In this document: piece by piece, positions 1 to 64,000 of the stretch
Numbering within the stretch: position 1 is the stretch's first letter
Layout: each line of letters begins with the position of its first letter
Virus record (IMG/VR): IMGVR_UViG_3300035703_002708
Reading direction: 5' to 3' (one strand)
Length of the DNA stretch: 64,000 bases
Origin: a virus
Lineage: Duplodnaviria; Caudoviricetes
Translations under genes and position numbers: made by a program
The notes under the pieces: generated by a model
What the model was told of the DNA's origin: nothing
Database searches by the model: none
Seen by the model: only the letters and a program-made list of their open reading frames with translations

Positions 1-42
1 ATGTAAAAATGGTGGAATAAATGTTAGATATTAATTTTATTG

Positions 43-1671
43 ATGGAAATAGAGATAAATAGAAAATGTGACATGGTTGAACATTTTGGATTATCAACCG
101 TTAACGGACTAAGTGCACAACAACACCACGACGCTTTTGGTGTATTTAGAGATTTTGTAAACGAAGTCAAACCGAAAAGAATATTAGAAATAGGAACAGC
201 ATTAGGCGGTTTCATAGAATTTATACACAGATGTACTGTCGAATCGGATTTAGGTACTGAAATATGGAGTTATGACATCCATAATGTTAGTTGGTACAGT
301 GAACTCAATCGAAAGGGAATTCGGGTTAGAGTTGAAGATATATTTTCTAATGATTACTCAGCAGTTAAACAGGAAGTAATAGATTTCATCAAATCTGAAG
401 GTGTCACGATAATAATGTGTGATGGTGGAAACAAAAAAAAGGAATTCGCTATATTATCTAACTACTTAAAAGATGGTGATTTCATATTAGCCCATGATTA
501 TTGCGAAAATTCTGAAATTTTTCAAGAAAAAATAAATGGAAAAATTTGGAATTGGTGTGAAATATCAAATGACGATATTATCGACTCATGTAAACAAAAT
601 AATCTAAATTATTTTAAGAAAGAAATATTCGAATCGGTTGTATGGACATGCAGGGTAAAAGATAGGGCTAAACTAATATCCACAGTTAATACAACAAAGA
701 ATTATATCAAACCTATAAAAAGAAAAAAATTAATCATCCATCAACCGACAAACTTTTACAGTAAAAAAATAAGATATCACAGTATTTTTTGGGATGATTT
801 GATATCAGAACTATCAATAAGGCATGATGTCATAGTCGACAGATATCACAAGGATTGTCATAAAGGAATTGGTAATGTAAAGTTGGAGTTAGACGTAAAC
901 GATTCACCGTCTACTTTGAATGTTTTGGAATGTGAAATGATAATTGAGGATTATGAGACAGGTGAAACTAAGATTTTAAGTTGTGCTGACGATTTAACTC
1001 AAGCGGTCCTCAACCTTAAAGAAAATGATAAGGTAACTGAAATTTTTTATTCGCAGTTTATTCCCCAAAAAATATCATCCCACGTTGGGGAACAATTCAT
1101 TGACAAATACAAACCTTGGATTTATTTCCCATTCAATAAATTCGACTTAGATTTTTTCTATCAAAAAAGAAAAAATTTTGGTAAAAACTTAGTTGATAAA
1201 ATGTTTTTCAGCGGCGATTTAGGTTCTAGACCTTTTGTTAAAAATTTCGAAAAAAAATATTTAGACCATTATGGGTATTTAGGTCAATTTGAAACCTATG
1301 CAAACAGTTTGATAACCTATAAGGTCGCACTTTCTGTTGCGGGTAGAGGGGAGTTATGTTATAGAGATGTTGAGTGTATGGCAATGGGAGTTCCATTTAT
1401 AAGATTCGAATACTTCTCAAAATTGAATCCTAACCTAATTCCGAATTACCATTATATATCGGTTGATAGACCTGATAATTTTGACTCTTGGACCAAACTT
1501 GATAGGTTGGGCGAAAAAGAACAGGCGGACTTATTGATAAAAAGATTCTTGGAGGTTAAAGATGACCACGAATTTTTGAAATATATAAGTGACAATGCAA
1601 AAAAATATTACGAAGATTATTTGAGTCCCGAAAACTCAGTAAAACACACAATAAATTTATTAGGTCTTTAA
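43..1671 (+). CDS. SAM-dependent methyltransferase (CmcI/Methyltransf_24-like) fused to a C-terminal GT-B-type glycosyltransferase-like domain
   Basis: N-terminal PKRILEIGTALGG (SAM motif I), IIMCDGG and FILAHDY. C-terminal KVALSVAGRGELCYRDVECMAMGVP resembles the nucleotide-sugar-binding segment of GT-B enzymes. ATG at 43 (track starts at TTG 40). Confidence 0.65.
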   Translation: MEIEINRKCDMVEHFGLSTVNGLSAQQHHDAFGVFRDFVNEVKPKRILEIGTALGGFIEFIHRCTVESDLGTEIWSYDIHNVSWYSELNRKGIRVRVEDIFSNDYSAVKQEVIDFIKSEGVTIIMCDGGNKKKEFAILSNYLKDGDFILAHDYCENSEIFQEKINGKIWNWCEISNDDIIDSCKQNNLNYFKKEIFESVVWTCRVKDRAKLISTVNTTKNYIKPIKRKKLIIHQPTNFYSKKIRYHSIFWDDLISELSIRHDVIVDRYHKDCHKGIGNVKLELDVNDSPSTLNVLECEMIIEDYETGETKILSCADDLTQAVLNLKENDKVTEIFYSQFIPQKISSHVGEQFIDKYKPWIYFPFNKFDLDFFYQKRKNFGKNLVDKMFFSGDLGSRPFVKNFEKKYLDHYGYLGQFETYANSLITYKVALSVAGRGELCYRDVECMAMGVPFIRFEYFSKLNPNLIPNYHYISVDRPDNFDSWTKLDRLGEKEQADLLIKRFLEVKDDHEFLKYISDNAKKYYEDYLSPENSVKHTINLLGL

Positions 1672-1674
1672 AAA

Positions 1675-4044
1675 ATGCCATTCAGTACAAACTACTTCAA
1701 AGAACAAACAAAACTTTACATTAACGAAAACTTCCCGAAAGAATCCAAAATTTTGGATGTAGGGGCGGGTTCAGCGACCTATTACAACATGCTGTCACCT
1801 TTAGGATATACCAATATAGATTGTGTAGAAATTTTTGAAAAGTACATAAAGGATTATGAACTTGAAAAAAAATATAACCAAGTATTTAACGGCAACATTT
1901 GTGAATTGGATATAGATTTCACAAAATATGACCTAATAATATTAGGTGACGTATTGGAACACATAGACAAAAAAAGTGCAAAAAAACTAATCCAAAAAAT
2001 CGGTGATGTGGCAACTATAATTGGTGTACCATTCGAATCTGAGCAAGGAGAGCATTATGGTAATATTTATGAAACACACTTACAGGCTGATTTGACATTG
2101 GATATTTTCTTAGAAAGATACGACGAATATCAACCACTTTGTTTGAGATTCGATTATGGTATTTTTGTAAATAAAAAAGTCGATATAATTTTTATTGAGA
2201 CCGGTGAAAAAGAACTACCTGAAAAATTTCAGAAAAAAGTAAAATCAGAATTTTCAGAAAAAAAAGTAGTAAATGTTGCAGAAATAACTGTCGAACAACC
2301 AGTAACAGAAAAAAAAAGTAGTGACACAACAATTGTAACAGGTTTGTGGAATTTAGGAAGGGACAAAATATCACAGTCATTTAACAGAAGATATGATGAA
2401 TATCTAACTAGTTTTTCTAAACTTTTGGAATCTGATGCTAACATGTATATATTTTGTGACCCATCCGACGAAGAATTCATTTGGAAACATAGGAAGAAAG
2501 AAAATACTGTTATTAATAAAATGACTCTTGATGAGTTACTGAAATGGTTCGAATTTACAAACATAACAAACGAAATAAGAACTAAAGAAAGTTGGTTATC
2601 CCAAGCTGGATGGTTAAGAGATTCACCTCAAGCTACTTTGGAGGGATATAACCCCTTAGTAATGAGTAAAATGTTTATGTTGAACAACGTAACAATATGG
2701 AACCCATTCAAGTCGGAATACTTTTTTTGGATTGACGCTGGGATAACAAATACTGTTAATTACGGGTATTTCACTCATGATAAAGTTTTTGATAATTTAC
2801 CCAATTTCATAAACTCCAATGGAGAATTCATGTTTATTTCTTATCCATATATAGGTGGTGGTGAGATTCATGGATTTGAGAGAGAGGCAATTGCTAAATA
2901 CTCAAACACTGACTATGTCGATTATGTGTGTAGAGGAGGATTTTTTGGTGGAATCAAAGAAAAAGTGAACGAAATTAATGGAAAATATTATTACTACCTG
3001 TCTAAAACCTTGAATGATGGATTCATGGGTACAGAGGAAAGTGTGTTTACCATAATTTCGAACTTGGAAAAAGATATTTACAGATTTGTAATTGAGGATA
3101 ACGGACTTATTTGGCCTTTTTTCGAAGAATTGAAAAATTATAAAAACCTGAAACCAAAACCAATAAAGGAATTTAATCCGAATTCGTTAATTGATAAAAT
3201 AAGTGAAAATACAAAACAAGAAAAAAATAAAAATCCTGAAGAAATTGCTTTATATGTAATTGGGTTCAATTCCCCAAATCAGTTCAAAACCTTGATTCAT
3301 TCTATGGTTTTTTATGACAAAGATTTTTTAGAAAAACCAAAGAAATATTTATTGGATAACTCAACAGACCTTTCTACAACAGAAGAGTACCAACATCTTT
3401 GTAGTGTTTATGGTTTCGAGCACATTAAAAAAGATAATATTGGTATAACCGGCGGAAGACAATGGATTGCGGAACATTTCGAGGCAAGCGGACACAAGTA
3501 TTATATGTTTTTTGAAGACGATATGTTTTTTTCTTCAGATAGGATTGGAGTGTGTAGAAACGGTTTCAACAGATATGTTCCAAATTTACTCTCAAAACTT
3601 TTAAAAATAATGAAATCCGAAAGATTCCATTATCTAAAATTCAACTTTTCTGAATTTTTTGGTGACAACGGTACTCAGTGGTCTTGGTATAACGTACCTC
3701 AAGTTGTCAGAGAAAAAGAATTTCCTGAAAAAACAAAATTACCTCAACAAGGATTAGACCCCGAGGCGCCAAGGACTATATTTAAGAATATAAAAAGTGT
3801 TGAAGGATTGTCTTATATTACAGGTGATGTGTACTATTCTAATTGGCCTCAGATTATGTCAAAAGAAGGAAATAGAAAATGTTTCATTGATACAAAGTTT
3901 CAGTTTCCTTACGAACAAACAATAATGTCATTTATTTTTCAAGAAACTAGAAAAGGAAATATCAAACCCGCACTATTGTTACTGACACCAACTGAACATA
4001 ATAGGTTTGACCACTATGACGCATCTTTGAGAAAAGAGTGTTAA
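1675..4044 (+). CDS. Three-domain protein: SAM methyltransferase + HtrL/YibB(WlaTC)-like domain + GT-A glycosyltransferase
   Basis: ILDVGAGSATY ... DLIILGDVLEH (class I MTase). TTIVTGLWNLGR ... SKMFML ... NPFKSEYFFWIDAG (HtrL-like). ALYVIGFNSP ... YLLDNST ... NIGITGGRQ ... YMFFEDDMF (GT-A with DxD-type EDD). Confidence 0.7.
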   Translation: MPFSTNYFKEQTKLYINENFPKESKILDVGAGSATYYNMLSPLGYTNIDCVEIFEKYIKDYELEKKYNQVFNGNICELDIDFTKYDLIILGDVLEHIDKKSAKKLIQKIGDVATIIGVPFESEQGEHYGNIYETHLQADLTLDIFLERYDEYQPLCLRFDYGIFVNKKVDIIFIETGEKELPEKFQKKVKSEFSEKKVVNVAEITVEQPVTEKKSSDTTIVTGLWNLGRDKISQSFNRRYDEYLTSFSKLLESDANMYIFCDPSDEEFIWKHRKKENTVINKMTLDELLKWFEFTNITNEIRTKESWLSQAGWLRDSPQATLEGYNPLVMSKMFMLNNVTIWNPFKSEYFFWIDAGITNTVNYGYFTHDKVFDNLPNFINSNGEFMFISYPYIGGGEIHGFEREAIAKYSNTDYVDYVCRGGFFGGIKEKVNEINGKYYYYLSKTLNDGFMGTEESVFTIISNLEKDIYRFVIEDNGLIWPFFEELKNYKNLKPKPIKEFNPNSLIDKISENTKQEKNKNPEEIALYVIGFNSPNQFKTLIHSMVFYDKDFLEKPKKYLLDNSTDLSTTEEYQHLCSVYGFEHIKKDNIGITGGRQWIAEHFEASGHKYYMFFEDDMFFSSDRIGVCRNGFNRYVPNLLSKLLKIMKSERFHYLKFNFSEFFGDNGTQWSWYNVPQVVREKEFPEKTKLPQQGLDPEAPRTIFKNIKSVEGLSYITGDVYYSNWPQIMSKEGNRKCFIDTKFQFPYEQTIMSFIFQETRKGNIKPALLLLTPTEHNRFDHYDASLRKEC

Positions 4045-4052
4045 TATGATTT

Positions 4053-4077
4053 AATGGGGGAATTTTCCCCCATTTTT
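4053..4077 (+). terminator. Intrinsic terminator
   Basis: aatggggg-aatttt-cccccatt stem followed by T-run, just after the stop of 1675..4044. Confidence 0.8.
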
Positions 4078-4100
4078 ACTATCTCATATATTTATTATGT

Positions 4101-7100
4101 ATGGAATTTAATATAAAGAAAAATGGAACATTACCACTACTAAAAATGCAAGTGGTAGATGACGGAAGAGGTGAATTTGATTCATTTATGAGTTTTATTG
4201 AAACCTCATCTTTATATTTTTCCATGATGGATGTTGAAACGGGTTCATATAAAATACATTTGGACCCTGCAGGATTTGTAGAAAAAACTCAAATCGACCC
4301 AAATGCCAAAACAGAATACTACATATATTATAAGTTTCCAAAAAAGTACACCAACAAAGTTGGAAGATATGAGGGTGAGTTCGTTCTAAAAAACACAGAT
4401 GGGACACTTGTATTACCAATAAGAGAAAAACTTTACATTAATATTCAAGAAAGTTATGGTATTGAAGATGCTGACGAATTAATCAACTTAAGTTTAAGTT
4501 CGGTAATCACTTCTGGGTCAACAATACTTAATTATGTATTAACATCTGATAAGCCTGTCAAGTATGTCACCACAGTAAACTTTACACATACCTTACAAAC
4601 ATTTACAGGTGACAGTATCGTTATAACAACAGGAGTAACAATCAATCGTGGTGAAAAAGCAGGTGCGGTAACAATCACACTTCCTGACGTTGATTACTTT
4701 AATCTAACTCAAGAAACTAGTTTCTCAAATATAAAAGTATTCCCAATAGGTTTGAGGTCTTACACAAACATCACAGAAAAAGTTGTGTTTGTTTTACCAC
4801 CTTCTCAAAATATAACGGATGCGATTTTAACAGGGGTTCAAGACGAATACATTTCAGTTGGTAACAATTTCTACTTACAATTTATTGACCCAATTATTAT
4901 TGAAGACGCAATCCTTGCCGACCCTGAAAACTATATTAAAGTTGGTGAGGGTGTTTATTTAAGATTTATTGATACACCATCAGTTACCCTGACACCAACA
5001 CAAACTCCTACTCAAACACCAACACTTACTCCAACACCGACAGAAACAACCACACCAACTCCGACTGTTACACCAAGTGAAACACCGGTACCATTAGTTC
5101 CTCTCACACTTTATATTCAACCATTAAGTGGAGGTCAAGCAATTATTTTTGATGGTGTTACTTATACTTCAGAAACAACTGTAAATATTGTTAAAAGCAC
5201 ACCTTATAATATTGAAGCAGTTCCTACACCTGGTTTTGAGTTTGTTGGTTGGAATATATTCGGTGGTTCATTTTCATCTACAGGTCAATCAACGACAGTT
5301 TCGGTATCATTAGATTCGGGGGCTAATCTTGCACCATCATACGCAGTTGACCCCAATTTTGACGCTTTAGAGTACCAGTTGACAACAAGTTTATCAAGTT
5401 ACCAAAATGCAACAGACAACGATTGGGTTATAATTACTCAAGAAGAATATAATAATATATTCGGTAATGTTGACGGTGTTGTCAAAATTGGTAACAGTGA
5501 TGAACAAGTTAATACAAGGGATGTTGCAACAGGATATGATACAACAACTTTTGGTACAATAGATGCTAATACACCTCTTACAATCCCATCAGGATATTAT
5601 GTTGTAGGTTTTGTTGCCGAGTCTTGGAACCAAAACGGACAAGTCCAATTAGGATATACAACCACGTTCCATGAGGGGACTCCAACCTATATGGGTAATA
5701 GTCCGAATGTAATTGGTGGTATGACAATGTTTTACGTAAGGAAAAGACCATCAAATGTTGAAGGAGCGCCAGCATCTACCAATTTGTATCCTGTATTGAA
5801 TTTCTTACCGCCAGCATATCCAAACGCAGTTTTTAACACTTTCGGATGGTACACACTTGATAATGGTGCAAATTGGGCAGAAACGGTTTCGGCATTCCAA
5901 ACCGCTAAAATACAAATATTACTAACTAATATTAAGTCATGGCCATCGGCACCTCTACCAAGTCAAACGCCAACAATAACACCTACACAAACGCCGACTA
6001 AGACATTAACGCCAACAAATACTCAGACACCAACAATAACGCCAACAATAACCCCGACACCTAATTATATTCCATTTATATCTAAGTGGAATGTAAGTTC
6101 TTCTTTGGAGTTACCATATAGTCCCACAGGATTTTATAACGGTACGATAGATTGGGGTGACGGTAATATTTCTGCCAACACCTATGAAAATAGAACACAC
6201 ACATATGACTCACCTGGCGAATATACAGTTACAATTACAGGTAGAATAGAAGGTTGGGATTTTAGATATTTTGGAATAAGTAGTTCTTTGTTATTGACCG
6301 AAGTTATACAGTTCGGTACGATAAGAGGTGAAAATAACACATTTGATGGGATGTTCTATAACTGTTATTCACTTAATATGAACAACTGTGTTGATACACC
6401 TGACTTAGGAGGTATAACATCAACAACATATATGTTTTACTTCTGTCTTGCGATGGATAATATCTCAAATATTAATTCTTGGAATGTCTCGAGTGTAAAA
6501 GATATGTCATTTATGTTTAGAGATTGTCAAACTTTTAACTCAAACATATCAAACTGGAACGTTTCTAATTTACTAAACGCTACAGCAATGTTCCAATATT
6601 GTTGGGCGTTCAATCAAAACATATCAACATGGAATGTGTCTAAAATTACTAGAGTCAATATGGTACAAATGCTCCAAGGTGCTACGTCCTTCAATCAAGA
6701 TTTAAGTTCTTGGTGTGTTCCTTTAATTTCATCAAAACCGCCGCTATTTGATTCAAATACACCGCAATGGGTGTTACCTAAACCAATATGGGGCACATGT
6801 CCAGCACCAACACCCACACCAACACCAACACAAACGGTTACCCCATCCCAAACTCCAATTGTTGGTCCTTTACCTTTTGTTAGTAGATGGACTGCTAATC
6901 CAACTATTGAACTTCCTTTATCACCCACAGGGATTTACTCAGGAACAATAGATTGGGGTGACGGAAATATATCAGATTTAATCTATGACAATAGAGAACA
7001 CACGTATGCCTTCTCAGGTGATTATACCGTAACAATCACAGGACAAATCGAAGGGTGGGACTTTTTAAATTACGCTTACACATACAGACCAAACATTAAG

Positions 7101-7913
7101 GAAATTATGCAGTGGGGAACCTTAAGAGGTGAAGGTAATTCTAATGCTAATTTATTAACAGGTTGTAACAATTTAATTCTTACAGGAGTTACCGATACCC
7201 CAAATTTATCAGGTATAACGTCACTTAATAATATGTTTTCTTTTTGTTCATCTATTTCAACTATATCAAACATGAATAGTTGGGATGTTTCTTGGGTTGA
7301 TGACATGTCAGAAATGTTCTCATATGCAACACTATTCAATCAAAATATAGGAAGTTGGGATGTTTCTAATGTAACTAATATGTCGGGTATGTTTGGTAAC
7401 ACAACTCAATTTAATCAAAACATTGGAAATTGGGATGTCTCAAGTGTTACAAATATGTCTAATATGTTCAATAGTACAAATGTATTTGACCAAAATATCA
7501 GTAATTGGAATGTATCGGGTGCTACAAATATGGACAATATGTTCTTTGGTGCTTTTGTATTCAATCAGGATTTGAGTACTTGGTGCTTACCTCTGATACC
7601 ATCAGAACCAACAGGATTTTCCACAGGTGCAAGTTCGTGGTCGTTACCACAACCATTATGGGGTGGTAGAACAATCTATGTCAATTCATTATGGAATGGT
7701 GCTACCACAATAAATTCAAATTTTTTACAACTTACGCAAACACCTGACACTTTACTCATTAGAGTTAACGACACAATTACTGATGATTTGGATGCAACAT
7801 CAGTTGTTGGTCTTGTAACTTCGGATGGAACTTACACCTACGTAGGCACAGGACCTGGTGGAACTATCGCATTTGATTGTCAATTCCCACTTACATTTAC
7901 GGGACCTTGTTAA
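4101..7913 (+). CDS. Modular fibre/adhesin: BppU-like N-terminal anchor, Thr/Pro linkers, two PKD + BspA(DUF285)-type repeat units
   Basis: N-terminus paralogous to 10231..11058; three (TP)n linkers; two IDWGDG...HTY...G.YTVTITG PKD motifs, each followed by repeats of type WDVSNVTNMSGMF/FNQNIGNWDVS. Confidence 0.75.
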   Translation: MEFNIKKNGTLPLLKMQVVDDGRGEFDSFMSFIETSSLYFSMMDVETGSYKIHLDPAGFVEKTQIDPNAKTEYYIYYKFPKKYTNKVGRYEGEFVLKNTDGTLVLPIREKLYINIQESYGIEDADELINLSLSSVITSGSTILNYVLTSDKPVKYVTTVNFTHTLQTFTGDSIVITTGVTINRGEKAGAVTITLPDVDYFNLTQETSFSNIKVFPIGLRSYTNITEKVVFVLPPSQNITDAILTGVQDEYISVGNNFYLQFIDPIIIEDAILADPENYIKVGEGVYLRFIDTPSVTLTPTQTPTQTPTLTPTPTETTTPTPTVTPSETPVPLVPLTLYIQPLSGGQAIIFDGVTYTSETTVNIVKSTPYNIEAVPTPGFEFVGWNIFGGSFSSTGQSTTVSVSLDSGANLAPSYAVDPNFDALEYQLTTSLSSYQNATDNDWVIITQEEYNNIFGNVDGVVKIGNSDEQVNTRDVATGYDTTTFGTIDANTPLTIPSGYYVVGFVAESWNQNGQVQLGYTTTFHEGTPTYMGNSPNVIGGMTMFYVRKRPSNVEGAPASTNLYPVLNFLPPAYPNAVFNTFGWYTLDNGANWAETVSAFQTAKIQILLTNIKSWPSAPLPSQTPTITPTQTPTKTLTPTNTQTPTITPTITPTPNYIPFISKWNVSSSLELPYSPTGFYNGTIDWGDGNISANTYENRTHTYDSPGEYTVTITGRIEGWDFRYFGISSSLLLTEVIQFGTIRGENNTFDGMFYNCYSLNMNNCVDTPDLGGITSTTYMFYFCLAMDNISNINSWNVSSVKDMSFMFRDCQTFNSNISNWNVSNLLNATAMFQYCWAFNQNISTWNVSKITRVNMVQMLQGATSFNQDLSSWCVPLISSKPPLFDSNTPQWVLPKPIWGTCPAPTPTPTPTQTVTPSQTPIVGPLPFVSRWTANPTIELPLSPTGIYSGTIDWGDGNISDLIYDNREHTYAFSGDYTVTITGQIEGWDFLNYAYTYRPNIKEIMQWGTLRGEGNSNANLLTGCNNLILTGVTDTPNLSGITSLNNMFSFCSSISTISNMNSWDVSWVDDMSEMFSYATLFNQNIGSWDVSNVTNMSGMFGNTTQFNQNIGNWDVSSVTNMSNMFNSTNVFDQNISNWNVSGATNMDNMFFGAFVFNQDLSTWCLPLIPSEPTGFSTGASSWSLPQPLWGGRTIYVNSLWNGATTINSNFLQLTQTPDTLLIRVNDTITDDLDATSVVGLVTSDGTYTYVGTGPGGTIAFDCQFPLTFTGPC
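4975..5090 (+). repeat. Thr/Pro-rich linker repeat (TPSVTLTPTQTPTQTPTLTPTPTETTTPTPTVTPSETP)
   Basis: Translated repeat with diverged codons; similar tracts near 5960-6063 and 6803-6860. Confidence 0.9.
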
Positions 7914-7982
7914 TTTCTATATAATTTGATTTTCTAAATCAAAATAGAAAATTAAAAGTATTTATATAGAAAATTAAAAACG

Positions 7983-10220
7983 ATGCTAACAGGAAAAACC
8001 ATTGGTCAACTAACATTTTTAGAAACACCGACATCAGATACTTTGATACCCGTAGAATTAAACGGAGAAACTTACCACATGGCATATTCTGCCATTACCA
8101 CAAATGAAGTCGATGTATTTGTTACAGGGGGAACATTTAATAATAACACATTAACTTTCACAAATAATACCGGCGGAACATTCACAGTTACCGGTCTTAC
8201 CTCAGGTGGCGCTGGCGGCGGAATTGTTGAAACTACATACTCAGAACTTGTTAATTCTATAACAGGAGAAACATTATCAGCAGGGACTTATTACCTTATA
8301 AGTGATTTCAAAACCTGTTATGACCAACCTGACTTTGATTATAATGGTAGTGAAATCACATCAGGTAATTATAAAGACGATACGGAAGTTCAACCAATTA
8401 TTGTATTGGCGATAAGTTCAAACACAATTAGTGATAATGCTTTCCAACCGGCATACCCAAACGATAAAATCAAATATGATTGGACATTTAATCAAACAGA
8501 AGTGACAAATGGTCCCGCTTTCGGTAGGATTACCGAAAGAATTGACGAGTTTAATAACAGAACGGATTATGACCATAGGCAAATAAAGTTCAAAAGATAT
8601 AGATATTGGGAAATAGAATTTAGTAATCCTTATAATGGAACGGTTCAAGTTAATACCACATCTCAAACTGAAATGACAGTCTTAGGTACAAATACGAATT
8701 TTTTAAGTTTGGGAGTTGGTACCAAGGTAGGCTTCGATAACACTAATTATAAAGTATTTGAAATAACAAATATAGTTGACGACTTTGAAATGACAGTTAC
8801 AGGATTGACCTCTCAAGGGGCTGGTCCTAACATAAGAATGTATAGTGCAAATTGGAGTGAATATAGTAGTTATCGTCAAAACAACATAGAAACCACAGAG
8901 TTTTCAGAATACTATACATTCGATTTGGGAAATAATCCTAATTTTAATAATTACATAGGAAATTTCTCTAACTTAAAAAATTCTGACAATAATCCATTCC
9001 TATTGGCAAATAATGTTTTCAGATTCGCATTTGTTAACAACAAATTTGGTGATGCTTGTTACAACAACTCCTTTTTTGATGATTGTGAAAATAATAATAT
9101 AGGAAACTATTTTTATAGTAATATAACTGATGATGATTTTGACGGCAATCTTATCGGAAATTATTTTAATAACAATAGAATAACTTCAAATTTCCAACGA
9201 AATAGAATAGGTGAATCTTTTGAGGATAATTATTTAGTTCAAAATGATTTTTATAGAAACAACATTATGAATGATTTCAGAAACAACCAAATCAGTAACG
9301 GTGATTTTCAAAATAACGAAATTGGAAGTCAATTTGCAAATAATAAAATATTTGCACAATTCTATAAAAATGATATAGGTAACGGTTATAATAATAACGA
9401 GCACTACTCAGATGTTTATGGTAATTTAGTTGGTAATGGATTTAATAATAACAATATTTATTGTCAATTTTATGAAAATAAAATTGGTGATATTTTCGAA
9501 GGTAATGATTTAGGTAATGAGAACAACTTTGGTTCATATAGTTTTTATAAAAACGATATTGGTTCTGATTTTAATAACAATGATTGTTTAGGTACCTTTG
9601 CATACAACAGAATCGGTTCACAATTCTATAATAACATTTTAGGGGATGGATTTGGATATGGAGTTAACGCAAGTCAAGGTAATACTATCGGAAATTATTT
9701 TTATGATAATACCATTGGTGAATATTTTTACAACAATACGATTGCCGACGGATTTTTCAATAACAATACATTCGACTTTTTTCAAAACAACAACGTTAAA
9801 ATTCCTTTTCTTAATGGTATTGATTTTACTTTTTATTATGGAAATATTTCAGCATTCACTTATGTTGCAAATGGAAATAGTGCAACAGAAGGTTTATACA
9901 CAAATCTAACAGGTACAACAAATGGGCAGGGTATAACTGCCGCCTTTGATGTTGAGGTTTCAGGTAGTACTGTTATTTCGGTAAATGGGGCTTCTGTCGG
10001 GAAATATTATTCAGTGAACGATACAATAACAATACTCGGTAGTCAAATCGGAGGGGTAAATGGGGTCGATGACGTTGTTATAACAATCACAGGGGTTAGT
10101 TCAACACCAACGGTTTATGAAAGTTATAATTGTGAATTATTCATAAATTCAAATAACACAAATAGACTTTCTTATTATGATGGTTCCGACACATTGATAA
10201 TTAAAAATATTAATGAATAA
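7983..10220 (+). CDS. Tail fibre/spike-like protein with an Asn-rich right-handed beta-helix repeat region
   Basis: Fibre-type N-terminus (VFVTGGTFNNNTLTFTNNTGGTFTVTGL); about 10-11-residue periodic repeats such as NNIGNYFYSN, NLIGNYFNNN, NEIGSQFANN at about 8930-9830. Confidence 0.6.
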   Translation: MLTGKTIGQLTFLETPTSDTLIPVELNGETYHMAYSAITTNEVDVFVTGGTFNNNTLTFTNNTGGTFTVTGLTSGGAGGGIVETTYSELVNSITGETLSAGTYYLISDFKTCYDQPDFDYNGSEITSGNYKDDTEVQPIIVLAISSNTISDNAFQPAYPNDKIKYDWTFNQTEVTNGPAFGRITERIDEFNNRTDYDHRQIKFKRYRYWEIEFSNPYNGTVQVNTTSQTEMTVLGTNTNFLSLGVGTKVGFDNTNYKVFEITNIVDDFEMTVTGLTSQGAGPNIRMYSANWSEYSSYRQNNIETTEFSEYYTFDLGNNPNFNNYIGNFSNLKNSDNNPFLLANNVFRFAFVNNKFGDACYNNSFFDDCENNNIGNYFYSNITDDDFDGNLIGNYFNNNRITSNFQRNRIGESFEDNYLVQNDFYRNNIMNDFRNNQISNGDFQNNEIGSQFANNKIFAQFYKNDIGNGYNNNEHYSDVYGNLVGNGFNNNNIYCQFYENKIGDIFEGNDLGNENNFGSYSFYKNDIGSDFNNNDCLGTFAYNRIGSQFYNNILGDGFGYGVNASQGNTIGNYFYDNTIGEYFYNNTIADGFFNNNTFDFFQNNNVKIPFLNGIDFTFYYGNISAFTYVANGNSATEGLYTNLTGTTNGQGITAAFDVEVSGSTVISVNGASVGKYYSVNDTITILGSQIGGVNGVDDVVITITGVSSTPTVYESYNCELFINSNNTNRLSYYDGSDTLIIKNINE

Positions 10221-10230
10221 AAAATAAAAT

Positions 10231-11058
10231 ATGGAATGGTTCATTAAGAAAAACGCAACATTACCAGTTGTAAAAGTTAAACTATCACAAAATGGTAGAA
10301 GTGACTACATGAAAACTATGTCAAAACTTGGTGATTCAGTTGTGTATTTTTCTATGACCGATTCTGAAACAGGAATACCAAAAATTTCATCAACACCTGC
10401 AGTTGTTGAAACTGGACTCACAGATAGTGGAGAAATAGAATACTATACTTATTATCAGTTCAAAAAAAATCAAACAAAAAAAGTAGGGAGATTTTCTGCG
10501 GAGTTCATGGTGGCAAATACTGACGGAGTATTATTTTTACCTATAACAGAAAAAATTTATGTTAACATCATAGAAAGTTTTGCTATTGATGATGTTACAT
10601 TCACATCAAATTACGAAATAGAATTTCCATGTTGTAGTGATACCGTCGGTAGTCTCCAAACTAATAGTTTATCTCTTTATTCTTCTTACAGTCCGGGTTC
10701 AATTATTTGTGAATATACCGCAACAACACAATATTATGCAAATGAACCTCTGACAATAAATTTCACAAATGTTTTAGGAACCTTAATAGGAGAACCAATT
10801 ATTATAACCTCAGCAATCACTATAAATCAAGGTGAAAAGATTGGAACCATAACAGTAAATTTAGTTGAAGATTACAACAATCTTGACACAACATCAATAT
10901 TCTCTGCTGTAACAGTAAATTCATCAAACCCCATAAATTTCAAATATGAGATAAATTCTACCGAAGAATTTGCACCAAAACCAACACCAACTCCAATACC
11001 CGTATATACAGAGGGATTTAGTGGTATTGGTCTTGAATATCTGAATGATTTACTATAG
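10231..11058 (+). CDS. BppU-like fibre anchor protein, paralogue of the N-terminal part of 4101..7913
   Basis: MEWFIKKNATLPVVKVKL vs MEFNIKKNGTLPLLKMQV; KKVGRFSAEF vs NKVGRYEGEF; LFLPITEKIYVNI vs LVLPIREKLYINI. Confidence 0.65.
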   Translation: MEWFIKKNATLPVVKVKLSQNGRSDYMKTMSKLGDSVVYFSMTDSETGIPKISSTPAVVETGLTDSGEIEYYTYYQFKKNQTKKVGRFSAEFMVANTDGVLFLPITEKIYVNIIESFAIDDVTFTSNYEIEFPCCSDTVGSLQTNSLSLYSSYSPGSIICEYTATTQYYANEPLTINFTNVLGTLIGEPIIITSAITINQGEKIGTITVNLVEDYNNLDTTSIFSAVTVNSSNPINFKYEINSTEEFAPKPTPTPIPVYTEGFSGIGLEYLNDLL

Positions 11059-11061
11059 TTG

Positions 11062-11850
11062 ATGACAAAAAAATTAATACCTTATATGTCATACTGGTCA
11101 AAAGGGTATCAAGGAAATCCTTCAGACTTTGTTTTAAACTTACATAAGTTATGTTTTTATTTCCTAAAAAAAAATTTTGGAGAAGTTCACTTTATTACCG
11201 ATAGTGAAAGTTTTGATTATTTCAATTTTTTGCCTTGGACTTCAATTTCCAAAGATTTGGATGACTTAAATAGTGAATACAAAAATGTTTGGAGTATAAG
11301 TAAGTTATTTGTTTATCAAATTATTTCACAAAAAGGACATCCTTTTTTTCACGTTGATTATGATGTATTATTACCTGAAGGTTTAGAAGAACAAATTTTG
11401 AAATCGGATTTGTTTGCTCAATGTACCGAACATAATTCAATTCATCACTATAGGATAAATGATTTTTTGAAAAATTGTCCAAACCCATATGAAATAAAGA
11501 ATTTACAAGTGCAAGATGCGATTAACGTAGGTGTTTTAGGTGGTAATGATGTTGAGTTCATTAACAAGTATGCAACAAAGGCACTTCAAATGGTTTTCGA
11601 CCCCTTGAATAAAAATTATTGGTTAAATTATGATGATAGTACAAGTTGGTTAAAGGCGGTAACCGCAGAGCAATATTACTTGTCGGTTTTAGTAAAAAAA
11701 TATAAAAAAAATATAGAATATATTTTTCCTAATGGATGGCCAACCGAACAAGAGGCAAAAGAAAAAAAATTCATACATTTGATGGGAATTAAGGAAAATA
11801 GACAAATATATCCTATCATTGAACAATTAACGAAAAAATATATTGTGTGA
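11062..11850 (+). CDS. Putative nucleotide-diphospho-sugar transferase (DUF6734-like GT-A fold)
   Basis: VHFITDSE, W..SKLFVY, PFFHVDYDV (DxD), AINVGVLGG, AEQYYL, FIHLMG pattern. Confidence 0.55.
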   Translation: MTKKLIPYMSYWSKGYQGNPSDFVLNLHKLCFYFLKKNFGEVHFITDSESFDYFNFLPWTSISKDLDDLNSEYKNVWSISKLFVYQIISQKGHPFFHVDYDVLLPEGLEEQILKSDLFAQCTEHNSIHHYRINDFLKNCPNPYEIKNLQVQDAINVGVLGGNDVEFINKYATKALQMVFDPLNKNYWLNYDDSTSWLKAVTAEQYYLSVLVKKYKKNIEYIFPNGWPTEQEAKEKKFIHLMGIKENRQIYPIIEQLTKKYIV

Positions 11851-11861
11851 GTTTTATAAAT

Positions 11862-11890
11862 TTGACTTAACCTCTCTCAATATTTATCAT
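11862..11890 (+). promoter_or_regulatory. Sigma70-like promoter upstream of the DNA polymerase, overlapping a TATTTAT motif
   Basis: TTGACT (11862-67), 17-nt spacer, TATCAT (11885-90); TATTTAT at 11881-87. Confidence 0.5.
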
Positions 11891-11949
11891 TACACACATT
11901 AAGGTAAATGTCGACCTTGTTCGGCAGCAAATAAACCAAAATATATAAT

Positions 11950-14739
11950 ATGTTATCACAAGAAGAGATTAAATCCTTTTTAGAAGGAAATGACCCCGAG
12001 CAATATATTGTAGCAGTAGAATTTGATTATGCATCAGACTCAATATTCAAAATCAAAGAAGACCCAATTAAAGGTAAAACAATTCAAAAAGAAAGTTTTA
12101 CCCCTTTCGCATGGGTTGGTGACTTAAAAGACCAAAACTTCTACAAATCCTCCAAAGCATTACAAAAAGAAGCGATGTCAAAATATGGTATCGTTATCGA
12201 GAAATTGGAAACAAAAGGTAATGAAAGGTTAGAACGAGGATTAAAATATATGGTAAAATCCTTAAAGGGTTACCGCTCATTAATCAGTTTTTTCAGAGAT
12301 GGTGGATTAGACCCTTGGGGAGAAAAAACAAAAGACCTCATATTAATTTTGCCACCCGTAGAACAATTTCTCATATCAAAAGAAAAAAGATTGTTCAAAG
12401 GGTTTGAAGAATATAACGATATTACAAGGTTTGTATTCGACTTGGAGACGACCTCTTTGGAACCTAAAGACGGTCGTATCTTTATGATTGGAATCAAAAC
12501 AAATAAAGGATTCCAACAAGTTATCGAATGTGCAACTCCCGAACAAGAAAGAGAAGGGTTAATATCTTTTTTCAAATTAATCGATGCATTAAAACCCTCA
12601 ATTATCGGTGGATATAACTCATTTAACTTCGACTGGTTTTGGATATTTGAAAGATGTAAAGTACTAAACATCGACGTAAAGAAAACTTGTAAAACCCTGA
12701 ACCCCAACTATAACATTTCCCAAAAAGAGAACTTACTAAAATTGGCAAACGAAGTTGAGAAGTATAACCAAATTGGAATGTGGGGTTATAATATTATTGA
12801 TATATTACACTCCGTAAGAAGAGCTCAAGCGATTAACTCAAACATCAAGTCGGCAGGACTTAAATACATTACCCAATATATCGATGCTGAAGCTGAAGAC
12901 CGAGTATATATTGACCACGATAAGATTGGTCCTATGTATGCGAAAAAAGAAGAGTTTTGGCTAAACATTAAAAATGGTAAATATAAAAGAGCCGACAATC
13001 CCGCATTTGAAAACTTGGACACCCGTTTTCCTGGTACATACATTAAAGTCACAGGTGATGAATTGGTAGAAAGATATCTTGACGACGACTTGGAAGAAAC
13101 CCTTTTGGTGGACGAAGAGTTCAATCAAGGAACATTCTTACTTGCATCAATGGTACCAACAACATACGAAAGGGTATCGACGATGGGGACAGCAACTTTA
13201 TGGAAAATGTTGATGTTGGCTTGGTCTTATAAATACAAATTAGCGGTTCCTGAAAAACAATCAAAACAGGACTTCGTTGGTGGACTATCTCGTCTATTGA
13301 GAGTTGGTTATTCAAAAGATGTTCTCAAACTCGACTTTTCATCTCTATACCCATCGATACAACTTGTTCACGATGTATTTCCTGAGTGTGATGTATTACA
13401 AGGAATGAAAGCGATGTTAAAGTATTTCAGAGATACTCGTATCTTGTATAAGAACTTAGCCGGTGAATATGAAAAAACCGATAAAAAAAAGTCATTATCT
13501 TACGACCGAAAACAATTACCTATTAAGATTTTTATCAACTCGATGTTCGGTGCCCTTTCAGCACCACAGGTGTTTCATTGGGGGGATATGTATATGGGAG
13601 AACAAATCACTTGTACAGGAAGACAATATCTTCGTATGATGATTAAGTTCTTTATGAAACGAGGTTATATGCCACTTGTAATGGATACAGACGGTGTTAA
13701 CTTCTCAAAACCTGAGGGGTGTGACGATAGAATTTATATCGGTAAAGGAAACAATTGGAAAGTTAAAAAGGGTAAGGAGTATAAAGGTGCTGACGCTGAT
13801 GTTGCTGAATTTAACGATATGTTTATGAAAGGTGAAATGGCGTTAGATACAGACGGAACTTGGCCTTCGTGTATTAATTTGGCAAGAAAAAACTACGCCT
13901 TGATGACAGACAAGGGTAAAATAAAACTTACAGGAAACACCATCAAGTCAAAGAAACTACCCCTATATATTGAGGACTTTTTGGATAAGGGAATTAAAAT
14001 GTTATTGGAGGGTAAAGGACAAGAGTTTGTTGAATGGTATTACGAATATATACAACAGATATTTGACCAACAGATTCCACTTATGAAAATTGCTCAAAGG
14101 GCTAAGGTAAAACTATCTTTGAGTGACTACGAAAAAAGATGTAATGAAAAAACAAAGGCGGGAAATGCTATGTCAAGGATGGCACATATGGAACTCGCAA
14201 TCAAAAATAAAATCAAGGTAAATCTTGGTGATGTTATCTATTACGTTAACAACGGTGTGAAGGCTTCTCACGGAGATGTTCAAAAGGTAAACAAACCAAA
14301 AAAGGGTTGGACACAAGAGGACTTGGATAATCTGATGGAGAGTTACAGTAAAACTCAATTGGAAATGTTGGATTCATATGTTAAACTTAATTGTTATATG
14401 TTAGACCAACAGGAGTTAGAAAACAACCCCGATTTGAAAGGAGAATATAACGTCCCAAGAGCAATCAGTGTATTTAACAAACGAATCGAACCATTACTTG
14501 TCGTTTTTAAACAAGAAGTTAGAGAAGGTCTTTTGATTACTGACCCTGAAAATCGTGGGTTATTTACAAAAGAGCAGTGTGATTTGGTTAATGGTATTCC
14601 ATTTGAACCTGAAGACCAAGATTCATTAGAGGAAGTTCTGACGATTTCTGAACCCGAAGTTAAGTATTGGGAAAAAAGAGGACTCGAACCCAACTACATG
14701 TATGAGTTAGCCGAACAGGGGTGGGAAGAATTTATTTAA
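11950..14739 (+). CDS. polB: Family B DNA polymerase with 3'-5' exonuclease (T4 gp43-like)
   Basis: ExoI FDLETTS, ExoII GYNSFNFD, ExoIII YLDDD; Pol motifs LDFSSLYPS, KIFINSMFG, MDTDG, ARKNYA. Confidence 0.97.
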   Translation: MLSQEEIKSFLEGNDPEQYIVAVEFDYASDSIFKIKEDPIKGKTIQKESFTPFAWVGDLKDQNFYKSSKALQKEAMSKYGIVIEKLETKGNERLERGLKYMVKSLKGYRSLISFFRDGGLDPWGEKTKDLILILPPVEQFLISKEKRLFKGFEEYNDITRFVFDLETTSLEPKDGRIFMIGIKTNKGFQQVIECATPEQEREGLISFFKLIDALKPSIIGGYNSFNFDWFWIFERCKVLNIDVKKTCKTLNPNYNISQKENLLKLANEVEKYNQIGMWGYNIIDILHSVRRAQAINSNIKSAGLKYITQYIDAEAEDRVYIDHDKIGPMYAKKEEFWLNIKNGKYKRADNPAFENLDTRFPGTYIKVTGDELVERYLDDDLEETLLVDEEFNQGTFLLASMVPTTYERVSTMGTATLWKMLMLAWSYKYKLAVPEKQSKQDFVGGLSRLLRVGYSKDVLKLDFSSLYPSIQLVHDVFPECDVLQGMKAMLKYFRDTRILYKNLAGEYEKTDKKKSLSYDRKQLPIKIFINSMFGALSAPQVFHWGDMYMGEQITCTGRQYLRMMIKFFMKRGYMPLVMDTDGVNFSKPEGCDDRIYIGKGNNWKVKKGKEYKGADADVAEFNDMFMKGEMALDTDGTWPSCINLARKNYALMTDKGKIKLTGNTIKSKKLPLYIEDFLDKGIKMLLEGKGQEFVEWYYEYIQQIFDQQIPLMKIAQRAKVKLSLSDYEKRCNEKTKAGNAMSRMAHMELAIKNKIKVNLGDVIYYVNNGVKASHGDVQKVNKPKKGWTQEDLDNLMESYSKTQLEMLDSYVKLNCYMLDQQELENNPDLKGEYNVPRAISVFNKRIEPLLVVFKQEVREGLLITDPENRGLFTKEQCDLVNGIPFEPEDQDSLEEVLTISEPEVKYWEKRGLEPNYMYELAEQGWEEFI

Positions 14740-15071
14740 GATAACTTCAACCCATCACTTGATGTGATGTACCAATGACCTTGTGCGAAGTAAAACTCAA
14801 CACAAGATTCAGAATTGATTGATAATTCGTCGTACTTTTCATCAAACAAACCAATGTCGGGAATTATAAGTGTGTTAGTCAAAGATTTTACCCTAACATG
14901 GTCTGTTGCCATATGACTTAACTTTAATTTACAAAAGGGAACATCTTTTACTATTATCAAACCCTCACCATTTGAGGTATATTCAGGTTCGGATACAATT
15001 ACAATTTCTGATGATTTTATAATTCTACCACCAATAACTTTTTCAGATGGAATTGAACGAATAATTGCCAT
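14736..15071 (-). CDS. Hypothetical protein, probably virion-associated and co-transcribed with the neck gene
   Basis: 111-aa ORF starting 2 nt after the stop of the gp13-like gene; protein-like composition. Confidence 0.6.
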   Translation of the reverse strand: MAIIRSIPSEKVIGGRIIKSSEIVIVSEPEYTSNGEGLIIVKDVPFCKLKLSHMATDHVRVKSLTNTLIIPDIGLFDEKYDELSINSESCVEFYFAQGHWYITSSDGLKLS

Positions 15072-15072
15072 A

Positions 15073-16197
15073 TTATATTACATATATTTGTCTTGGAAAT
15101 GCTCTAAACTTCATTTGTTTGTTTAGATTTTCAGCGATTAATGCTTCTCTTTCCATTACTTTTTCAGGTTTCAATCTGGTTAATCTACCTTCGGCACCAA
15201 TTAACTCCTCAATCAACTTTGTTTTTTCGTCTTTTGCCTCAGTAGCCAAAGATGTGTAATCCATAGTTAATTCAGAATCAGGTGTTTTAAGATTACCACT
15301 ATATTTACCTCTCACTCTTGATAAGGTTTCTTTTACATAAGCAACAAACCATCTTCTTATCCATTGTTTTGCAGGATTGTTTAAGTCAACCCAATTTAAC
15401 TCATCAAACGGAACATCTGATGGTAATTTTATAATGTCAGGATTGTCTTTTAAACATGAATCTCTATCAGCACCTTCTGTGTCGTAATACCAATACCATA
15501 CCTGACCCCTCATTAAAGTGGCATTACCAAAGTCAAATTTACCACCTGGTGTTTGCATTAAATGTACCGCTTTTTTTCCATCCGGTAACGCGGTCACACG
15601 ATAAGTCAAATCTCCTGCTATAATTCTTCTTTGAATATTGACCTCTTGCATACGAAGTAACATATCAAACGCCGGCATCATAAAATATGAACCAACTGTA
15701 TTACCCATCTGAGCGAAACCACCAGGTCCGCCCAAACCACCTGAACCAATACCTCCGAAAGACCAAGGGTCAAAAAAGATGTTGTTAAGTGTAGATGGGG
15801 TAAACCAAAGTAATTCGTTTATTTCTCTACCTGCTGGTATTTCATAAATCTGTTTACCCATTTCAAGTTGGATAAAATCTTTTTTCAATACCCAATCTCC
15901 ACTATTTTGTAAACCAACAATTTTAGAGTAAGCGTATGAATATCTAGTTTCCCAATCCAAACTTTTAGTTATAAATGCTCTAGATAAGGATTGTGTGTCC
16001 AAGTTAAGATTATATAAAGAAGTCCATTGTGATTCAATTAACCAGTCTTGAACATACTGTGCATAATCTTGTATGGAAAACTCCAATAAAGTATCCATTT
16101 GTTCATCTACTATTTCAATAGAACGAAGTGGAGCACCTAACAAGTGTTTTACTTGGGTGTATAATTTACTTCTATCAGGTTCGGGTATGACAGCCAT
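15073..16197 (-). CDS. Neck/head-completion protein (T4 gp13-like)
   Basis: N-terminal HLLGAPLRSIEIVDEQMDTLLEFSIQDY; C-terminal LSRVRGKYSG...LTMDYTSLATEAKDEK matches the gp13-type pattern. Confidence 0.7.
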   Translation of the reverse strand: MAVIPEPDRSKLYTQVKHLLGAPLRSIEIVDEQMDTLLEFSIQDYAQYVQDWLIESQWTSLYNLNLDTQSLSRAFITKSLDWETRYSYAYSKIVGLQNSGDWVLKKDFIQLEMGKQIYEIPAGREINELLWFTPSTLNNIFFDPWSFGGIGSGGLGGPGGFAQMGNTVGSYFMMPAFDMLLRMQEVNIQRRIIAGDLTYRVTALPDGKKAVHLMQTPGGKFDFGNATLMRGQVWYWYYDTEGADRDSCLKDNPDIIKLPSDVPFDELNWVDLNNPAKQWIRRWFVAYVKETLSRVRGKYSGNLKTPDSELTMDYTSLATEAKDEKTKLIEELIGAEGRLTRLKPEKVMEREALIAENLNKQMKFRAFPRQIYVI

Positions 16198-16223
16198 AGC
16201 GATTGTTTATTAATAAATATCAA

Positions 16224-17762
16224 TTAACCCACCTTTTTTATCAGGGAGTCATTAGGAAATGTATAATTGCCACCGACTATTTTGGTATCAGAATTTTTAA
16301 AAATTAACATCTCACCATTTTTATTGGTAAAAATAATCCAATCCGTTTTGTATGGCTTGACATTTGCGGTACCATAGATTTCATATTTATCATCTGATTT
16401 ATCATAACCAGTAAAAGGTTTGATTTGTGCGGTATGTTTTTTTTCATTGATAACAATCTCGGCATCTATTCCACCCATCATATCATCAGTACTACCAAGT
16501 TTACCTACCTTCAAAACATTTTCATCACCAAACACTTTCTTTAATAAGACTATTGATTGATTTTCGGTTTTCTCACCAAACATACTTGTTCTACTTAAAT
16601 TCGAAATTAGATTTTGAAATGTTTTGGACTTTGTCGAAAAAATTCTGAATTTGAATTGGTCCATAATATGAACCATTCTTCTAACTTCTTCTACTTGTTT
16701 TTTTGGTGATTGACCTATTAATTGTAATGTTGGTTTATTTTGAGACCTTAACAATTTGTTGATATCATTAACCAAAATACAAAAACCGCTATAGTTTGTA
16801 TTAAGATAGTTTATAACTGACCTACCTTCTGATTCTAAATTATAGATACCAGATTGCTCTCCTTCTGTGTATTCATTTTCTTCGTAATACCTGTCAGAAA
16901 AAACATCTTTTAGTATTGATTGAACACCTTTTTTGTAAATTTGTTTTACTGTAGGATTGGTGTTAAAAATAAACCTATAGGCTTCTTTATCCTGTCTTGA
17001 ACACGACTCACTAACACCTTCAGATATTATTCTTTTTGTGTTAACTGACTCATCAAGTTTCGTTTTGACTTTCATGGTGTACATTTTATTTACGAATTTC
17101 CAATTAATTGCTTTGAAAAAGTTTCTGACGTAATCGTCTCTTTTATTTTTGTATCGTAAATAATATGCGTGTTCCCACAAATCAAGACCCAATAACGGAT
17201 ATCCACCATTTCTAACGATGTTCATAAGTGGATTATCTTGGTTTGGTGTAGTCATAATCTTCAAACTACCAGACTTGGTTAATACCAACCAAATCCATCC
17301 TGACCCGAAATTCTTTTTTGCCTTTTCGGTAAATTCTTGTTTGAACCCTAAAAAATTATGGAAGTCCTTTTTAATTCTGTCGTAAATCTGACCACCACAT
17401 TTCTGTTCCGTCGGAGATAACATTTTCCAAAATAAGGCATGATTAAAAGCACCACCAGCGTTATTTCTAATTGTTTTGTTATACTTACCAATTGATTTAA
17501 TTATTTCCTCTAACTCAACATCACCGTAATCTTTTTTACTTAATGCGTCATTTAATTTGTCTACATAAGTTTTGTAATGTCCGTTGTAATGGTAAGACAT
17601 CGTCTCAGGGTCAATAAATTGTTTTAAAGCAGAATAGGAATATGGTAGTTTCTCAATTCCTATTTTTTTCATTTCGTTTATAAACAATTTTTCATTTTCC
17701 TTTGTGTCTATTTCTTTTATTTGATTGGCTATTTGTTCTACTTTCTCTTGAAGTTTTTTCAT
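16224..17762 (-). CDS. sod: Mn/Fe superoxide dismutase fused to a C-terminal PD-(D/E)xK-like domain
   Basis: LPYSYSALKQFIDPETMSYHYNGHYKTY, NNAGGAFNHALFW, FGSGWIWL, TPNQDNP, DLWEHAYY (all four metal ligands). C-terminal E...GID...QIK pattern. Confidence 0.9.
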   Translation of the reverse strand: MKKLQEKVEQIANQIKEIDTKENEKLFINEMKKIGIEKLPYSYSALKQFIDPETMSYHYNGHYKTYVDKLNDALSKKDYGDVELEEIIKSIGKYNKTIRNNAGGAFNHALFWKMLSPTEQKCGGQIYDRIKKDFHNFLGFKQEFTEKAKKNFGSGWIWLVLTKSGSLKIMTTPNQDNPLMNIVRNGGYPLLGLDLWEHAYYLRYKNKRDDYVRNFFKAINWKFVNKMYTMKVKTKLDESVNTKRIISEGVSESCSRQDKEAYRFIFNTNPTVKQIYKKGVQSILKDVFSDRYYEENEYTEGEQSGIYNLESEGRSVINYLNTNYSGFCILVNDINKLLRSQNKPTLQLIGQSPKKQVEEVRRMVHIMDQFKFRIFSTKSKTFQNLISNLSRTSMFGEKTENQSIVLLKKVFGDENVLKVGKLGSTDDMMGGIDAEIVINEKKHTAQIKPFTGYDKSDDKYEIYGTANVKPYKTDWIIFTNKNGEMLIFKNSDTKIVGGNYTFPNDSLIKKVG

Positions 17763-17807
17763 TATAAAATTATATGTTCGTTATCATAAATATCCTTTGA
17801 ATTTGAA

Positions 17808-19562
17808 TTATTCGTGATTATTGATTGAATTGAGTATTAGTTCGGCTACACTACCCTTGTCTAAGTTGTCTCCCATTACAGTTTCAAATATCCCTTTTTT
17901 CCTAATTAAGATGTCATATATCGCACCTTCTATTGTATTTTCAAATAGGGGATAATAAACCAAAACACTATTTTTTTGACCATATCTATAAGCCCTATCC
18001 TCAGCCTGTGAGTGGTCAGATGGAACAAATGATAAATCATTAAATATTACAACCTCAGCGGATGTAAGTGTGATACCAACACCTGCCGCTTTTATGTTTC
18101 CACAAAAAACTTTAACCTTGTCGTTATCTTGAAAATCATCCACAGCCTTTTGTCTCGCGGGTTTAGTGGTGGAACCATCCAAATAGACCGACATCTTCCC
18201 GAAGTGTTCGTGAATCCGTTTGAGTGGCTCAGTAAAGTTTGAAAAAATAATAACTTTCTTACCTTGTTCTAAAATGTTTTCAGCAATTTCTATAGTCTGA
18301 GAAACCTTTTCTTCAGCAATCACCTGTCTTACTTTCATCAGTTTTGAAAATTGAATTGTAAGTGAGGATGATTCCTCTCTATTGTTTCTAAACCAATCAA
18401 AATACTCACCCATCAGATTTTCATACTCCCGTGATTTTAATCTCAAATAAACAGGATTTATAATCTTTTCAGGTAAATCTAACACATCTGTTTTTAATCT
18501 ACGAAGTATTTGTTTTGAGGTTCTCTCACGAAGTTCATCCAAATTAGACGCTCCGTTTACGTTCCACACTTTTCTTTGACCTGCTCTAAACTGATAACCC
18601 TCACAAAAACGAATTACATACGCCATCCAATTTTGAGCCACAGGGGACTCAACCAAAGATAATAAATTATAATAATCAATAGGACGAGATGTAATTGGTG
18701 TTCCAGTCAATAACCACAATCTATTAACATTTTTAACAAAATGATTTATAAGTTTTGTTCTTTGTGCCTGAGAATTTTTAATGTAATGGGCCTCGTCAAT
18801 TATAATCAAATCAAACTTAGCATTTAATATCTGTGAGTTTTCTTTGTCTTTAATGTCGTGAAAGTTTTTGATGATATCGTAATTTATAATAACAAAATCG
18901 TGGTCTGATGAGAAATTCTTACCTTCACATATATAAATTGATTGGTCGGTATAGTTCTCGATTTCTCTTGCCCAATTTATTTTAAGCGATGCGGGACAAA
19001 TAATTAATACCTTTTTCGCTCCTGACTCTAACGCTGCGATAATAGTTGAGGTTGTTTTACCCAAACCCATATCATCTGCTAATATAAATCTTTTACTTCC
19101 CGCCAATTTCTCAATCGCTTCTTTTTGATGCGAAAGAGGTGGTCTATGACTATACTTTGAGTAATCAATATCAACTTTTTCTACGGTGTGTGTTTTAATC
19201 AGAGCTCCTTTGGGGACCCAAAAGTCACTTAAATGTTCTGACTCGAAAAACTTACCCCAAATATGATAAGATTTTTCTTTTTCTACTAATAGTTTTTCTA
19301 CATAGATTTTATCAGGAACCTCACGAAACAATTTTTCATCCGCAAATTTTCTTGCAAAATATGGGTCCAAATCAACCCACTTTTTGGCAACCTTTGGTTT
19401 TTCGTTATGGTATGTAATTATATAATCAGATTGTGTTCTTGTTGGAAAGAACTTTTTATTAACCAAATGTTGTTGCTTTAATCTCAATATAAAATTATTA
19501 CCGCCCTCGTAAGAAGATAAAATATCAATCGCCTTTTGTTCTATTGAGATTAGGTTTTCCAA
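17808..19562 (-). CDS. SNF2-family (SMARCAL1/HARP-like) SF2 helicase/ATPase
   Basis: ILADDMGLGKT, IICPASLK.NW, IIIDEAH, LLTGTP, AAGVGITLT, QAEDRAYRYGQ. Likely start is TTG at 19562. Confidence 0.92.
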   Translation of the reverse strand: MENLISIEQKAIDILSSYEGGNNFILRLKQQHLVNKKFFPTRTQSDYIITYHNEKPKVAKKWVDLDPYFARKFADEKLFREVPDKIYVEKLLVEKEKSYHIWGKFFESEHLSDFWVPKGALIKTHTVEKVDIDYSKYSHRPPLSHQKEAIEKLAGSKRFILADDMGLGKTTSTIIAALESGAKKVLIICPASLKINWAREIENYTDQSIYICEGKNFSSDHDFVIINYDIIKNFHDIKDKENSQILNAKFDLIIIDEAHYIKNSQAQRTKLINHFVKNVNRLWLLTGTPITSRPIDYYNLLSLVESPVAQNWMAYVIRFCEGYQFRAGQRKVWNVNGASNLDELRERTSKQILRRLKTDVLDLPEKIINPVYLRLKSREYENLMGEYFDWFRNNREESSSLTIQFSKLMKVRQVIAEEKVSQTIEIAENILEQGKKVIIFSNFTEPLKRIHEHFGKMSVYLDGSTTKPARQKAVDDFQDNDKVKVFCGNIKAAGVGITLTSAEVVIFNDLSFVPSDHSQAEDRAYRYGQKNSVLVYYPLFENTIEGAIYDILIRKKGIFETVMGDNLDKGSVAELILNSINNHE

Positions 19563-19614
19563 AAAAATAGTTTTATAACTAAAAATAAGAAATGAGTAAA
19601 TATTTATCAATATT

Positions 19615-27213: not shown

Positions 27214-29970
27214 ATGATGCAAGCGGCTGGCGATGACCCAAAGGATAAAAAAACAGTAACCGAGAGTGATTTGTTAGCTTATGCTAAGTCCAAACTCGAA
27301 AAAACTGAGGAATCATTCGAGACAGTTTTGTCAAGATTTGATAAAGCGGCAGATACTGTAGATGAAATATATGATTCTACAATAAAATTAAACAAACAAT
27401 TAGCAGGTTCTGGAAGATACGTTGAACAGATAGGTAAAAATTTCGTAGATGCTGCAAATGAAATTTTACCATTCACAGAAGGGGTCGAAACATTAGAAAA
27501 AGCAATTGCTTTCGCCGCCGAGAGAGCGGGCGAAGTACAAGAGGCCACAAACAGGGCTTATATTGCGACTTCACAAGAAATAAAAGGAATTGTTGCCGCT
27601 CAACAAGCATCAGGAGTCGAGTCAGCAACACTAGTAAAAAACTTCAAGGAATCAGGATATGCATTAAGTCAGATACCTAAGACTATGCAAAAAGTTATTG
27701 ATACCACAAGAGCACTTGGTGTCAATACAGAAAAAACCACAAAAGATGTTGTTACAAACATAGGTAAACTTAATACTTTCAACTTTTCGAACGGTGTAGA
27801 AGGACTAACAAGAATGGCTGCTCAAGCGGGTATTCTCGGAATTAAAATGGAATCAGTTTTTCAAAAAGCGGAAGAATTGTTTGACCCTGAAAGAGCGGTT
27901 GAGATGGCCGCGTCTTTACAAAGATTGGGTGTAGCAACAGGAGATTTGATTGACCCGTTGAAACTTATGGATTTAGGACAAAACAATCCACAAGAACTAC
28001 AAAATCAAATTGCTGAAATGTCCAAAAGATTTACCTATTTCAATGAACAAAATCAAAAATTTGAAATTTTACCTGGTGCTAAAAGAGAACTAAGGGAAAT
28101 TGCAAAAGAAGTTGGTTTGAATGCGGATGAGTTAGCAAAAATGGCTCTCACAAGTTCGGATATGGCAAAGAAAATGAGTGAAATTAGATTCCCAACTTTA
28201 GAAATGCCAATAACTGAGGACCAAAAAAGTTTGATTGCCAATATGGCAGAAATGAGAGATGGTGAGTATAAAATCCAAGTAAAAGAAACAGTAGTTGACA
28301 AAGAAACAGGTGAAAGAAGATTTACAGGTAAAGTTGAAGAAAAGGCGGTCAAGGAACTCACATCAGAGGACTTCAAAAGTTTAATGAAACAACAAGAGGA
28401 AGGTTCCAAATCTTTGGAAGATATTGCTCGAGAAAACCTAACTTACTCACAGAGAACCGCAAACGCAACCGAAAAAGCGGTTTCTGCATTCAGAGGTGGC
28501 ACCGCAACCCAAAAGTTGATGAACAAAAGTTTAGAATCCATAAATAAGTCCACTGATAAATTCAATACTTCGATGTCACAGTTGTTTTCTTCAGAACAAA
28601 TTAGGGACTTTGACAATGAAACTGTCGATATGTTCAAGGCCATAGCAAGCAAATTTACTGAGGCACAAATGGACGGTTCAATTGACAAAAATGAGGTTGA
28701 ACAAATGAAGGCTTTGGTGTTAGAGGGTGAAAAGAAATTCAAAGAAACATTTGGTAAGAGTAATGATGTATTCAAGAATATGTTAGAGGTTTTGAAAAAT
28801 TCACCTGCTGATTTAGCTGAAGCCATAGATGCGGCAACAAAAGGAGGTACAACTCAAACAGAAAAAGAAAAAAATAAAAACCCTTACGAAGTCGAAGGTC
28901 AAAATTTGATGCAGAGTATATATAATGCCACACAAAAAGGGATAGACCAAAGTAAAGTTCAACCTACAACACAAACTCCTAATGTTACTAATCAAACAAA
29001 TACCACAACACAAAATACAACTAACCAAACAACAAATCAGAGTAACACAACAAATCTTAATACAACGAATTTCTATGAGCAAATTTTCAATCAAATAACT
29101 CAGACTTTACCTACCGCACTACAAGGAGTTAAATTACCTGACATGAGTTTGAATTTGGACCCACTTAAATCCGTTCAAGAAGGTCAAATGAAAGTTGCGG
29201 AACAATCATTAACTGAATTACAAAAAATCAATACTAATTTACAGTCCGATAATCAAACTTTAATAAGCGCCATAAATAAAACCACCCCTGTTACTACCAC
29301 ACCTACCACCGCAACTAATATATCTAATTCAACAACCAAAAATGATAATTCAATTATCAATAATTCGCAGATTACAAATAACGATAACAAACAAAATATA
29401 GTTAATAACGATAACAAACAATTTACAACTAATGCGGAACCAACTGATAAGTTTGGAGGAGATTTGACTAGAGAGTTACAAAATATTTCTGGAGAATTTG
29501 GTAAATTTTATACAAAAATGACAACTGATTTCGAACCTAAAACGTATGAGGGATACGATAGACAAATCCAAGACCTATTTACAGGTTTGAAAAACAATAT
29601 TAATTCGACACCAACTCCAAATATGGGAATGGCTAGCAATATCCAAACAATGTTACCCCCTGAAGAAAAATTTGAACTTAAATTACCGAAAATACAAGTA
29701 CCTGAATTGTCAATGAATGTTAATAGTATGACAAATATGCCAAATAGACTCAGTGAAATGGTGAATACCCCAACAAACAATAATGTAAACTATAGCGGCA
29801 CGTTAAAAATACAAGTAGATGTAAACGCACCTGACGGGGTTAATAAAAAAATGTTGGACGAAGCGTTACAGAAATCATTTCATGCTGATAATCTAAGAAA
29901 AAATATAGAAGAAAATGTGTTTGGTGGCGGAATAGGAAAGTACAACTCAACAGCTACCCTACAAGGGTAA
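27214..29970 (+). CDS. Tail tape measure protein
   Basis: Long Ala/Glu/Lys/Gln-rich helical N-terminal two thirds, low-complexity N/T/Q C-terminus; position after tube and chaperones. Confidence 0.75.
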   Translation: MMQAAGDDPKDKKTVTESDLLAYAKSKLEKTEESFETVLSRFDKAADTVDEIYDSTIKLNKQLAGSGRYVEQIGKNFVDAANEILPFTEGVETLEKAIAFAAERAGEVQEATNRAYIATSQEIKGIVAAQQASGVESATLVKNFKESGYALSQIPKTMQKVIDTTRALGVNTEKTTKDVVTNIGKLNTFNFSNGVEGLTRMAAQAGILGIKMESVFQKAEELFDPERAVEMAASLQRLGVATGDLIDPLKLMDLGQNNPQELQNQIAEMSKRFTYFNEQNQKFEILPGAKRELREIAKEVGLNADELAKMALTSSDMAKKMSEIRFPTLEMPITEDQKSLIANMAEMRDGEYKIQVKETVVDKETGERRFTGKVEEKAVKELTSEDFKSLMKQQEEGSKSLEDIARENLTYSQRTANATEKAVSAFRGGTATQKLMNKSLESINKSTDKFNTSMSQLFSSEQIRDFDNETVDMFKAIASKFTEAQMDGSIDKNEVEQMKALVLEGEKKFKETFGKSNDVFKNMLEVLKNSPADLAEAIDAATKGGTTQTEKEKNKNPYEVEGQNLMQSIYNATQKGIDQSKVQPTTQTPNVTNQTNTTTQNTTNQTTNQSNTTNLNTTNFYEQIFNQITQTLPTALQGVKLPDMSLNLDPLKSVQEGQMKVAEQSLTELQKINTNLQSDNQTLISAINKTTPVTTTPTTATNISNSTTKNDNSIINNSQITNNDNKQNIVNNDNKQFTTNAEPTDKFGGDLTRELQNISGEFGKFYTKMTTDFEPKTYEGYDRQIQDLFTGLKNNINSTPTPNMGMASNIQTMLPPEEKFELKLPKIQVPELSMNVNSMTNMPNRLSEMVNTPTNNNVNYSGTLKIQVDVNAPDGVNKKMLDEALQKSFHADNLRKNIEENVFGGGIGKYNSTATLQG

Positions 29971-30011
29971 AATATTTTCAAGTTTTATCTATTTATTATT
30001 AAAAAAGTTGA

Positions 30012-33000
30012 ATGGCAACACCATCTACATTACAACAAGCACAACAAGCAGGACCAAAGTCACAGTCACAAACTGAGGGTAGTTTTTTATCATACGAATC
30101 CTCACAAGTCTTCAGAGAAGAATTGATTATAAAAAATTTGGTCCCTTATAATATTGCGGGTATAAACTCAGAACCGCAAGGGACTGTAATATATCAACAA
30201 AGCCCACCTGACTTAGCAGCAACAGAACAATTATTTTCCATAGATGGATTAGGGTTAACGCCTGTTATTAGAAATGAAAACCCTGACCAATTAATTGTCC
30301 CCTCGACATATCTTGCCTACAACGTATTAACTAGTCCTAATCCTGTGGGTGATAAAGGACCATTATCTAACGATTCTTATTTGGCAAAAATAGGTGCCCA
30401 AGTTCTGAAAAAATCCCTATTAGAAACAAATGCTTTTTATATAAATCAAACAATATCTAGTGAAAATTCAATAAGTTTTAAAATAACAACACCTGATGTT
30501 AATGATACTTTTGAAAGTAAACTTTCAGGAGCTTATTTTCCCGCCTCACCAATTCCTGGTGATTACTTTTTAGATGGGTTAAATAAACGTAATACAGATA
30601 CTTTAGGTGAGGCAATAAATTTAGCCGCAGGAAGGAGTACTAGGTTAGGAGGTATATTCAGTGGTTCTTTAACTAGAGCAATCACTCCTTCACAAATCTT
30701 TTTGGAAAACACAAATGAAGGTCAAAAAAGTTTGATGTTTGCTAATTTGTCCTACAATATTTATCGTCCTGCTTATGCTAATTCTGCTTTAGGAGGTATT
30801 GCGGGTAACTTGTTAACAACTGGTATCAATAACTTATTAGATAATTTCGGTTTACAATTACCCGGTGCATATTATGTTGGTTCATCAGTTTCTGAACCAA
30901 GTTTTGCAAATAGTCCAATTAATCAAGTACCAATTGATGTTTATGGAAGAGATACTCAGGCCTTAGTTTTAGGTCCCGATGTATTAGGTAAAGATTATGA
31001 AGGAAATGAGAGTAGTATCAATTTCGGATTAAAATCAAACGCATTAATTGACCAAGGGAATTTGGAGGGGGACTTAATTTGGGTTTCACCAAAATACAAA
31101 GCAGGTAATTCATCCTTTTATTCGACTAATATTGATTTCAAACCTGGTTCGATTTTAGATGATACACAAAGATTAATAGACGCTGCTGATAGGTTACAAG
31201 GTGATGCTCGATTAAAACATGTTGGTAATGCTATCAATCAAGTAAGTAGGACTTTTAATGATGGATATAGAAATATCACAAAAGGGTCACAAGTTAGAGA
31301 AGTAAAATATTTGAACGGTAAAGCGGAAGTTGGAACTGAATATTGTAGAATATTTACGAAAGATGCTCCATATGCAACATATAATAGGTTACAAAAATCT
31401 GATGGTATTACAAAATTTGGGAGAAAATTCTCATATTCGGTTTTGGATAATGCTTATAATTTAAATATATATCCAACTAAAAAAACTGGTTCAGAAGACC
31501 CATCATGGTTAAGTGAAGGTAGAGTAAAAAAGTATATGTTTTCTATTGAAAACTTGGCTTGGAAGGACTCAAAAAAACCAGGGTTCAATGTCCAAGATTT
31601 ACCACCATGCGAGCAAGGACCAAATGGAGGTAGAATTATGTGGTTCCCGCCCTATGATTTAAAATTTAATGATAATTCAAGTGCTGATTGGCAACAAACA
31701 ACATTTTTAGGTAGACCCGAACCTGTTTATACTTATAGAAACACATCTAGAAACGGAACCTTGAGTTGGAAAATTGTTGTCGACCACCCATCCGTATTAA
31801 ATTTAATAGTTGATAAGATATTGACTAATGAAATCGATTCAAATGCCGATAAGGTATTAGACTCATTCTTTGCGGGTTGCCAAACTTATGATTTATATGA
31901 GTTTGCTAGTAGATTCAATAAAGTTGGTTTAAATGATTTACAATATATTCAAGAAGTAATATCAAATGCTACCCCTGATGAAATAACTAACATTGTCGAC
32001 AGTATACCAACGGACAAAACTCAGACAACGACAGCCGAAAAAGTAGATTATATAACTGAGACGATACAACCAGAACCATTTCCAAAAGACAAGTTCATAG
32101 GTATTGGTTATTATTTTAATAACGATATACCTAAACCAACAGAAACAGACCCCTCAAGTTATCAGTCATACTATGATAGTTATTACTCTCAGAAACAAAC
32201 ATTCGTTAACACAACAATTGATGATAAAGAAGCGGTAGGAAGATTTTTTGATGAAATTATAAAATATAACTATGATAAAACAATATCAGGAATTGCAGAC
32301 CCAGGTTTGATTTTTACAATTTATGATTTTTTTGAGAGAAAACAGATTAAAAGTTTAACAATCAACTTAAAAGGATGTGCATCTGCAAGTGCATCAGTAG
32401 ATTATAATAACAAATTGGCACTCAGAAGAATAAAATCAGTAAAAAAATTCTTGGAGAGTCATCAGATATCAAGTGGGGATACTACAATATCCTTGTCGAA
32501 ATATAGTAGTCAGATAAAAATAAACGATACTGTGTTGGGCGAAACCGCGACTGATGTCTCACCAGTTGGTAATTCTTCTTTTAGAACTGTCGCCGCGTGT
32601 ACGACTAATCCTGTAATCAATGGACAAACAATAACTGGAAACAAGTCAATTTATCTATTACCGTCGATGTCTTGTCGGAGCGTTTTTATTTCTGATATAG
32701 TAACAGAACCTGGTGACCCACAAACAAAACAAACGGAAGTTAAAACTTTAGTCACAACAACAACACCTGTTACCGAGCCTAAAAAAACTATAACACCGGG
32801 TAAAGAACCTCAAGTGAGTGAACCTGTTTTTGAAACTATCAGACAACAAGGGTTAAGTAAAAAAGTTTTAAGATTACTTTTAACCGAATGTAATTATTTT
32901 CAAGCCTTGAAAGAAACAAATCCCTTCTTATATAGAAGTTTGAAAGAAAAATTAAAATTTTTCGAACCAACATTCCATTCAACAACTCCTGAAGGATTAA

Positions 33001-34631
33001 ACTCGAGAATTACTTTCTTAAATCAATGTTTAAGACCTGGAGACACAATACCAACAATTGGTACTGATGGTAGACCTATATATAATGATGCCGTGAACAC
33101 CGCTTTCGGTAGACCACCTGTTTTGGTTTTGAGAATAGGTGATTTCTATAATACTAAAATAATTCCGAAAAATTTGCAATTCACTTATGAACCTTTAGTG
33201 TTAGATATGAATAGAGAAGGGATAGGTGTCCAACCAATGATTGTAGGTGTGACCTTGGCTTTTGATATGATAGGTGGAATGGGACTTGCAAGACCTGTTG
33301 AGGATTTACAAAATGCACTATCATTCAATTACTATGCTAACACAGAAATATATGATGAAAGGTCAGTTGCTACTGAAGATGTGAGTCAATTGGATGCGAT
33401 AGTTGAGAAAGGATTATTGGAAAGTAATAATGAAGTTCCCCCACCTGTACCTCAAAACAAAATAGAAAACCCTGGTGGTAGCGCAATTGGAAAAATTTTA
33501 TCAACAACAAACGATGGTGACTTCTTTGCGGGTACCATAAGTTATAGAACCATAATGAAGGAATTTATAAATGAATTAGAAATATATTTTAAATTAATTC
33601 CAAACACATCTGATTCGGTATCTAAAAATTATAATTTTTATGTGTGGCAATATGCAGATAAAGAAAGAATATATACTGATGGTGATATGCCAACGACAGG
33701 GTTAACCCAAATTTATGGAAAAGCCAAAAATGTTAATCAGGTGTTTGAAGAAAGATTCGCTCGTGTGATTGAACAAATAAATGCAGGAAACAACCCATTA
33801 GTAAGTGGATTCACATCATTGAATTTTCCATCAACAGTTGTTAATCAATTAAAATTAAAAATGGTTGATTACATAAACCAAGTAATAAAACCTGACTTTA
33901 TTGCCGGTGTGAATCAACAATTATCACAAATAAATTCTCAGGAACAAAAAATAATTGATTTTGTAGATAAAATGAATTTGGTTTTTGATGGGTATGACGG
34001 ATATGTAAATCAGGAAGGAACACCAGTTCCATACCAACTAACAGGTAATTCATTGAATGACATTAGAAACGATTTGAATAGTATATCCCAAGATATGTTT
34101 TTTTACACAGAAGAATTGGCAAAAAACAAAATTAGTAGAGATTTGTCTGAAGAATTTTTATTAGTTGAAAATGAAAATATACCAATAGATGAACAAGATT
34201 TTTTTATGATTATGTGTCAAACATTCATTGATAAAAACAAATTACAAGAGTATAGTGATTTCATTTTCCCTTCTAATACAATTGCCGGTGTGAATTTTGA
34301 AAATCCAAGAAAGCCAAAAAAACATCTGAATGATTTATTGGGGTTAGATTTTTGGGATAGTTTTAATTTGATTTATGGAAAAAGTTTTTACGATAGGTAT
34401 ACTCAGGCTAAAAACAAATTAGATAAAATACCTACTAATTTCTTGGGTGGTGCTGATATACCTAGAAAATATAAAAATTACGGTAATTTTAAACTTAGTA
34501 GTATTACTAATGAAAGAATTGTGAACTTCACAACAAACGTTCCAAACGCTGAAGAAGTAAAAAACAGGTTATTGGATTTATATAAGTCAGTCCCTTCCGA
34601 GGGAAATAAATTCAACGGTAAAATATTATAA
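30012..34631 (+). CDS. Large baseplate/tube-initiator protein (gp48/gp54-like segments) with an inserted OmpA-like domain
   Basis: YMFSIENLAW, GGRIMWFPPYDL.F, FLGRPEPVYTY.NT.R.G.LSWKI, GRPPVLVLRIGDFYNTKII (tube-like fold segments); INLKGCAS...YNNKLALRRIKSVKKFL (OmpA-like). Confidence 0.6.
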   Translation: MATPSTLQQAQQAGPKSQSQTEGSFLSYESSQVFREELIIKNLVPYNIAGINSEPQGTVIYQQSPPDLAATEQLFSIDGLGLTPVIRNENPDQLIVPSTYLAYNVLTSPNPVGDKGPLSNDSYLAKIGAQVLKKSLLETNAFYINQTISSENSISFKITTPDVNDTFESKLSGAYFPASPIPGDYFLDGLNKRNTDTLGEAINLAAGRSTRLGGIFSGSLTRAITPSQIFLENTNEGQKSLMFANLSYNIYRPAYANSALGGIAGNLLTTGINNLLDNFGLQLPGAYYVGSSVSEPSFANSPINQVPIDVYGRDTQALVLGPDVLGKDYEGNESSINFGLKSNALIDQGNLEGDLIWVSPKYKAGNSSFYSTNIDFKPGSILDDTQRLIDAADRLQGDARLKHVGNAINQVSRTFNDGYRNITKGSQVREVKYLNGKAEVGTEYCRIFTKDAPYATYNRLQKSDGITKFGRKFSYSVLDNAYNLNIYPTKKTGSEDPSWLSEGRVKKYMFSIENLAWKDSKKPGFNVQDLPPCEQGPNGGRIMWFPPYDLKFNDNSSADWQQTTFLGRPEPVYTYRNTSRNGTLSWKIVVDHPSVLNLIVDKILTNEIDSNADKVLDSFFAGCQTYDLYEFASRFNKVGLNDLQYIQEVISNATPDEITNIVDSIPTDKTQTTTAEKVDYITETIQPEPFPKDKFIGIGYYFNNDIPKPTETDPSSYQSYYDSYYSQKQTFVNTTIDDKEAVGRFFDEIIKYNYDKTISGIADPGLIFTIYDFFERKQIKSLTINLKGCASASASVDYNNKLALRRIKSVKKFLESHQISSGDTTISLSKYSSQIKINDTVLGETATDVSPVGNSSFRTVAACTTNPVINGQTITGNKSIYLLPSMSCRSVFISDIVTEPGDPQTKQTEVKTLVTTTTPVTEPKKTITPGKEPQVSEPVFETIRQQGLSKKVLRLLLTECNYFQALKETNPFLYRSLKEKLKFFEPTFHSTTPEGLNSRITFLNQCLRPGDTIPTIGTDGRPIYNDAVNTAFGRPPVLVLRIGDFYNTKIIPKNLQFTYEPLVLDMNREGIGVQPMIVGVTLAFDMIGGMGLARPVEDLQNALSFNYYANTEIYDERSVATEDVSQLDAIVEKGLLESNNEVPPPVPQNKIENPGGSAIGKILSTTNDGDFFAGTISYRTIMKEFINELEIYFKLIPNTSDSVSKNYNFYVWQYADKERIYTDGDMPTTGLTQIYGKAKNVNQVFEERFARVIEQINAGNNPLVSGFTSLNFPSTVVNQLKLKMVDYINQVIKPDFIAGVNQQLSQINSQEQKIIDFVDKMNLVFDGYDGYVNQEGTPVPYQLTGNSLNDIRNDLNSISQDMFFYTEELAKNKISRDLSEEFLLVENENIPIDEQDFFMIMCQTFIDKNKLQEYSDFIFPSNTIAGVNFENPRKPKKHLNDLLGLDFWDSFNLIYGKSFYDRYTQAKNKLDKIPTNFLGGADIPRKYKNYGNFKLSSITNERIVNFTTNVPNAEEVKNRLLDLYKSVPSEGNKFNGKIL

Positions 34632-34632
34632 T

Positions 34633-34956
34633 ATGGCTTTACAATATTACAATAGATATCAAAATTTCTTGGTGAATGGCACTCAAACTGTTGTACCGTT
34701 TGTGAAATTACCAACCAAAACGACTGATAAGAAATATGTTTATAAAACAAATATGTCAAGAATGGACAAAATATCTCAGCAGTTTTATGATAGTCCATTT
34801 TTCGGTTGGTTAATAATGGCGGCAAACCCTGAATTCGGTGGAAATGAATTTATAATACCTGATGGTACAGTATTAACAATACCATTCCCTTTATTATCTT
34901 CTTTACAGGACTATAATAATACATTAGAAACACATTTTTATTATTATGGCAGATAA
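34633..34956 (+). CDS. LysM-like baseplate protein (T4 gp53/P2 gpX-like)
   Basis: RMDKISQQFYDSPFFGWLIMAANP...IPDGTVLTIP. Confidence 0.75.
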   Translation: MALQYYNRYQNFLVNGTQTVVPFVKLPTKTTDKKYVYKTNMSRMDKISQQFYDSPFFGWLIMAANPEFGGNEFIIPDGTVLTIPFPLLSSLQDYNNTLETHFYYYGR

Positions 34957-37900
34957 TTCAGAAAACATTTTTGTTGAGTTCGACTATCAAAATATTATAA
35001 TCGTAGACCCCAACAAAATAGTTGACCAAGATGGTAAGGCTAAGGAACGATTAGTCAAACATGAAGAGTTGGTAATGTATGCAAATTTGGAGTGTTCATT
35101 AGTACCAAGAACTAAATTGAGACTGGGTATCCAACAAAGCGAAGTACAAACAGTTTCTCTTGCAAAAATAAATTTTCTTAAGCCAGGTGATAAAAAATAC
35201 CTCGATAATACATATACCGAACTATTCACTGGCACCAATGACAAAAATAAAGAAAAACAACCACAAACATTTCGTTTTTACGAACCACAATCAGACAAAA
35301 TAGACAGTGGACTTATTGAATCCTCATTATTGGGTATTACAAATATAAATTTTAATATTACTACCGCATTTTTACCGAAAATAACGATAACTATGCAAGA
35401 CGTGAGAGGTAGAGCTCTTTTTGAGTTAGGTAATAATTCACCTTACGCTGCCTTTTTTAACTTACCGTATCCCTCATTTTTCCTGACATTGAAAGGTTAT
35501 TATGGTAAAGCAGTGAGATATCAATTGATGTTACAAAACTTTAACGCCAGATTCGATAATAGTAGTGGTAATTTTGAGATTACCTGTACTTTTTTAACAT
35601 ATAAATTCAATGTTTTATCTGACGTATCTATGGGATATCTTTTAGCGACCCCATATATGTACCAAACAACCGTTTTACAAAAAACAAATTCATCGAATCC
35701 GAATAACACCAACGTTACGGCAACCCCAAAAAGTTATACTTTAGGATTTCAAAAAATAAGAGAAATGTTTAATGAGTACAAATCCAAAGGGATTGTTGCC
35801 GATGATTTACCGGAATTGACAGTGACACAATTACAAAAAAAATTAGATAGTTTTATAAAAGAAACACTAATGCCTTGGGGTCAAGTAAATATGGAACCAT
35901 TAACCAATATAGAAACTTATTCCAAAACATTGAACCAAATGAAAGGTGAGGTGGTTTTGATTGAAGATTCATGGGTTAAGAAAAATTTAGATTTAAAAAA
36001 TCCAATCTTATTAAAAAATGCAACAAAAGTTTATCTGTTAAAAGACCCCATAAGACAAAATAAGACATTAGAGACACAAGTGAGGGTTGATTTGGCTAAC
36101 ATTTTTAATAAATACAACACTTCCTTGAATGATAATCCTACGTTGGGAGCCAACGGTACTTACACTATAGGTAATACTTCTGAAAAATCCGCAATAAATA
36201 ACTCGGTAAATTTTGTACCCTCACCACAAAATCCTGGGAAACTACCCACTTGGATAAACTTCAATGTACAGTCTAGCGACATTGACTTCGAAAAAACATA
36301 TTCGGTAGTTACTAATAAGAATCCGCAGGCCGCAGAGAATAAATTGGATTTCGAAAAATTTCAGGCCGACCTACAATTGAAGATTTCACTTTCTCAACCA
36401 ACAACACCTGGATTAAATGAACCGCCACAATACGATAAATTTTACGCCTACGAAAATGTTGGCACTTTTTTAAGTTTGGTTTCACAAATGGAAAAGTCGG
36501 TATCAATTAAAAAAGAGGAAATATTAAAAAAACTTGGGGATGAGTTAAATAATGTTATAAAAAATGGTTCACAAAATAAAAGTGGTTTAGGGTTTATACC
36601 AACAATAAGGAATGTATTGGCTATTTTATTTGCTAATGGAGAGGCTTTTTTGAGACTTATGGATGATTGTCATAGAGAGGCTTGGAACAAGAGAGACAGT
36701 GATGTTAGAAAAAAGGCGATATTAGGTAAAACATCCTCTGATTCGGCAAATGATTTTGTATATCCTTGGCCACAACTAATAGTTGAGAAGGAAAAAGATG
36801 GTGTAAAAAAATATGAAGTGACATATCCTGGTGACGTTAATGTGTTATCACAAACTGAAGGATATCTTTTCGACGAATGGCCAGAGATAGAGTTTGTTGA
36901 GGAATTGCTAGGAGGATTGATGAAAAGAAACCCAACAGATTCAGGATTTTCTTCTGAAGGTGAAAATTCAAATACGGTCAGTAGAATATCGTTGAATGCA
37001 ATCGAGTTTCCTATATCAAATGTTGTTTACCAAAACAAGGAAGAGGTTAAGTTTTTCTACGAGTTTTGGGAGAGAATGGGGTCTGTTTCGAATTTTTCTA
37101 GATTGAGTAGGGGAGATTCGTTAAATTATCAAATGGACGAAATTATAAGTCAAACTGAGTCAACTAATATGTTACAAGCGTTGGGTACTGAAAATGTTTT
37201 TTTAATAAAAAATTTAAAAGAATATGATATTTCACCAACAACTATTATCCCAATATTAGCAACTATATCTAACAGTGGTGAAGGTGAATCTTATCAAAGA
37301 TTTGTACGAGGGCTTTATTCAACAACATATATAACTAACTATACAAAAAATGACTATAAAATTTTTGACAATCCTATTTTCACAAAACTAAATTCTGCTG
37401 GTCAAACAGACATTAAGATTGAAAAAGAGGCCGATTTGTCAAAATATATAGAATCCACAACTGCCGAAAAATTCGATTTGTTGGATACGTATCCTATGAC
37501 AAATAATAATTGGGTCAAGTCATATATGTCAGATGGGGTAAATTCATCGGATGTTGTAAATCAAACTAAGAATGTTATAAAATTTAATAATGCGATAAAT
37601 AGTATTGCAAATTTTAACACAGATGATGGTACACCGCTCACTAAAAGACCAATAACTTACTTTAATTATCTCAATAATACCCCGATTTATACATTTGACA
37701 ATCCACCCATAAATTCCGACATATTAAAGAATTTCTACAAAAGTAGAACTGACCAAACTTTCATTTCCAAATCCTCTCAATTACCAACAGAGGGGACTAT
37801 ATCATATCAAAATTACAGTGGTGGAGTCCAAAGCGAACAGACAACTTCAATACTCAATACCCCTTATTTTATAAATGCCATACAAAAAGGTGTTTATAAT

Positions 37901-40900
37901 TTTAAGACAAATGTTCAATACCCATATAAGGCGGCGGCCTACCTTTTTCTGAATAGTTTACCAATTTCAACTCTTAAAGAAAAATATAAATCCTCGACTG
38001 ATGGAGTTACCGAAGATTTAGATTATATTTTTGCGACATTTAAAAAATTTGGTGCGGTACATAAATTACCTTACCCATTTTTATTGAAGTATGGTTCTTT
38101 GTGGCACAGATATAAATATAAAATTCAAAATGACGAGGATATTCTTGAAGGGATATGGGAAGACTTTAATTATCTTAATAACTATGACCCCGCAACTTCT
38201 GCCGCCACCAAAACATACACCTTTACAGGTTTTAATGAAACAAATGAAACTAAAATTACTTTACAAAAAAGTAATGTGGTTAATAATCTCACCGCTAGTA
38301 CGATTGACGTTGGTTTTTATCCCAAACTTATTAATGATTTTTCATTTTGTTTAAATGGTTATGAGATATTTACAACATCAGAATTTGGAGTTGGTCCATT
38401 TTCAGGATTTACCGTAGGATTTACAAACGAAGATATTCAAAACGGAATTAACTCTGGATTGACAGTGAATAGGACGGTATCAAATTTTGCCGCACTAAGA
38501 TTTGATAAAATCAATACGGGTAGAACCTTCGTAATGAATTCTTATACTTTGACTTTGAATAACATAGACGACACTAGTTTTTTCACAATACCGTCGGTCG
38601 GAAATGGATTTAATCAGTCATTCAATGAATGTTTTGGTAATATAAATAGTACAATATTAAATCCTGATAAGATAATAGAACCACTAGACAATAAATCAAT
38701 TTTTAATGGGTCAGTCAGGACTTTTTGGATGTCACCAAACTATGGATGGTTTAACAACAGTCAAGTTCAAAAACCTGAATACAACCAGTATTTGAAAAAA
38801 ATAAATTCAAATACTGGCGTTCAAGACAACTTCACAATAACTAAAAATTCTGATTACTCTTATTTCGACGAATTAACATCGGCTTTCAAAAAAGACATTT
38901 TAGATGACTTAGAACAATTATTTTTGAATTTTTCTCAATCAAAATATAATTTCTTACCTATCGACCCAACTCAATTAAGCTCATCAACTCCATCAGATTC
39001 TGTTTTTATTAATCAGAATTTTCACAAAATGTTTACAGAAATGATGAGGTTACCAATCGGAGATAAGAACTTGGATTTGAATTCACTTCAGAAAAAACAA
39101 TATTCAAATATAAATGGTATTATAAAAAATTTCTTAGAATACGATGTTTTATTTAAGTATGGAAATCCTGCAGATTACAACAAACAACTTTTTTTATCAT
39201 TTACCATTCCTGCTAGTAAAAAAAATGGTGTAGTTAATGTCATTGACCCTATAAAACCTTTGACATACTCTAACTACACACCAAACGCCCTACCCACCCA
39301 AACAACTCCATTTTCATTAGACTTGGTAAAATCTAATTATCCTGAAGCATGGGAGGCATTACTACTTAATGTTGGATTTTCCGAGATAACGGGTATAAAA
39401 TATTCCGATTCTGGCTCTACAATATTTGATTATTTTATCGATAACAATATAGAATTTAGTTCTGAAAATATAGAACTCCTCTACCCCTTGATAAAAATAT
39501 ATTCTACACAAAAAAATATAGATAGTAATTATAATAGAACGAAGTTCCTCACAGATATCACAAATTTTGTAAATAAAAATAATGATTTCCAAAATCTTAT
39601 ACTTACATCATCTTTTGTGAAAATGAAAAAAAATTTGGCAGACGTTAGTTTCACTCCACAAAGTAATTTTTCATCAGAATTGATAGGAAACCAAGGAAAA
39701 ATAGAAATTTGGGAGGGGTTGAAATCCACAAATGATAGATGGATTGCGGGATATGATTTGAAATATAAAACGATTTTTGAGGATGTTTTGTTAATTGACA
39801 GAGCAAGTCGTGATATCGGAGATAAGGTTTTAGTAGATATATTTGCCCTAAATAATTTACTAACTAATGTTAACGTAACAACAAATTTATTATATTATGC
39901 TCAATCTATACTTCAAATGAATAATTTTCAGGTGATGTCACTTCCATCTTTCGTTAATTTTTACAACGTACAGGACCCTGTTAAAAACGCCATACCGAAA
40001 GTTGAGAGTTCTTTGGAGTTTGCTAACGATATGTTTGGTACCCATCCTAATGTCGATTATAGGAATTCAGGTCCAAAAATGGTTTGTTTCTATGCCGGTA
40101 AACCTTCAGAACATTTACAGATTAACAAACCTGACTATGCATATCAAGATGATGGAATTTATTTTCAAAAGTTAGATTCCAACACTTTGATTGATAATTT
40201 AGTTAACAAAAATGATTGGGGTAAATCAAACAGAGTCGTCGGATTTACCGTAGATATGGGAGTTCAAAATCAAGGAGTGTTCACTAACATTTCTGTGAGT
40301 CAAGATGCGGGTAAACCCACTTCAGAAACTTTACAACAGTTAAATGATATGGCAAACCAAGCGGGAGGGAGAAAAACATCAACACAAAACGTTTCTCTTT
40401 ATAATCTTTATAAGACAAGAAGCTATGGTTGTACAGTTCAAATGATGGGTAATGCTATGATACAGCCAATGATGTATTTTAACCTAAGACATGTACCCAT
40501 GTTTTCAGGTTCATATATGATTTTGGGTGTAAATCATAACATACAACCCGGTAGTTTTACAACTCAATTTGAAGGTGTCAGACAATCTATTTTCAGTTTA
40601 CCTGATATAGATAATTATATTCAGGGTATTATAACAAATCTTCTTAATACTGTTTTCACTCAAGTCAAACAAGAAAATGCTAAAAAGGAGGCTCAGTCTC
40701 AAAACACGGCACAGTCTAAACAAAACCAACAAAGTAATTCTAAAAATATTGAACCATCTAAGTCCGATACATGTAAACCAAATTCTGAATTCCAAGATTT
40801 CTCATCGATACAACCAACAATAACTACTATTAGTTATAAAGATATGATTGATGAAATTATTTCTATTACAAATAATACGGATTATTCAACTGTAGCAAAT

Positions 40901-41401
40901 AGTCAGATAGTTAAAACAAAATTAAATTACGCGATATGGTCTTTATTTTGGTTGAACTCCAATACTGGCTCAGGATTTAGTAATTATGAAATTAATTTCT
41001 CTAACTTAAGGTTGGATTTGAAAGTCAACAAAGAAGAAAAGAAATTAGGAAATAGAAAAACTTATTTATCTAAACAGTATTATTGTGCAACTTATAATAA
41101 TGAGGAATTTACCTTCGGAGTATTTCAAACGATAGAAGATTCTCTGAAATTTATTGTCGAATATTTAAAAGCAAAAATAAATCTATCTTTAGTCAAGGGA
41201 TTGGATATAAAAAATGCTCAAGGTAAGATAAATGATGTGGATGCGTTAGCGAAATCAATCGATGAATTCTTATATACCTCTTATCCTGTTGAGGATAAAA
41301 ATATCCAATATGAAAGAGATATCTTCCCAACACAACAATGCAAAGATAGAATATCTCAAATTAAATCGGCAATTCAACAAGCAGAAACATTAGGTTTATA
41401 A
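34946..41401 (+). CDS. Giant baseplate hub protein (gp27/gpD/VgrG-like)
   Basis: N-terminal LLGITNI...PKITITMQDVRGRALFE...LTLKGYYGKAV; C-terminal YGCTVQMMGNAMIQPMMYFNL...FSGSYMILGVNHNI.PGSFTTQFEGVR hub pattern; 2151 aa. Confidence 0.65.
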   Translation: MADNSENIFVEFDYQNIIIVDPNKIVDQDGKAKERLVKHEELVMYANLECSLVPRTKLRLGIQQSEVQTVSLAKINFLKPGDKKYLDNTYTELFTGTNDKNKEKQPQTFRFYEPQSDKIDSGLIESSLLGITNINFNITTAFLPKITITMQDVRGRALFELGNNSPYAAFFNLPYPSFFLTLKGYYGKAVRYQLMLQNFNARFDNSSGNFEITCTFLTYKFNVLSDVSMGYLLATPYMYQTTVLQKTNSSNPNNTNVTATPKSYTLGFQKIREMFNEYKSKGIVADDLPELTVTQLQKKLDSFIKETLMPWGQVNMEPLTNIETYSKTLNQMKGEVVLIEDSWVKKNLDLKNPILLKNATKVYLLKDPIRQNKTLETQVRVDLANIFNKYNTSLNDNPTLGANGTYTIGNTSEKSAINNSVNFVPSPQNPGKLPTWINFNVQSSDIDFEKTYSVVTNKNPQAAENKLDFEKFQADLQLKISLSQPTTPGLNEPPQYDKFYAYENVGTFLSLVSQMEKSVSIKKEEILKKLGDELNNVIKNGSQNKSGLGFIPTIRNVLAILFANGEAFLRLMDDCHREAWNKRDSDVRKKAILGKTSSDSANDFVYPWPQLIVEKEKDGVKKYEVTYPGDVNVLSQTEGYLFDEWPEIEFVEELLGGLMKRNPTDSGFSSEGENSNTVSRISLNAIEFPISNVVYQNKEEVKFFYEFWERMGSVSNFSRLSRGDSLNYQMDEIISQTESTNMLQALGTENVFLIKNLKEYDISPTTIIPILATISNSGEGESYQRFVRGLYSTTYITNYTKNDYKIFDNPIFTKLNSAGQTDIKIEKEADLSKYIESTTAEKFDLLDTYPMTNNNWVKSYMSDGVNSSDVVNQTKNVIKFNNAINSIANFNTDDGTPLTKRPITYFNYLNNTPIYTFDNPPINSDILKNFYKSRTDQTFISKSSQLPTEGTISYQNYSGGVQSEQTTSILNTPYFINAIQKGVYNFKTNVQYPYKAAAYLFLNSLPISTLKEKYKSSTDGVTEDLDYIFATFKKFGAVHKLPYPFLLKYGSLWHRYKYKIQNDEDILEGIWEDFNYLNNYDPATSAATKTYTFTGFNETNETKITLQKSNVVNNLTASTIDVGFYPKLINDFSFCLNGYEIFTTSEFGVGPFSGFTVGFTNEDIQNGINSGLTVNRTVSNFAALRFDKINTGRTFVMNSYTLTLNNIDDTSFFTIPSVGNGFNQSFNECFGNINSTILNPDKIIEPLDNKSIFNGSVRTFWMSPNYGWFNNSQVQKPEYNQYLKKINSNTGVQDNFTITKNSDYSYFDELTSAFKKDILDDLEQLFLNFSQSKYNFLPIDPTQLSSSTPSDSVFINQNFHKMFTEMMRLPIGDKNLDLNSLQKKQYSNINGIIKNFLEYDVLFKYGNPADYNKQLFLSFTIPASKKNGVVNVIDPIKPLTYSNYTPNALPTQTTPFSLDLVKSNYPEAWEALLLNVGFSEITGIKYSDSGSTIFDYFIDNNIEFSSENIELLYPLIKIYSTQKNIDSNYNRTKFLTDITNFVNKNNDFQNLILTSSFVKMKKNLADVSFTPQSNFSSELIGNQGKIEIWEGLKSTNDRWIAGYDLKYKTIFEDVLLIDRASRDIGDKVLVDIFALNNLLTNVNVTTNLLYYAQSILQMNNFQVMSLPSFVNFYNVQDPVKNAIPKVESSLEFANDMFGTHPNVDYRNSGPKMVCFYAGKPSEHLQINKPDYAYQDDGIYFQKLDSNTLIDNLVNKNDWGKSNRVVGFTVDMGVQNQGVFTNISVSQDAGKPTSETLQQLNDMANQAGGRKTSTQNVSLYNLYKTRSYGCTVQMMGNAMIQPMMYFNLRHVPMFSGSYMILGVNHNIQPGSFTTQFEGVRQSIFSLPDIDNYIQGIITNLLNTVFTQVKQENAKKEAQSQNTAQSKQNQQSNSKNIEPSKSDTCKPNSEFQDFSSIQPTITTISYKDMIDEIISITNNTDYSTVANSQIVKTKLNYAIWSLFWLNSNTGSGFSNYEINFSNLRLDLKVNKEEKKLGNRKTYLSKQYYCATYNNEEFTFGVFQTIEDSLKFIVEYLKAKINLSLVKGLDIKNAQGKINDVDALAKSIDEFLYTSYPVEDKNIQYERDIFPTQQCKDRISQIKSAIQQAETLGL

Positions 41402-41438
41402 TTTACAATAAATGATGATATTTATATAAAAAAAACAT

Positions 41439-41666
41439 ATGAGCTCAGTTAAAAATATATTGGATAGTTACCTTGGTAAGAACACAAGGGTATCCGAAAA
41501 AGATTTGGGAAATGGTTCAAAACAAGTTTGTGATTTGGACAGCGGTGAATGCTACACAATAAGAATGAAAGATGGTCTTATTGAAAGAGTAGACAACACT
41601 ATGAATCAATCTAAAAAAATTCAAGTAGAAACCGCATCAGGAATAAAACAATTATTGAATGGATAA
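41439..41666 (+). CDS. Hypothetical protein
   Basis: 75-aa ORF preceded by TATTTAT and overlapping the next gene. Confidence 0.7.
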   Translation: MSSVKNILDSYLGKNTRVSEKDLGNGSKQVCDLDSGECYTIRMKDGLIERVDNTMNQSKKIQVETASGIKQLLNG

Positions 41667-42360
41667 CAAAATGAGAGTAGACGAAAAAATTTTAGAAGAA
41701 TTAAAAAGATATAATCAAATTAATCGATATATCACAGAACAGGAGGCTTTGGACGTACCACCCCCACCTGATGCACCTCCAGCAGACCCATTAGGCGCGG
41801 CAGACCCAGCGGCGGGAGCTCCTCCACCACCTGGTGGAGAACTACCACCACCTCCAGGCGGAGAGGCACCACCCGCTGAACCAACACCTATTGACCCTGC
41901 AACGGACCCTGATGTAGAAAAAATAGGACCAGAGGGAGAATCAGAAGAAAAGGGAGAAGATACCGAAGAATTGGACATAACTGATTTGGTAACTTCACAA
42001 AAAAACATTGAAACTAAACAAGAAGAATATTTCAACAACCTCTTCAGTCAGTTAGAAACTCTACAAGGTAAGTTGGGTGAAATGGACAAATTGGTTTCCA
42101 AAATTGATGCATTAGAAGCCAAGGTTGAAAAATACAGACCAAAAACGGCTCAAGAAAAACTTGAACTAAGAAGTTTGGATTCGGGACCTTACAATCAAAA
42201 ACTTTCAGATTTCTTCGTAGATAAAGAAGAAGAAATGGAAAAATCGGGAAAAAATGAATATGTTTTAACAACTGATGAGGTAAAAGATTTTTCACCATCA
42301 GAAGTTAGAGATAGTTTTAGAGATTTTCCTGGTAATGAAAAACCTGTCGAAGTTAAGTAA
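41659..42360 (+). CDS. Acidic, proline-rich coiled-coil protein (possible scaffold or internal head protein)
   Basis: DVPPPPDAPPADP...PPPPGGELPPPPGGE low-complexity tract, then a coiled-coil LFSQLETLQGKLGEMDKLVSKIDALEAKVEK. Confidence 0.55.
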   Translation: MDNKMRVDEKILEELKRYNQINRYITEQEALDVPPPPDAPPADPLGAADPAAGAPPPPGGELPPPPGGEAPPAEPTPIDPATDPDVEKIGPEGESEEKGEDTEELDITDLVTSQKNIETKQEEYFNNLFSQLETLQGKLGEMDKLVSKIDALEAKVEKYRPKTAQEKLELRSLDSGPYNQKLSDFFVDKEEEMEKSGKNEYVLTTDEVKDFSPSEVRDSFRDFPGNEKPVEVK

Positions 42361-42380
42361 TCAAACAAACACATAATTAG

Positions 42381-42407
42381 AAGGGTGCCCCAAAAGCACC
42401 CTTTTTT
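42381..42407 (+). terminator. Intrinsic terminator ending the tail operon
   Basis: aagggtgc-cccaaaa-gcaccctt plus T-run. Confidence 0.85.
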
Positions 42408-42408
42408 A

Positions 42409-42439
42409 TTTGACAACCTCCTTAAAACACTTATATTTC
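42409..42439 (+). promoter_or_regulatory. Host-type promoter for the replication operon
   Basis: TTTG-N19-TATATTTC, near the Bacteroidota TTTG/TAnnTTTG consensus; also readable as TTGACA-N16-TATATT. Confidence 0.55.
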
Positions 42440-42471
42440 TAAAACAATTTAACAACTTAATATTTTAATTT

Positions 42472-43323
42472 ATGGCGACAAATGCAATGGATGCTGTTTT
42501 GGCTCAGTATGAAAAACAACAAAAGTCAAGTACGTCTTCTGGCTCAAAGATGAGTCAAGACGAGAGAATGAAAAAATACTTTGCAGCCGTTCTCGGCGAC
42601 AAAGAAAGTCAAGGAACAAAACGTCTTCGTATCCTCCCAACAAGTGATGGAAGTTCACCCTTCAAAGAAGTATGGTATCACGAAGTTCAAGTAGACGGAA
42701 AATGGGTAAAACTTTATGACCCAGGTAAAAACGACAATGAGCGTTCACCACTTAATGAATTATTTGAAGAATTAATGGCAACAGGTAAAGAATCGGACAA
42801 GAAATTGGCAGGAAACTACCGCTCACGTTTGTTCTATATCGTAAAAGTGGTTGACCGTGATGCAGAACAAGATGGTCCGAAGTTTTGGAGATTTAAACAC
42901 AACTACAAAAAAGAAGGTATCTTGGACAAAATTATTCCAATTTGGAGAGCAAAAGGTGATATCACTGACGCAGAAAAAGGTCGTGACCTTTTATTGGAAC
43001 TTACCAAAACAAAAGCAAACAACGGTAAACCTTATACCGTAATTCAGGCGGTTATGTATGATGACCCCCAACCATTACACGAAAATGAAGATACTCAAAA
43101 GGCTTGGTTAAGTGACGAACTTACTTGGGCTGACGTGTATTCAAAAAAACCTGTTGAGTATTTAGAAGCAATCGCTCGAGGAGAAACTCCACATTGGGAC
43201 TCTGACGCAGGAAAATATGTTTACGGTGACTCATCCGTAGGAACAACATCAGTAGGTGGTTCTACCCCTTCAGTTGAAGACCCACAACTAATGGACGCTC
43301 CTGACGAGGACCTACCTTTCTAA
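42472..43323 (+). CDS. Single-stranded DNA-binding protein (T4 gp32-like)
   Basis: LRILP...PFKEVWYH, LYDPGKND...P, LFYIVKVVDR...GPKFWRF, KGRDLLL; acidic tail DAPDEDLPF. Confidence 0.85.
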   Translation: MATNAMDAVLAQYEKQQKSSTSSGSKMSQDERMKKYFAAVLGDKESQGTKRLRILPTSDGSSPFKEVWYHEVQVDGKWVKLYDPGKNDNERSPLNELFEELMATGKESDKKLAGNYRSRLFYIVKVVDRDAEQDGPKFWRFKHNYKKEGILDKIIPIWRAKGDITDAEKGRDLLLELTKTKANNGKPYTVIQAVMYDDPQPLHENEDTQKAWLSDELTWADVYSKKPVEYLEAIARGETPHWDSDAGKYVYGDSSVGTTSVGGSTPSVEDPQLMDAPDEDLPF

Positions 43324-43337
43324 TCAAACAAAATCAT

Positions 43338-43376
43338 AGGATGGACATTTACTTGGACAAAGTGTCCATCCTTTAT
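43338..43376 (+). terminator. Hairpin/terminator after the SSB gene
   Basis: aggatggaca...tgtccatcct stem of at least 9-10 bp, followed by ttatt. Confidence 0.6.
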
Positions 43377-43403
43377 TATATTTAATCAATTTAACTTAAT
43401 AGC

Positions 43404-43622
43404 ATGGACAAAATCAGATTCAAAATGTACGAGGCTCTCAAAAAGAAATATGAGGGTGAAATGTTGGATGCCGAAGCATCATTACTTGTTTATTTCACAA
43501 ATCCTGTTGGTATTGGAGAACATCCACAACACATTGAGGAAATGGATAAGTTAATCGAGAAACGAGCAAACGCACAAGACAAACTCGAAAACTTAGAACA
43601 ATTTTACAAATTCGAAATTTAA
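43404..43622 (+). CDS. Small conserved phage protein
   Basis: YFTNPVGIGEHPQHIEEMDKLI helical-hairpin pattern recalled from T4-like environmental phages; not database-checked. Confidence 0.65.
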   Translation: MDKIRFKMYEALKKKYEGEMLDAEASLLVYFTNPVGIGEHPQHIEEMDKLIEKRANAQDKLENLEQFYKFEI

Positions 43623-43624
43623 TT

Positions 43625-44629
43625 ATGGCCTTAAAGAAACAAGATTTTAAATCAATCAAGAATAAGTTCTCAACATCGGCAAAATACAAACCACAGAGGT
43701 ATTTTGATTTGGGTCCTGAGTTCTTGGATGCGGTGGGTCTACCAGGTCCTGCAATTGGACATATTAATATGTTCTTGGGACACTCAGACACGGGTAAGAC
43801 AACCGCACTTGTAAAGACGGCTGTTGATGCTCAGAAAAAACAAACTTTACCTGTATTCATTATCACTGAACAAAAATGGTCATTTGACCACGCAAAGATG
43901 ATGGGTTTTGAATGTGATGAGGTTGTTGATGAGTCAACAGGAGAAATGGATTGGGACGGGTTCTTTTTATTTAACAACTCATTTCAATATATCGAACAAA
44001 TTACCGATTATATTAATGAACTATTAGATGCTCAAGAAAAGGGTGATTTAGATTATTCATTATGTTTTCTGTGGGACTCGGTAGGTTCAGTACCTTGTAA
44101 GATGACTTACGAAGGCAAGGGTGGAAAACAACATAACGCTGCCGTATTAGCCGACAAAATTGGTATGGGTATCAACCAAAGAATTTCAGGTTCACGTAGA
44201 GCAGATAGTAAATACGAAAACACTTTGATTATCGTTAATCAGCCTTGGGTCGAATTACCTGATAATCCATTCGGACAACCGAAGATTAAAGCAAAGGGTG
44301 GCGAGGCGATTTGGTTAAACTCATCTTTGGTATTCTTATTTGGTAATCAAAAAGGTGCTGGTACAACAAAGATTTCAGCAACCAAAGACAAGCGTTCAGT
44401 TAAGTTTGCAACAAGAAGTAAAATTTCCGTTATCAAAAACCACATCAACGGATTGGGTTATGAAGATGGTAAGATTATAGTTACACCTCACGGATTTTTA
44501 GCGGCAAAAGAACCGGCAGAAGAAAAAGCATCGGTTGAAAAATACAAAAAGGAATACTCAGAATATTGGAAAGATATTTTGGGGACTGACTTTAACGATG
44601 TGAAGTTTACAGAAGAACAGGATGTTTAA
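43625..44629 (+). CDS. recA: RecA/UvsX-like recombinase
   Basis: Walker A GHSDTGKTT, Walker B FLWDSVGS, IIVNQPW, KGGEAIWLNSS, KISVIKNH. Confidence 0.88.
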   Translation: MALKKQDFKSIKNKFSTSAKYKPQRYFDLGPEFLDAVGLPGPAIGHINMFLGHSDTGKTTALVKTAVDAQKKQTLPVFIITEQKWSFDHAKMMGFECDEVVDESTGEMDWDGFFLFNNSFQYIEQITDYINELLDAQEKGDLDYSLCFLWDSVGSVPCKMTYEGKGGKQHNAAVLADKIGMGINQRISGSRRADSKYENTLIIVNQPWVELPDNPFGQPKIKAKGGEAIWLNSSLVFLFGNQKGAGTTKISATKDKRSVKFATRSKISVIKNHINGLGYEDGKIIVTPHGFLAAKEPAEEKASVEKYKKEYSEYWKDILGTDFNDVKFTEEQDV

Positions 44630-44645
44630 TTAAAAAAATAACAAA

Positions 44646-45656
44646 GTGACAAAAACACTTTTAGTTGATGGTAATAACCTTTTGAAAATTGGGTTTTACG
44701 GGGTAAAGGAGTATTATCATAAAGGTGAACACATCGGAGGTATTTATCATTTTTTAAATACCCTCCGAAGGTTCATAGAAGAACAAAACTTTGATAAGGT
44801 AGTTGTATTTTGGGACGGTGACTCAAACTCATCGGCACGGAAACTCATATATCCCAAGTATAAGGAAAACAGAACCTCAACCGAGACGGACCAAAAGAAG
44901 GAATCATTTTACAAACAAAAAGAACGAATCAAACAATATTTGGAAGAAATGTTTGTAAGACAGGTTGAGGTAAATAACAACGAGTCCGATGATTTGATTG
45001 CATATTATTGTCATATATCTGACGATGAACAAAAAACAATTTTTTCATCAGATAGGGATTTAACACAACTAATTTCTGAAAAGGTCTCTGTATATTCACC
45101 CCAACAAAAAAGGACGTATAAGATGGGTGATATGATTAAAAACAAGGATTTGGAGTTTCCCCACTATAATATCAAGACCACGAAAATTCTTTGTGGTGAC
45201 ACATCAGATAATATTGATGGTATTAGATATTTGGGAGAGAAAACTTTGGTTAAATTATTCCCCGAGATACTTGAAAATCCAATCACCTTTAGTGATATTT
45301 TGTCAAAAGCAGAACAACTCCTCAAAGAGGACAAAGAAAACACGGCACTTAAAAATCTACTCACAGGTAAAACAAAAGACGGAATTTATGGAGAAGAATT
45401 TTTTGTGATTAATCAAAAGATAATTGATTTGTCTGAACCACTTATCACAGAACAAGGTAAAACTATTGTAGAGGAATACTACAAAGAGACCTTGGACCCT
45501 GATGGTAGGGGATATAAGAACCTAATCAAAATGATGATGGATGACGGAATATTCAAGTTCCTACCTAAAACCGACGACGCATGGGTAGAATTTTTAAGAC
45601 CAATAATGAAACTAACAAGAAAAGAAAAAAAGAAATTTAAAAATCAAAAAAACTAA
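44646..45656 (+). CDS. 5'-3' exonuclease/flap endonuclease (T4 RNase H / PolI N-terminal-like)
   Basis: LLVDGNN, VVFWDG, YPKYKENR, ESDDLIAY, SSDRDLTQL, LCGDTSDNIDGI..LGEKT. Confidence 0.93.
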   Translation: MTKTLLVDGNNLLKIGFYGVKEYYHKGEHIGGIYHFLNTLRRFIEEQNFDKVVVFWDGDSNSSARKLIYPKYKENRTSTETDQKKESFYKQKERIKQYLEEMFVRQVEVNNNESDDLIAYYCHISDDEQKTIFSSDRDLTQLISEKVSVYSPQQKRTYKMGDMIKNKDLEFPHYNIKTTKILCGDTSDNIDGIRYLGEKTLVKLFPEILENPITFSDILSKAEQLLKEDKENTALKNLLTGKTKDGIYGEEFFVINQKIIDLSEPLITEQGKTIVEEYYKETLDPDGRGYKNLIKMMMDDGIFKFLPKTDDAWVEFLRPIMKLTRKEKKKFKNQKN

Positions 45657-45658
45657 TT

Positions 45659-46111
45659 ATGAAAGAACAAGATTCAACCAAGTTGGAGTTTTTACTCAAA
45701 GTTAATGGAAACATTATCGTGCAACGATTTTTCAATGTGAGGGGTTATAACCACAAGGCTCGTAACTCTATGGAATTACACGATTATATTTCCGAGTTTA
45801 TCGATGAGTTTAGAAACGATTTGAGGGTGAGAACGGCCTCTTATATGATTGACAATATGTACGACATATATGAGAATCCACAGATTATGGAGACATCAAT
45901 CACTGATGGCCCAGAGAGTTTTTCACTTATGATTAAAAACGGAGATAACGTGTTATACCATCGTTACCTCGACGCGAAGATTTACCCACCAAAAGTTAGA
46001 TACACCGTAGACCTCCGCCCAAAATTAAAGTCGATTCTGAACACCCTGACAGAGATTTTTTCGACAAAAAAATTAACTTTGGAATATTCGGATTATAGTT
46101 TAGATGTGTAA
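45659..46111 (+). CDS. Hypothetical protein
   Basis: 150-aa ORF tightly packed in the replication operon. Confidence 0.75.
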   Translation: MKEQDSTKLEFLLKVNGNIIVQRFFNVRGYNHKARNSMELHDYISEFIDEFRNDLRVRTASYMIDNMYDIYENPQIMETSITDGPESFSLMIKNGDNVLYHRYLDAKIYPPKVRYTVDLRPKLKSILNTLTEIFSTKKLTLEYSDYSLDV

Positions 46112-46140
46112 TATTTATCAATACATCAAGGAGATTTTAT

Positions 46141-47520
46141 ATGGCGACAGAGAAAAATTTTGAATATTTAGGACAATCATTTCAATTACAATTACTTAAT
46201 CAGATTGTTGTAGATAAGGACTTCGCCCACTCTATTGTTGATGTTATTGAACCTAGTTATTTCGAGAACAAATACTTCAAAATCATTTTACAAATGGTTA
46301 AGGAGTATTACAAGAAATACGAAGTTACACCATCTTTTGAAACTCTAAATCAGATAACAAGGAGCGAACTTCCTCAAGAAATGGTGGCTAAAGTTGTATT
46401 GGACACTGTGAAAAAAATCAAGGATGTTAATATTGATGGTCCACAGTTCGTACAAGAAAAGGCTTTGAAATTCTGTAAACAACAAGAAGTTTCAAAGGCT
46501 ATGACAAAGGCTCAAAAAATCATCGACGGAGGGGAGTTTGAAAGTTATGACACAATTGAAGAATTATTTAAATCCGCATTACAAGTGGGTGAAAGAGAGA
46601 CATCCCTTATGGATGTGTTCTCAAACTTGGATGAGGTATTGAATGAGGATTACAGACATCCGATACCTATGGGTATCCCTGGTATTGACAGATTATTAAA
46701 AGGTGGTTTGGCAAAAGGAGAAATTGGTGTTATCTTAGCACCTACGGGTGTGGGTAAATCCACTTTACTTACCAAAATATCAAACCATGCGTTCAATATG
46801 GGATACAATGTGTTACAGATATTCTTTGAGGACAACCCAAAGATTATTCAAAGAAAACATATTGTTCTATGGACAGGAATACACCCCGACGATTTAACAT
46901 TCAAAAAAGACGAAGTGTTGAAAAAAGTAAAAGAAGTTGAAGGAACTATGAAAAATAAGTTAATTTTGCAAAAATACGCTTCCGATACTTTGTCTATGAA
47001 TCAAATCAAAAACTCAATCAGAAAGTTAATTGCTGACGGACAACAAATAGATATGATTTTATTAGATTATATTGATTGTGTTTTACCTGACAGACAACTC
47101 GAAGATGAGTGGAAAAGTGAGGGGTCTGTAATGAGAGGGTTTGAAGCGATGTGTCACGAACTATCTTTGGTGGGTTGGACCGCAACACAAGGAAATAGGT
47201 CATCTATTTCATCAGAAGTCGTAACCACAGACCAAATGGGGGGTTCAATTAAGAAAGCACAAGTAGGTCACGTTATCATATCGGTGGCGAAAACCTTACA
47301 ACAAAAAGAGATGAAATTGGCAACAATTGCAATTACAAAATCTCGTATCGGTGACGATGGTGTTATCTTTGAAAATTGTAAATTTGATAACGCAATGTTA
47401 GAGATTGATGTTGAATCATCCACCACATTCTTGGGTCACGAAGAAAACCAAGAAGAGAAGCGTCGTCAGAGAATGAAAGAATTGATGGATAAAAGAAAAG
47501 AAAAACAACAAGTTAATTAA
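46141..47520 (+). CDS. dnaB: Replicative DnaB-like helicase (T4 gp41-like)
   Basis: [47 protein letters not shown]. Confidence 0.93.
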
Positions 47521-47522
47521 TT

Positions 47523-48470
47523 ATGGAACAAATATTAAAAGAGAACCCTAACAGGTTTGTCATATTCCCTATTGAGTATCACGACATATGGGATTTTTAT
47601 AAAAAACATCAGTCGGCGTTTTGGACCGCTGAGGAAGTTGATTTGAGTGGGGATATTAGAGATTGGGAAAAACTATCAGAAAATGAAAAGTATTTTGTAA
47701 AAAATGTATTATCGTTTTTTGCCGCCTCTGATGGTATCGTTAACGAAAATCTTGCTGAAAATTTTTACAGAGAAGTTCAGTATCCCGAGGCTAAATTCTT
47801 CTATGGATTCCAACTTGCGATGGAAAACATCCACTCACTGATGTATTCCCTATTAATTGACACATATATTAATGACCCCAAAGAAAAGATGGAGTGTTTC
47901 AGAGCAATCGAACATCTCCCTGCGGTTCAAAAGAAGGCGAATTGGGCTCTTAATTGGATTAAGAATGCATCTTTCCAAGAAAGATTAGTGGCTTTCGCAG
48001 CAGTTGAGGGTATTTTCTTTTCAGGTTCATTCTGTTCAATCTTTTGGTTAAAATCAAGAGGTATTATGCAAGGATTGTGTAATGCAAATGCCTTGATTTT
48101 CAAGGACGAAAACCTACATTGTGATTTCGCAATTCATTTATTTAACAATCATATCGAAAACAAAATATCAGAAAAAAGAATTAAAGAGATATTGTTGTCA
48201 GCACTTGAGATTGAGAAGGAATTTATCACAGAATCATTACCTGTTTCATTAATTGGTATGAACCAAAATTTGATGAAACAATACTTGGAGTTTGTTGTTG
48301 ATGGACTTTTAGTTAAATTTGGATGTAAAAAAGAATTTAACGTAGAACAACCATTTAAATTTATGGAACAAATCGCAGTAGAAACAAAAGGTAATTTCTT
48401 TGAAAGTAGAACTATCGAGTATCAAAAAGCAAAACTTAACGAAGCAATCTCATTTGATGAAGATTTTTAA
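47523..48470 (+). CDS. nrdB: Ribonucleotide reductase class Ia beta subunit
   Basis: [31 protein letters not shown] (radical Tyr), [19 protein letters not shown]. Confidence 0.97.
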
Positions 48471-48480
48471 ACTATAAACT

Positions 48481-50901
48481 ATGTCATTAACAATTATAAA
48501 AAAAGGTGGGGAAGAGGTAGCCTTCAACCCCACCAAAATATACAACCGAATTAAAAAGGCGTCTAAGTCACTTAACGTTAATTCAGATGAAATATTCATA
48601 AAAGTAATCACTTCAGTTCCAACCGAAGGTAAAATCACCACGAAGGATTTGGATAAGTTGGTCTATGAGATTTCAGCGGCGTATACTGGTAGTCACTACG
48701 ATTATAGTAGATTGGCTGCGACCGTAGCGATTTCATCATACCACAAAGAAACAAATCCAAGTTTCTCAGAGGTTATGGAAAGTTTAAATAAGGAGGGTAT
48801 CATTAATGAAGACCTTATTTTGACTATGAAATATTATGGTAAAGACAAAATTGATGAGGTAATCAACCACGAATTGGATTATAATTTTGATTACTTTGCT
48901 TGGCGTTCATTACAAGAGATGTATCTACTCAAAAACTCAAGTGGCGTATCAGTTGAGAGACCTCAACATATGTATATGAGAGTTGCTTTATGGGTTACTA
49001 AATCTTTTGAAGAGGCGGTCGAATACTACAATTCGTTGTCAAATCAACTTATCTCACCTGCAACTCCTATTATGATTAATGCGGGAACAAAGGTACCACA
49101 GTTGGCGTCTTGTGTATTACATTATAATAACGATGATTCAAGAAAGGGATTATTGGACACATTAAAAGATATCTCTACATACTCTTCTGACGCTGCTGGT
49201 ATCGGACTTTGTATGAGTAATATCAGGTCAAAAGATACTCGTATTTCTTCATCAGGTGGTTTTGCCGGTGGATTGTTGAAGTATCTTAAAATCGTAAATG
49301 AATCATTGAGATTCTTTAATCAACAAGGAAGAAGACCAGGAAGTGCGGCTATCTATATCGAACCTTGGCACAGAGATATTTTTGATTTATTAGACATCAA
49401 GAAAAACACAGGACCTGAAGAGTTAAGAGCAAGAGACCTTTTCACATCTTTGTGGTTACCTGATAACTTTATGAGAGCGGTTCGTGAGTCATCAGATTGG
49501 TATTTATTCTGTCCTGATGATATTCTAAAGGCGGGATTAAAACCACTCCAAGAGTGTTACGGTGAGGAATATGAAGAGAACTACAACAAAGCGGTAAGTT
49601 TAGGTATTGGTAAAAAAATCAAGGCTCAAGAGTTGTGGTATAAGATTATTGAATCACAAATTGAAACTGGCGTTCCTTACCTTTGTTCAAAAGATAACGC
49701 AAACAAAAAGACCAACCATCAAAATATTGGTGTAATCAAACAATCAAACTTGTGTAATGAGATTTACCAATATACAGACGAGAATACAACAGCGATTTGT
49801 ACCTTATCTTCTATGATTTTGAAAAACTTTGTTGAGGACGGTAAGTTTAACTTCCAAAGATTGTTTGAAGAAACTCGTAAAGTTGTAAGAGCACTTAACA
49901 AGGTAATTGACATCAACTATTACTCAACTGAAAAGGGTAAAAAAGGTGGATTAGAACAAAGAGCAATCGGTATCGGAACTCAAGGATTGGCTGACGTGTT
50001 CTACTTAATGGACTACGTTTTCACTTCTGATGAAGCAAAGAAACTTAACAAAGATATCTTTGAAACCATCTATTACGGAGCGATTTACGAATCAAATAAC
50101 TTGTGTAAAACCGCAGAATATTTACCATACGACTTCTTCAAAGGGTCACCAATGTCTCAAGGAATACTTCAATTTGATATGTGGGGATTAAATGAAAGTG
50201 ATTTGTCAGGAATGTGGGATTGGAACTCACTTAAAGAAAGTGTTAAATTCTTTGGTGTTTGTAACTCACTTACAACCGCTCAGATGCCTGTAGCATCATC
50301 TGCAAAAATCACAGGGTCATATGAAATGACAGAACCTGCTCACTCAGCGTTATTTAACAGACGAGTTGTTGGTGGAGAAATTATGATTGTAAACAAATAT
50401 CTTATTACCGACTTTGAAAAAATTGGTATTTGGAACGAACAAGTGAAAAATGAGATTATCTTAAACGAAGGTTCAATCCAATCAATTAACTTCAACAAAT
50501 ACTTAGATGCTGAGGATAAAAACTACAACAAAAAAGTAAGAAGAATTGAACATCTTTTGAAAAAGTATAAAACCATTTGGGAGATTTCTCAAAGAGAACT
50601 AATTGATATGTCGTCTGATAGAGCACCATTTATTGACCAATCTCAATCTATGAATATCTATTTGGCAAACCCAACGGTATCAAAAATTACTTCATCTCAC
50701 TTTAAGGCTTGGGAAAACGGATTGAAAACTTTGTGTTACTATGTTAGAACAAAAGCAATTTCAACAGGAGCGAAACACTTGGCGGTAGATATCAGTCAAG
50801 AAGTAAAACCTCAACCACTTCCTGAAGTAGATTACAGTAAAATGAATTTACCACCAAGACCCGACAGTAGTTTGGTAGAATGTTTTGGATGTTCAGCATA
50901 A
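48481..50901 (+). CDS. nrdA: Ribonucleotide reductase class Ia alpha subunit with ATP cone
   Basis: ATP-cone N-terminus, SPATP, ASC, QSNLCNEI, AICTL, MPVASSA, DQSQSMN, YYVRTK, C-terminal CFGC. Confidence 0.98.
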   Translation: MSLTIIKKGGEEVAFNPTKIYNRIKKASKSLNVNSDEIFIKVITSVPTEGKITTKDLDKLVYEISAAYTGSHYDYSRLAATVAISSYHKETNPSFSEVMESLNKEGIINEDLILTMKYYGKDKIDEVINHELDYNFDYFAWRSLQEMYLLKNSSGVSVERPQHMYMRVALWVTKSFEEAVEYYNSLSNQLISPATPIMINAGTKVPQLASCVLHYNNDDSRKGLLDTLKDISTYSSDAAGIGLCMSNIRSKDTRISSSGGFAGGLLKYLKIVNESLRFFNQQGRRPGSAAIYIEPWHRDIFDLLDIKKNTGPEELRARDLFTSLWLPDNFMRAVRESSDWYLFCPDDILKAGLKPLQECYGEEYEENYNKAVSLGIGKKIKAQELWYKIIESQIETGVPYLCSKDNANKKTNHQNIGVIKQSNLCNEIYQYTDENTTAICTLSSMILKNFVEDGKFNFQRLFEETRKVVRALNKVIDINYYSTEKGKKGGLEQRAIGIGTQGLADVFYLMDYVFTSDEAKKLNKDIFETIYYGAIYESNNLCKTAEYLPYDFFKGSPMSQGILQFDMWGLNESDLSGMWDWNSLKESVKFFGVCNSLTTAQMPVASSAKITGSYEMTEPAHSALFNRRVVGGEIMIVNKYLITDFEKIGIWNEQVKNEIILNEGSIQSINFNKYLDAEDKNYNKKVRRIEHLLKKYKTIWEISQRELIDMSSDRAPFIDQSQSMNIYLANPTVSKITSSHFKAWENGLKTLCYYVRTKAISTGAKHLAVDISQEVKPQPLPEVDYSKMNLPPRPDSSLVECFGCSA

Positions 50902-50904
50902 CAT

Positions 50905-50929
50905 AAATCCCGAGAAATCGGGATTTTTT
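50905..50929 (+). terminator. Intrinsic terminator after nrdA
   Basis: aaatcccga-GAAA-tcgggattt plus T-run. Confidence 0.9.
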
Positions 50930-50956
50930 GTTTTACAAAGGTTGATATTTATATAT

Positions 50957-51583
50957 GTGGGGTTGTTAAACGAAAATATTAAAAGTTTTAAGTGTTTGGT
51001 AAGATTATCACATTTTACCAAAAATGAAAAAGATAACAATAAGTTTCATAATGCTTACGCATTTGGAATACAATCAGTATCAGGTAAAATATTAACTTTT
51101 CACGTAATGACCGACTATGGAATGTTGAGGTCAAGAGTTCCAATATCTGAAATATTCCTTAAAGAACCTACCAAAGACATTCCTTTTCATTTCAAACAAC
51201 TTTGGGATTGTTTCTCAGAAAATGTTACAGTGACCGAATATGAGTTTTTGAAAGGAAAAAGGGCGGAAGTTGTATTAAAGGACAAAACAAAAGTTTGGGT
51301 AACATATTTGATGACAATTGATTGGTTTGATAACGCTTATAGTGATGAACCATCTGATTATAAGTGTGGTCATTTACTTGTGTCAGACGATGGGTATCTT
51401 TTATGTCAACCAAATAACAGAATATTTTGGAAAGATTCCAATTGGATAACAACTGATTTTCCACTGAATTTGAAAGACATAAAAGTTGATAATTCATTAC
51501 CTTCAGTTGAAACAAGTTCAGATAGATGGATTTCTGAGGATAGCGATAGTTATTATTATGATATTAAAGAAAACAAAATTTAA
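50957..51583 (+). CDS. Conserved hypothetical phage protein
   Basis: LNENI..FKCLVR, QLWDCFS, YLMTIDW, YKCGHLL, QPNNRIFW. Probable GTG start at 50957, 4 nt after TATTTAT, rather than the track start inside nrdA. Confidence 0.7.
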   Translation: MGLLNENIKSFKCLVRLSHFTKNEKDNNKFHNAYAFGIQSVSGKILTFHVMTDYGMLRSRVPISEIFLKEPTKDIPFHFKQLWDCFSENVTVTEYEFLKGKRAEVVLKDKTKVWVTYLMTIDWFDNAYSDEPSDYKCGHLLVSDDGYLLCQPNNRIFWKDSNWITTDFPLNLKDIKVDNSLPSVETSSDRWISEDSDSYYYDIKENKI

Positions 51584-51601
51584 CACCTTATATTTATAGG
51601 T

Positions 51602-52060
51602 ATGGCAAATCCAATAACATACGGAATAAATTTCCCATTTAATGATTCTAAAGACGGTAGATATTTAAGTTTATCAACAACACCTAAAGATGAATTAAGA
51701 ACTGATTTGATTCATCTTCTACTAACTAGAAAGGGCACAAGATATTTTCTGCCTGATTTTGGAACTAGATTATTGGAATACATTTTTGAACCACTTGATG
51801 GACCAACTTTCTCTCAAATAGAAGCGGAAATAAGGGACTCAGTACAAAAATATATACCCAATCTTAAAATAACTTCTTTACAAGTTTTCGATGCCTCTAC
51901 GGAGGAAGAGTCTGAAAATAGAACGGTTATATCAGGTGATGAAAGAGTATTTAGGGTACCTGGAATTGGAACGAAAGAACATACCGCAAGAGTCAAGATA
52001 GATTTTGTAGTTACCTCGAACGCATTTGAATCTAGTGATTTTATTATAATTAATATTTAA
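51602..52060 (+). CDS. gp25: Baseplate wedge/sheath initiator (T4 gp25-like)
   Basis: DLIHLLLTRKGTRYFLPDFGTRLLEYIFEP. Confidence 0.92.
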   Translation: MANPITYGINFPFNDSKDGRYLSLSTTPKDELRTDLIHLLLTRKGTRYFLPDFGTRLLEYIFEPLDGPTFSQIEAEIRDSVQKYIPNLKITSLQVFDASTEEESENRTVISGDERVFRVPGIGTKEHTARVKIDFVVTSNAFESSDFIIINI

Positions 52061-52063
52061 ACT

Positions 52064-53902
52064 ATGGCAAATAAAAAAATATCATATACCGTCAGAGATT
52101 TTCAGTCAATAAGAACTGAATTAATAAATTTTGTAAGAACATATTATCCTGACTTGTTGGCCAATGTGAACGATGCCTCAGTATTTTCAGTACTTTTGGA
52201 TTTGAACGCTGCAGTTTCAGATAACCTACAATTCCAAATAGACAGAAGTATACAAGAAACCGTATTACAATATGCCCAACAAAGGTCTTCGATATATAAT
52301 ATAGCCAGAACTTATGGACTCAAAGTTCCAGGTCAAAGACCATCAGTTGCTTTGGTTGATTTTTCAATCATCGTACCGGCGTTTGGAGACAAAGAAGATA
52401 TAAGATATTGTGGAATCTTAAGACGAGGTTCGCAAGTACAAGGTGCTGGACAAACGTTCGAAACAGTGTATGATATAGATTTTTCATCACCCTTCAATAA
52501 TGAAGGATTCCCAAATAGAACCAAAATTCCTAATTTAGATTCTAATGGTATAATTTTAAATTACACAATAACTAAACGAGAAACAGTAGTAAACGGGATA
52601 ACTAAAGTTTTCAAAAGAACAATTTTACCAAATGATGTTGTTCCTTTTTTTGAGTTATTTTTACCTGAAAAAAATGTACTTGGGGTTACGAGTGTATTAT
52701 TGAAAGATGGAACACAATATGCGAATGTTCCGACAGACCAAGAATTTTTGGGTACAAATAATAAATGGTATGAAGTAGATGCCTTGATACAAGATAAAGT
52801 CTTTGTTGAAGACCCAACCAAAGCAACTGACCAACCCGGCATAAAAGTTGGAAAATATATTTCTACTAGTAACAAATTTATAACTGAATTTACACCTGAA
52901 GGTTTTTTCAAAATGACATTTGGTGGGGGAAGTCAATCTTCTGATGAACAATTAAGAGAATTTGCTGCAACAGGCAACCCCTTAAATTTACAGAAATATT
53001 CTAATAACTTAGCATTAGGAAGTACACTTAAGGCTAATTCAACCTTATTTGTTCAATATCGAGTTGGAGGGGGAATAAGTTCTAATGTTGGTGTTAATGT
53101 TATAAATCAACTTGGTACTATAAATTTCGCAGTAAACGGACCTTCTCAGTCACAAAATACCTCAGTTATAAATTCACTTAATTGTACAAATACAACCGCA
53201 GCAATAGGTGGTGCAAATGTTCCTTCCGTTGAAGAAGTTAGAAACTATGTAACTTACAATTTTGCAGCTCAAAAACGGGCGGTCACAATTAACGATTATG
53301 AATCAATAATCAGAGGTATGCCATCACAGTTCGGAGCACCCGCAAAGGTAGCTATAACAGAACAAGATAATAAAATTAGAGTTCAATGTTTGTCTTATGA
53401 TTCTACAGGTAAACTCACTAATGTAATTTCAAATACATTAAAATCTAATCTTGCTAATTATCTATCTAATTATAGAATGATAAATGACTACGTTTCTATT
53501 GAAAGTGCTCAAGTTATAGATTTGAAATTTGATATATACGTTGTATTGGATGGGGGTCAAAATCAAGGTACGATAATAACTCAGATAGTTGACATAGTTT
53601 CTAATTATTTTTCACCATCTAATAGAGAAATGGGTCAAAATGTGTATGTATCAGAAATAAGAAAGGATGTTCAAAACCTAAATGGGGTGGTGACCGTCGC
53701 ACAAATAGATGTATTCAACCTTGTTGGAGGACAGTATTCATCTTCTCAGACCTCTCAAAGATATTCAAATTCTGAGACAAAACAAATTGAATTAATCGAT
53801 GAAACTATCTTTGCAGAACCTACTCAAACGTACCAAGTTAGATTTCCGGGTAAAGATATCTCAGTAAGAGTCAAAAATTTAAAAACCGTTAACTTCAGTT
53901 AA
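52064..53902 (+). CDS. gp6: Baseplate wedge protein (T4 gp6 / baseplate J-like)
   Basis: RDFQSIRTELI, QYAQQRSSIYNIART.G.K, YRVGGG..SNV, AIGGA...S.EEVR, QKRAVT.NDY. Confidence 0.9.
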   Translation: MANKKISYTVRDFQSIRTELINFVRTYYPDLLANVNDASVFSVLLDLNAAVSDNLQFQIDRSIQETVLQYAQQRSSIYNIARTYGLKVPGQRPSVALVDFSIIVPAFGDKEDIRYCGILRRGSQVQGAGQTFETVYDIDFSSPFNNEGFPNRTKIPNLDSNGIILNYTITKRETVVNGITKVFKRTILPNDVVPFFELFLPEKNVLGVTSVLLKDGTQYANVPTDQEFLGTNNKWYEVDALIQDKVFVEDPTKATDQPGIKVGKYISTSNKFITEFTPEGFFKMTFGGGSQSSDEQLREFAATGNPLNLQKYSNNLALGSTLKANSTLFVQYRVGGGISSNVGVNVINQLGTINFAVNGPSQSQNTSVINSLNCTNTTAAIGGANVPSVEEVRNYVTYNFAAQKRAVTINDYESIIRGMPSQFGAPAKVAITEQDNKIRVQCLSYDSTGKLTNVISNTLKSNLANYLSNYRMINDYVSIESAQVIDLKFDIYVVLDGGQNQGTIITQIVDIVSNYFSPSNREMGQNVYVSEIRKDVQNLNGVVTVAQIDVFNLVGGQYSSSQTSQRYSNSETKQIELIDETIFAEPTQTYQVRFPGKDISVRVKNLKTVNFS

Positions 53903-53974
53903 TAAATTTATTTTTCAATAAGTTTGACTATTTTATTAAAATAGAATATAAACTATTTATTCGAAAAGTATTTG

Positions 53975-56900
53975 ATGCCAAAATCATTAAGAATAAGAAC
54001 TGAAGTAGGTAAAGACAGAAATCTTACTTTTAATTTAGACCAAGATTTCGAATTTATCGAGATTTTATCTATTAAACTATCACAAGAGGACCTTTATGTA
54101 AGACAATGTGCCGATTATGGAGTCGTTGTAGGTAGAATCTCAATAAATGATGGTTTTGGAGTTCCGAACGCGAAGTTGTCTATTTTTATACCGATAAGTG
54201 ATGAAGACGAGTTAGACCCCATCATCAGTACATTATACCCCTATAAGAATGTATCTGACGTTAATGAAGACGGATATAAATATAACTTATTACCGTACAA
54301 ACCATCATACCCTGGACATGCCCCTACTGGAACATTTCCTGATTTATCTGACGCCCTTACGAATCCTGTTGTTGTTGAAATATATGACAAATATTACAAG
54401 TTTACGGTAACAACAAATGATAGTGGTGACTTTATGATTTTTGGGGTACCTGTAGGAACACAAAGATTAGTATTAAATGTCGATTTATCCGACATTGGAC
54501 AATTTTCACAATCACCACAAGATTTAATAAGATTAGGTGTTGCAACCGAAACCCAAGTCAACGGAACTAAATTTGACACTTCCGAAAACTTAGATTCACT
54601 TCCACAAATAATAACATTAGTTCAAGATGTTAACGTAAGTCCACTTTGGGGTGATGAAGAATTGTGTCAAGTGTCAATCACAAGAGCCGACACGGATTTG
54701 ACCAAGGCCAAAAACATTGAAATAAAACCCGCGGCAATCTTCATGGGTTCTATTTTTTCTGATTCCGACAAAGGTGCAATAAAAAGAAAATGTAAACCAC
54801 CCTTAGTTGCGGGTTCAATGTGTTCATTATTTGCGGGACCAGGTCAAATACTAGCGGTCAGACAGACAATTAAACAAGACCCCTTTGGAAGACCTGTATT
54901 AGAAGAATATGAATTAGAAAATAATGGAAATGTAATTGATGATAACGGAACATGGTTATTAGATGTACCAATGAATTTAGATTACATCATTACAAATGAA
55001 TTTGGGGAACAAGTTTTTTCAAATGACGAACGAAAGGGAATACCGACAAATGCTAAATATAGATTTAAAATAAAATGGAACCAAGGTAAAGACGAAAAAA
55101 AAACAATAAGACGTGGTAGTTTTATGGTTCCGAATGTAAGAGAGTATGGATGGGATAATTCTCAAGATGACCCTTTTGATGACAAATTCTACGTGGATGA
55201 GTTGGAAACGCCTCAAACATTACAATTCGCACAAATACAAAATCCTTTAGGTATTGCTGACACACAACAAGTGCAGTATTTGGATTTATTACCATACGAT
55301 GGTGTTGTAAGAATCCAAAGTATAATAAATGTCAAAGATTTATTTTTTACTTTGAATGGGGTGCCAATACCTCAGAAAAATAACATTATAGTTGAGCCGG
55401 GAGATACCTTAACAGTAAGAGTTGAATTCAAAGACATAACACCTCCGATAACTGTTGCTGAAATTTTAGTTTATATAGAACCTTTCAAAAAATATCAAGT
55501 TGAAAGGTCATACGCCTTTAGTTTAAATTGGGATGATTATGCCGACCAAGACGCGGCTATAAGTTGCGAGGACACCTTTTTCAAAATGTCTTACAATAGG
55601 GTATATACTGTATCTCAACTCATAACTAGATTCACAAAGGGGGGTTTGAACAGAAGATATTCGGCAATTAAAGACATTACTGATACAGAATGTGATAGTA
55701 CAAGTAATAAATTTCCAACAAATGATGCACAATTTAAACCCGACTTCCTTTTCATATTATTTTCCATATTGATAATATTTCTTTCAATACTTCTCAAAAT
55801 ATTTGTAAAAGTTTTACATGTTGTATTAAAATTATTATCGGACATTTTAGATTTCTTAATTTTTATTGATGACGCCCAAAGTCTTTTCAGTTTGAGTAGA
55901 CCAATAGGAAATTTAGAAAGATTGATTGACGGTCTTTCAGGATTTAATTTACCAATGTATACATTTCCTGATTGTGAACTATGTGACTGTAAACCCCCAC
56001 CTGCCGCAGGTGGATTTCCTTTGGGAGTATTCTCAACCCAACAACAAGCCCCATTTAGAAATAACAGCGTATTGGCAGACATTCTCAATGGTTCAAATTA
56101 CGATACAAATATACAAAATGGTGCTACAGATTTCACTCCATTAGTACAAACCTTTCACGCTGGTTACTTTCCGAACAATACAAATTATGGTTGGTTATTT
56201 AAGACAGGTGGAAATTTATTATTTACTAGAGTTGAGTTATTTGACCCTTCTCAACAGACAACTGATTATTATTTCCCTACTAATTTACCATTTCACGAAA
56301 GGATAACACTACAAAACGCTAAAGGAAAATTTTTCGGAAGCGGTTTGGACAGAGGAAAAATATCCCCTCCTCAAGAATCAACACTTAATCAGGTAGGTTT
56401 CGGCCCTGAAATTTACTATGCTGGTGGAGGAACAAACCAAATTAAGGTTTGTTTCAATAAAAATCTGAATAATCCCAATTTAGGACCTGATTTTCAATTA
56501 GGCTCAAATGGTCAATATACACAAACCTTGTTGGTAAATAACTTAATAAATAACTATGATAATCAAGGTTTCCATTATGATAGTGTTTTGATTTTGTTTA
56601 CCGAAGAACCATATACGAAAGGAACATTATTGACTTTCGATAATCCCAAAGATTATAGAGACTTAAATCTTTCTGGTAGTATAATTAATCAGTTTGGAAC
56701 TTATTCAACAACGGGTACATCAATTAATAATGGTATTTCACAAATAAGAGTGAGTCATACTCACCCATTGACTGGTAGAAGATTAATTACTAAGTATAAT
56801 ATTTCTGGCGATAGCTCACAAAATCAATTCCTCAGATTTCCTACAGGATTAGAATATTATCAAGTTTTATATTCAGAAAAAGCTCAAAAATTTATCGATG

Positions 56901-64000: not shown

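Follow-up and report, generated by a model that had tools for sequence, protein, structure and literature searches.

A probable self-made sugar coat on the surface proteins of a freshwater giant phage

To judge from its sequence, a freshwater giant phage probably adds sugars to the proteins on its own surface. Two of its genes, P0001 and P0002, encode fusions of methyltransferases and glycosyltransferases, and they lie beside genes for fiber-like proteins with Thr/Pro (TP) tracts. Because the pairing of P0001/P0002-type enzymes with Thr/Pro fiber-like proteins recurs in distant phages and in bacteria, we consider self-glycosylation to be probable. We have moderate confidence in a more specific proposal, which is that the phage encodes a cassette for mucin-type O-glycosylation of proteins in the cytoplasm and that P0001 and P0002 elongate and tailor its glycans. 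Chloroviruses, mimiviruses, and some mycobacteriophages have been established to glycosylate their own particles with viral enzymes, and among phages this is considered a rarity.

The stretch of DNA that we analyzed (the window) has 64,000 nucleotides and is from IMG/VR virus record IMGVR_UViG_3300035703_002708. We focused on positions 43-11850. A check of the open reading frames in this region showed that all six are on the + strand, with the coordinates below (the basis for each description is in parentheses):

43..1671, + strand: P0001, a fusion of a CmcI/COMT-like SAM methyltransferase and a GT-B domain (AF2, VIA-align)
1675..4044, + strand: P0002, a class I methyltransferase, an HtrL_YibB GT-A domain, and a GnT-I/B4GALNT1-like GT-A domain (Pfam, AF2, Foldseek, VIA)
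4053..4074, + strand: a terminator-like G+C hairpin with a T-run, directly 3' of the P0002 stop (nine-pair stem)
4101..7913, + strand: P0003, a modular fiber-like protein (DUF285 and PKD from Pfam; N-domain)
4974..5096, + strand: Thr/Pro linker 1 of P0003, residues 292-331 (tract scan)
5952..6074, + strand: Thr/Pro linker 2 of P0003, residues 618-658 (tract scan)
6783..6860, + strand: Thr/Pro linker 3 of P0003, residues 897-919 (tract scan)
7983..10220, + strand: P0004, an Asn-rich repeat protein of 745 amino acids (viral relatives only)
10231..11058, + strand: P0005, a short paralog of the N-terminal part of P0003 (sequence identity, Atlas structure)
11062..11850, + strand: P0006, a DUF6734 GT8-like GT-A glycosyltransferase (Pfam, Atlas, alignment)

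P0001 has two domains, and the mean pLDDT of its AF2 model is 78. Residues 10-208 (approximately nucleotides 67-663), whose pLDDT is just 45-89, have the fold of a class I SAM methyltransferase: VIA-align matched them to TrmR (Z = 15.0), CmcI (Z = 13.7), a caffeoyl-CoA OMT-like structure (Z = 13.8), and several cation-dependent O-methyltransferases. This domain also has a glycine-rich motif (LEIGTALGG). By fold and motif, residues 10-208 are a probable class I SAM methyltransferase, even though their Pfam scores are below the cut-offs (17.2 vs. 27 for Methyltransf_23 and 15.0 vs. 23.2 for RMNT_CmcI). Residues 227-543 (approximately nucleotides 718-1668) have a GT-B fold, and most of this domain is modeled with pLDDT above 90. 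They do not match any family in Pfam, and their structural matches include GlgM (Z = 15.7, 273 aligned), POGLUT2 (Z = 15.0), mycobacterial ManT (Z = 14.9), and PimB' (Z = 14.7). The C-terminal domain also stands alone, as a family of proteins of about 315 amino acids.

P0002 has three domains, and its AF2 model has a pLDDT of 88.5. Residues 1-200 (nucleotides 1675-2274) match Methyltransf_11 in Pfam (23.3 bits, versus a cut-off of 21.2), have a methyltransferase fold (Z = 13-14 to BelI, CysG-N16, SgvM, and Hen1), and contain the SAM glycine-rich motif LDVGAGS at residues 27-33. Residues 214-492 (nucleotides 2314-3150) belong to HtrL_YibB (PF09612; 61.6 bits, versus a cut-off of 24.1). This domain aligns to E. 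coli HtrL with a TM-score of 0.68 (normalized to HtrL, 271 aligned); the VIA alignments for the model of the whole protein barely reach it. Residues 520-789 (nucleotides 3232-4041) have a GT-A fold and are similar to B4GALNT1 (Z = 15.2), POMGnT1 (Z = 14.7), and GnT-I (Z = 14.5). In an alignment of 40 homologs, both E614-D615-D616 and the WxD motif at residues 352-354 are invariant, and GnT-I uses an EDD motif. Overall, the expectation of two methyltransferase-glycosyltransferase fusions was correct in that both proteins are fused, but according to its AF2 model, P0002 has two glycosyltransferase domains and thus three domains instead of two. The methyltransferase folds of P0001 and P0002 are generic, and their near structural neighbors include methyltransferases that act on RNA, proteins, or small molecules.

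The structural neighbors of the glycosyltransferase domains of P0001 and P0002 are GT-A or GT-B enzymes that glycosylate glycans or proteins, along with multi-GT proteins from giant viruses. In particular, Foldseek aligned the HtrL and GT-A pair of P0002 to the tandem GT-A enzymes LARGE1, K4CP, LH3/COLGALT1, and Mimivirus R699 (E = 7e-12 to 1e-7). Of these, LARGE1 and LH3/COLGALT have glycans on proteins as their targets. The likeness does not extend to the whole chain, for which TM-scores are about 0.2 (a result of differently oriented domains) and identity is about 10%. Sequence searches of the PDB with P0001, P0002, and P0006 found weak methyltransferase matches only, and the sole match from a megablast of the 12 kb against a phage collection was to a DUF285 repeat in Synechococcus phages.

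P0002 has at least 4,979 homologs, and over 575 viral contigs encode a relative of the core enzyme (the HtrL/GT-A pair). The original prediction named co-occurrence of such clusters with TP-linker fibers as a check, and the core does co-occur very strongly with Thr/Pro-tract proteins. We found ORFs with TP tracts within 10 kb of the core in 62 of 80 viral loci, versus 2 of 80 control loci (centered on NrdA, from the same phage lineage), although common descent accounts for part of the synteny inside a single phage lineage, so that these 80 loci are not independent events. The density of TP residues was 11.2 per kb at the core loci and 0.03 per kb at the controls. Of the 39 loci with 8 kb of sequence on both sides, 34 had TP-tract ORFs. 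Most of the TP ORFs (144/150) share the strand of the glycosyltransferase, and just 21 of the 150 have a P0003-type N-domain. The core is accompanied by a homolog of the GT60 polypeptide GlcNAc-transferases (PF11397) in 72 of 83 loci and by methyltransferase genes or domains in 32 of 83 loci (versus 0 of 80 controls). P0002-type cores are fused to methyltransferases from three families (Methyltransf_23/11, FkbM, and TylF/Methyltransf_24).

Independent lineages show the linkage as well. A GT60, an HtrL/GT-A protein, and a neighboring TP-linker protein (of 3313 or 3139 amino acids) are all encoded in Xanthomonas phage XacN1 and in Stenotrophomonas phage RAS14. Among bacteria of several phyla, GT60 adjoins HtrL/GT-A in 31 of 38 loci, and small TP-repeat proteins are adjacent to the pair in at least 15 loci. 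In a tree, the lineages fall in separate groups. At the locus that we studied, too, a Thr/Pro-tract gene (P0003) is adjacent to the HtrL/GT-A gene (P0002). XacN1 virions have glycoprotein bands that are positive by periodic-acid-Schiff staining (PMC5852040). XacN1 is a distant relative of our phage, and these bands are the sole experimental link.

Alternatively, the transferases might make or remodel a non-protein glycan during infection, such as the host's LPS core, O-antigen, capsule, or exopolysaccharide, with superinfection exclusion or release as possible outcomes; the Thr/Pro proteins would then be unrelated cargo. No biochemical activity is known for the HtrL_YibB family, and its cellular members are found in LPS/LOS loci, including those of E. 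coli, Salmonella, Campylobacter, and Acinetobacter (PMC4172580). Also, the structural neighbors of our enzymes include the tandem GT-A polysaccharide polymerases K4CP, heparosan synthase, and BcsA, and the LPS enzymes WaaG and WaaB are among the GT-B neighbors. The HtrL (YibB) of E. coli is a single-domain protein from the LPS core locus; the corresponding domain of P0002 is fused to a second GT-A domain and a methyltransferase, and its relatives are linked to GT60 and TP proteins. However, the characterized members of GT60, the conserved partner, are all known to act on polypeptides. Furthermore, TP-tract genes are linked to the cassette both in phages and across several bacterial phyla, and the six genes P0001-P0006 do not include any Wzx/Wzy, flippase, or lipid-carrier genes or encode any TM-like membrane segments. 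For these reasons, we view a non-protein glycan as an unlikely target.

Similarly, we doubt that proteins are glycosylated away from the Thr/Pro linkers, whether on host proteins or, in the manner of mycobacteriophages, on subunits of the capsid or tail. The TP tracts would then be flexible spacers that are kept by synteny, and a plain flexible linker is a possible role for such tracts. Freeman et al. 2023 reportedly found that glycosylation of mycobacteriophage virions hits subunits of the capsid and the tail tube. Also, the glycoprotein bands of XacN1 carry no protein assignment (PMC5852040), and in our phage, the terminator-like hairpin at 4053..4074 separates the enzymes from P0003. This hairpin is the strongest of six terminator-like sites in the 12 kb, which is a count no higher than in shuffled sequences. 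Between the hairpin and P0003 there is a TATTTAT motif, and a scan for sigma-70 promoters gave no excess over shuffles. Given the hairpin, co-expression of the enzymes and P0003 is not required. On the other hand, the link to TP proteins holds in bacteria, which have no capsids and where the neighbor is a small TP-repeat protein. And TP tracts are about 370-fold enriched beside the cassette relative to other regions of the same phages.

A third explanation is hypermodification of the phage's DNA, with glucosylation and methylation of modified bases as a defense against restriction. The C-terminal domain of P0002 has a weak match to TAGT (PF20691, E = 0.039) and another weak match to the PHROG for the T-even beta-glucosyl-HMC alpha-glucosyltransferase (E = 1.5e-5 over 80 residues), and at 55 of the 83 loci, the cassette adjoins DNA polymerase B. 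But the match to TAGT is just 14.3 bits (versus a cut-off of 27.5) and covers 35 of 205 positions, and the match to phrog_842 spans 85 of 270 positions. Both are confined to the nucleotide-sugar/DxD region and are below the cut-off for the family. The 50 best structural matches, from the PDB or from viruses, did not include a T-even DNA glucosyltransferase, and we found no hydroxymethylase, TET/JBP, or similar gene in the 64 kb. The cassettes of XacN1 and RAS14 do not adjoin the polymerase, and the bacterial copies adjoin secreted TP proteins. Because the matches are partial and weak and there are no base-modification neighbors in the 64 kb, we rejected this reading, which is very improbable. 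Of the refuting conditions set out with the original prediction, two were tested (matches to DNA-modification or LPS enzymes, and a lack of co-occurrence with TP fibers), and neither one refutes it.

Returning to protein O-glycosylation, the putative substrates are among the three middle genes, P0003-P0005, which are presumably fiber genes. P0003 begins 57 nucleotides past P0002. It has an N-domain that is conserved (residues 1-230), three Thr/Pro linkers, an InlB-B-like repeat, and two units of PKD plus DUF285 (a BspA-type LRR); Pfam identifies DUF285 with 223 bits, and PKD as well. In at least 53 related loci, the gene that comes immediately after HtrL/GT-A starts with a P0003-type N-domain. 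Thr/Pro linkers had been expected in all three middle genes, but among the ORFs of at least 100 amino acids in the 64-kb window, only P0003 has tracts in our scan. P0005, whose similarity to the N-domain of P0003 is 39% identity, has just the nine residues PKPTPTPIP (at approximately 10975-11001), and P0004 has no tract. P0004 did not match any family in Pfam or PHROG, its neighbors in the Atlas are viral without exception, and it is present in 8 of 83 related loci; it is doubtful that P0004 is part of the glycosylation system. Metagenome contigs that map to this stretch are short pieces with heavy cross-mapping over the Thr/Pro-coding repeats. Some contigs appeared to join one linker to another (5024 to 6008 or 6810, or 6831 to 10971), and we discounted these joints, as their short sides have 85% likeness.

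The N-domains might be related to BppU_N. In the Atlas model of P0005, residues 1-119 align to the BppU_N cluster, with a TM-score of 0.82 by hit and 0.36 by query. However, Pfam did not find BppU_N in P0003 or P0005, nor was there a consistent Pfam match for 25 homologous N-domains, and a profile of 25 P0003-type N-domains had no match in the PDB. Because the profile has no PDB match and no consistent Pfam match, the assignment of P0003 and P0005 to BppU_N is just a lead.

The third DxD glycosyltransferase-like gene of the original prediction, P0006, is borne out, but not as part of the conserved module. It matches DUF6734 (110.6 bits, versus a Pfam cut-off of 27), and its Atlas model resembles GT-A enzymes from GT8 and GT77 (TM-scores of 0.61-0.69). 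D100-Y101-D102, H240, and K245 are invariant in an alignment of its homologs. We take the DxD motif and the C-terminal HxxGxxK motif to be a GT8 signature. Relatives of P0006 adjoin fiber-like genes that lack TP tracts, and a single-sequence scan of viral contigs with P0006 found no matches. DUF6734 was found in 0 of 83 related cassette loci. The HtrL/GT-A core is linked to TP genes, but P0006 is a separate GT8-like enzyme that is tied to fiber genes and that is a neighbor here. P0006 is unlikely to be essential to the glycosylation pathway. Comparative genomics, which is the sole source of support, partly supports the virion glycosylation and O-methylation originally proposed, with DUF6734 as an exception.

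In the pathway that we infer (its protein acceptor, order of steps, sugar identities, glycan methylation, and location on the virion), a GT60-type polypeptide GlcNAc-transferase, which we observed directly in relatives only, would start the glycans on the Thr residues of the Thr/Pro tracts. P0002 would then add further sugars with its two GT-A domains (one HtrL-type and one GnT-I-like, with EDD), and P0001 would do likewise with its GT-B domain. Finally, the fused SAM methyltransferase domains would O-methylate the newly added sugars, as in the chlorovirus protein A064R, which combines two glycosyltransferases with a methyltransferase. The acceptors would be modular appendages that the phage itself encodes and that bear Thr/Pro linkers, namely P0003 and perhaps the short linker of P0005, and they would be modified inside the infected cell, ahead of assembly. 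The benefits might include shielding, protease resistance, altered binding to the host surface, or host-like camouflage.

A064R, from PBCV-1, has two glycosyltransferase domains and a sugar 2-O-methyltransferase domain, and a separate protein, A061L, is a second methyltransferase (PMC9614988). A064R makes the glycan of the capsid and caps it with methyl groups. Like P0002, it is soluble, is encoded by a virus, and combines in a single chain two glycosyltransferase domains with one methyltransferase domain of the class I SAM type, and as in the chlorovirus, our cassettes have both fused and separate methyltransferases. But the order of domains is GT-GT-MTase in A064R and MTase-GT-GT in P0002, and P0002 gave no sequence match or top-50 structural match to A064R. 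Also, A064R acts on N-linked glycans of the capsid protein of a eukaryotic virus, while here the target is likely an O-glycan on the Thr/Pro tracts of phage appendages.

GT60 enzymes place alpha-GlcNAc on Thr residues of the mucins of T. cruzi (PMC3769586). As in the pathways of protists (the pp-alpha-GlcNAc-transferases of T. cruzi and Dictyostelium), relatives of our cassette have a GT60 partner with acceptor-like Thr/Pro-rich tracts adjacent. In the Skp1 pathway of Dictyostelium, a two-domain glycosyltransferase (PgtA) acts after the initiator (Gnt1), as the two-GT enzyme would in the proposed system, and PgtA is among the structural matches to P0002 (rank 18). Unlike the protist pathways, the proposed system is prokaryotic or viral, has no Golgi, has fused methyltransferases, and draws its elongators from the HtrL_YibB, GnT-I-like GT-A, and GT-B families. 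What mycobacteriophages would have in common with our phage is glycosyltransferases of the phage that act, in the cytoplasm, on structural proteins of the same phage, but the mycobacteriophage enzymes belong to other families, and their targets are C-terminal extensions of capsid and tail-tube proteins instead of Thr/Pro linkers. The mycobacteriophage system was shown by experiment, while the P0001/P0002 system is known from genes and models.

More tentatively, jumbo phages and bacteria of several phyla may share a previously undescribed cytoplasmic mucin-type O-glycosylation system, to which P0001 and P0002 would belong, although we would not put this at even odds. It would comprise a GT60 initiator, a bifunctional HtrL/GT-A elongator, and optional fused O-methyltransferases, with Thr/Pro-repeat proteins as the dedicated substrates. 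The appendages of the phages would carry a brush of methylated glycans, like the surface proteins of their hosts. The bacterial Thr/Pro-repeat proteins have a Tat-like leader and a C-terminal anchor, and might be exported in an already glycosylated form.

The glycosylation and methylation cassette is widespread: its carriers, in which it is closely linked to mucin-like Thr/Pro proteins, are jumbo phages of fresh and marine waters, cultured phages of Xanthomonas and Stenotrophomonas, and bacteria. The cultured carriers, XacN1 and RAS14, make the model open to direct testing. If it is correct, then the uncharacterized HtrL_YibB family would gain a role, its first function, and P0001 and P0002 would represent new multi-domain enzymes that build and methylate glycans. 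Mucin-type O-glycans would be common on the surfaces of phages, which would bear on their adsorption and stability as well as on grazing and immune recognition.

The window comes from a jumbo myovirus. Among its genes are those for the tail sheath and tail tube, for baseplate hub and wedge proteins and for gp25, and also those for a DnaB-like helicase, a family B DNA polymerase, class I ribonucleotide reductase and a UvsX-like recombinase. Viral contigs with close relatives are up to 304-323 kb, and freshwater metagenomes from several studies contain near-identical pieces of the window. We also noticed a gene (16224-17762, - strand) that joins an Fe/Mn superoxide dismutase domain (amino acids 36-226) to a C-terminal region of about 280 amino acids without a Pfam family; a relative (L003) has a superoxide dismutase gene at the equivalent place, after a gp13-like gene. 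Three very large ORFs in the tail and baseplate region, at 30012-34631 (1539 amino acids), 34946-41401 (2151) and 53972-59572 (1866), lack both a Pfam family and Thr/Pro tracts.

Six ORFs, all on the + strand, occupy 43-11850:

43-1671, +, P0001: class I SAM methyltransferase and GT-B domains in the predicted model
1675-4044, +, P0002: three domains in the predicted model (pLDDT 88.5)
4053-4074, +, strong terminator-like hairpin, directly after P0002 and before P0003
4101-7913, +, P0003: conserved N-terminal region, linker 1, InlB-B-like repeat and a region without assignment, linker 2, PKD and DUF285, linker 3, PKD and DUF285
7983-10220, +, P0004: 745 amino acids, Asn-rich, degenerate NNxxGxxF-type repeats
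10231-11058, +, P0005: N-terminal domain of the P0003 type
11062-11850, +, P0006: DUF6734 (Pfam)

The predicted folds agree with the original prediction that P0001 and P0002 are methyltransferase-glycosyltransferase fusions, except that P0002 holds two glycosyltransferase domains. Residues 10-208 of P0001 are a class I SAM methyltransferase, nearest to the cation-dependent O-methyltransferase/CmcI group (structural matches: TrmR, Z 15.0; CmcI, Z 13.7). Residues 227-543 form a GT-B glycosyltransferase (GlgM, Z 15.7; POGLUT2, Z 15.0; ManT, Z 14.9; PimB', Z 14.7), which also exists as a stand-alone family of about 315 amino acids without a Pfam model. P0002 comprises a class I methyltransferase (Pfam; structural Z about 14), HtrL_YibB (Pfam, 61.6 bits; TM 0.68 against E. 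coli HtrL), and a GT-A domain nearest to B4GALNT1, POMGnT1 and GnT-I (structural Z 14.5-15.2), whose E614-D615-D616 is invariant among 40 homologues. In structure searches, the GT-A pair, or HtrL/GT-A core, matches the tandem GT-A enzymes LH3, COLGALT1, LARGE1, K4CP and Mimivirus R699, as well as giant-virus multi-GT proteins. Several structural neighbours are polysaccharide enzymes, and HtrL relatives without known activity are located in LPS/LOS loci (PMC4172580), so it is possible that the enzymes act on a non-protein glycan. The idea that they hypermodify DNA, which would have counted against the original prediction, is poorly supported. There are matches to TAGT and β-glucosyl-HMC transferase, but these are partial and below cut-off; the structural neighbours of P0001 and P0002 include no DNA glycosyltransferase, no base-modifying partner gene was found within the 64-kb window, and bacterial copies adjoin secreted repeat proteins.

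Thr/Pro (TP) linkers had been proposed for three fibre or anchor genes. We found three tracts in P0003 (4974-5096, 5952-6074 and 6783-6860) and, in a tract scan, none in any other ORF of the 64-kb window. P0004 has none and P0005 has just the 9-residue PKPTPTPIP, so substantial linkers are confined to P0003. Freshwater metagenome contigs cross-map at very high depth to the DNA that encodes these tracts, and to that at 10971, with apparent joints between different linkers (short sides, 85% likeness); the repeats may recombine to shuffle modules, or this may be mere cross-mapping. Neither Pfam nor PHROG has a family for P0004, and its Atlas neighbours are viral only.

The first 230 residues of P0003 are 39% identical to P0005. 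An N-domain of this type (about 120 amino acids) opens the gene directly 3' of the HtrL/GT-A gene in at least 53 related loci, while the distal parts differ. Phage appendage proteins typically retain a constant attachment domain and swap distal modules. Profile searches of the N-domain against PDB and Pfam gave no match, and one Atlas structural alignment was the sole hint of a BppU_N-like fold. P0003 is thus a putative virion-located appendage protein.

The hairpin and a TATTTAT motif lie between the enzyme genes and P0003, so gene order does not imply co-expression. (TATTTAT stands ahead of three genes, P0003, P0004 and that for the DNA polymerase, in regions 4053-4100, 7955-7975 and 11875-11890, and may be a phage promoter element.) The original prediction also expected such enzymes to co-occur with TP proteins across related phages, and they do. 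Homologues of the HtrL/GT-A core number at least 4979, and relatives are encoded on more than 575 viral contigs. We took the 80 top-ranking viral loci (49-63% identity), looked within 10 kb for ORFs with Thr/Pro tracts, and used as controls 80 loci from the same phage lineage centred on NrdA (about 80% identity). Such ORFs were present in 62/80 core loci (143 ORFs; 11.2 tract residues per kb) versus 2/80 controls (one 17-residue tract each; 0.03 per kb). Where at least 8 kb was available on both sides, 34/39 loci were positive. Nearly all tract-bearing ORFs (144/150) lie on the same strand as the GT gene; 112 are upstream of it, and most others are within 4 kb downstream.

Among 83 related viral loci with the core, 72 encode a homologue of GT60, a polypeptide GlcNAc-transferase family (PF11397), 60 the P0003-type N-domain, and 11 the P0001-type GT-B domain. 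Methyltransferase genes or domains occur in 32 of the 83 and in none of the controls. Across homologues, the core is fused to three different methyltransferase families (Methyltransf_23/11-type, FkbM, and TylF/Methyltransf_24), which argues that methylation targets the product of these glycosyltransferases.

The linkage is also found in other phages and in bacteria. In Xanthomonas phage XacN1 and Stenotrophomonas phage RAS14, GT60 (45-49% identical to a relative's GT60) and HtrL/GT-A (37-45%) each lie a few kb from a TP-linker protein of 3313 or 3139 amino acids, whose gene in XacN1 comes after baseplate wedge genes. GT60 adjoins HtrL/GT-A in 31/38 loci from bacterial genomes (Bacteroidota, Pseudomonadota, Acidobacteriota, Verrucomicrobiota and others), and at least 15 of these 31 loci have an adjacent small protein that is largely Thr/Pro or Ser/Thr/Pro repeats. 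These proteins have a conserved Tat-like leader (RRxLLxALG...WVKPVID) and, at the C-terminus, a hydrophobic segment plus basic tail, or, in Bacteroidota (L170, L171, L172, L194), a T9SS-type C-terminal domain instead. They look like a dedicated substrate family that would be exported once modified in the cytoplasm. Thr/Pro proteins with the Tat-like leader, by locus, are:

L174, 5470-6336
L176, 5848-6828
L183, 1485-2033
L184, 11414-12121
L189, 8484-9209
L191, 8534-9196
L201, 6945-7418
L205, 9170-9694

The three-way linkage of GT60, HtrL/GT-A and a Thr/Pro protein is still seen at about 31-35% identity and with very different substrate architectures, so inherited synteny alone is insufficient to explain it. 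It is possible that the enzymes modify proteins at targets other than TP tracts. In a tree of the core (L001-L206), which was midpoint-rooted only, the Xanthomonad phages cluster with a Verrucomicrobia sequence, chromosomal copies from Bacteroidota (Saprospiraceae, Leadbetterellaceae) group in a well-supported clade among viral sequences, and those from proteobacteria and acidobacteria fall outside. The position of the Bacteroidota clade points to an exchange of genes with these phages; we claim no direction of transfer.

P0006 had been predicted to be a third, DxD-containing GT-like enzyme of the glycosylation module. Its Atlas model resembles GT8/GT77 enzymes, and DYD 100-102, H240 and K245 are invariant in an alignment of relatives, so a GT8-like enzyme is credible. 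Its place in the module is not supported: DUF6734 is absent from all 83 related loci, which puts P0006 outside the conserved cassette. The two DUF6734 relatives with context come after large fibre-like genes (one encoding an LRR_5 protein, one a collagen-like repeat protein), and neither fibre-like protein has TP tracts. P0006 may act on a different appendage or acceptor, and it is rather unlikely to belong to the P0001/P0002 pathway. The C-terminal end of P0005 (11020-11058) has the motif GFSGIGLEYLNDLL, which resembles the end (FAGIGLALLDLI) of a 161-amino-acid protein upstream of a DUF6734 gene (L166:4996-5481). This likeness suggests that the small protein and DUF6734 are a conserved pair.

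In Trypanosoma cruzi, GT60 enzymes add α-GlcNAc to Thr of mucin-like tracts (PMC3769586). The phage GT60 would, by analogy, start glycans on TP tracts; P0002 (two glycosyltransferases) and P0001 (one) would lengthen them, and the methyltransferases fused to these would methylate the sugars added. All of the enzymes are predicted to be soluble (no membrane-like segment in any of P0001-P0006), so modification would occur in the cytoplasm, ahead of assembly. Accessory enzymes vary around the constant GT60 and HtrL/GT-A (methyltransferases, GT-B, a Fringe-like GT, and a carbamoyltransferase in XacN1), which fits glycan diversification. A precedent for P0001 and P0002 is A064R of PBCV-1, a single chain that combines two rhamnosyltransferase domains with a 2-O-methyltransferase domain; PBCV-1 also has a second, separate methyltransferase (PMC9614988). 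Purified XacN1 virions have at least two Schiff-positive glycoprotein bands; the proteins behind them were not named, and the authors proposed phage glycosyltransferases as the makers (PMC5852040). The XacN1 homologue of HtrL/GT-A, ORF330, was annotated there as hypothetical (PMC5852040). Our literature searches turned up no account of phages with GT60/HtrL cassettes or with mucin-like Thr/Pro proteins. The process that these genes would carry out is of an already known kind, in which a virus encodes the glycosylation of its own structural proteins, including by an enzyme with two glycosyltransferases and a methyltransferase.

Follow-up and report, generated by a model that had tools for sequence, protein, structure and literature searches.

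A superoxide dismutase fused to a PD-(D/E)xK-fold module in an uncultured T4-related phage is a candidate for cleavable head cargo

Why would a phage build a superoxide dismutase (SOD) and a nuclease-like domain into one polypeptide, and where would such a protein act? We wanted to answer this question for a gene in a 64,000-nucleotide stretch of viral DNA (hereafter the window), which comes from an uncultured giant T4-related freshwater myovirus whose relatives have genomes of ~320 kb; all known members of the family derive from uncultured phages. We refer to the part of the protein that follows the SOD and its linker as module X. The features of the gene and its surroundings are as follows.

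16224-17762, minus strand: whole gene (512 amino acids, ATG start), encoding a leader, a Mn-type SOD, a linker, and module X (helical, then a PD-(D/E)xK subdomain)
17673-17762, minus strand: N-terminal K/E-rich helical leader of 30 amino acids with an I-N-E end at residues 28-30 (nucleotides 17673-17681), proposed to be a propeptide or capsid-targeting leader
17085-17657, minus strand: Fe/Mn SOD domain, residues 36-226, Mn-type, from Pfam and the ligands His-58, His-108, Asp-194, and His-198
17007-17084, minus strand: linker, residues 227-252 (26 amino acids), with two conserved [L/I]-x-E triplets
17049-17057, minus strand: LDE triplet in the linker, residues 236-238
17019-17027, minus strand: ISE triplet in the linker, residues 246-248
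16593-17006, minus strand: helical subdomain of module X, residues 253-390, with a conserved GRSxxNxLNTNYxxFC...N motif
16227-16592, minus strand: PD-(D/E)xK-fold subdomain of module X, residues 391-512, from the fold and motif in a predicted model
16563-16565 (Glu-400), 16482-16484 (Asp-427), 16464-16466 (Asp-433), and 16419-16427 (Gln-446-Ile-Lys-448), minus strand: putative catalytic residues
17786-17792, minus strand: TATTTAT promoter-like motif, separated from the ATG by 23 bases
15073-16197, minus strand: downstream neighbor, a T4 gp13-type neck (head-tail adaptor) gene with its own TATTTAT; PF26809 in syntenic relatives
17808-19610, minus strand: upstream neighbor, a SNF2-family helicase gene, the conserved left border of the slot

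The preliminary description of this gene had left it to be checked whether the fusion recurs in related phages and is supported by reads; it does recur, and independently assembled contigs support it. A search with the C-terminal module returned 102 clusters (at the 90% identity level; 36-96% identity), mostly of ~510 amino acids and with both SOD domains, and the in-frame SOD-X fusion was present in more than 150 metagenomic clusters, with 158 full-length members aligned. Further support came from three other studies, whose contigs run across the joint: a 2,704-nt contig from an independent freshwater run (X6) spans positions 16115-18000 without gaps, and contigs from freshwater runs X4 (16567-17107) and X2 (16907-17121) cross the SOD/linker joint. 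That the gene is an assembly chimera, or two genes whose intervening stop codon was lost in sequencing, thus has a negligible chance of being correct, since the gap-free bridging contigs, the more than 150 independently assembled full-length copies in frame, and the conservation of the joint sequence itself refute it, and a few relatives with frameshifted or truncated X parts are all that could be set on its side. We conclude that SOD-X is a real, widely conserved in-frame fusion; a literature search found no paper describing it.

The SOD part had been described as complete, with His/His/Asp/His ligands and NNAGG and NQD motifs, and all of these were present. Both Pfam domains scored above their curated cut-offs: Sod_Fe_N (PF00081) at residues 36-116 (E 1.7e-22; 80.1 bits versus a cut-off of 27) and Sod_Fe_C (PF02777) at residues 124-226 (E 1.8e-37; 127.9 bits versus 20.9). 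The Mn-type signature is a Gly-Gly ahead of the second His ligand together with an outer-sphere Gln supplied by the C-terminal domain (NQD); here, the NNAGG motif occupies residues 100-104, and the Gln is Gln-175. This Gln, the four metal ligands, the gateway residues His-62 and Tyr-66, and the dimer-interface residues Glu-197 and Tyr-201 were each kept in 158/158 full-length relatives. Judged by its residues, the SOD part therefore holds everything expected of an active, dimeric Mn-type enzyme, metal preference as such not being readable from sequence. We also note that the SOD retains its own Met-Lys-Lys start (MKKIGIEKLPY, residues 31-41) right behind the leader and that it is 27-46% identical to the SODs in INPHARED phage records.

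Module X follows a linker that had been noted earlier and that includes KLDESVNTKRIISEG, located at residues 235-249; the GEKTENQ...GGIDAEIVINEKKHTAQIKPF stretch, which had been read as fitting the E...D...(Q)xK layout of PD-(D/E)xK nucleases, was likewise found in the translation of the open reading frame. An AlphaFold2 model of residues 232-512 (pLDDT 87, pTM 0.79) bears out this reading, with the fold confined to the last ~120 residues of a module of ~260 residues. Residues 160-281 of the model matched Hjc (2wcw; Z 7.8, rmsd 3.6, 102 residues aligned), and further matches were NhoI (Z 7.4), I-Ssp6803I (Z 7.3), and HhaI (Z 7.0), Z-scores of 7-8 being middling by the tool's own note; all of the top 25 VIA rows (Z 7.8 to 4.5) had the PD-(D/E)xK fold. 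A Foldseek search, which had been proposed for this domain, gave I-Ssp6803I (2ost; E 2e-3) and 9qcc, both at probability 1.0. In the Atlas, intron-associated PDDEXK_5 clusters resembled X with a TM of 0.63 by target, and a language-model feature search returned PD-(D/E)xK-type neighbors only, all scoring below 0.9 and thus to be taken as leads only. Glu-400, Asp-427, Asp-433, Gln-446, and Lys-448 were kept in 158/158 full-length relatives and, among representatives at 50% identity, in 115/120 (Glu), 122/124 and 128/128 (the two Asp), 127/130 (Gln), and 129/130 (Lys). In the model, Glu-400 lies within a helix (380-411), Asp-433 just ahead of strand 434-438, at the start of β2, and Gln-446-x-Lys-448 within strand 441-449 (β3). 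We conclude that the C-terminal ~120 residues of X are predicted to adopt a PD-(D/E)xK fold with E-D-D-QxK at the canonical positions and that X is a putative nuclease. X shares its core fold, and the sequence in which the acidic and Lys residues follow each other, with Hjc, I-Ssp6803I (PDDEXK_5), and the SPARDA DREN: Glu on the first helix, Asp at the start of β2, and x-Lys in β3. X, however, uses Q-x-K where (D/E)-x-K is the norm, and, unlike these three, its core is preceded by a ~140-residue helical subdomain with a conserved motif of its own; a search for structural matches to this subdomain (residues 253-390) found none. Two cysteines, Cys-254 and Cys-328, are conserved in module X.

Sequence profiles did not place X in a named family. 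The X part of the protein (P0001) had no Pfam match at E ≤ 1, and 45 aligned X modules, of which 32 matched, gave scattered chance matches only. PF11645 was not among the 25 families listed for them, and we therefore rejected membership of X in PDDEXK_5/I-Ssp6803I, the similarity being structural only. No PHROGs family matched either the full protein or any of ten diverse X members, a PDB sequence profile search with the X alignment (A1) returned nothing at E ≤ 10, and in isolated phages (INPHARED) neither the DNA of the region nor, by tblastn at E ≤ 10, the X sequence had a match. Six long X fusions (P0184, P0189, P0207, P0229, P0232, and P0241) contained, a weak DUF4314 aside, no informative Pfam domain, and two distant stand-alone members (P0240 and P0214) sit on contigs of ~2 kb. 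X defines a sizeable phage-restricted PD-(D/E)xK family of ~440 clusters at 50% identity, unnamed in protein-family libraries.

The surroundings of the gene are constant, and its content is not. The order helicase, slot, gp13, a gene of ~110 amino acids, and PolB is kept in relatives, and in every contig examined the slot gene stands directly upstream of the gp13-type neck gene, in agreement with its earlier placement in the neck block. The slot itself is filled in several ways: by a leader and X only (294 amino acids), by a leader and SOD only (230-262 amino acids), or by a zincin (HExxH) domain and SOD (364 amino acids). Because one complete genome, G001 (318 kb, CheckV 100%), has X and no Fe/Mn SOD, and another, G005 (321 kb, terminal repeats, 100% complete), has SOD and no X anywhere, both modules are accessory. 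X occurs as a single copy at one locus in G001 and G002. The TATTTAT that had been noticed ahead of the gene is a late-type motif common with structural genes; it occurs 11-45 nt upstream (first base to start codon) of 16/37 gene starts in the window, including those of gp13-like, sheath, tube, and baseplate genes, and 69 nt upstream of polB, and is absent upstream of the window's gp32-like, RecA-like, and 5′-3′ exonuclease genes. RNA sequencing runs contained small parts of the sequence only. Among the 158 full-length members, mean identity was 45-47% for X versus 73% for SOD, and X was ~60% identical where gp13 was 70-90% identical. The identity of X followed that of its flanks (Spearman 0.77 with gp13 and 0.72 with the helicase), as expected under mainly vertical descent; some pairs with gp13 at least 97% identical had X only 65% identical, which suggests exchange at the slot.

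The joints between the modules bear on where the protein would act. The triplet [L/I]-x-E is the cleavage motif of the T4 prohead protease gp21. It ended at leader column 28-30 in 78% of 79 relatives, and the LDE and ISE triplets of the linker were each present in 95% of them, counts that sequence kinship inflates and that concern a short motif favored in K/E/L/I-rich helices. Across the 79 relatives, the motif was conserved only at residues 28-30, 236-238, and 246-248, apart from an LWE buried in the SOD. In a model of the full-length protein, pLDDT was below 50 at residues 19-33 and 234-239 and 62 at residues 241-250, so that the triplets at the joints coincide with the segments of lowest pLDDT, and the pTM of 0.52 points to two independent bodies in the predicted structure. 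Further, the junction at which [L/I]-x-E is directly followed by MKKIGIEKLPY was retained with either the leader or the zincin domain upstream. In stand-alone X representatives, [L/I]-x-E ended at residues 4-14 in 34/73, compared with a shuffle expectation of 8.9 ± 2.7 (maximum 18 of 1000) and with 5/36 of the window's own genes as the control; open reading frames pooled from 80 loci were set aside as a control because the same neighbor families recur in them. A protease of the T4 type was seen in relatives but not in the 64-kb window: G001 and G002 have matches to PF03420 (gp21 protease, E 1e-24) and PF07068 (gp23), the gp21-type protease of G002 being encoded at 242155-242646. The capsid protein of the relatives aligns its ...LINE/ATSDG with the T4 gp23 cut site ...FLTE/AEIGG (the slash marks the position of the T4 cut), T4 IPI carries ...TITE/A, and 25/341 open reading frames of G002 begin with an MK-h-h-I-T-E-like tag (h, hydrophobic). 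Because the joints resemble cut sites of the T4 head protease, the protein is probably a cleavable cargo loaded into the head.

The explanation that we favor, and to which we give an even chance, is that a late polyprotein enters the prohead, is cut there to free SOD and free nuclease, and is ejected with the DNA; we infer the packaging, the cleavage, and both activities. Like the capsid-targeting sequences of T4, the leader would carry the precursor to the prohead core, and the prohead protease would then separate the SOD, as a dimer, from the nuclease-fold protein, leaving both free. Cuts of the 58-kDa protein after Glu-30, Glu-238, and Glu-248 would create new N-termini at Met-31, Ser-239, and Gly-249 and fragments of ~24 and ~30 kDa. 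The two released proteins would remain in the filled head and enter the host with the DNA; there, the SOD may clear superoxide as infection begins, and the nuclease may attack the DNA of the host or DNA that competes with the phage. That X evolves faster fits this explanation because that part would meet host factors. Of the two readings offered in the preliminary description, the cleavable polyprotein is thus the one we favor, given the triplets at the joints, the T4-type protease in relatives, and the separate occurrence of the modules elsewhere, whereas a coupling of protection from reactive oxygen species to DNA binding is unsupported because SOD and X are gained and lost independently. 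Several points speak against head cargo, besides the shortness of the triplet and the middling Z-scores mentioned above. First, to be stored beside packaged DNA, a DNase would have to be kept inactive, unless something shielded the phage DNA. Second, the leader-like stretch is internal in the zincin-SOD forms. Third, the leader has 30 amino acids, compared with 10-19 in T4 internal proteins. Fourth, the gene adjoins neck genes, and T4 internal-protein genes do not. Fifth, the genes for the prohead protease and the capsid protein come from relatives and not from the window.

A rather unlikely alternative is that the protein is a bifunctional late enzyme of the cytoplasm, uncut and never packaged, with triplets that are incidental to helical linkers; SOD would then limit oxidative damage during progeny assembly, and the nuclease would degrade host DNA or process phage DNA. 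Both modules look catalytically intact from their residues, the frame of the fusion is kept across deep divergence, the leader is a K/E/I/L-rich helix of the kind in which such triplets are common, and an early [L/I]-x-E arises by chance in the window genes at the control frequency given above. However, conserved triplets occupy fixed alignment columns at the joints and are hardly found outside them, the junction before SOD is unchanged whatever stands upstream, and the N-terminal enrichment in the 73 diverse stand-alone members is 3-4-fold over the controls. Further, the independent swapping of the modules argues against a required physical coupling.

We consider it very unlikely that X does the work of the T4 head-completion nuclease gp4, acting at the portal or neck in head-tail joining with SOD as a passenger. 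T4 gp4 (PF08722) is itself a nuclease of the restriction-endonuclease fold (PMC7824862), and the constant position upstream of the gp13-type gene and the late-type motif common with structural genes would suit such a role. In addition, PF08722 gave one weak 20-bit match across four related records, in G001, and none in the others, G002 included; as the control genomes were likewise without a match, the result does not count as evidence that the family is absent. On the other hand, hhalign of the X alignment against T4 gp4 gave a probability of 0.16%, X had no Pfam match, and X evolves much faster than the neck gene. Moreover, X cannot be essential for morphogenesis because the complete genome G005 lacks it and because, in many phages, SOD-only or zincin-SOD genes occupy the slot; the initial idea for X, a nuclease of the neck or of head completion, was dropped once G005 was found without X.

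It is improbable to a similar or greater extent that X is a free-standing or domesticated homing endonuclease that invaded the region between the helicase and neck genes and became fused to a neighboring SOD gene. The best Foldseek match of X is a homing endonuclease, I-Ssp6803I, the Atlas matches are intron-associated, X is present in some related phages and absent from others, truncated copies exist, and X diverges in pairs with near-identical gp13. In phages, the borders of exchanged segments are reported to be marked frequently by genes for nucleases (PMC10448857). Against this, X tracks its flanks in identity, is confined to one copy at one locus in G001 and G002, has a conserved leader, lies in frame with SOD, and matches no Pfam PDDEXK_5 profile, and its catalytic residues are kept over ~440 representative clusters, in contrast to the decay typical of homing cycles.

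If the cargo explanation is true, phages in nature exploit T4-type capsid targeting to fill their heads with genuine enzymes, here an antioxidant and a nuclease, with the payload shuffled module by module at one genomic slot, and a packaged SOD would bear on whether oxidative stress at DNA entry limits infection in oxygenated, sunlit waters. A broader and more tentative idea, possible though on balance doubtful, is that dozens of unrelated proteins of the lineage carry an [I/L]-(T/x)-E leader, a general tag by which they are loaded into the capsid and processed, and that the helicase/neck slot is a swap-in cassette for a head-delivered enzyme kit (Mn-SOD, restriction-fold nuclease, and zincin peptidase). 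This would be the natural counterpart of engineered T4 packaging by capsid-targeting sequences (CTS), and the phage would be the first shown to inject an antioxidant enzyme.

The closest known systems are the T4 internal head proteins and Alt, an ADP-ribosyltransferase carried as head cargo. The likeness lies in the T4-type background (gp13, gp19, gp21, gp23, and gp32 homologues), in an N-terminal Met-Lys leader ending in [L/I]-x-E, and in an accessory, fast-evolving gene at a variable locus. Like the protein proposed here, Alt and the engineered CTS fusions have enzymes as payload. Foreign proteins, EcoRI and staphylococcal nuclease among them, can be brought into T4 heads with no more than the 10 N-terminal residues of IPIII; gp21 removes this tag, and Asp at P1 blocks the processing (PMC9026906). 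Unlike T4 internal proteins, the protein described here has a longer leader and two payloads per chain with internal candidate cut sites, and its gene lies next to the neck genes; the cargo known from T4 includes no SOD, restriction-enzyme-fold protein, or zincin domain, and their packaging here is our proposal. T4 gp4 (PF08722, TnsA-like) resembles X as a restriction-enzyme-fold nuclease tied to late head or neck steps but has no detectable homology to X, which is dispensable at the level of the lineage. Polyvalent proteins of phages and conjugative elements bear a partial likeness: a single polypeptide, expected to accompany the DNA, carries several effector domains that are unrelated to each other, zincin-like HExxH domains being frequent among them (Iyer et al. 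2017, PMC5512222), and relatives of our phage have zincin-SOD in the same slot; superoxide dismutase did not turn up as a term when the text of that paper was searched. The protein here is, however, much smaller, with two domains, and its proposed cutter is the prohead protease rather than an embedded peptidase. Among virus-encoded SODs, PA5oct-like Pseudomonas jumbo phages have stand-alone genes annotated as sodB, and the Megavirus enzyme is a Cu,Zn-SOD packaged in the particle. The SOD described here differs from the latter in being a Fe/Mn-family enzyme of the Mn type and from the stand-alone SODs of phages and giant viruses in sitting within a framework of leader and linker, fused to other modules.

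The gene under study encodes a 512-residue protein (P0001) made up of a leader, an Mn-type superoxide dismutase (SOD), a linker and a C-terminal module of ~260 residues, which we refer to as module X:
16224-17762, minus strand, SOD-X gene
The two Fe/Mn SOD halves were located at residues 36-116 and 124-226, both far over the curated Pfam cut-offs, and residues 232-512 had no match in Pfam or PHROGs. The metal ligands, the NNAGG and NQD residues, the KLDESVNTKRIISEG linker, the GGIDAEI...AQIKPF stretch and the upstream TATTTAT motif named in the preliminary description were all found. With the C-terminal 281 residues as query, 102 clusters with 36-96% identity were retrieved, the majority ~510 residues long and containing both SOD domains; the N-terminal query retrieved many more. 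A single 2,704-nt contig from an independent freshwater metagenome study is gap-free over 16115-18000, and two further contigs from such studies bridge the SOD/linker joint. These independent contigs exclude both a chimeric assembly and the loss of a stop codon. The fusion is real and common, and 158 full-length members were aligned to assess conservation. None of the isolated phages in INPHARED contained the gene region or the C-terminal module, and UniProt/BFVD holds a 501-residue member annotated merely as "superoxide dismutase".

The SOD ligands H58, H108, D194 and H198, the gateway residues H62 and Y66, and Q175, W196, E197 and Y201 are all found without exception in the 158 members (158/158 for each). 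The classic Mn-type pattern is a Gly-Gly ahead of the second His ligand together with a Gln from the C-terminal domain, and P0001 displays both.

Module X was modeled with AlphaFold2 from 45 sequences (pLDDT 87, pTM 0.79) as a helical subdomain (protein residues 253-390) followed by an α/β subdomain (391-512). In an exhaustive structural search, matches were confined to the α/β subdomain, and the best 25 were PD-(D/E)xK-fold proteins without exception (25/25), with Z scores of 7.8 for Hjc, 7.4 for NhoI, 7.3 for I-Ssp6803I and 7.0 for HhaI, after which came tRNA-splicing endonucleases, DpnI and PvuII. Foldseek matched I-Ssp6803I (E 2e-3, probability 1.0) and the SPARDA DREN domain (probability 1.0), and the ESM Atlas matches were PDDEXK_5 clusters. 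In the model, E400 lies on the first long helix, D433 where the second strand begins, and Q446-x-K448 within the third; these residues and D427 are invariant in the 158 members and nearly invariant among 50%-identity representatives. The structural scores are moderate, yet the matches agree with one another, and the positions that the fold demands are those held by the conserved residues; the PD-(D/E)xK layout anticipated in the preliminary description is thus borne out as a predicted fold. When 1.84 billion representatives were searched with a profile, 443 related clusters emerged, so X constitutes a sizeable, unnamed family; the majority of clusters are stand-alone proteins of 240-300 residues with both subdomains, and the taxon labels seen were viral.

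Further, we note that Cys-254 and Cys-328 of P0001 (16999-17001 and 16777-16779) are each present in 157/158 members of the SOD-linked branch, are not invariant among distant stand-alone members, and could form a disulfide or metal site. X also occurs at the C terminus of P0184 (1,109 residues) and of BFVD A0A8D9CCA0 (1,113 residues, uncultured marine phage), the first ~850 residues of which have no Pfam match. Genome G007 encodes a 518-residue SOD-X and, at a different place, has the nuclease half of X once more in a distantly related version (L188, 118365-118841, inside a 346-residue ORF; E 3.6e-13).

The T4 prohead protease gp21 recognizes [L/I]-x-E and cuts directly after it. Only four such columns are conserved across 79 full-length members:
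residues 28-30, [L/I]-x-E, 78%, directly ahead of the SOD's own retained Met-Lys-Lys start
residues 236-238, [L/I]-x-E, 95%, linker
residues 246-248, [L/I]-x-E, 95%, linker
L-W-E, buried in the SOD active site
The junction of [L/I]-x-E followed by MKKIGIEKLPY is retained with either the leader or a zincin domain upstream. In the full-length model, the joint-site segments are the least confident (residues 19-33 and 234-239 below 50, 241-250 at 62), and the pTM of 0.52 shows, at the level of the model, two bodies without a fixed mutual orientation. In 34 of 73 diverse stand-alone X proteins, an [L/I]-x-E ends at residues 4-14, compared with 8.9 ± 2.7 in shuffled controls (maximum 18 in 1000); later 11-residue bins of these proteins contain the motif in 4-22%, and 5/36 of the window's own genes have an early one. 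In relatives of the window phage, genes for a protease of gp21 type and a capsid protein of gp23 type are present, the latter with an L-I-N-E|A site.

We consider it an even chance that SOD-X is a late cargo polyprotein. The precursor would be expressed late and brought into the prohead by its leader, where the prohead protease would cut it into an SOD dimer and a free nuclease-fold protein; both would be ejected along with the DNA, as a predicted SOD and a predicted nuclease acting on putative targets. The main rival, that SOD-X is an unprocessed cytoplasmic enzyme, we consider about half as likely.

The position between the SNF2 helicase and the gp13-type neck gene (the slot) is occupied by a variable cassette:
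leader-SOD-X, 512 residues
leader-X, 294 residues
leader-SOD only, 230-262 residues, extending a few residues past the SOD into the linker
zincin-like HExxH domain then SOD, 364 residues
The complete genome G001 (318 kb) has X, and no Fe/Mn SOD was found in the whole genome; the complete genome G005 (321 kb, terminal repeats) has the SOD, and no X was found in the whole genome. Neither module is essential or dependent on the other. In P0315, P0309, P0306 and P0324 (contigs up to 68 kb), X of the SOD-X gene ends early, after 60-150 residues, and SOD-only forms retain the first linker residues; both observations suggest that X has been lost repeatedly, through truncation or deletion.

Mean pairwise identity in the 158-member alignment is 73% for the SOD part and 45-47% for the two X subdomains. 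At 19 loci with both flanking genes, X identity tracks that of the flanks (Spearman 0.77 and 0.72) at a lower level (~60% where gp13 is 70-90% identical), and in a few closely related pairs X is sharply different. This indicates that X is mainly vertically inherited, fast-evolving and sometimes exchanged, a pattern that fits a protein that meets host factors. The pattern fits a homing endonuclease less well, and the invariant active site and single fixed locus of X are further arguments against homing. A replacement of the T4 head-completion nuclease gp4 by X was dropped because X and SOD are dispensable across complete genomes (G005 lacks X), and a direct homology test against gp4 also failed.

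The window is part of a large T4-related myovirus, with a gp13-type neck gene, a 1,070-residue sheath, a gp19-like tube, a T4 baseplate protein, a gp32-like protein, a RecA-like protein and a family-B polymerase; related contigs, rated as complete, are as long as 297-322 kb. All contigs examined share one gene order: SNF2 helicase, slot, gp13-type neck gene and ~110-residue gene, followed by the polymerase on the opposite strand. Other features of the window are as follows:
21455-24667, plus strand, unusually long tail sheath (1,070 residues) with a sheath-family match in its last ~300 residues only
40-4044 and 11059-11850, plus strand, two methyltransferase-like ORFs, one fused to an HtrL/YibB-type domain
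4101-7913, plus strand, 1,270-residue protein with DUF285 repeats (E 6e-67) and a PKD domain
The methyltransferase-like ORFs and a DUF6734 protein, beside the fibre-like genes, possibly have DNA- or glycan-modifying functions. The 1,270-residue protein is probably a fibre or adhesin, and the type of its domains gives a clue to what sort of surface the host has.

TATTTAT occurs 39 times across the window against 39.9 expected, i.e. at chance level. It lies 11-45 nt upstream (first base to start codon) of 16/37 gene starts, including those of SOD-X and the neck, sheath, tube and baseplate genes; polB has a copy 69 nt ahead of it, and none precedes the gp32-like, RecA-like and exonuclease genes in the window. 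Examples are as follows:
4089, 7959, 16213(-), 17786(-), 19601, 21412, 25645, 26237, 27190, 29990, 46112, 51591, 53954, 63370
From these positions, we infer that TATTTAT is a candidate late-type promoter element, which differs from the T4 late motif TATAAATA.

In G002 (IMG/VR contig, 322,477 bp; L189-L205), 25/341 crude ORFs open with an MK-(I/L)-(I/L)-I-T-E-(S/N)-like tag, with ~1 expected by chance (examples at 313405-317767, 161392-162601, 14705-15505 and 34621-38330). These small proteins lie mostly close to the genome ends, and the SOD-X leader of G002 holds the same L-I-T-E. Because only 7 cluster by BLASTP once the first 14 residues are removed (18 are singletons), the tag is common to otherwise dissimilar proteins and may serve in capsid targeting or processing across the lineage.

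The literature searched held no description of the SOD-X fusion, the unnamed X family or a natural modular cargo slot with protease-type joints; phage SODs, PD-(D/E)xK nucleases and T4 capsid targeting are each already known. When the G001 major capsid protein (L097 13-1869, minus strand) was compared with T4 gp23 (L099 4946-5305), L-I-N-E|A aligned to the F-L-T-E|A maturation site; the gene upstream of the former encodes a very acidic, scaffold-like product of 403 residues. The T4 IPI sequence directly displays the [L/I]-x-E tag pattern, and in T4 a ten-residue N-terminal tag ending in a gp21-type site suffices to load foreign proteins, including nucleases, into heads (PMC9026906).
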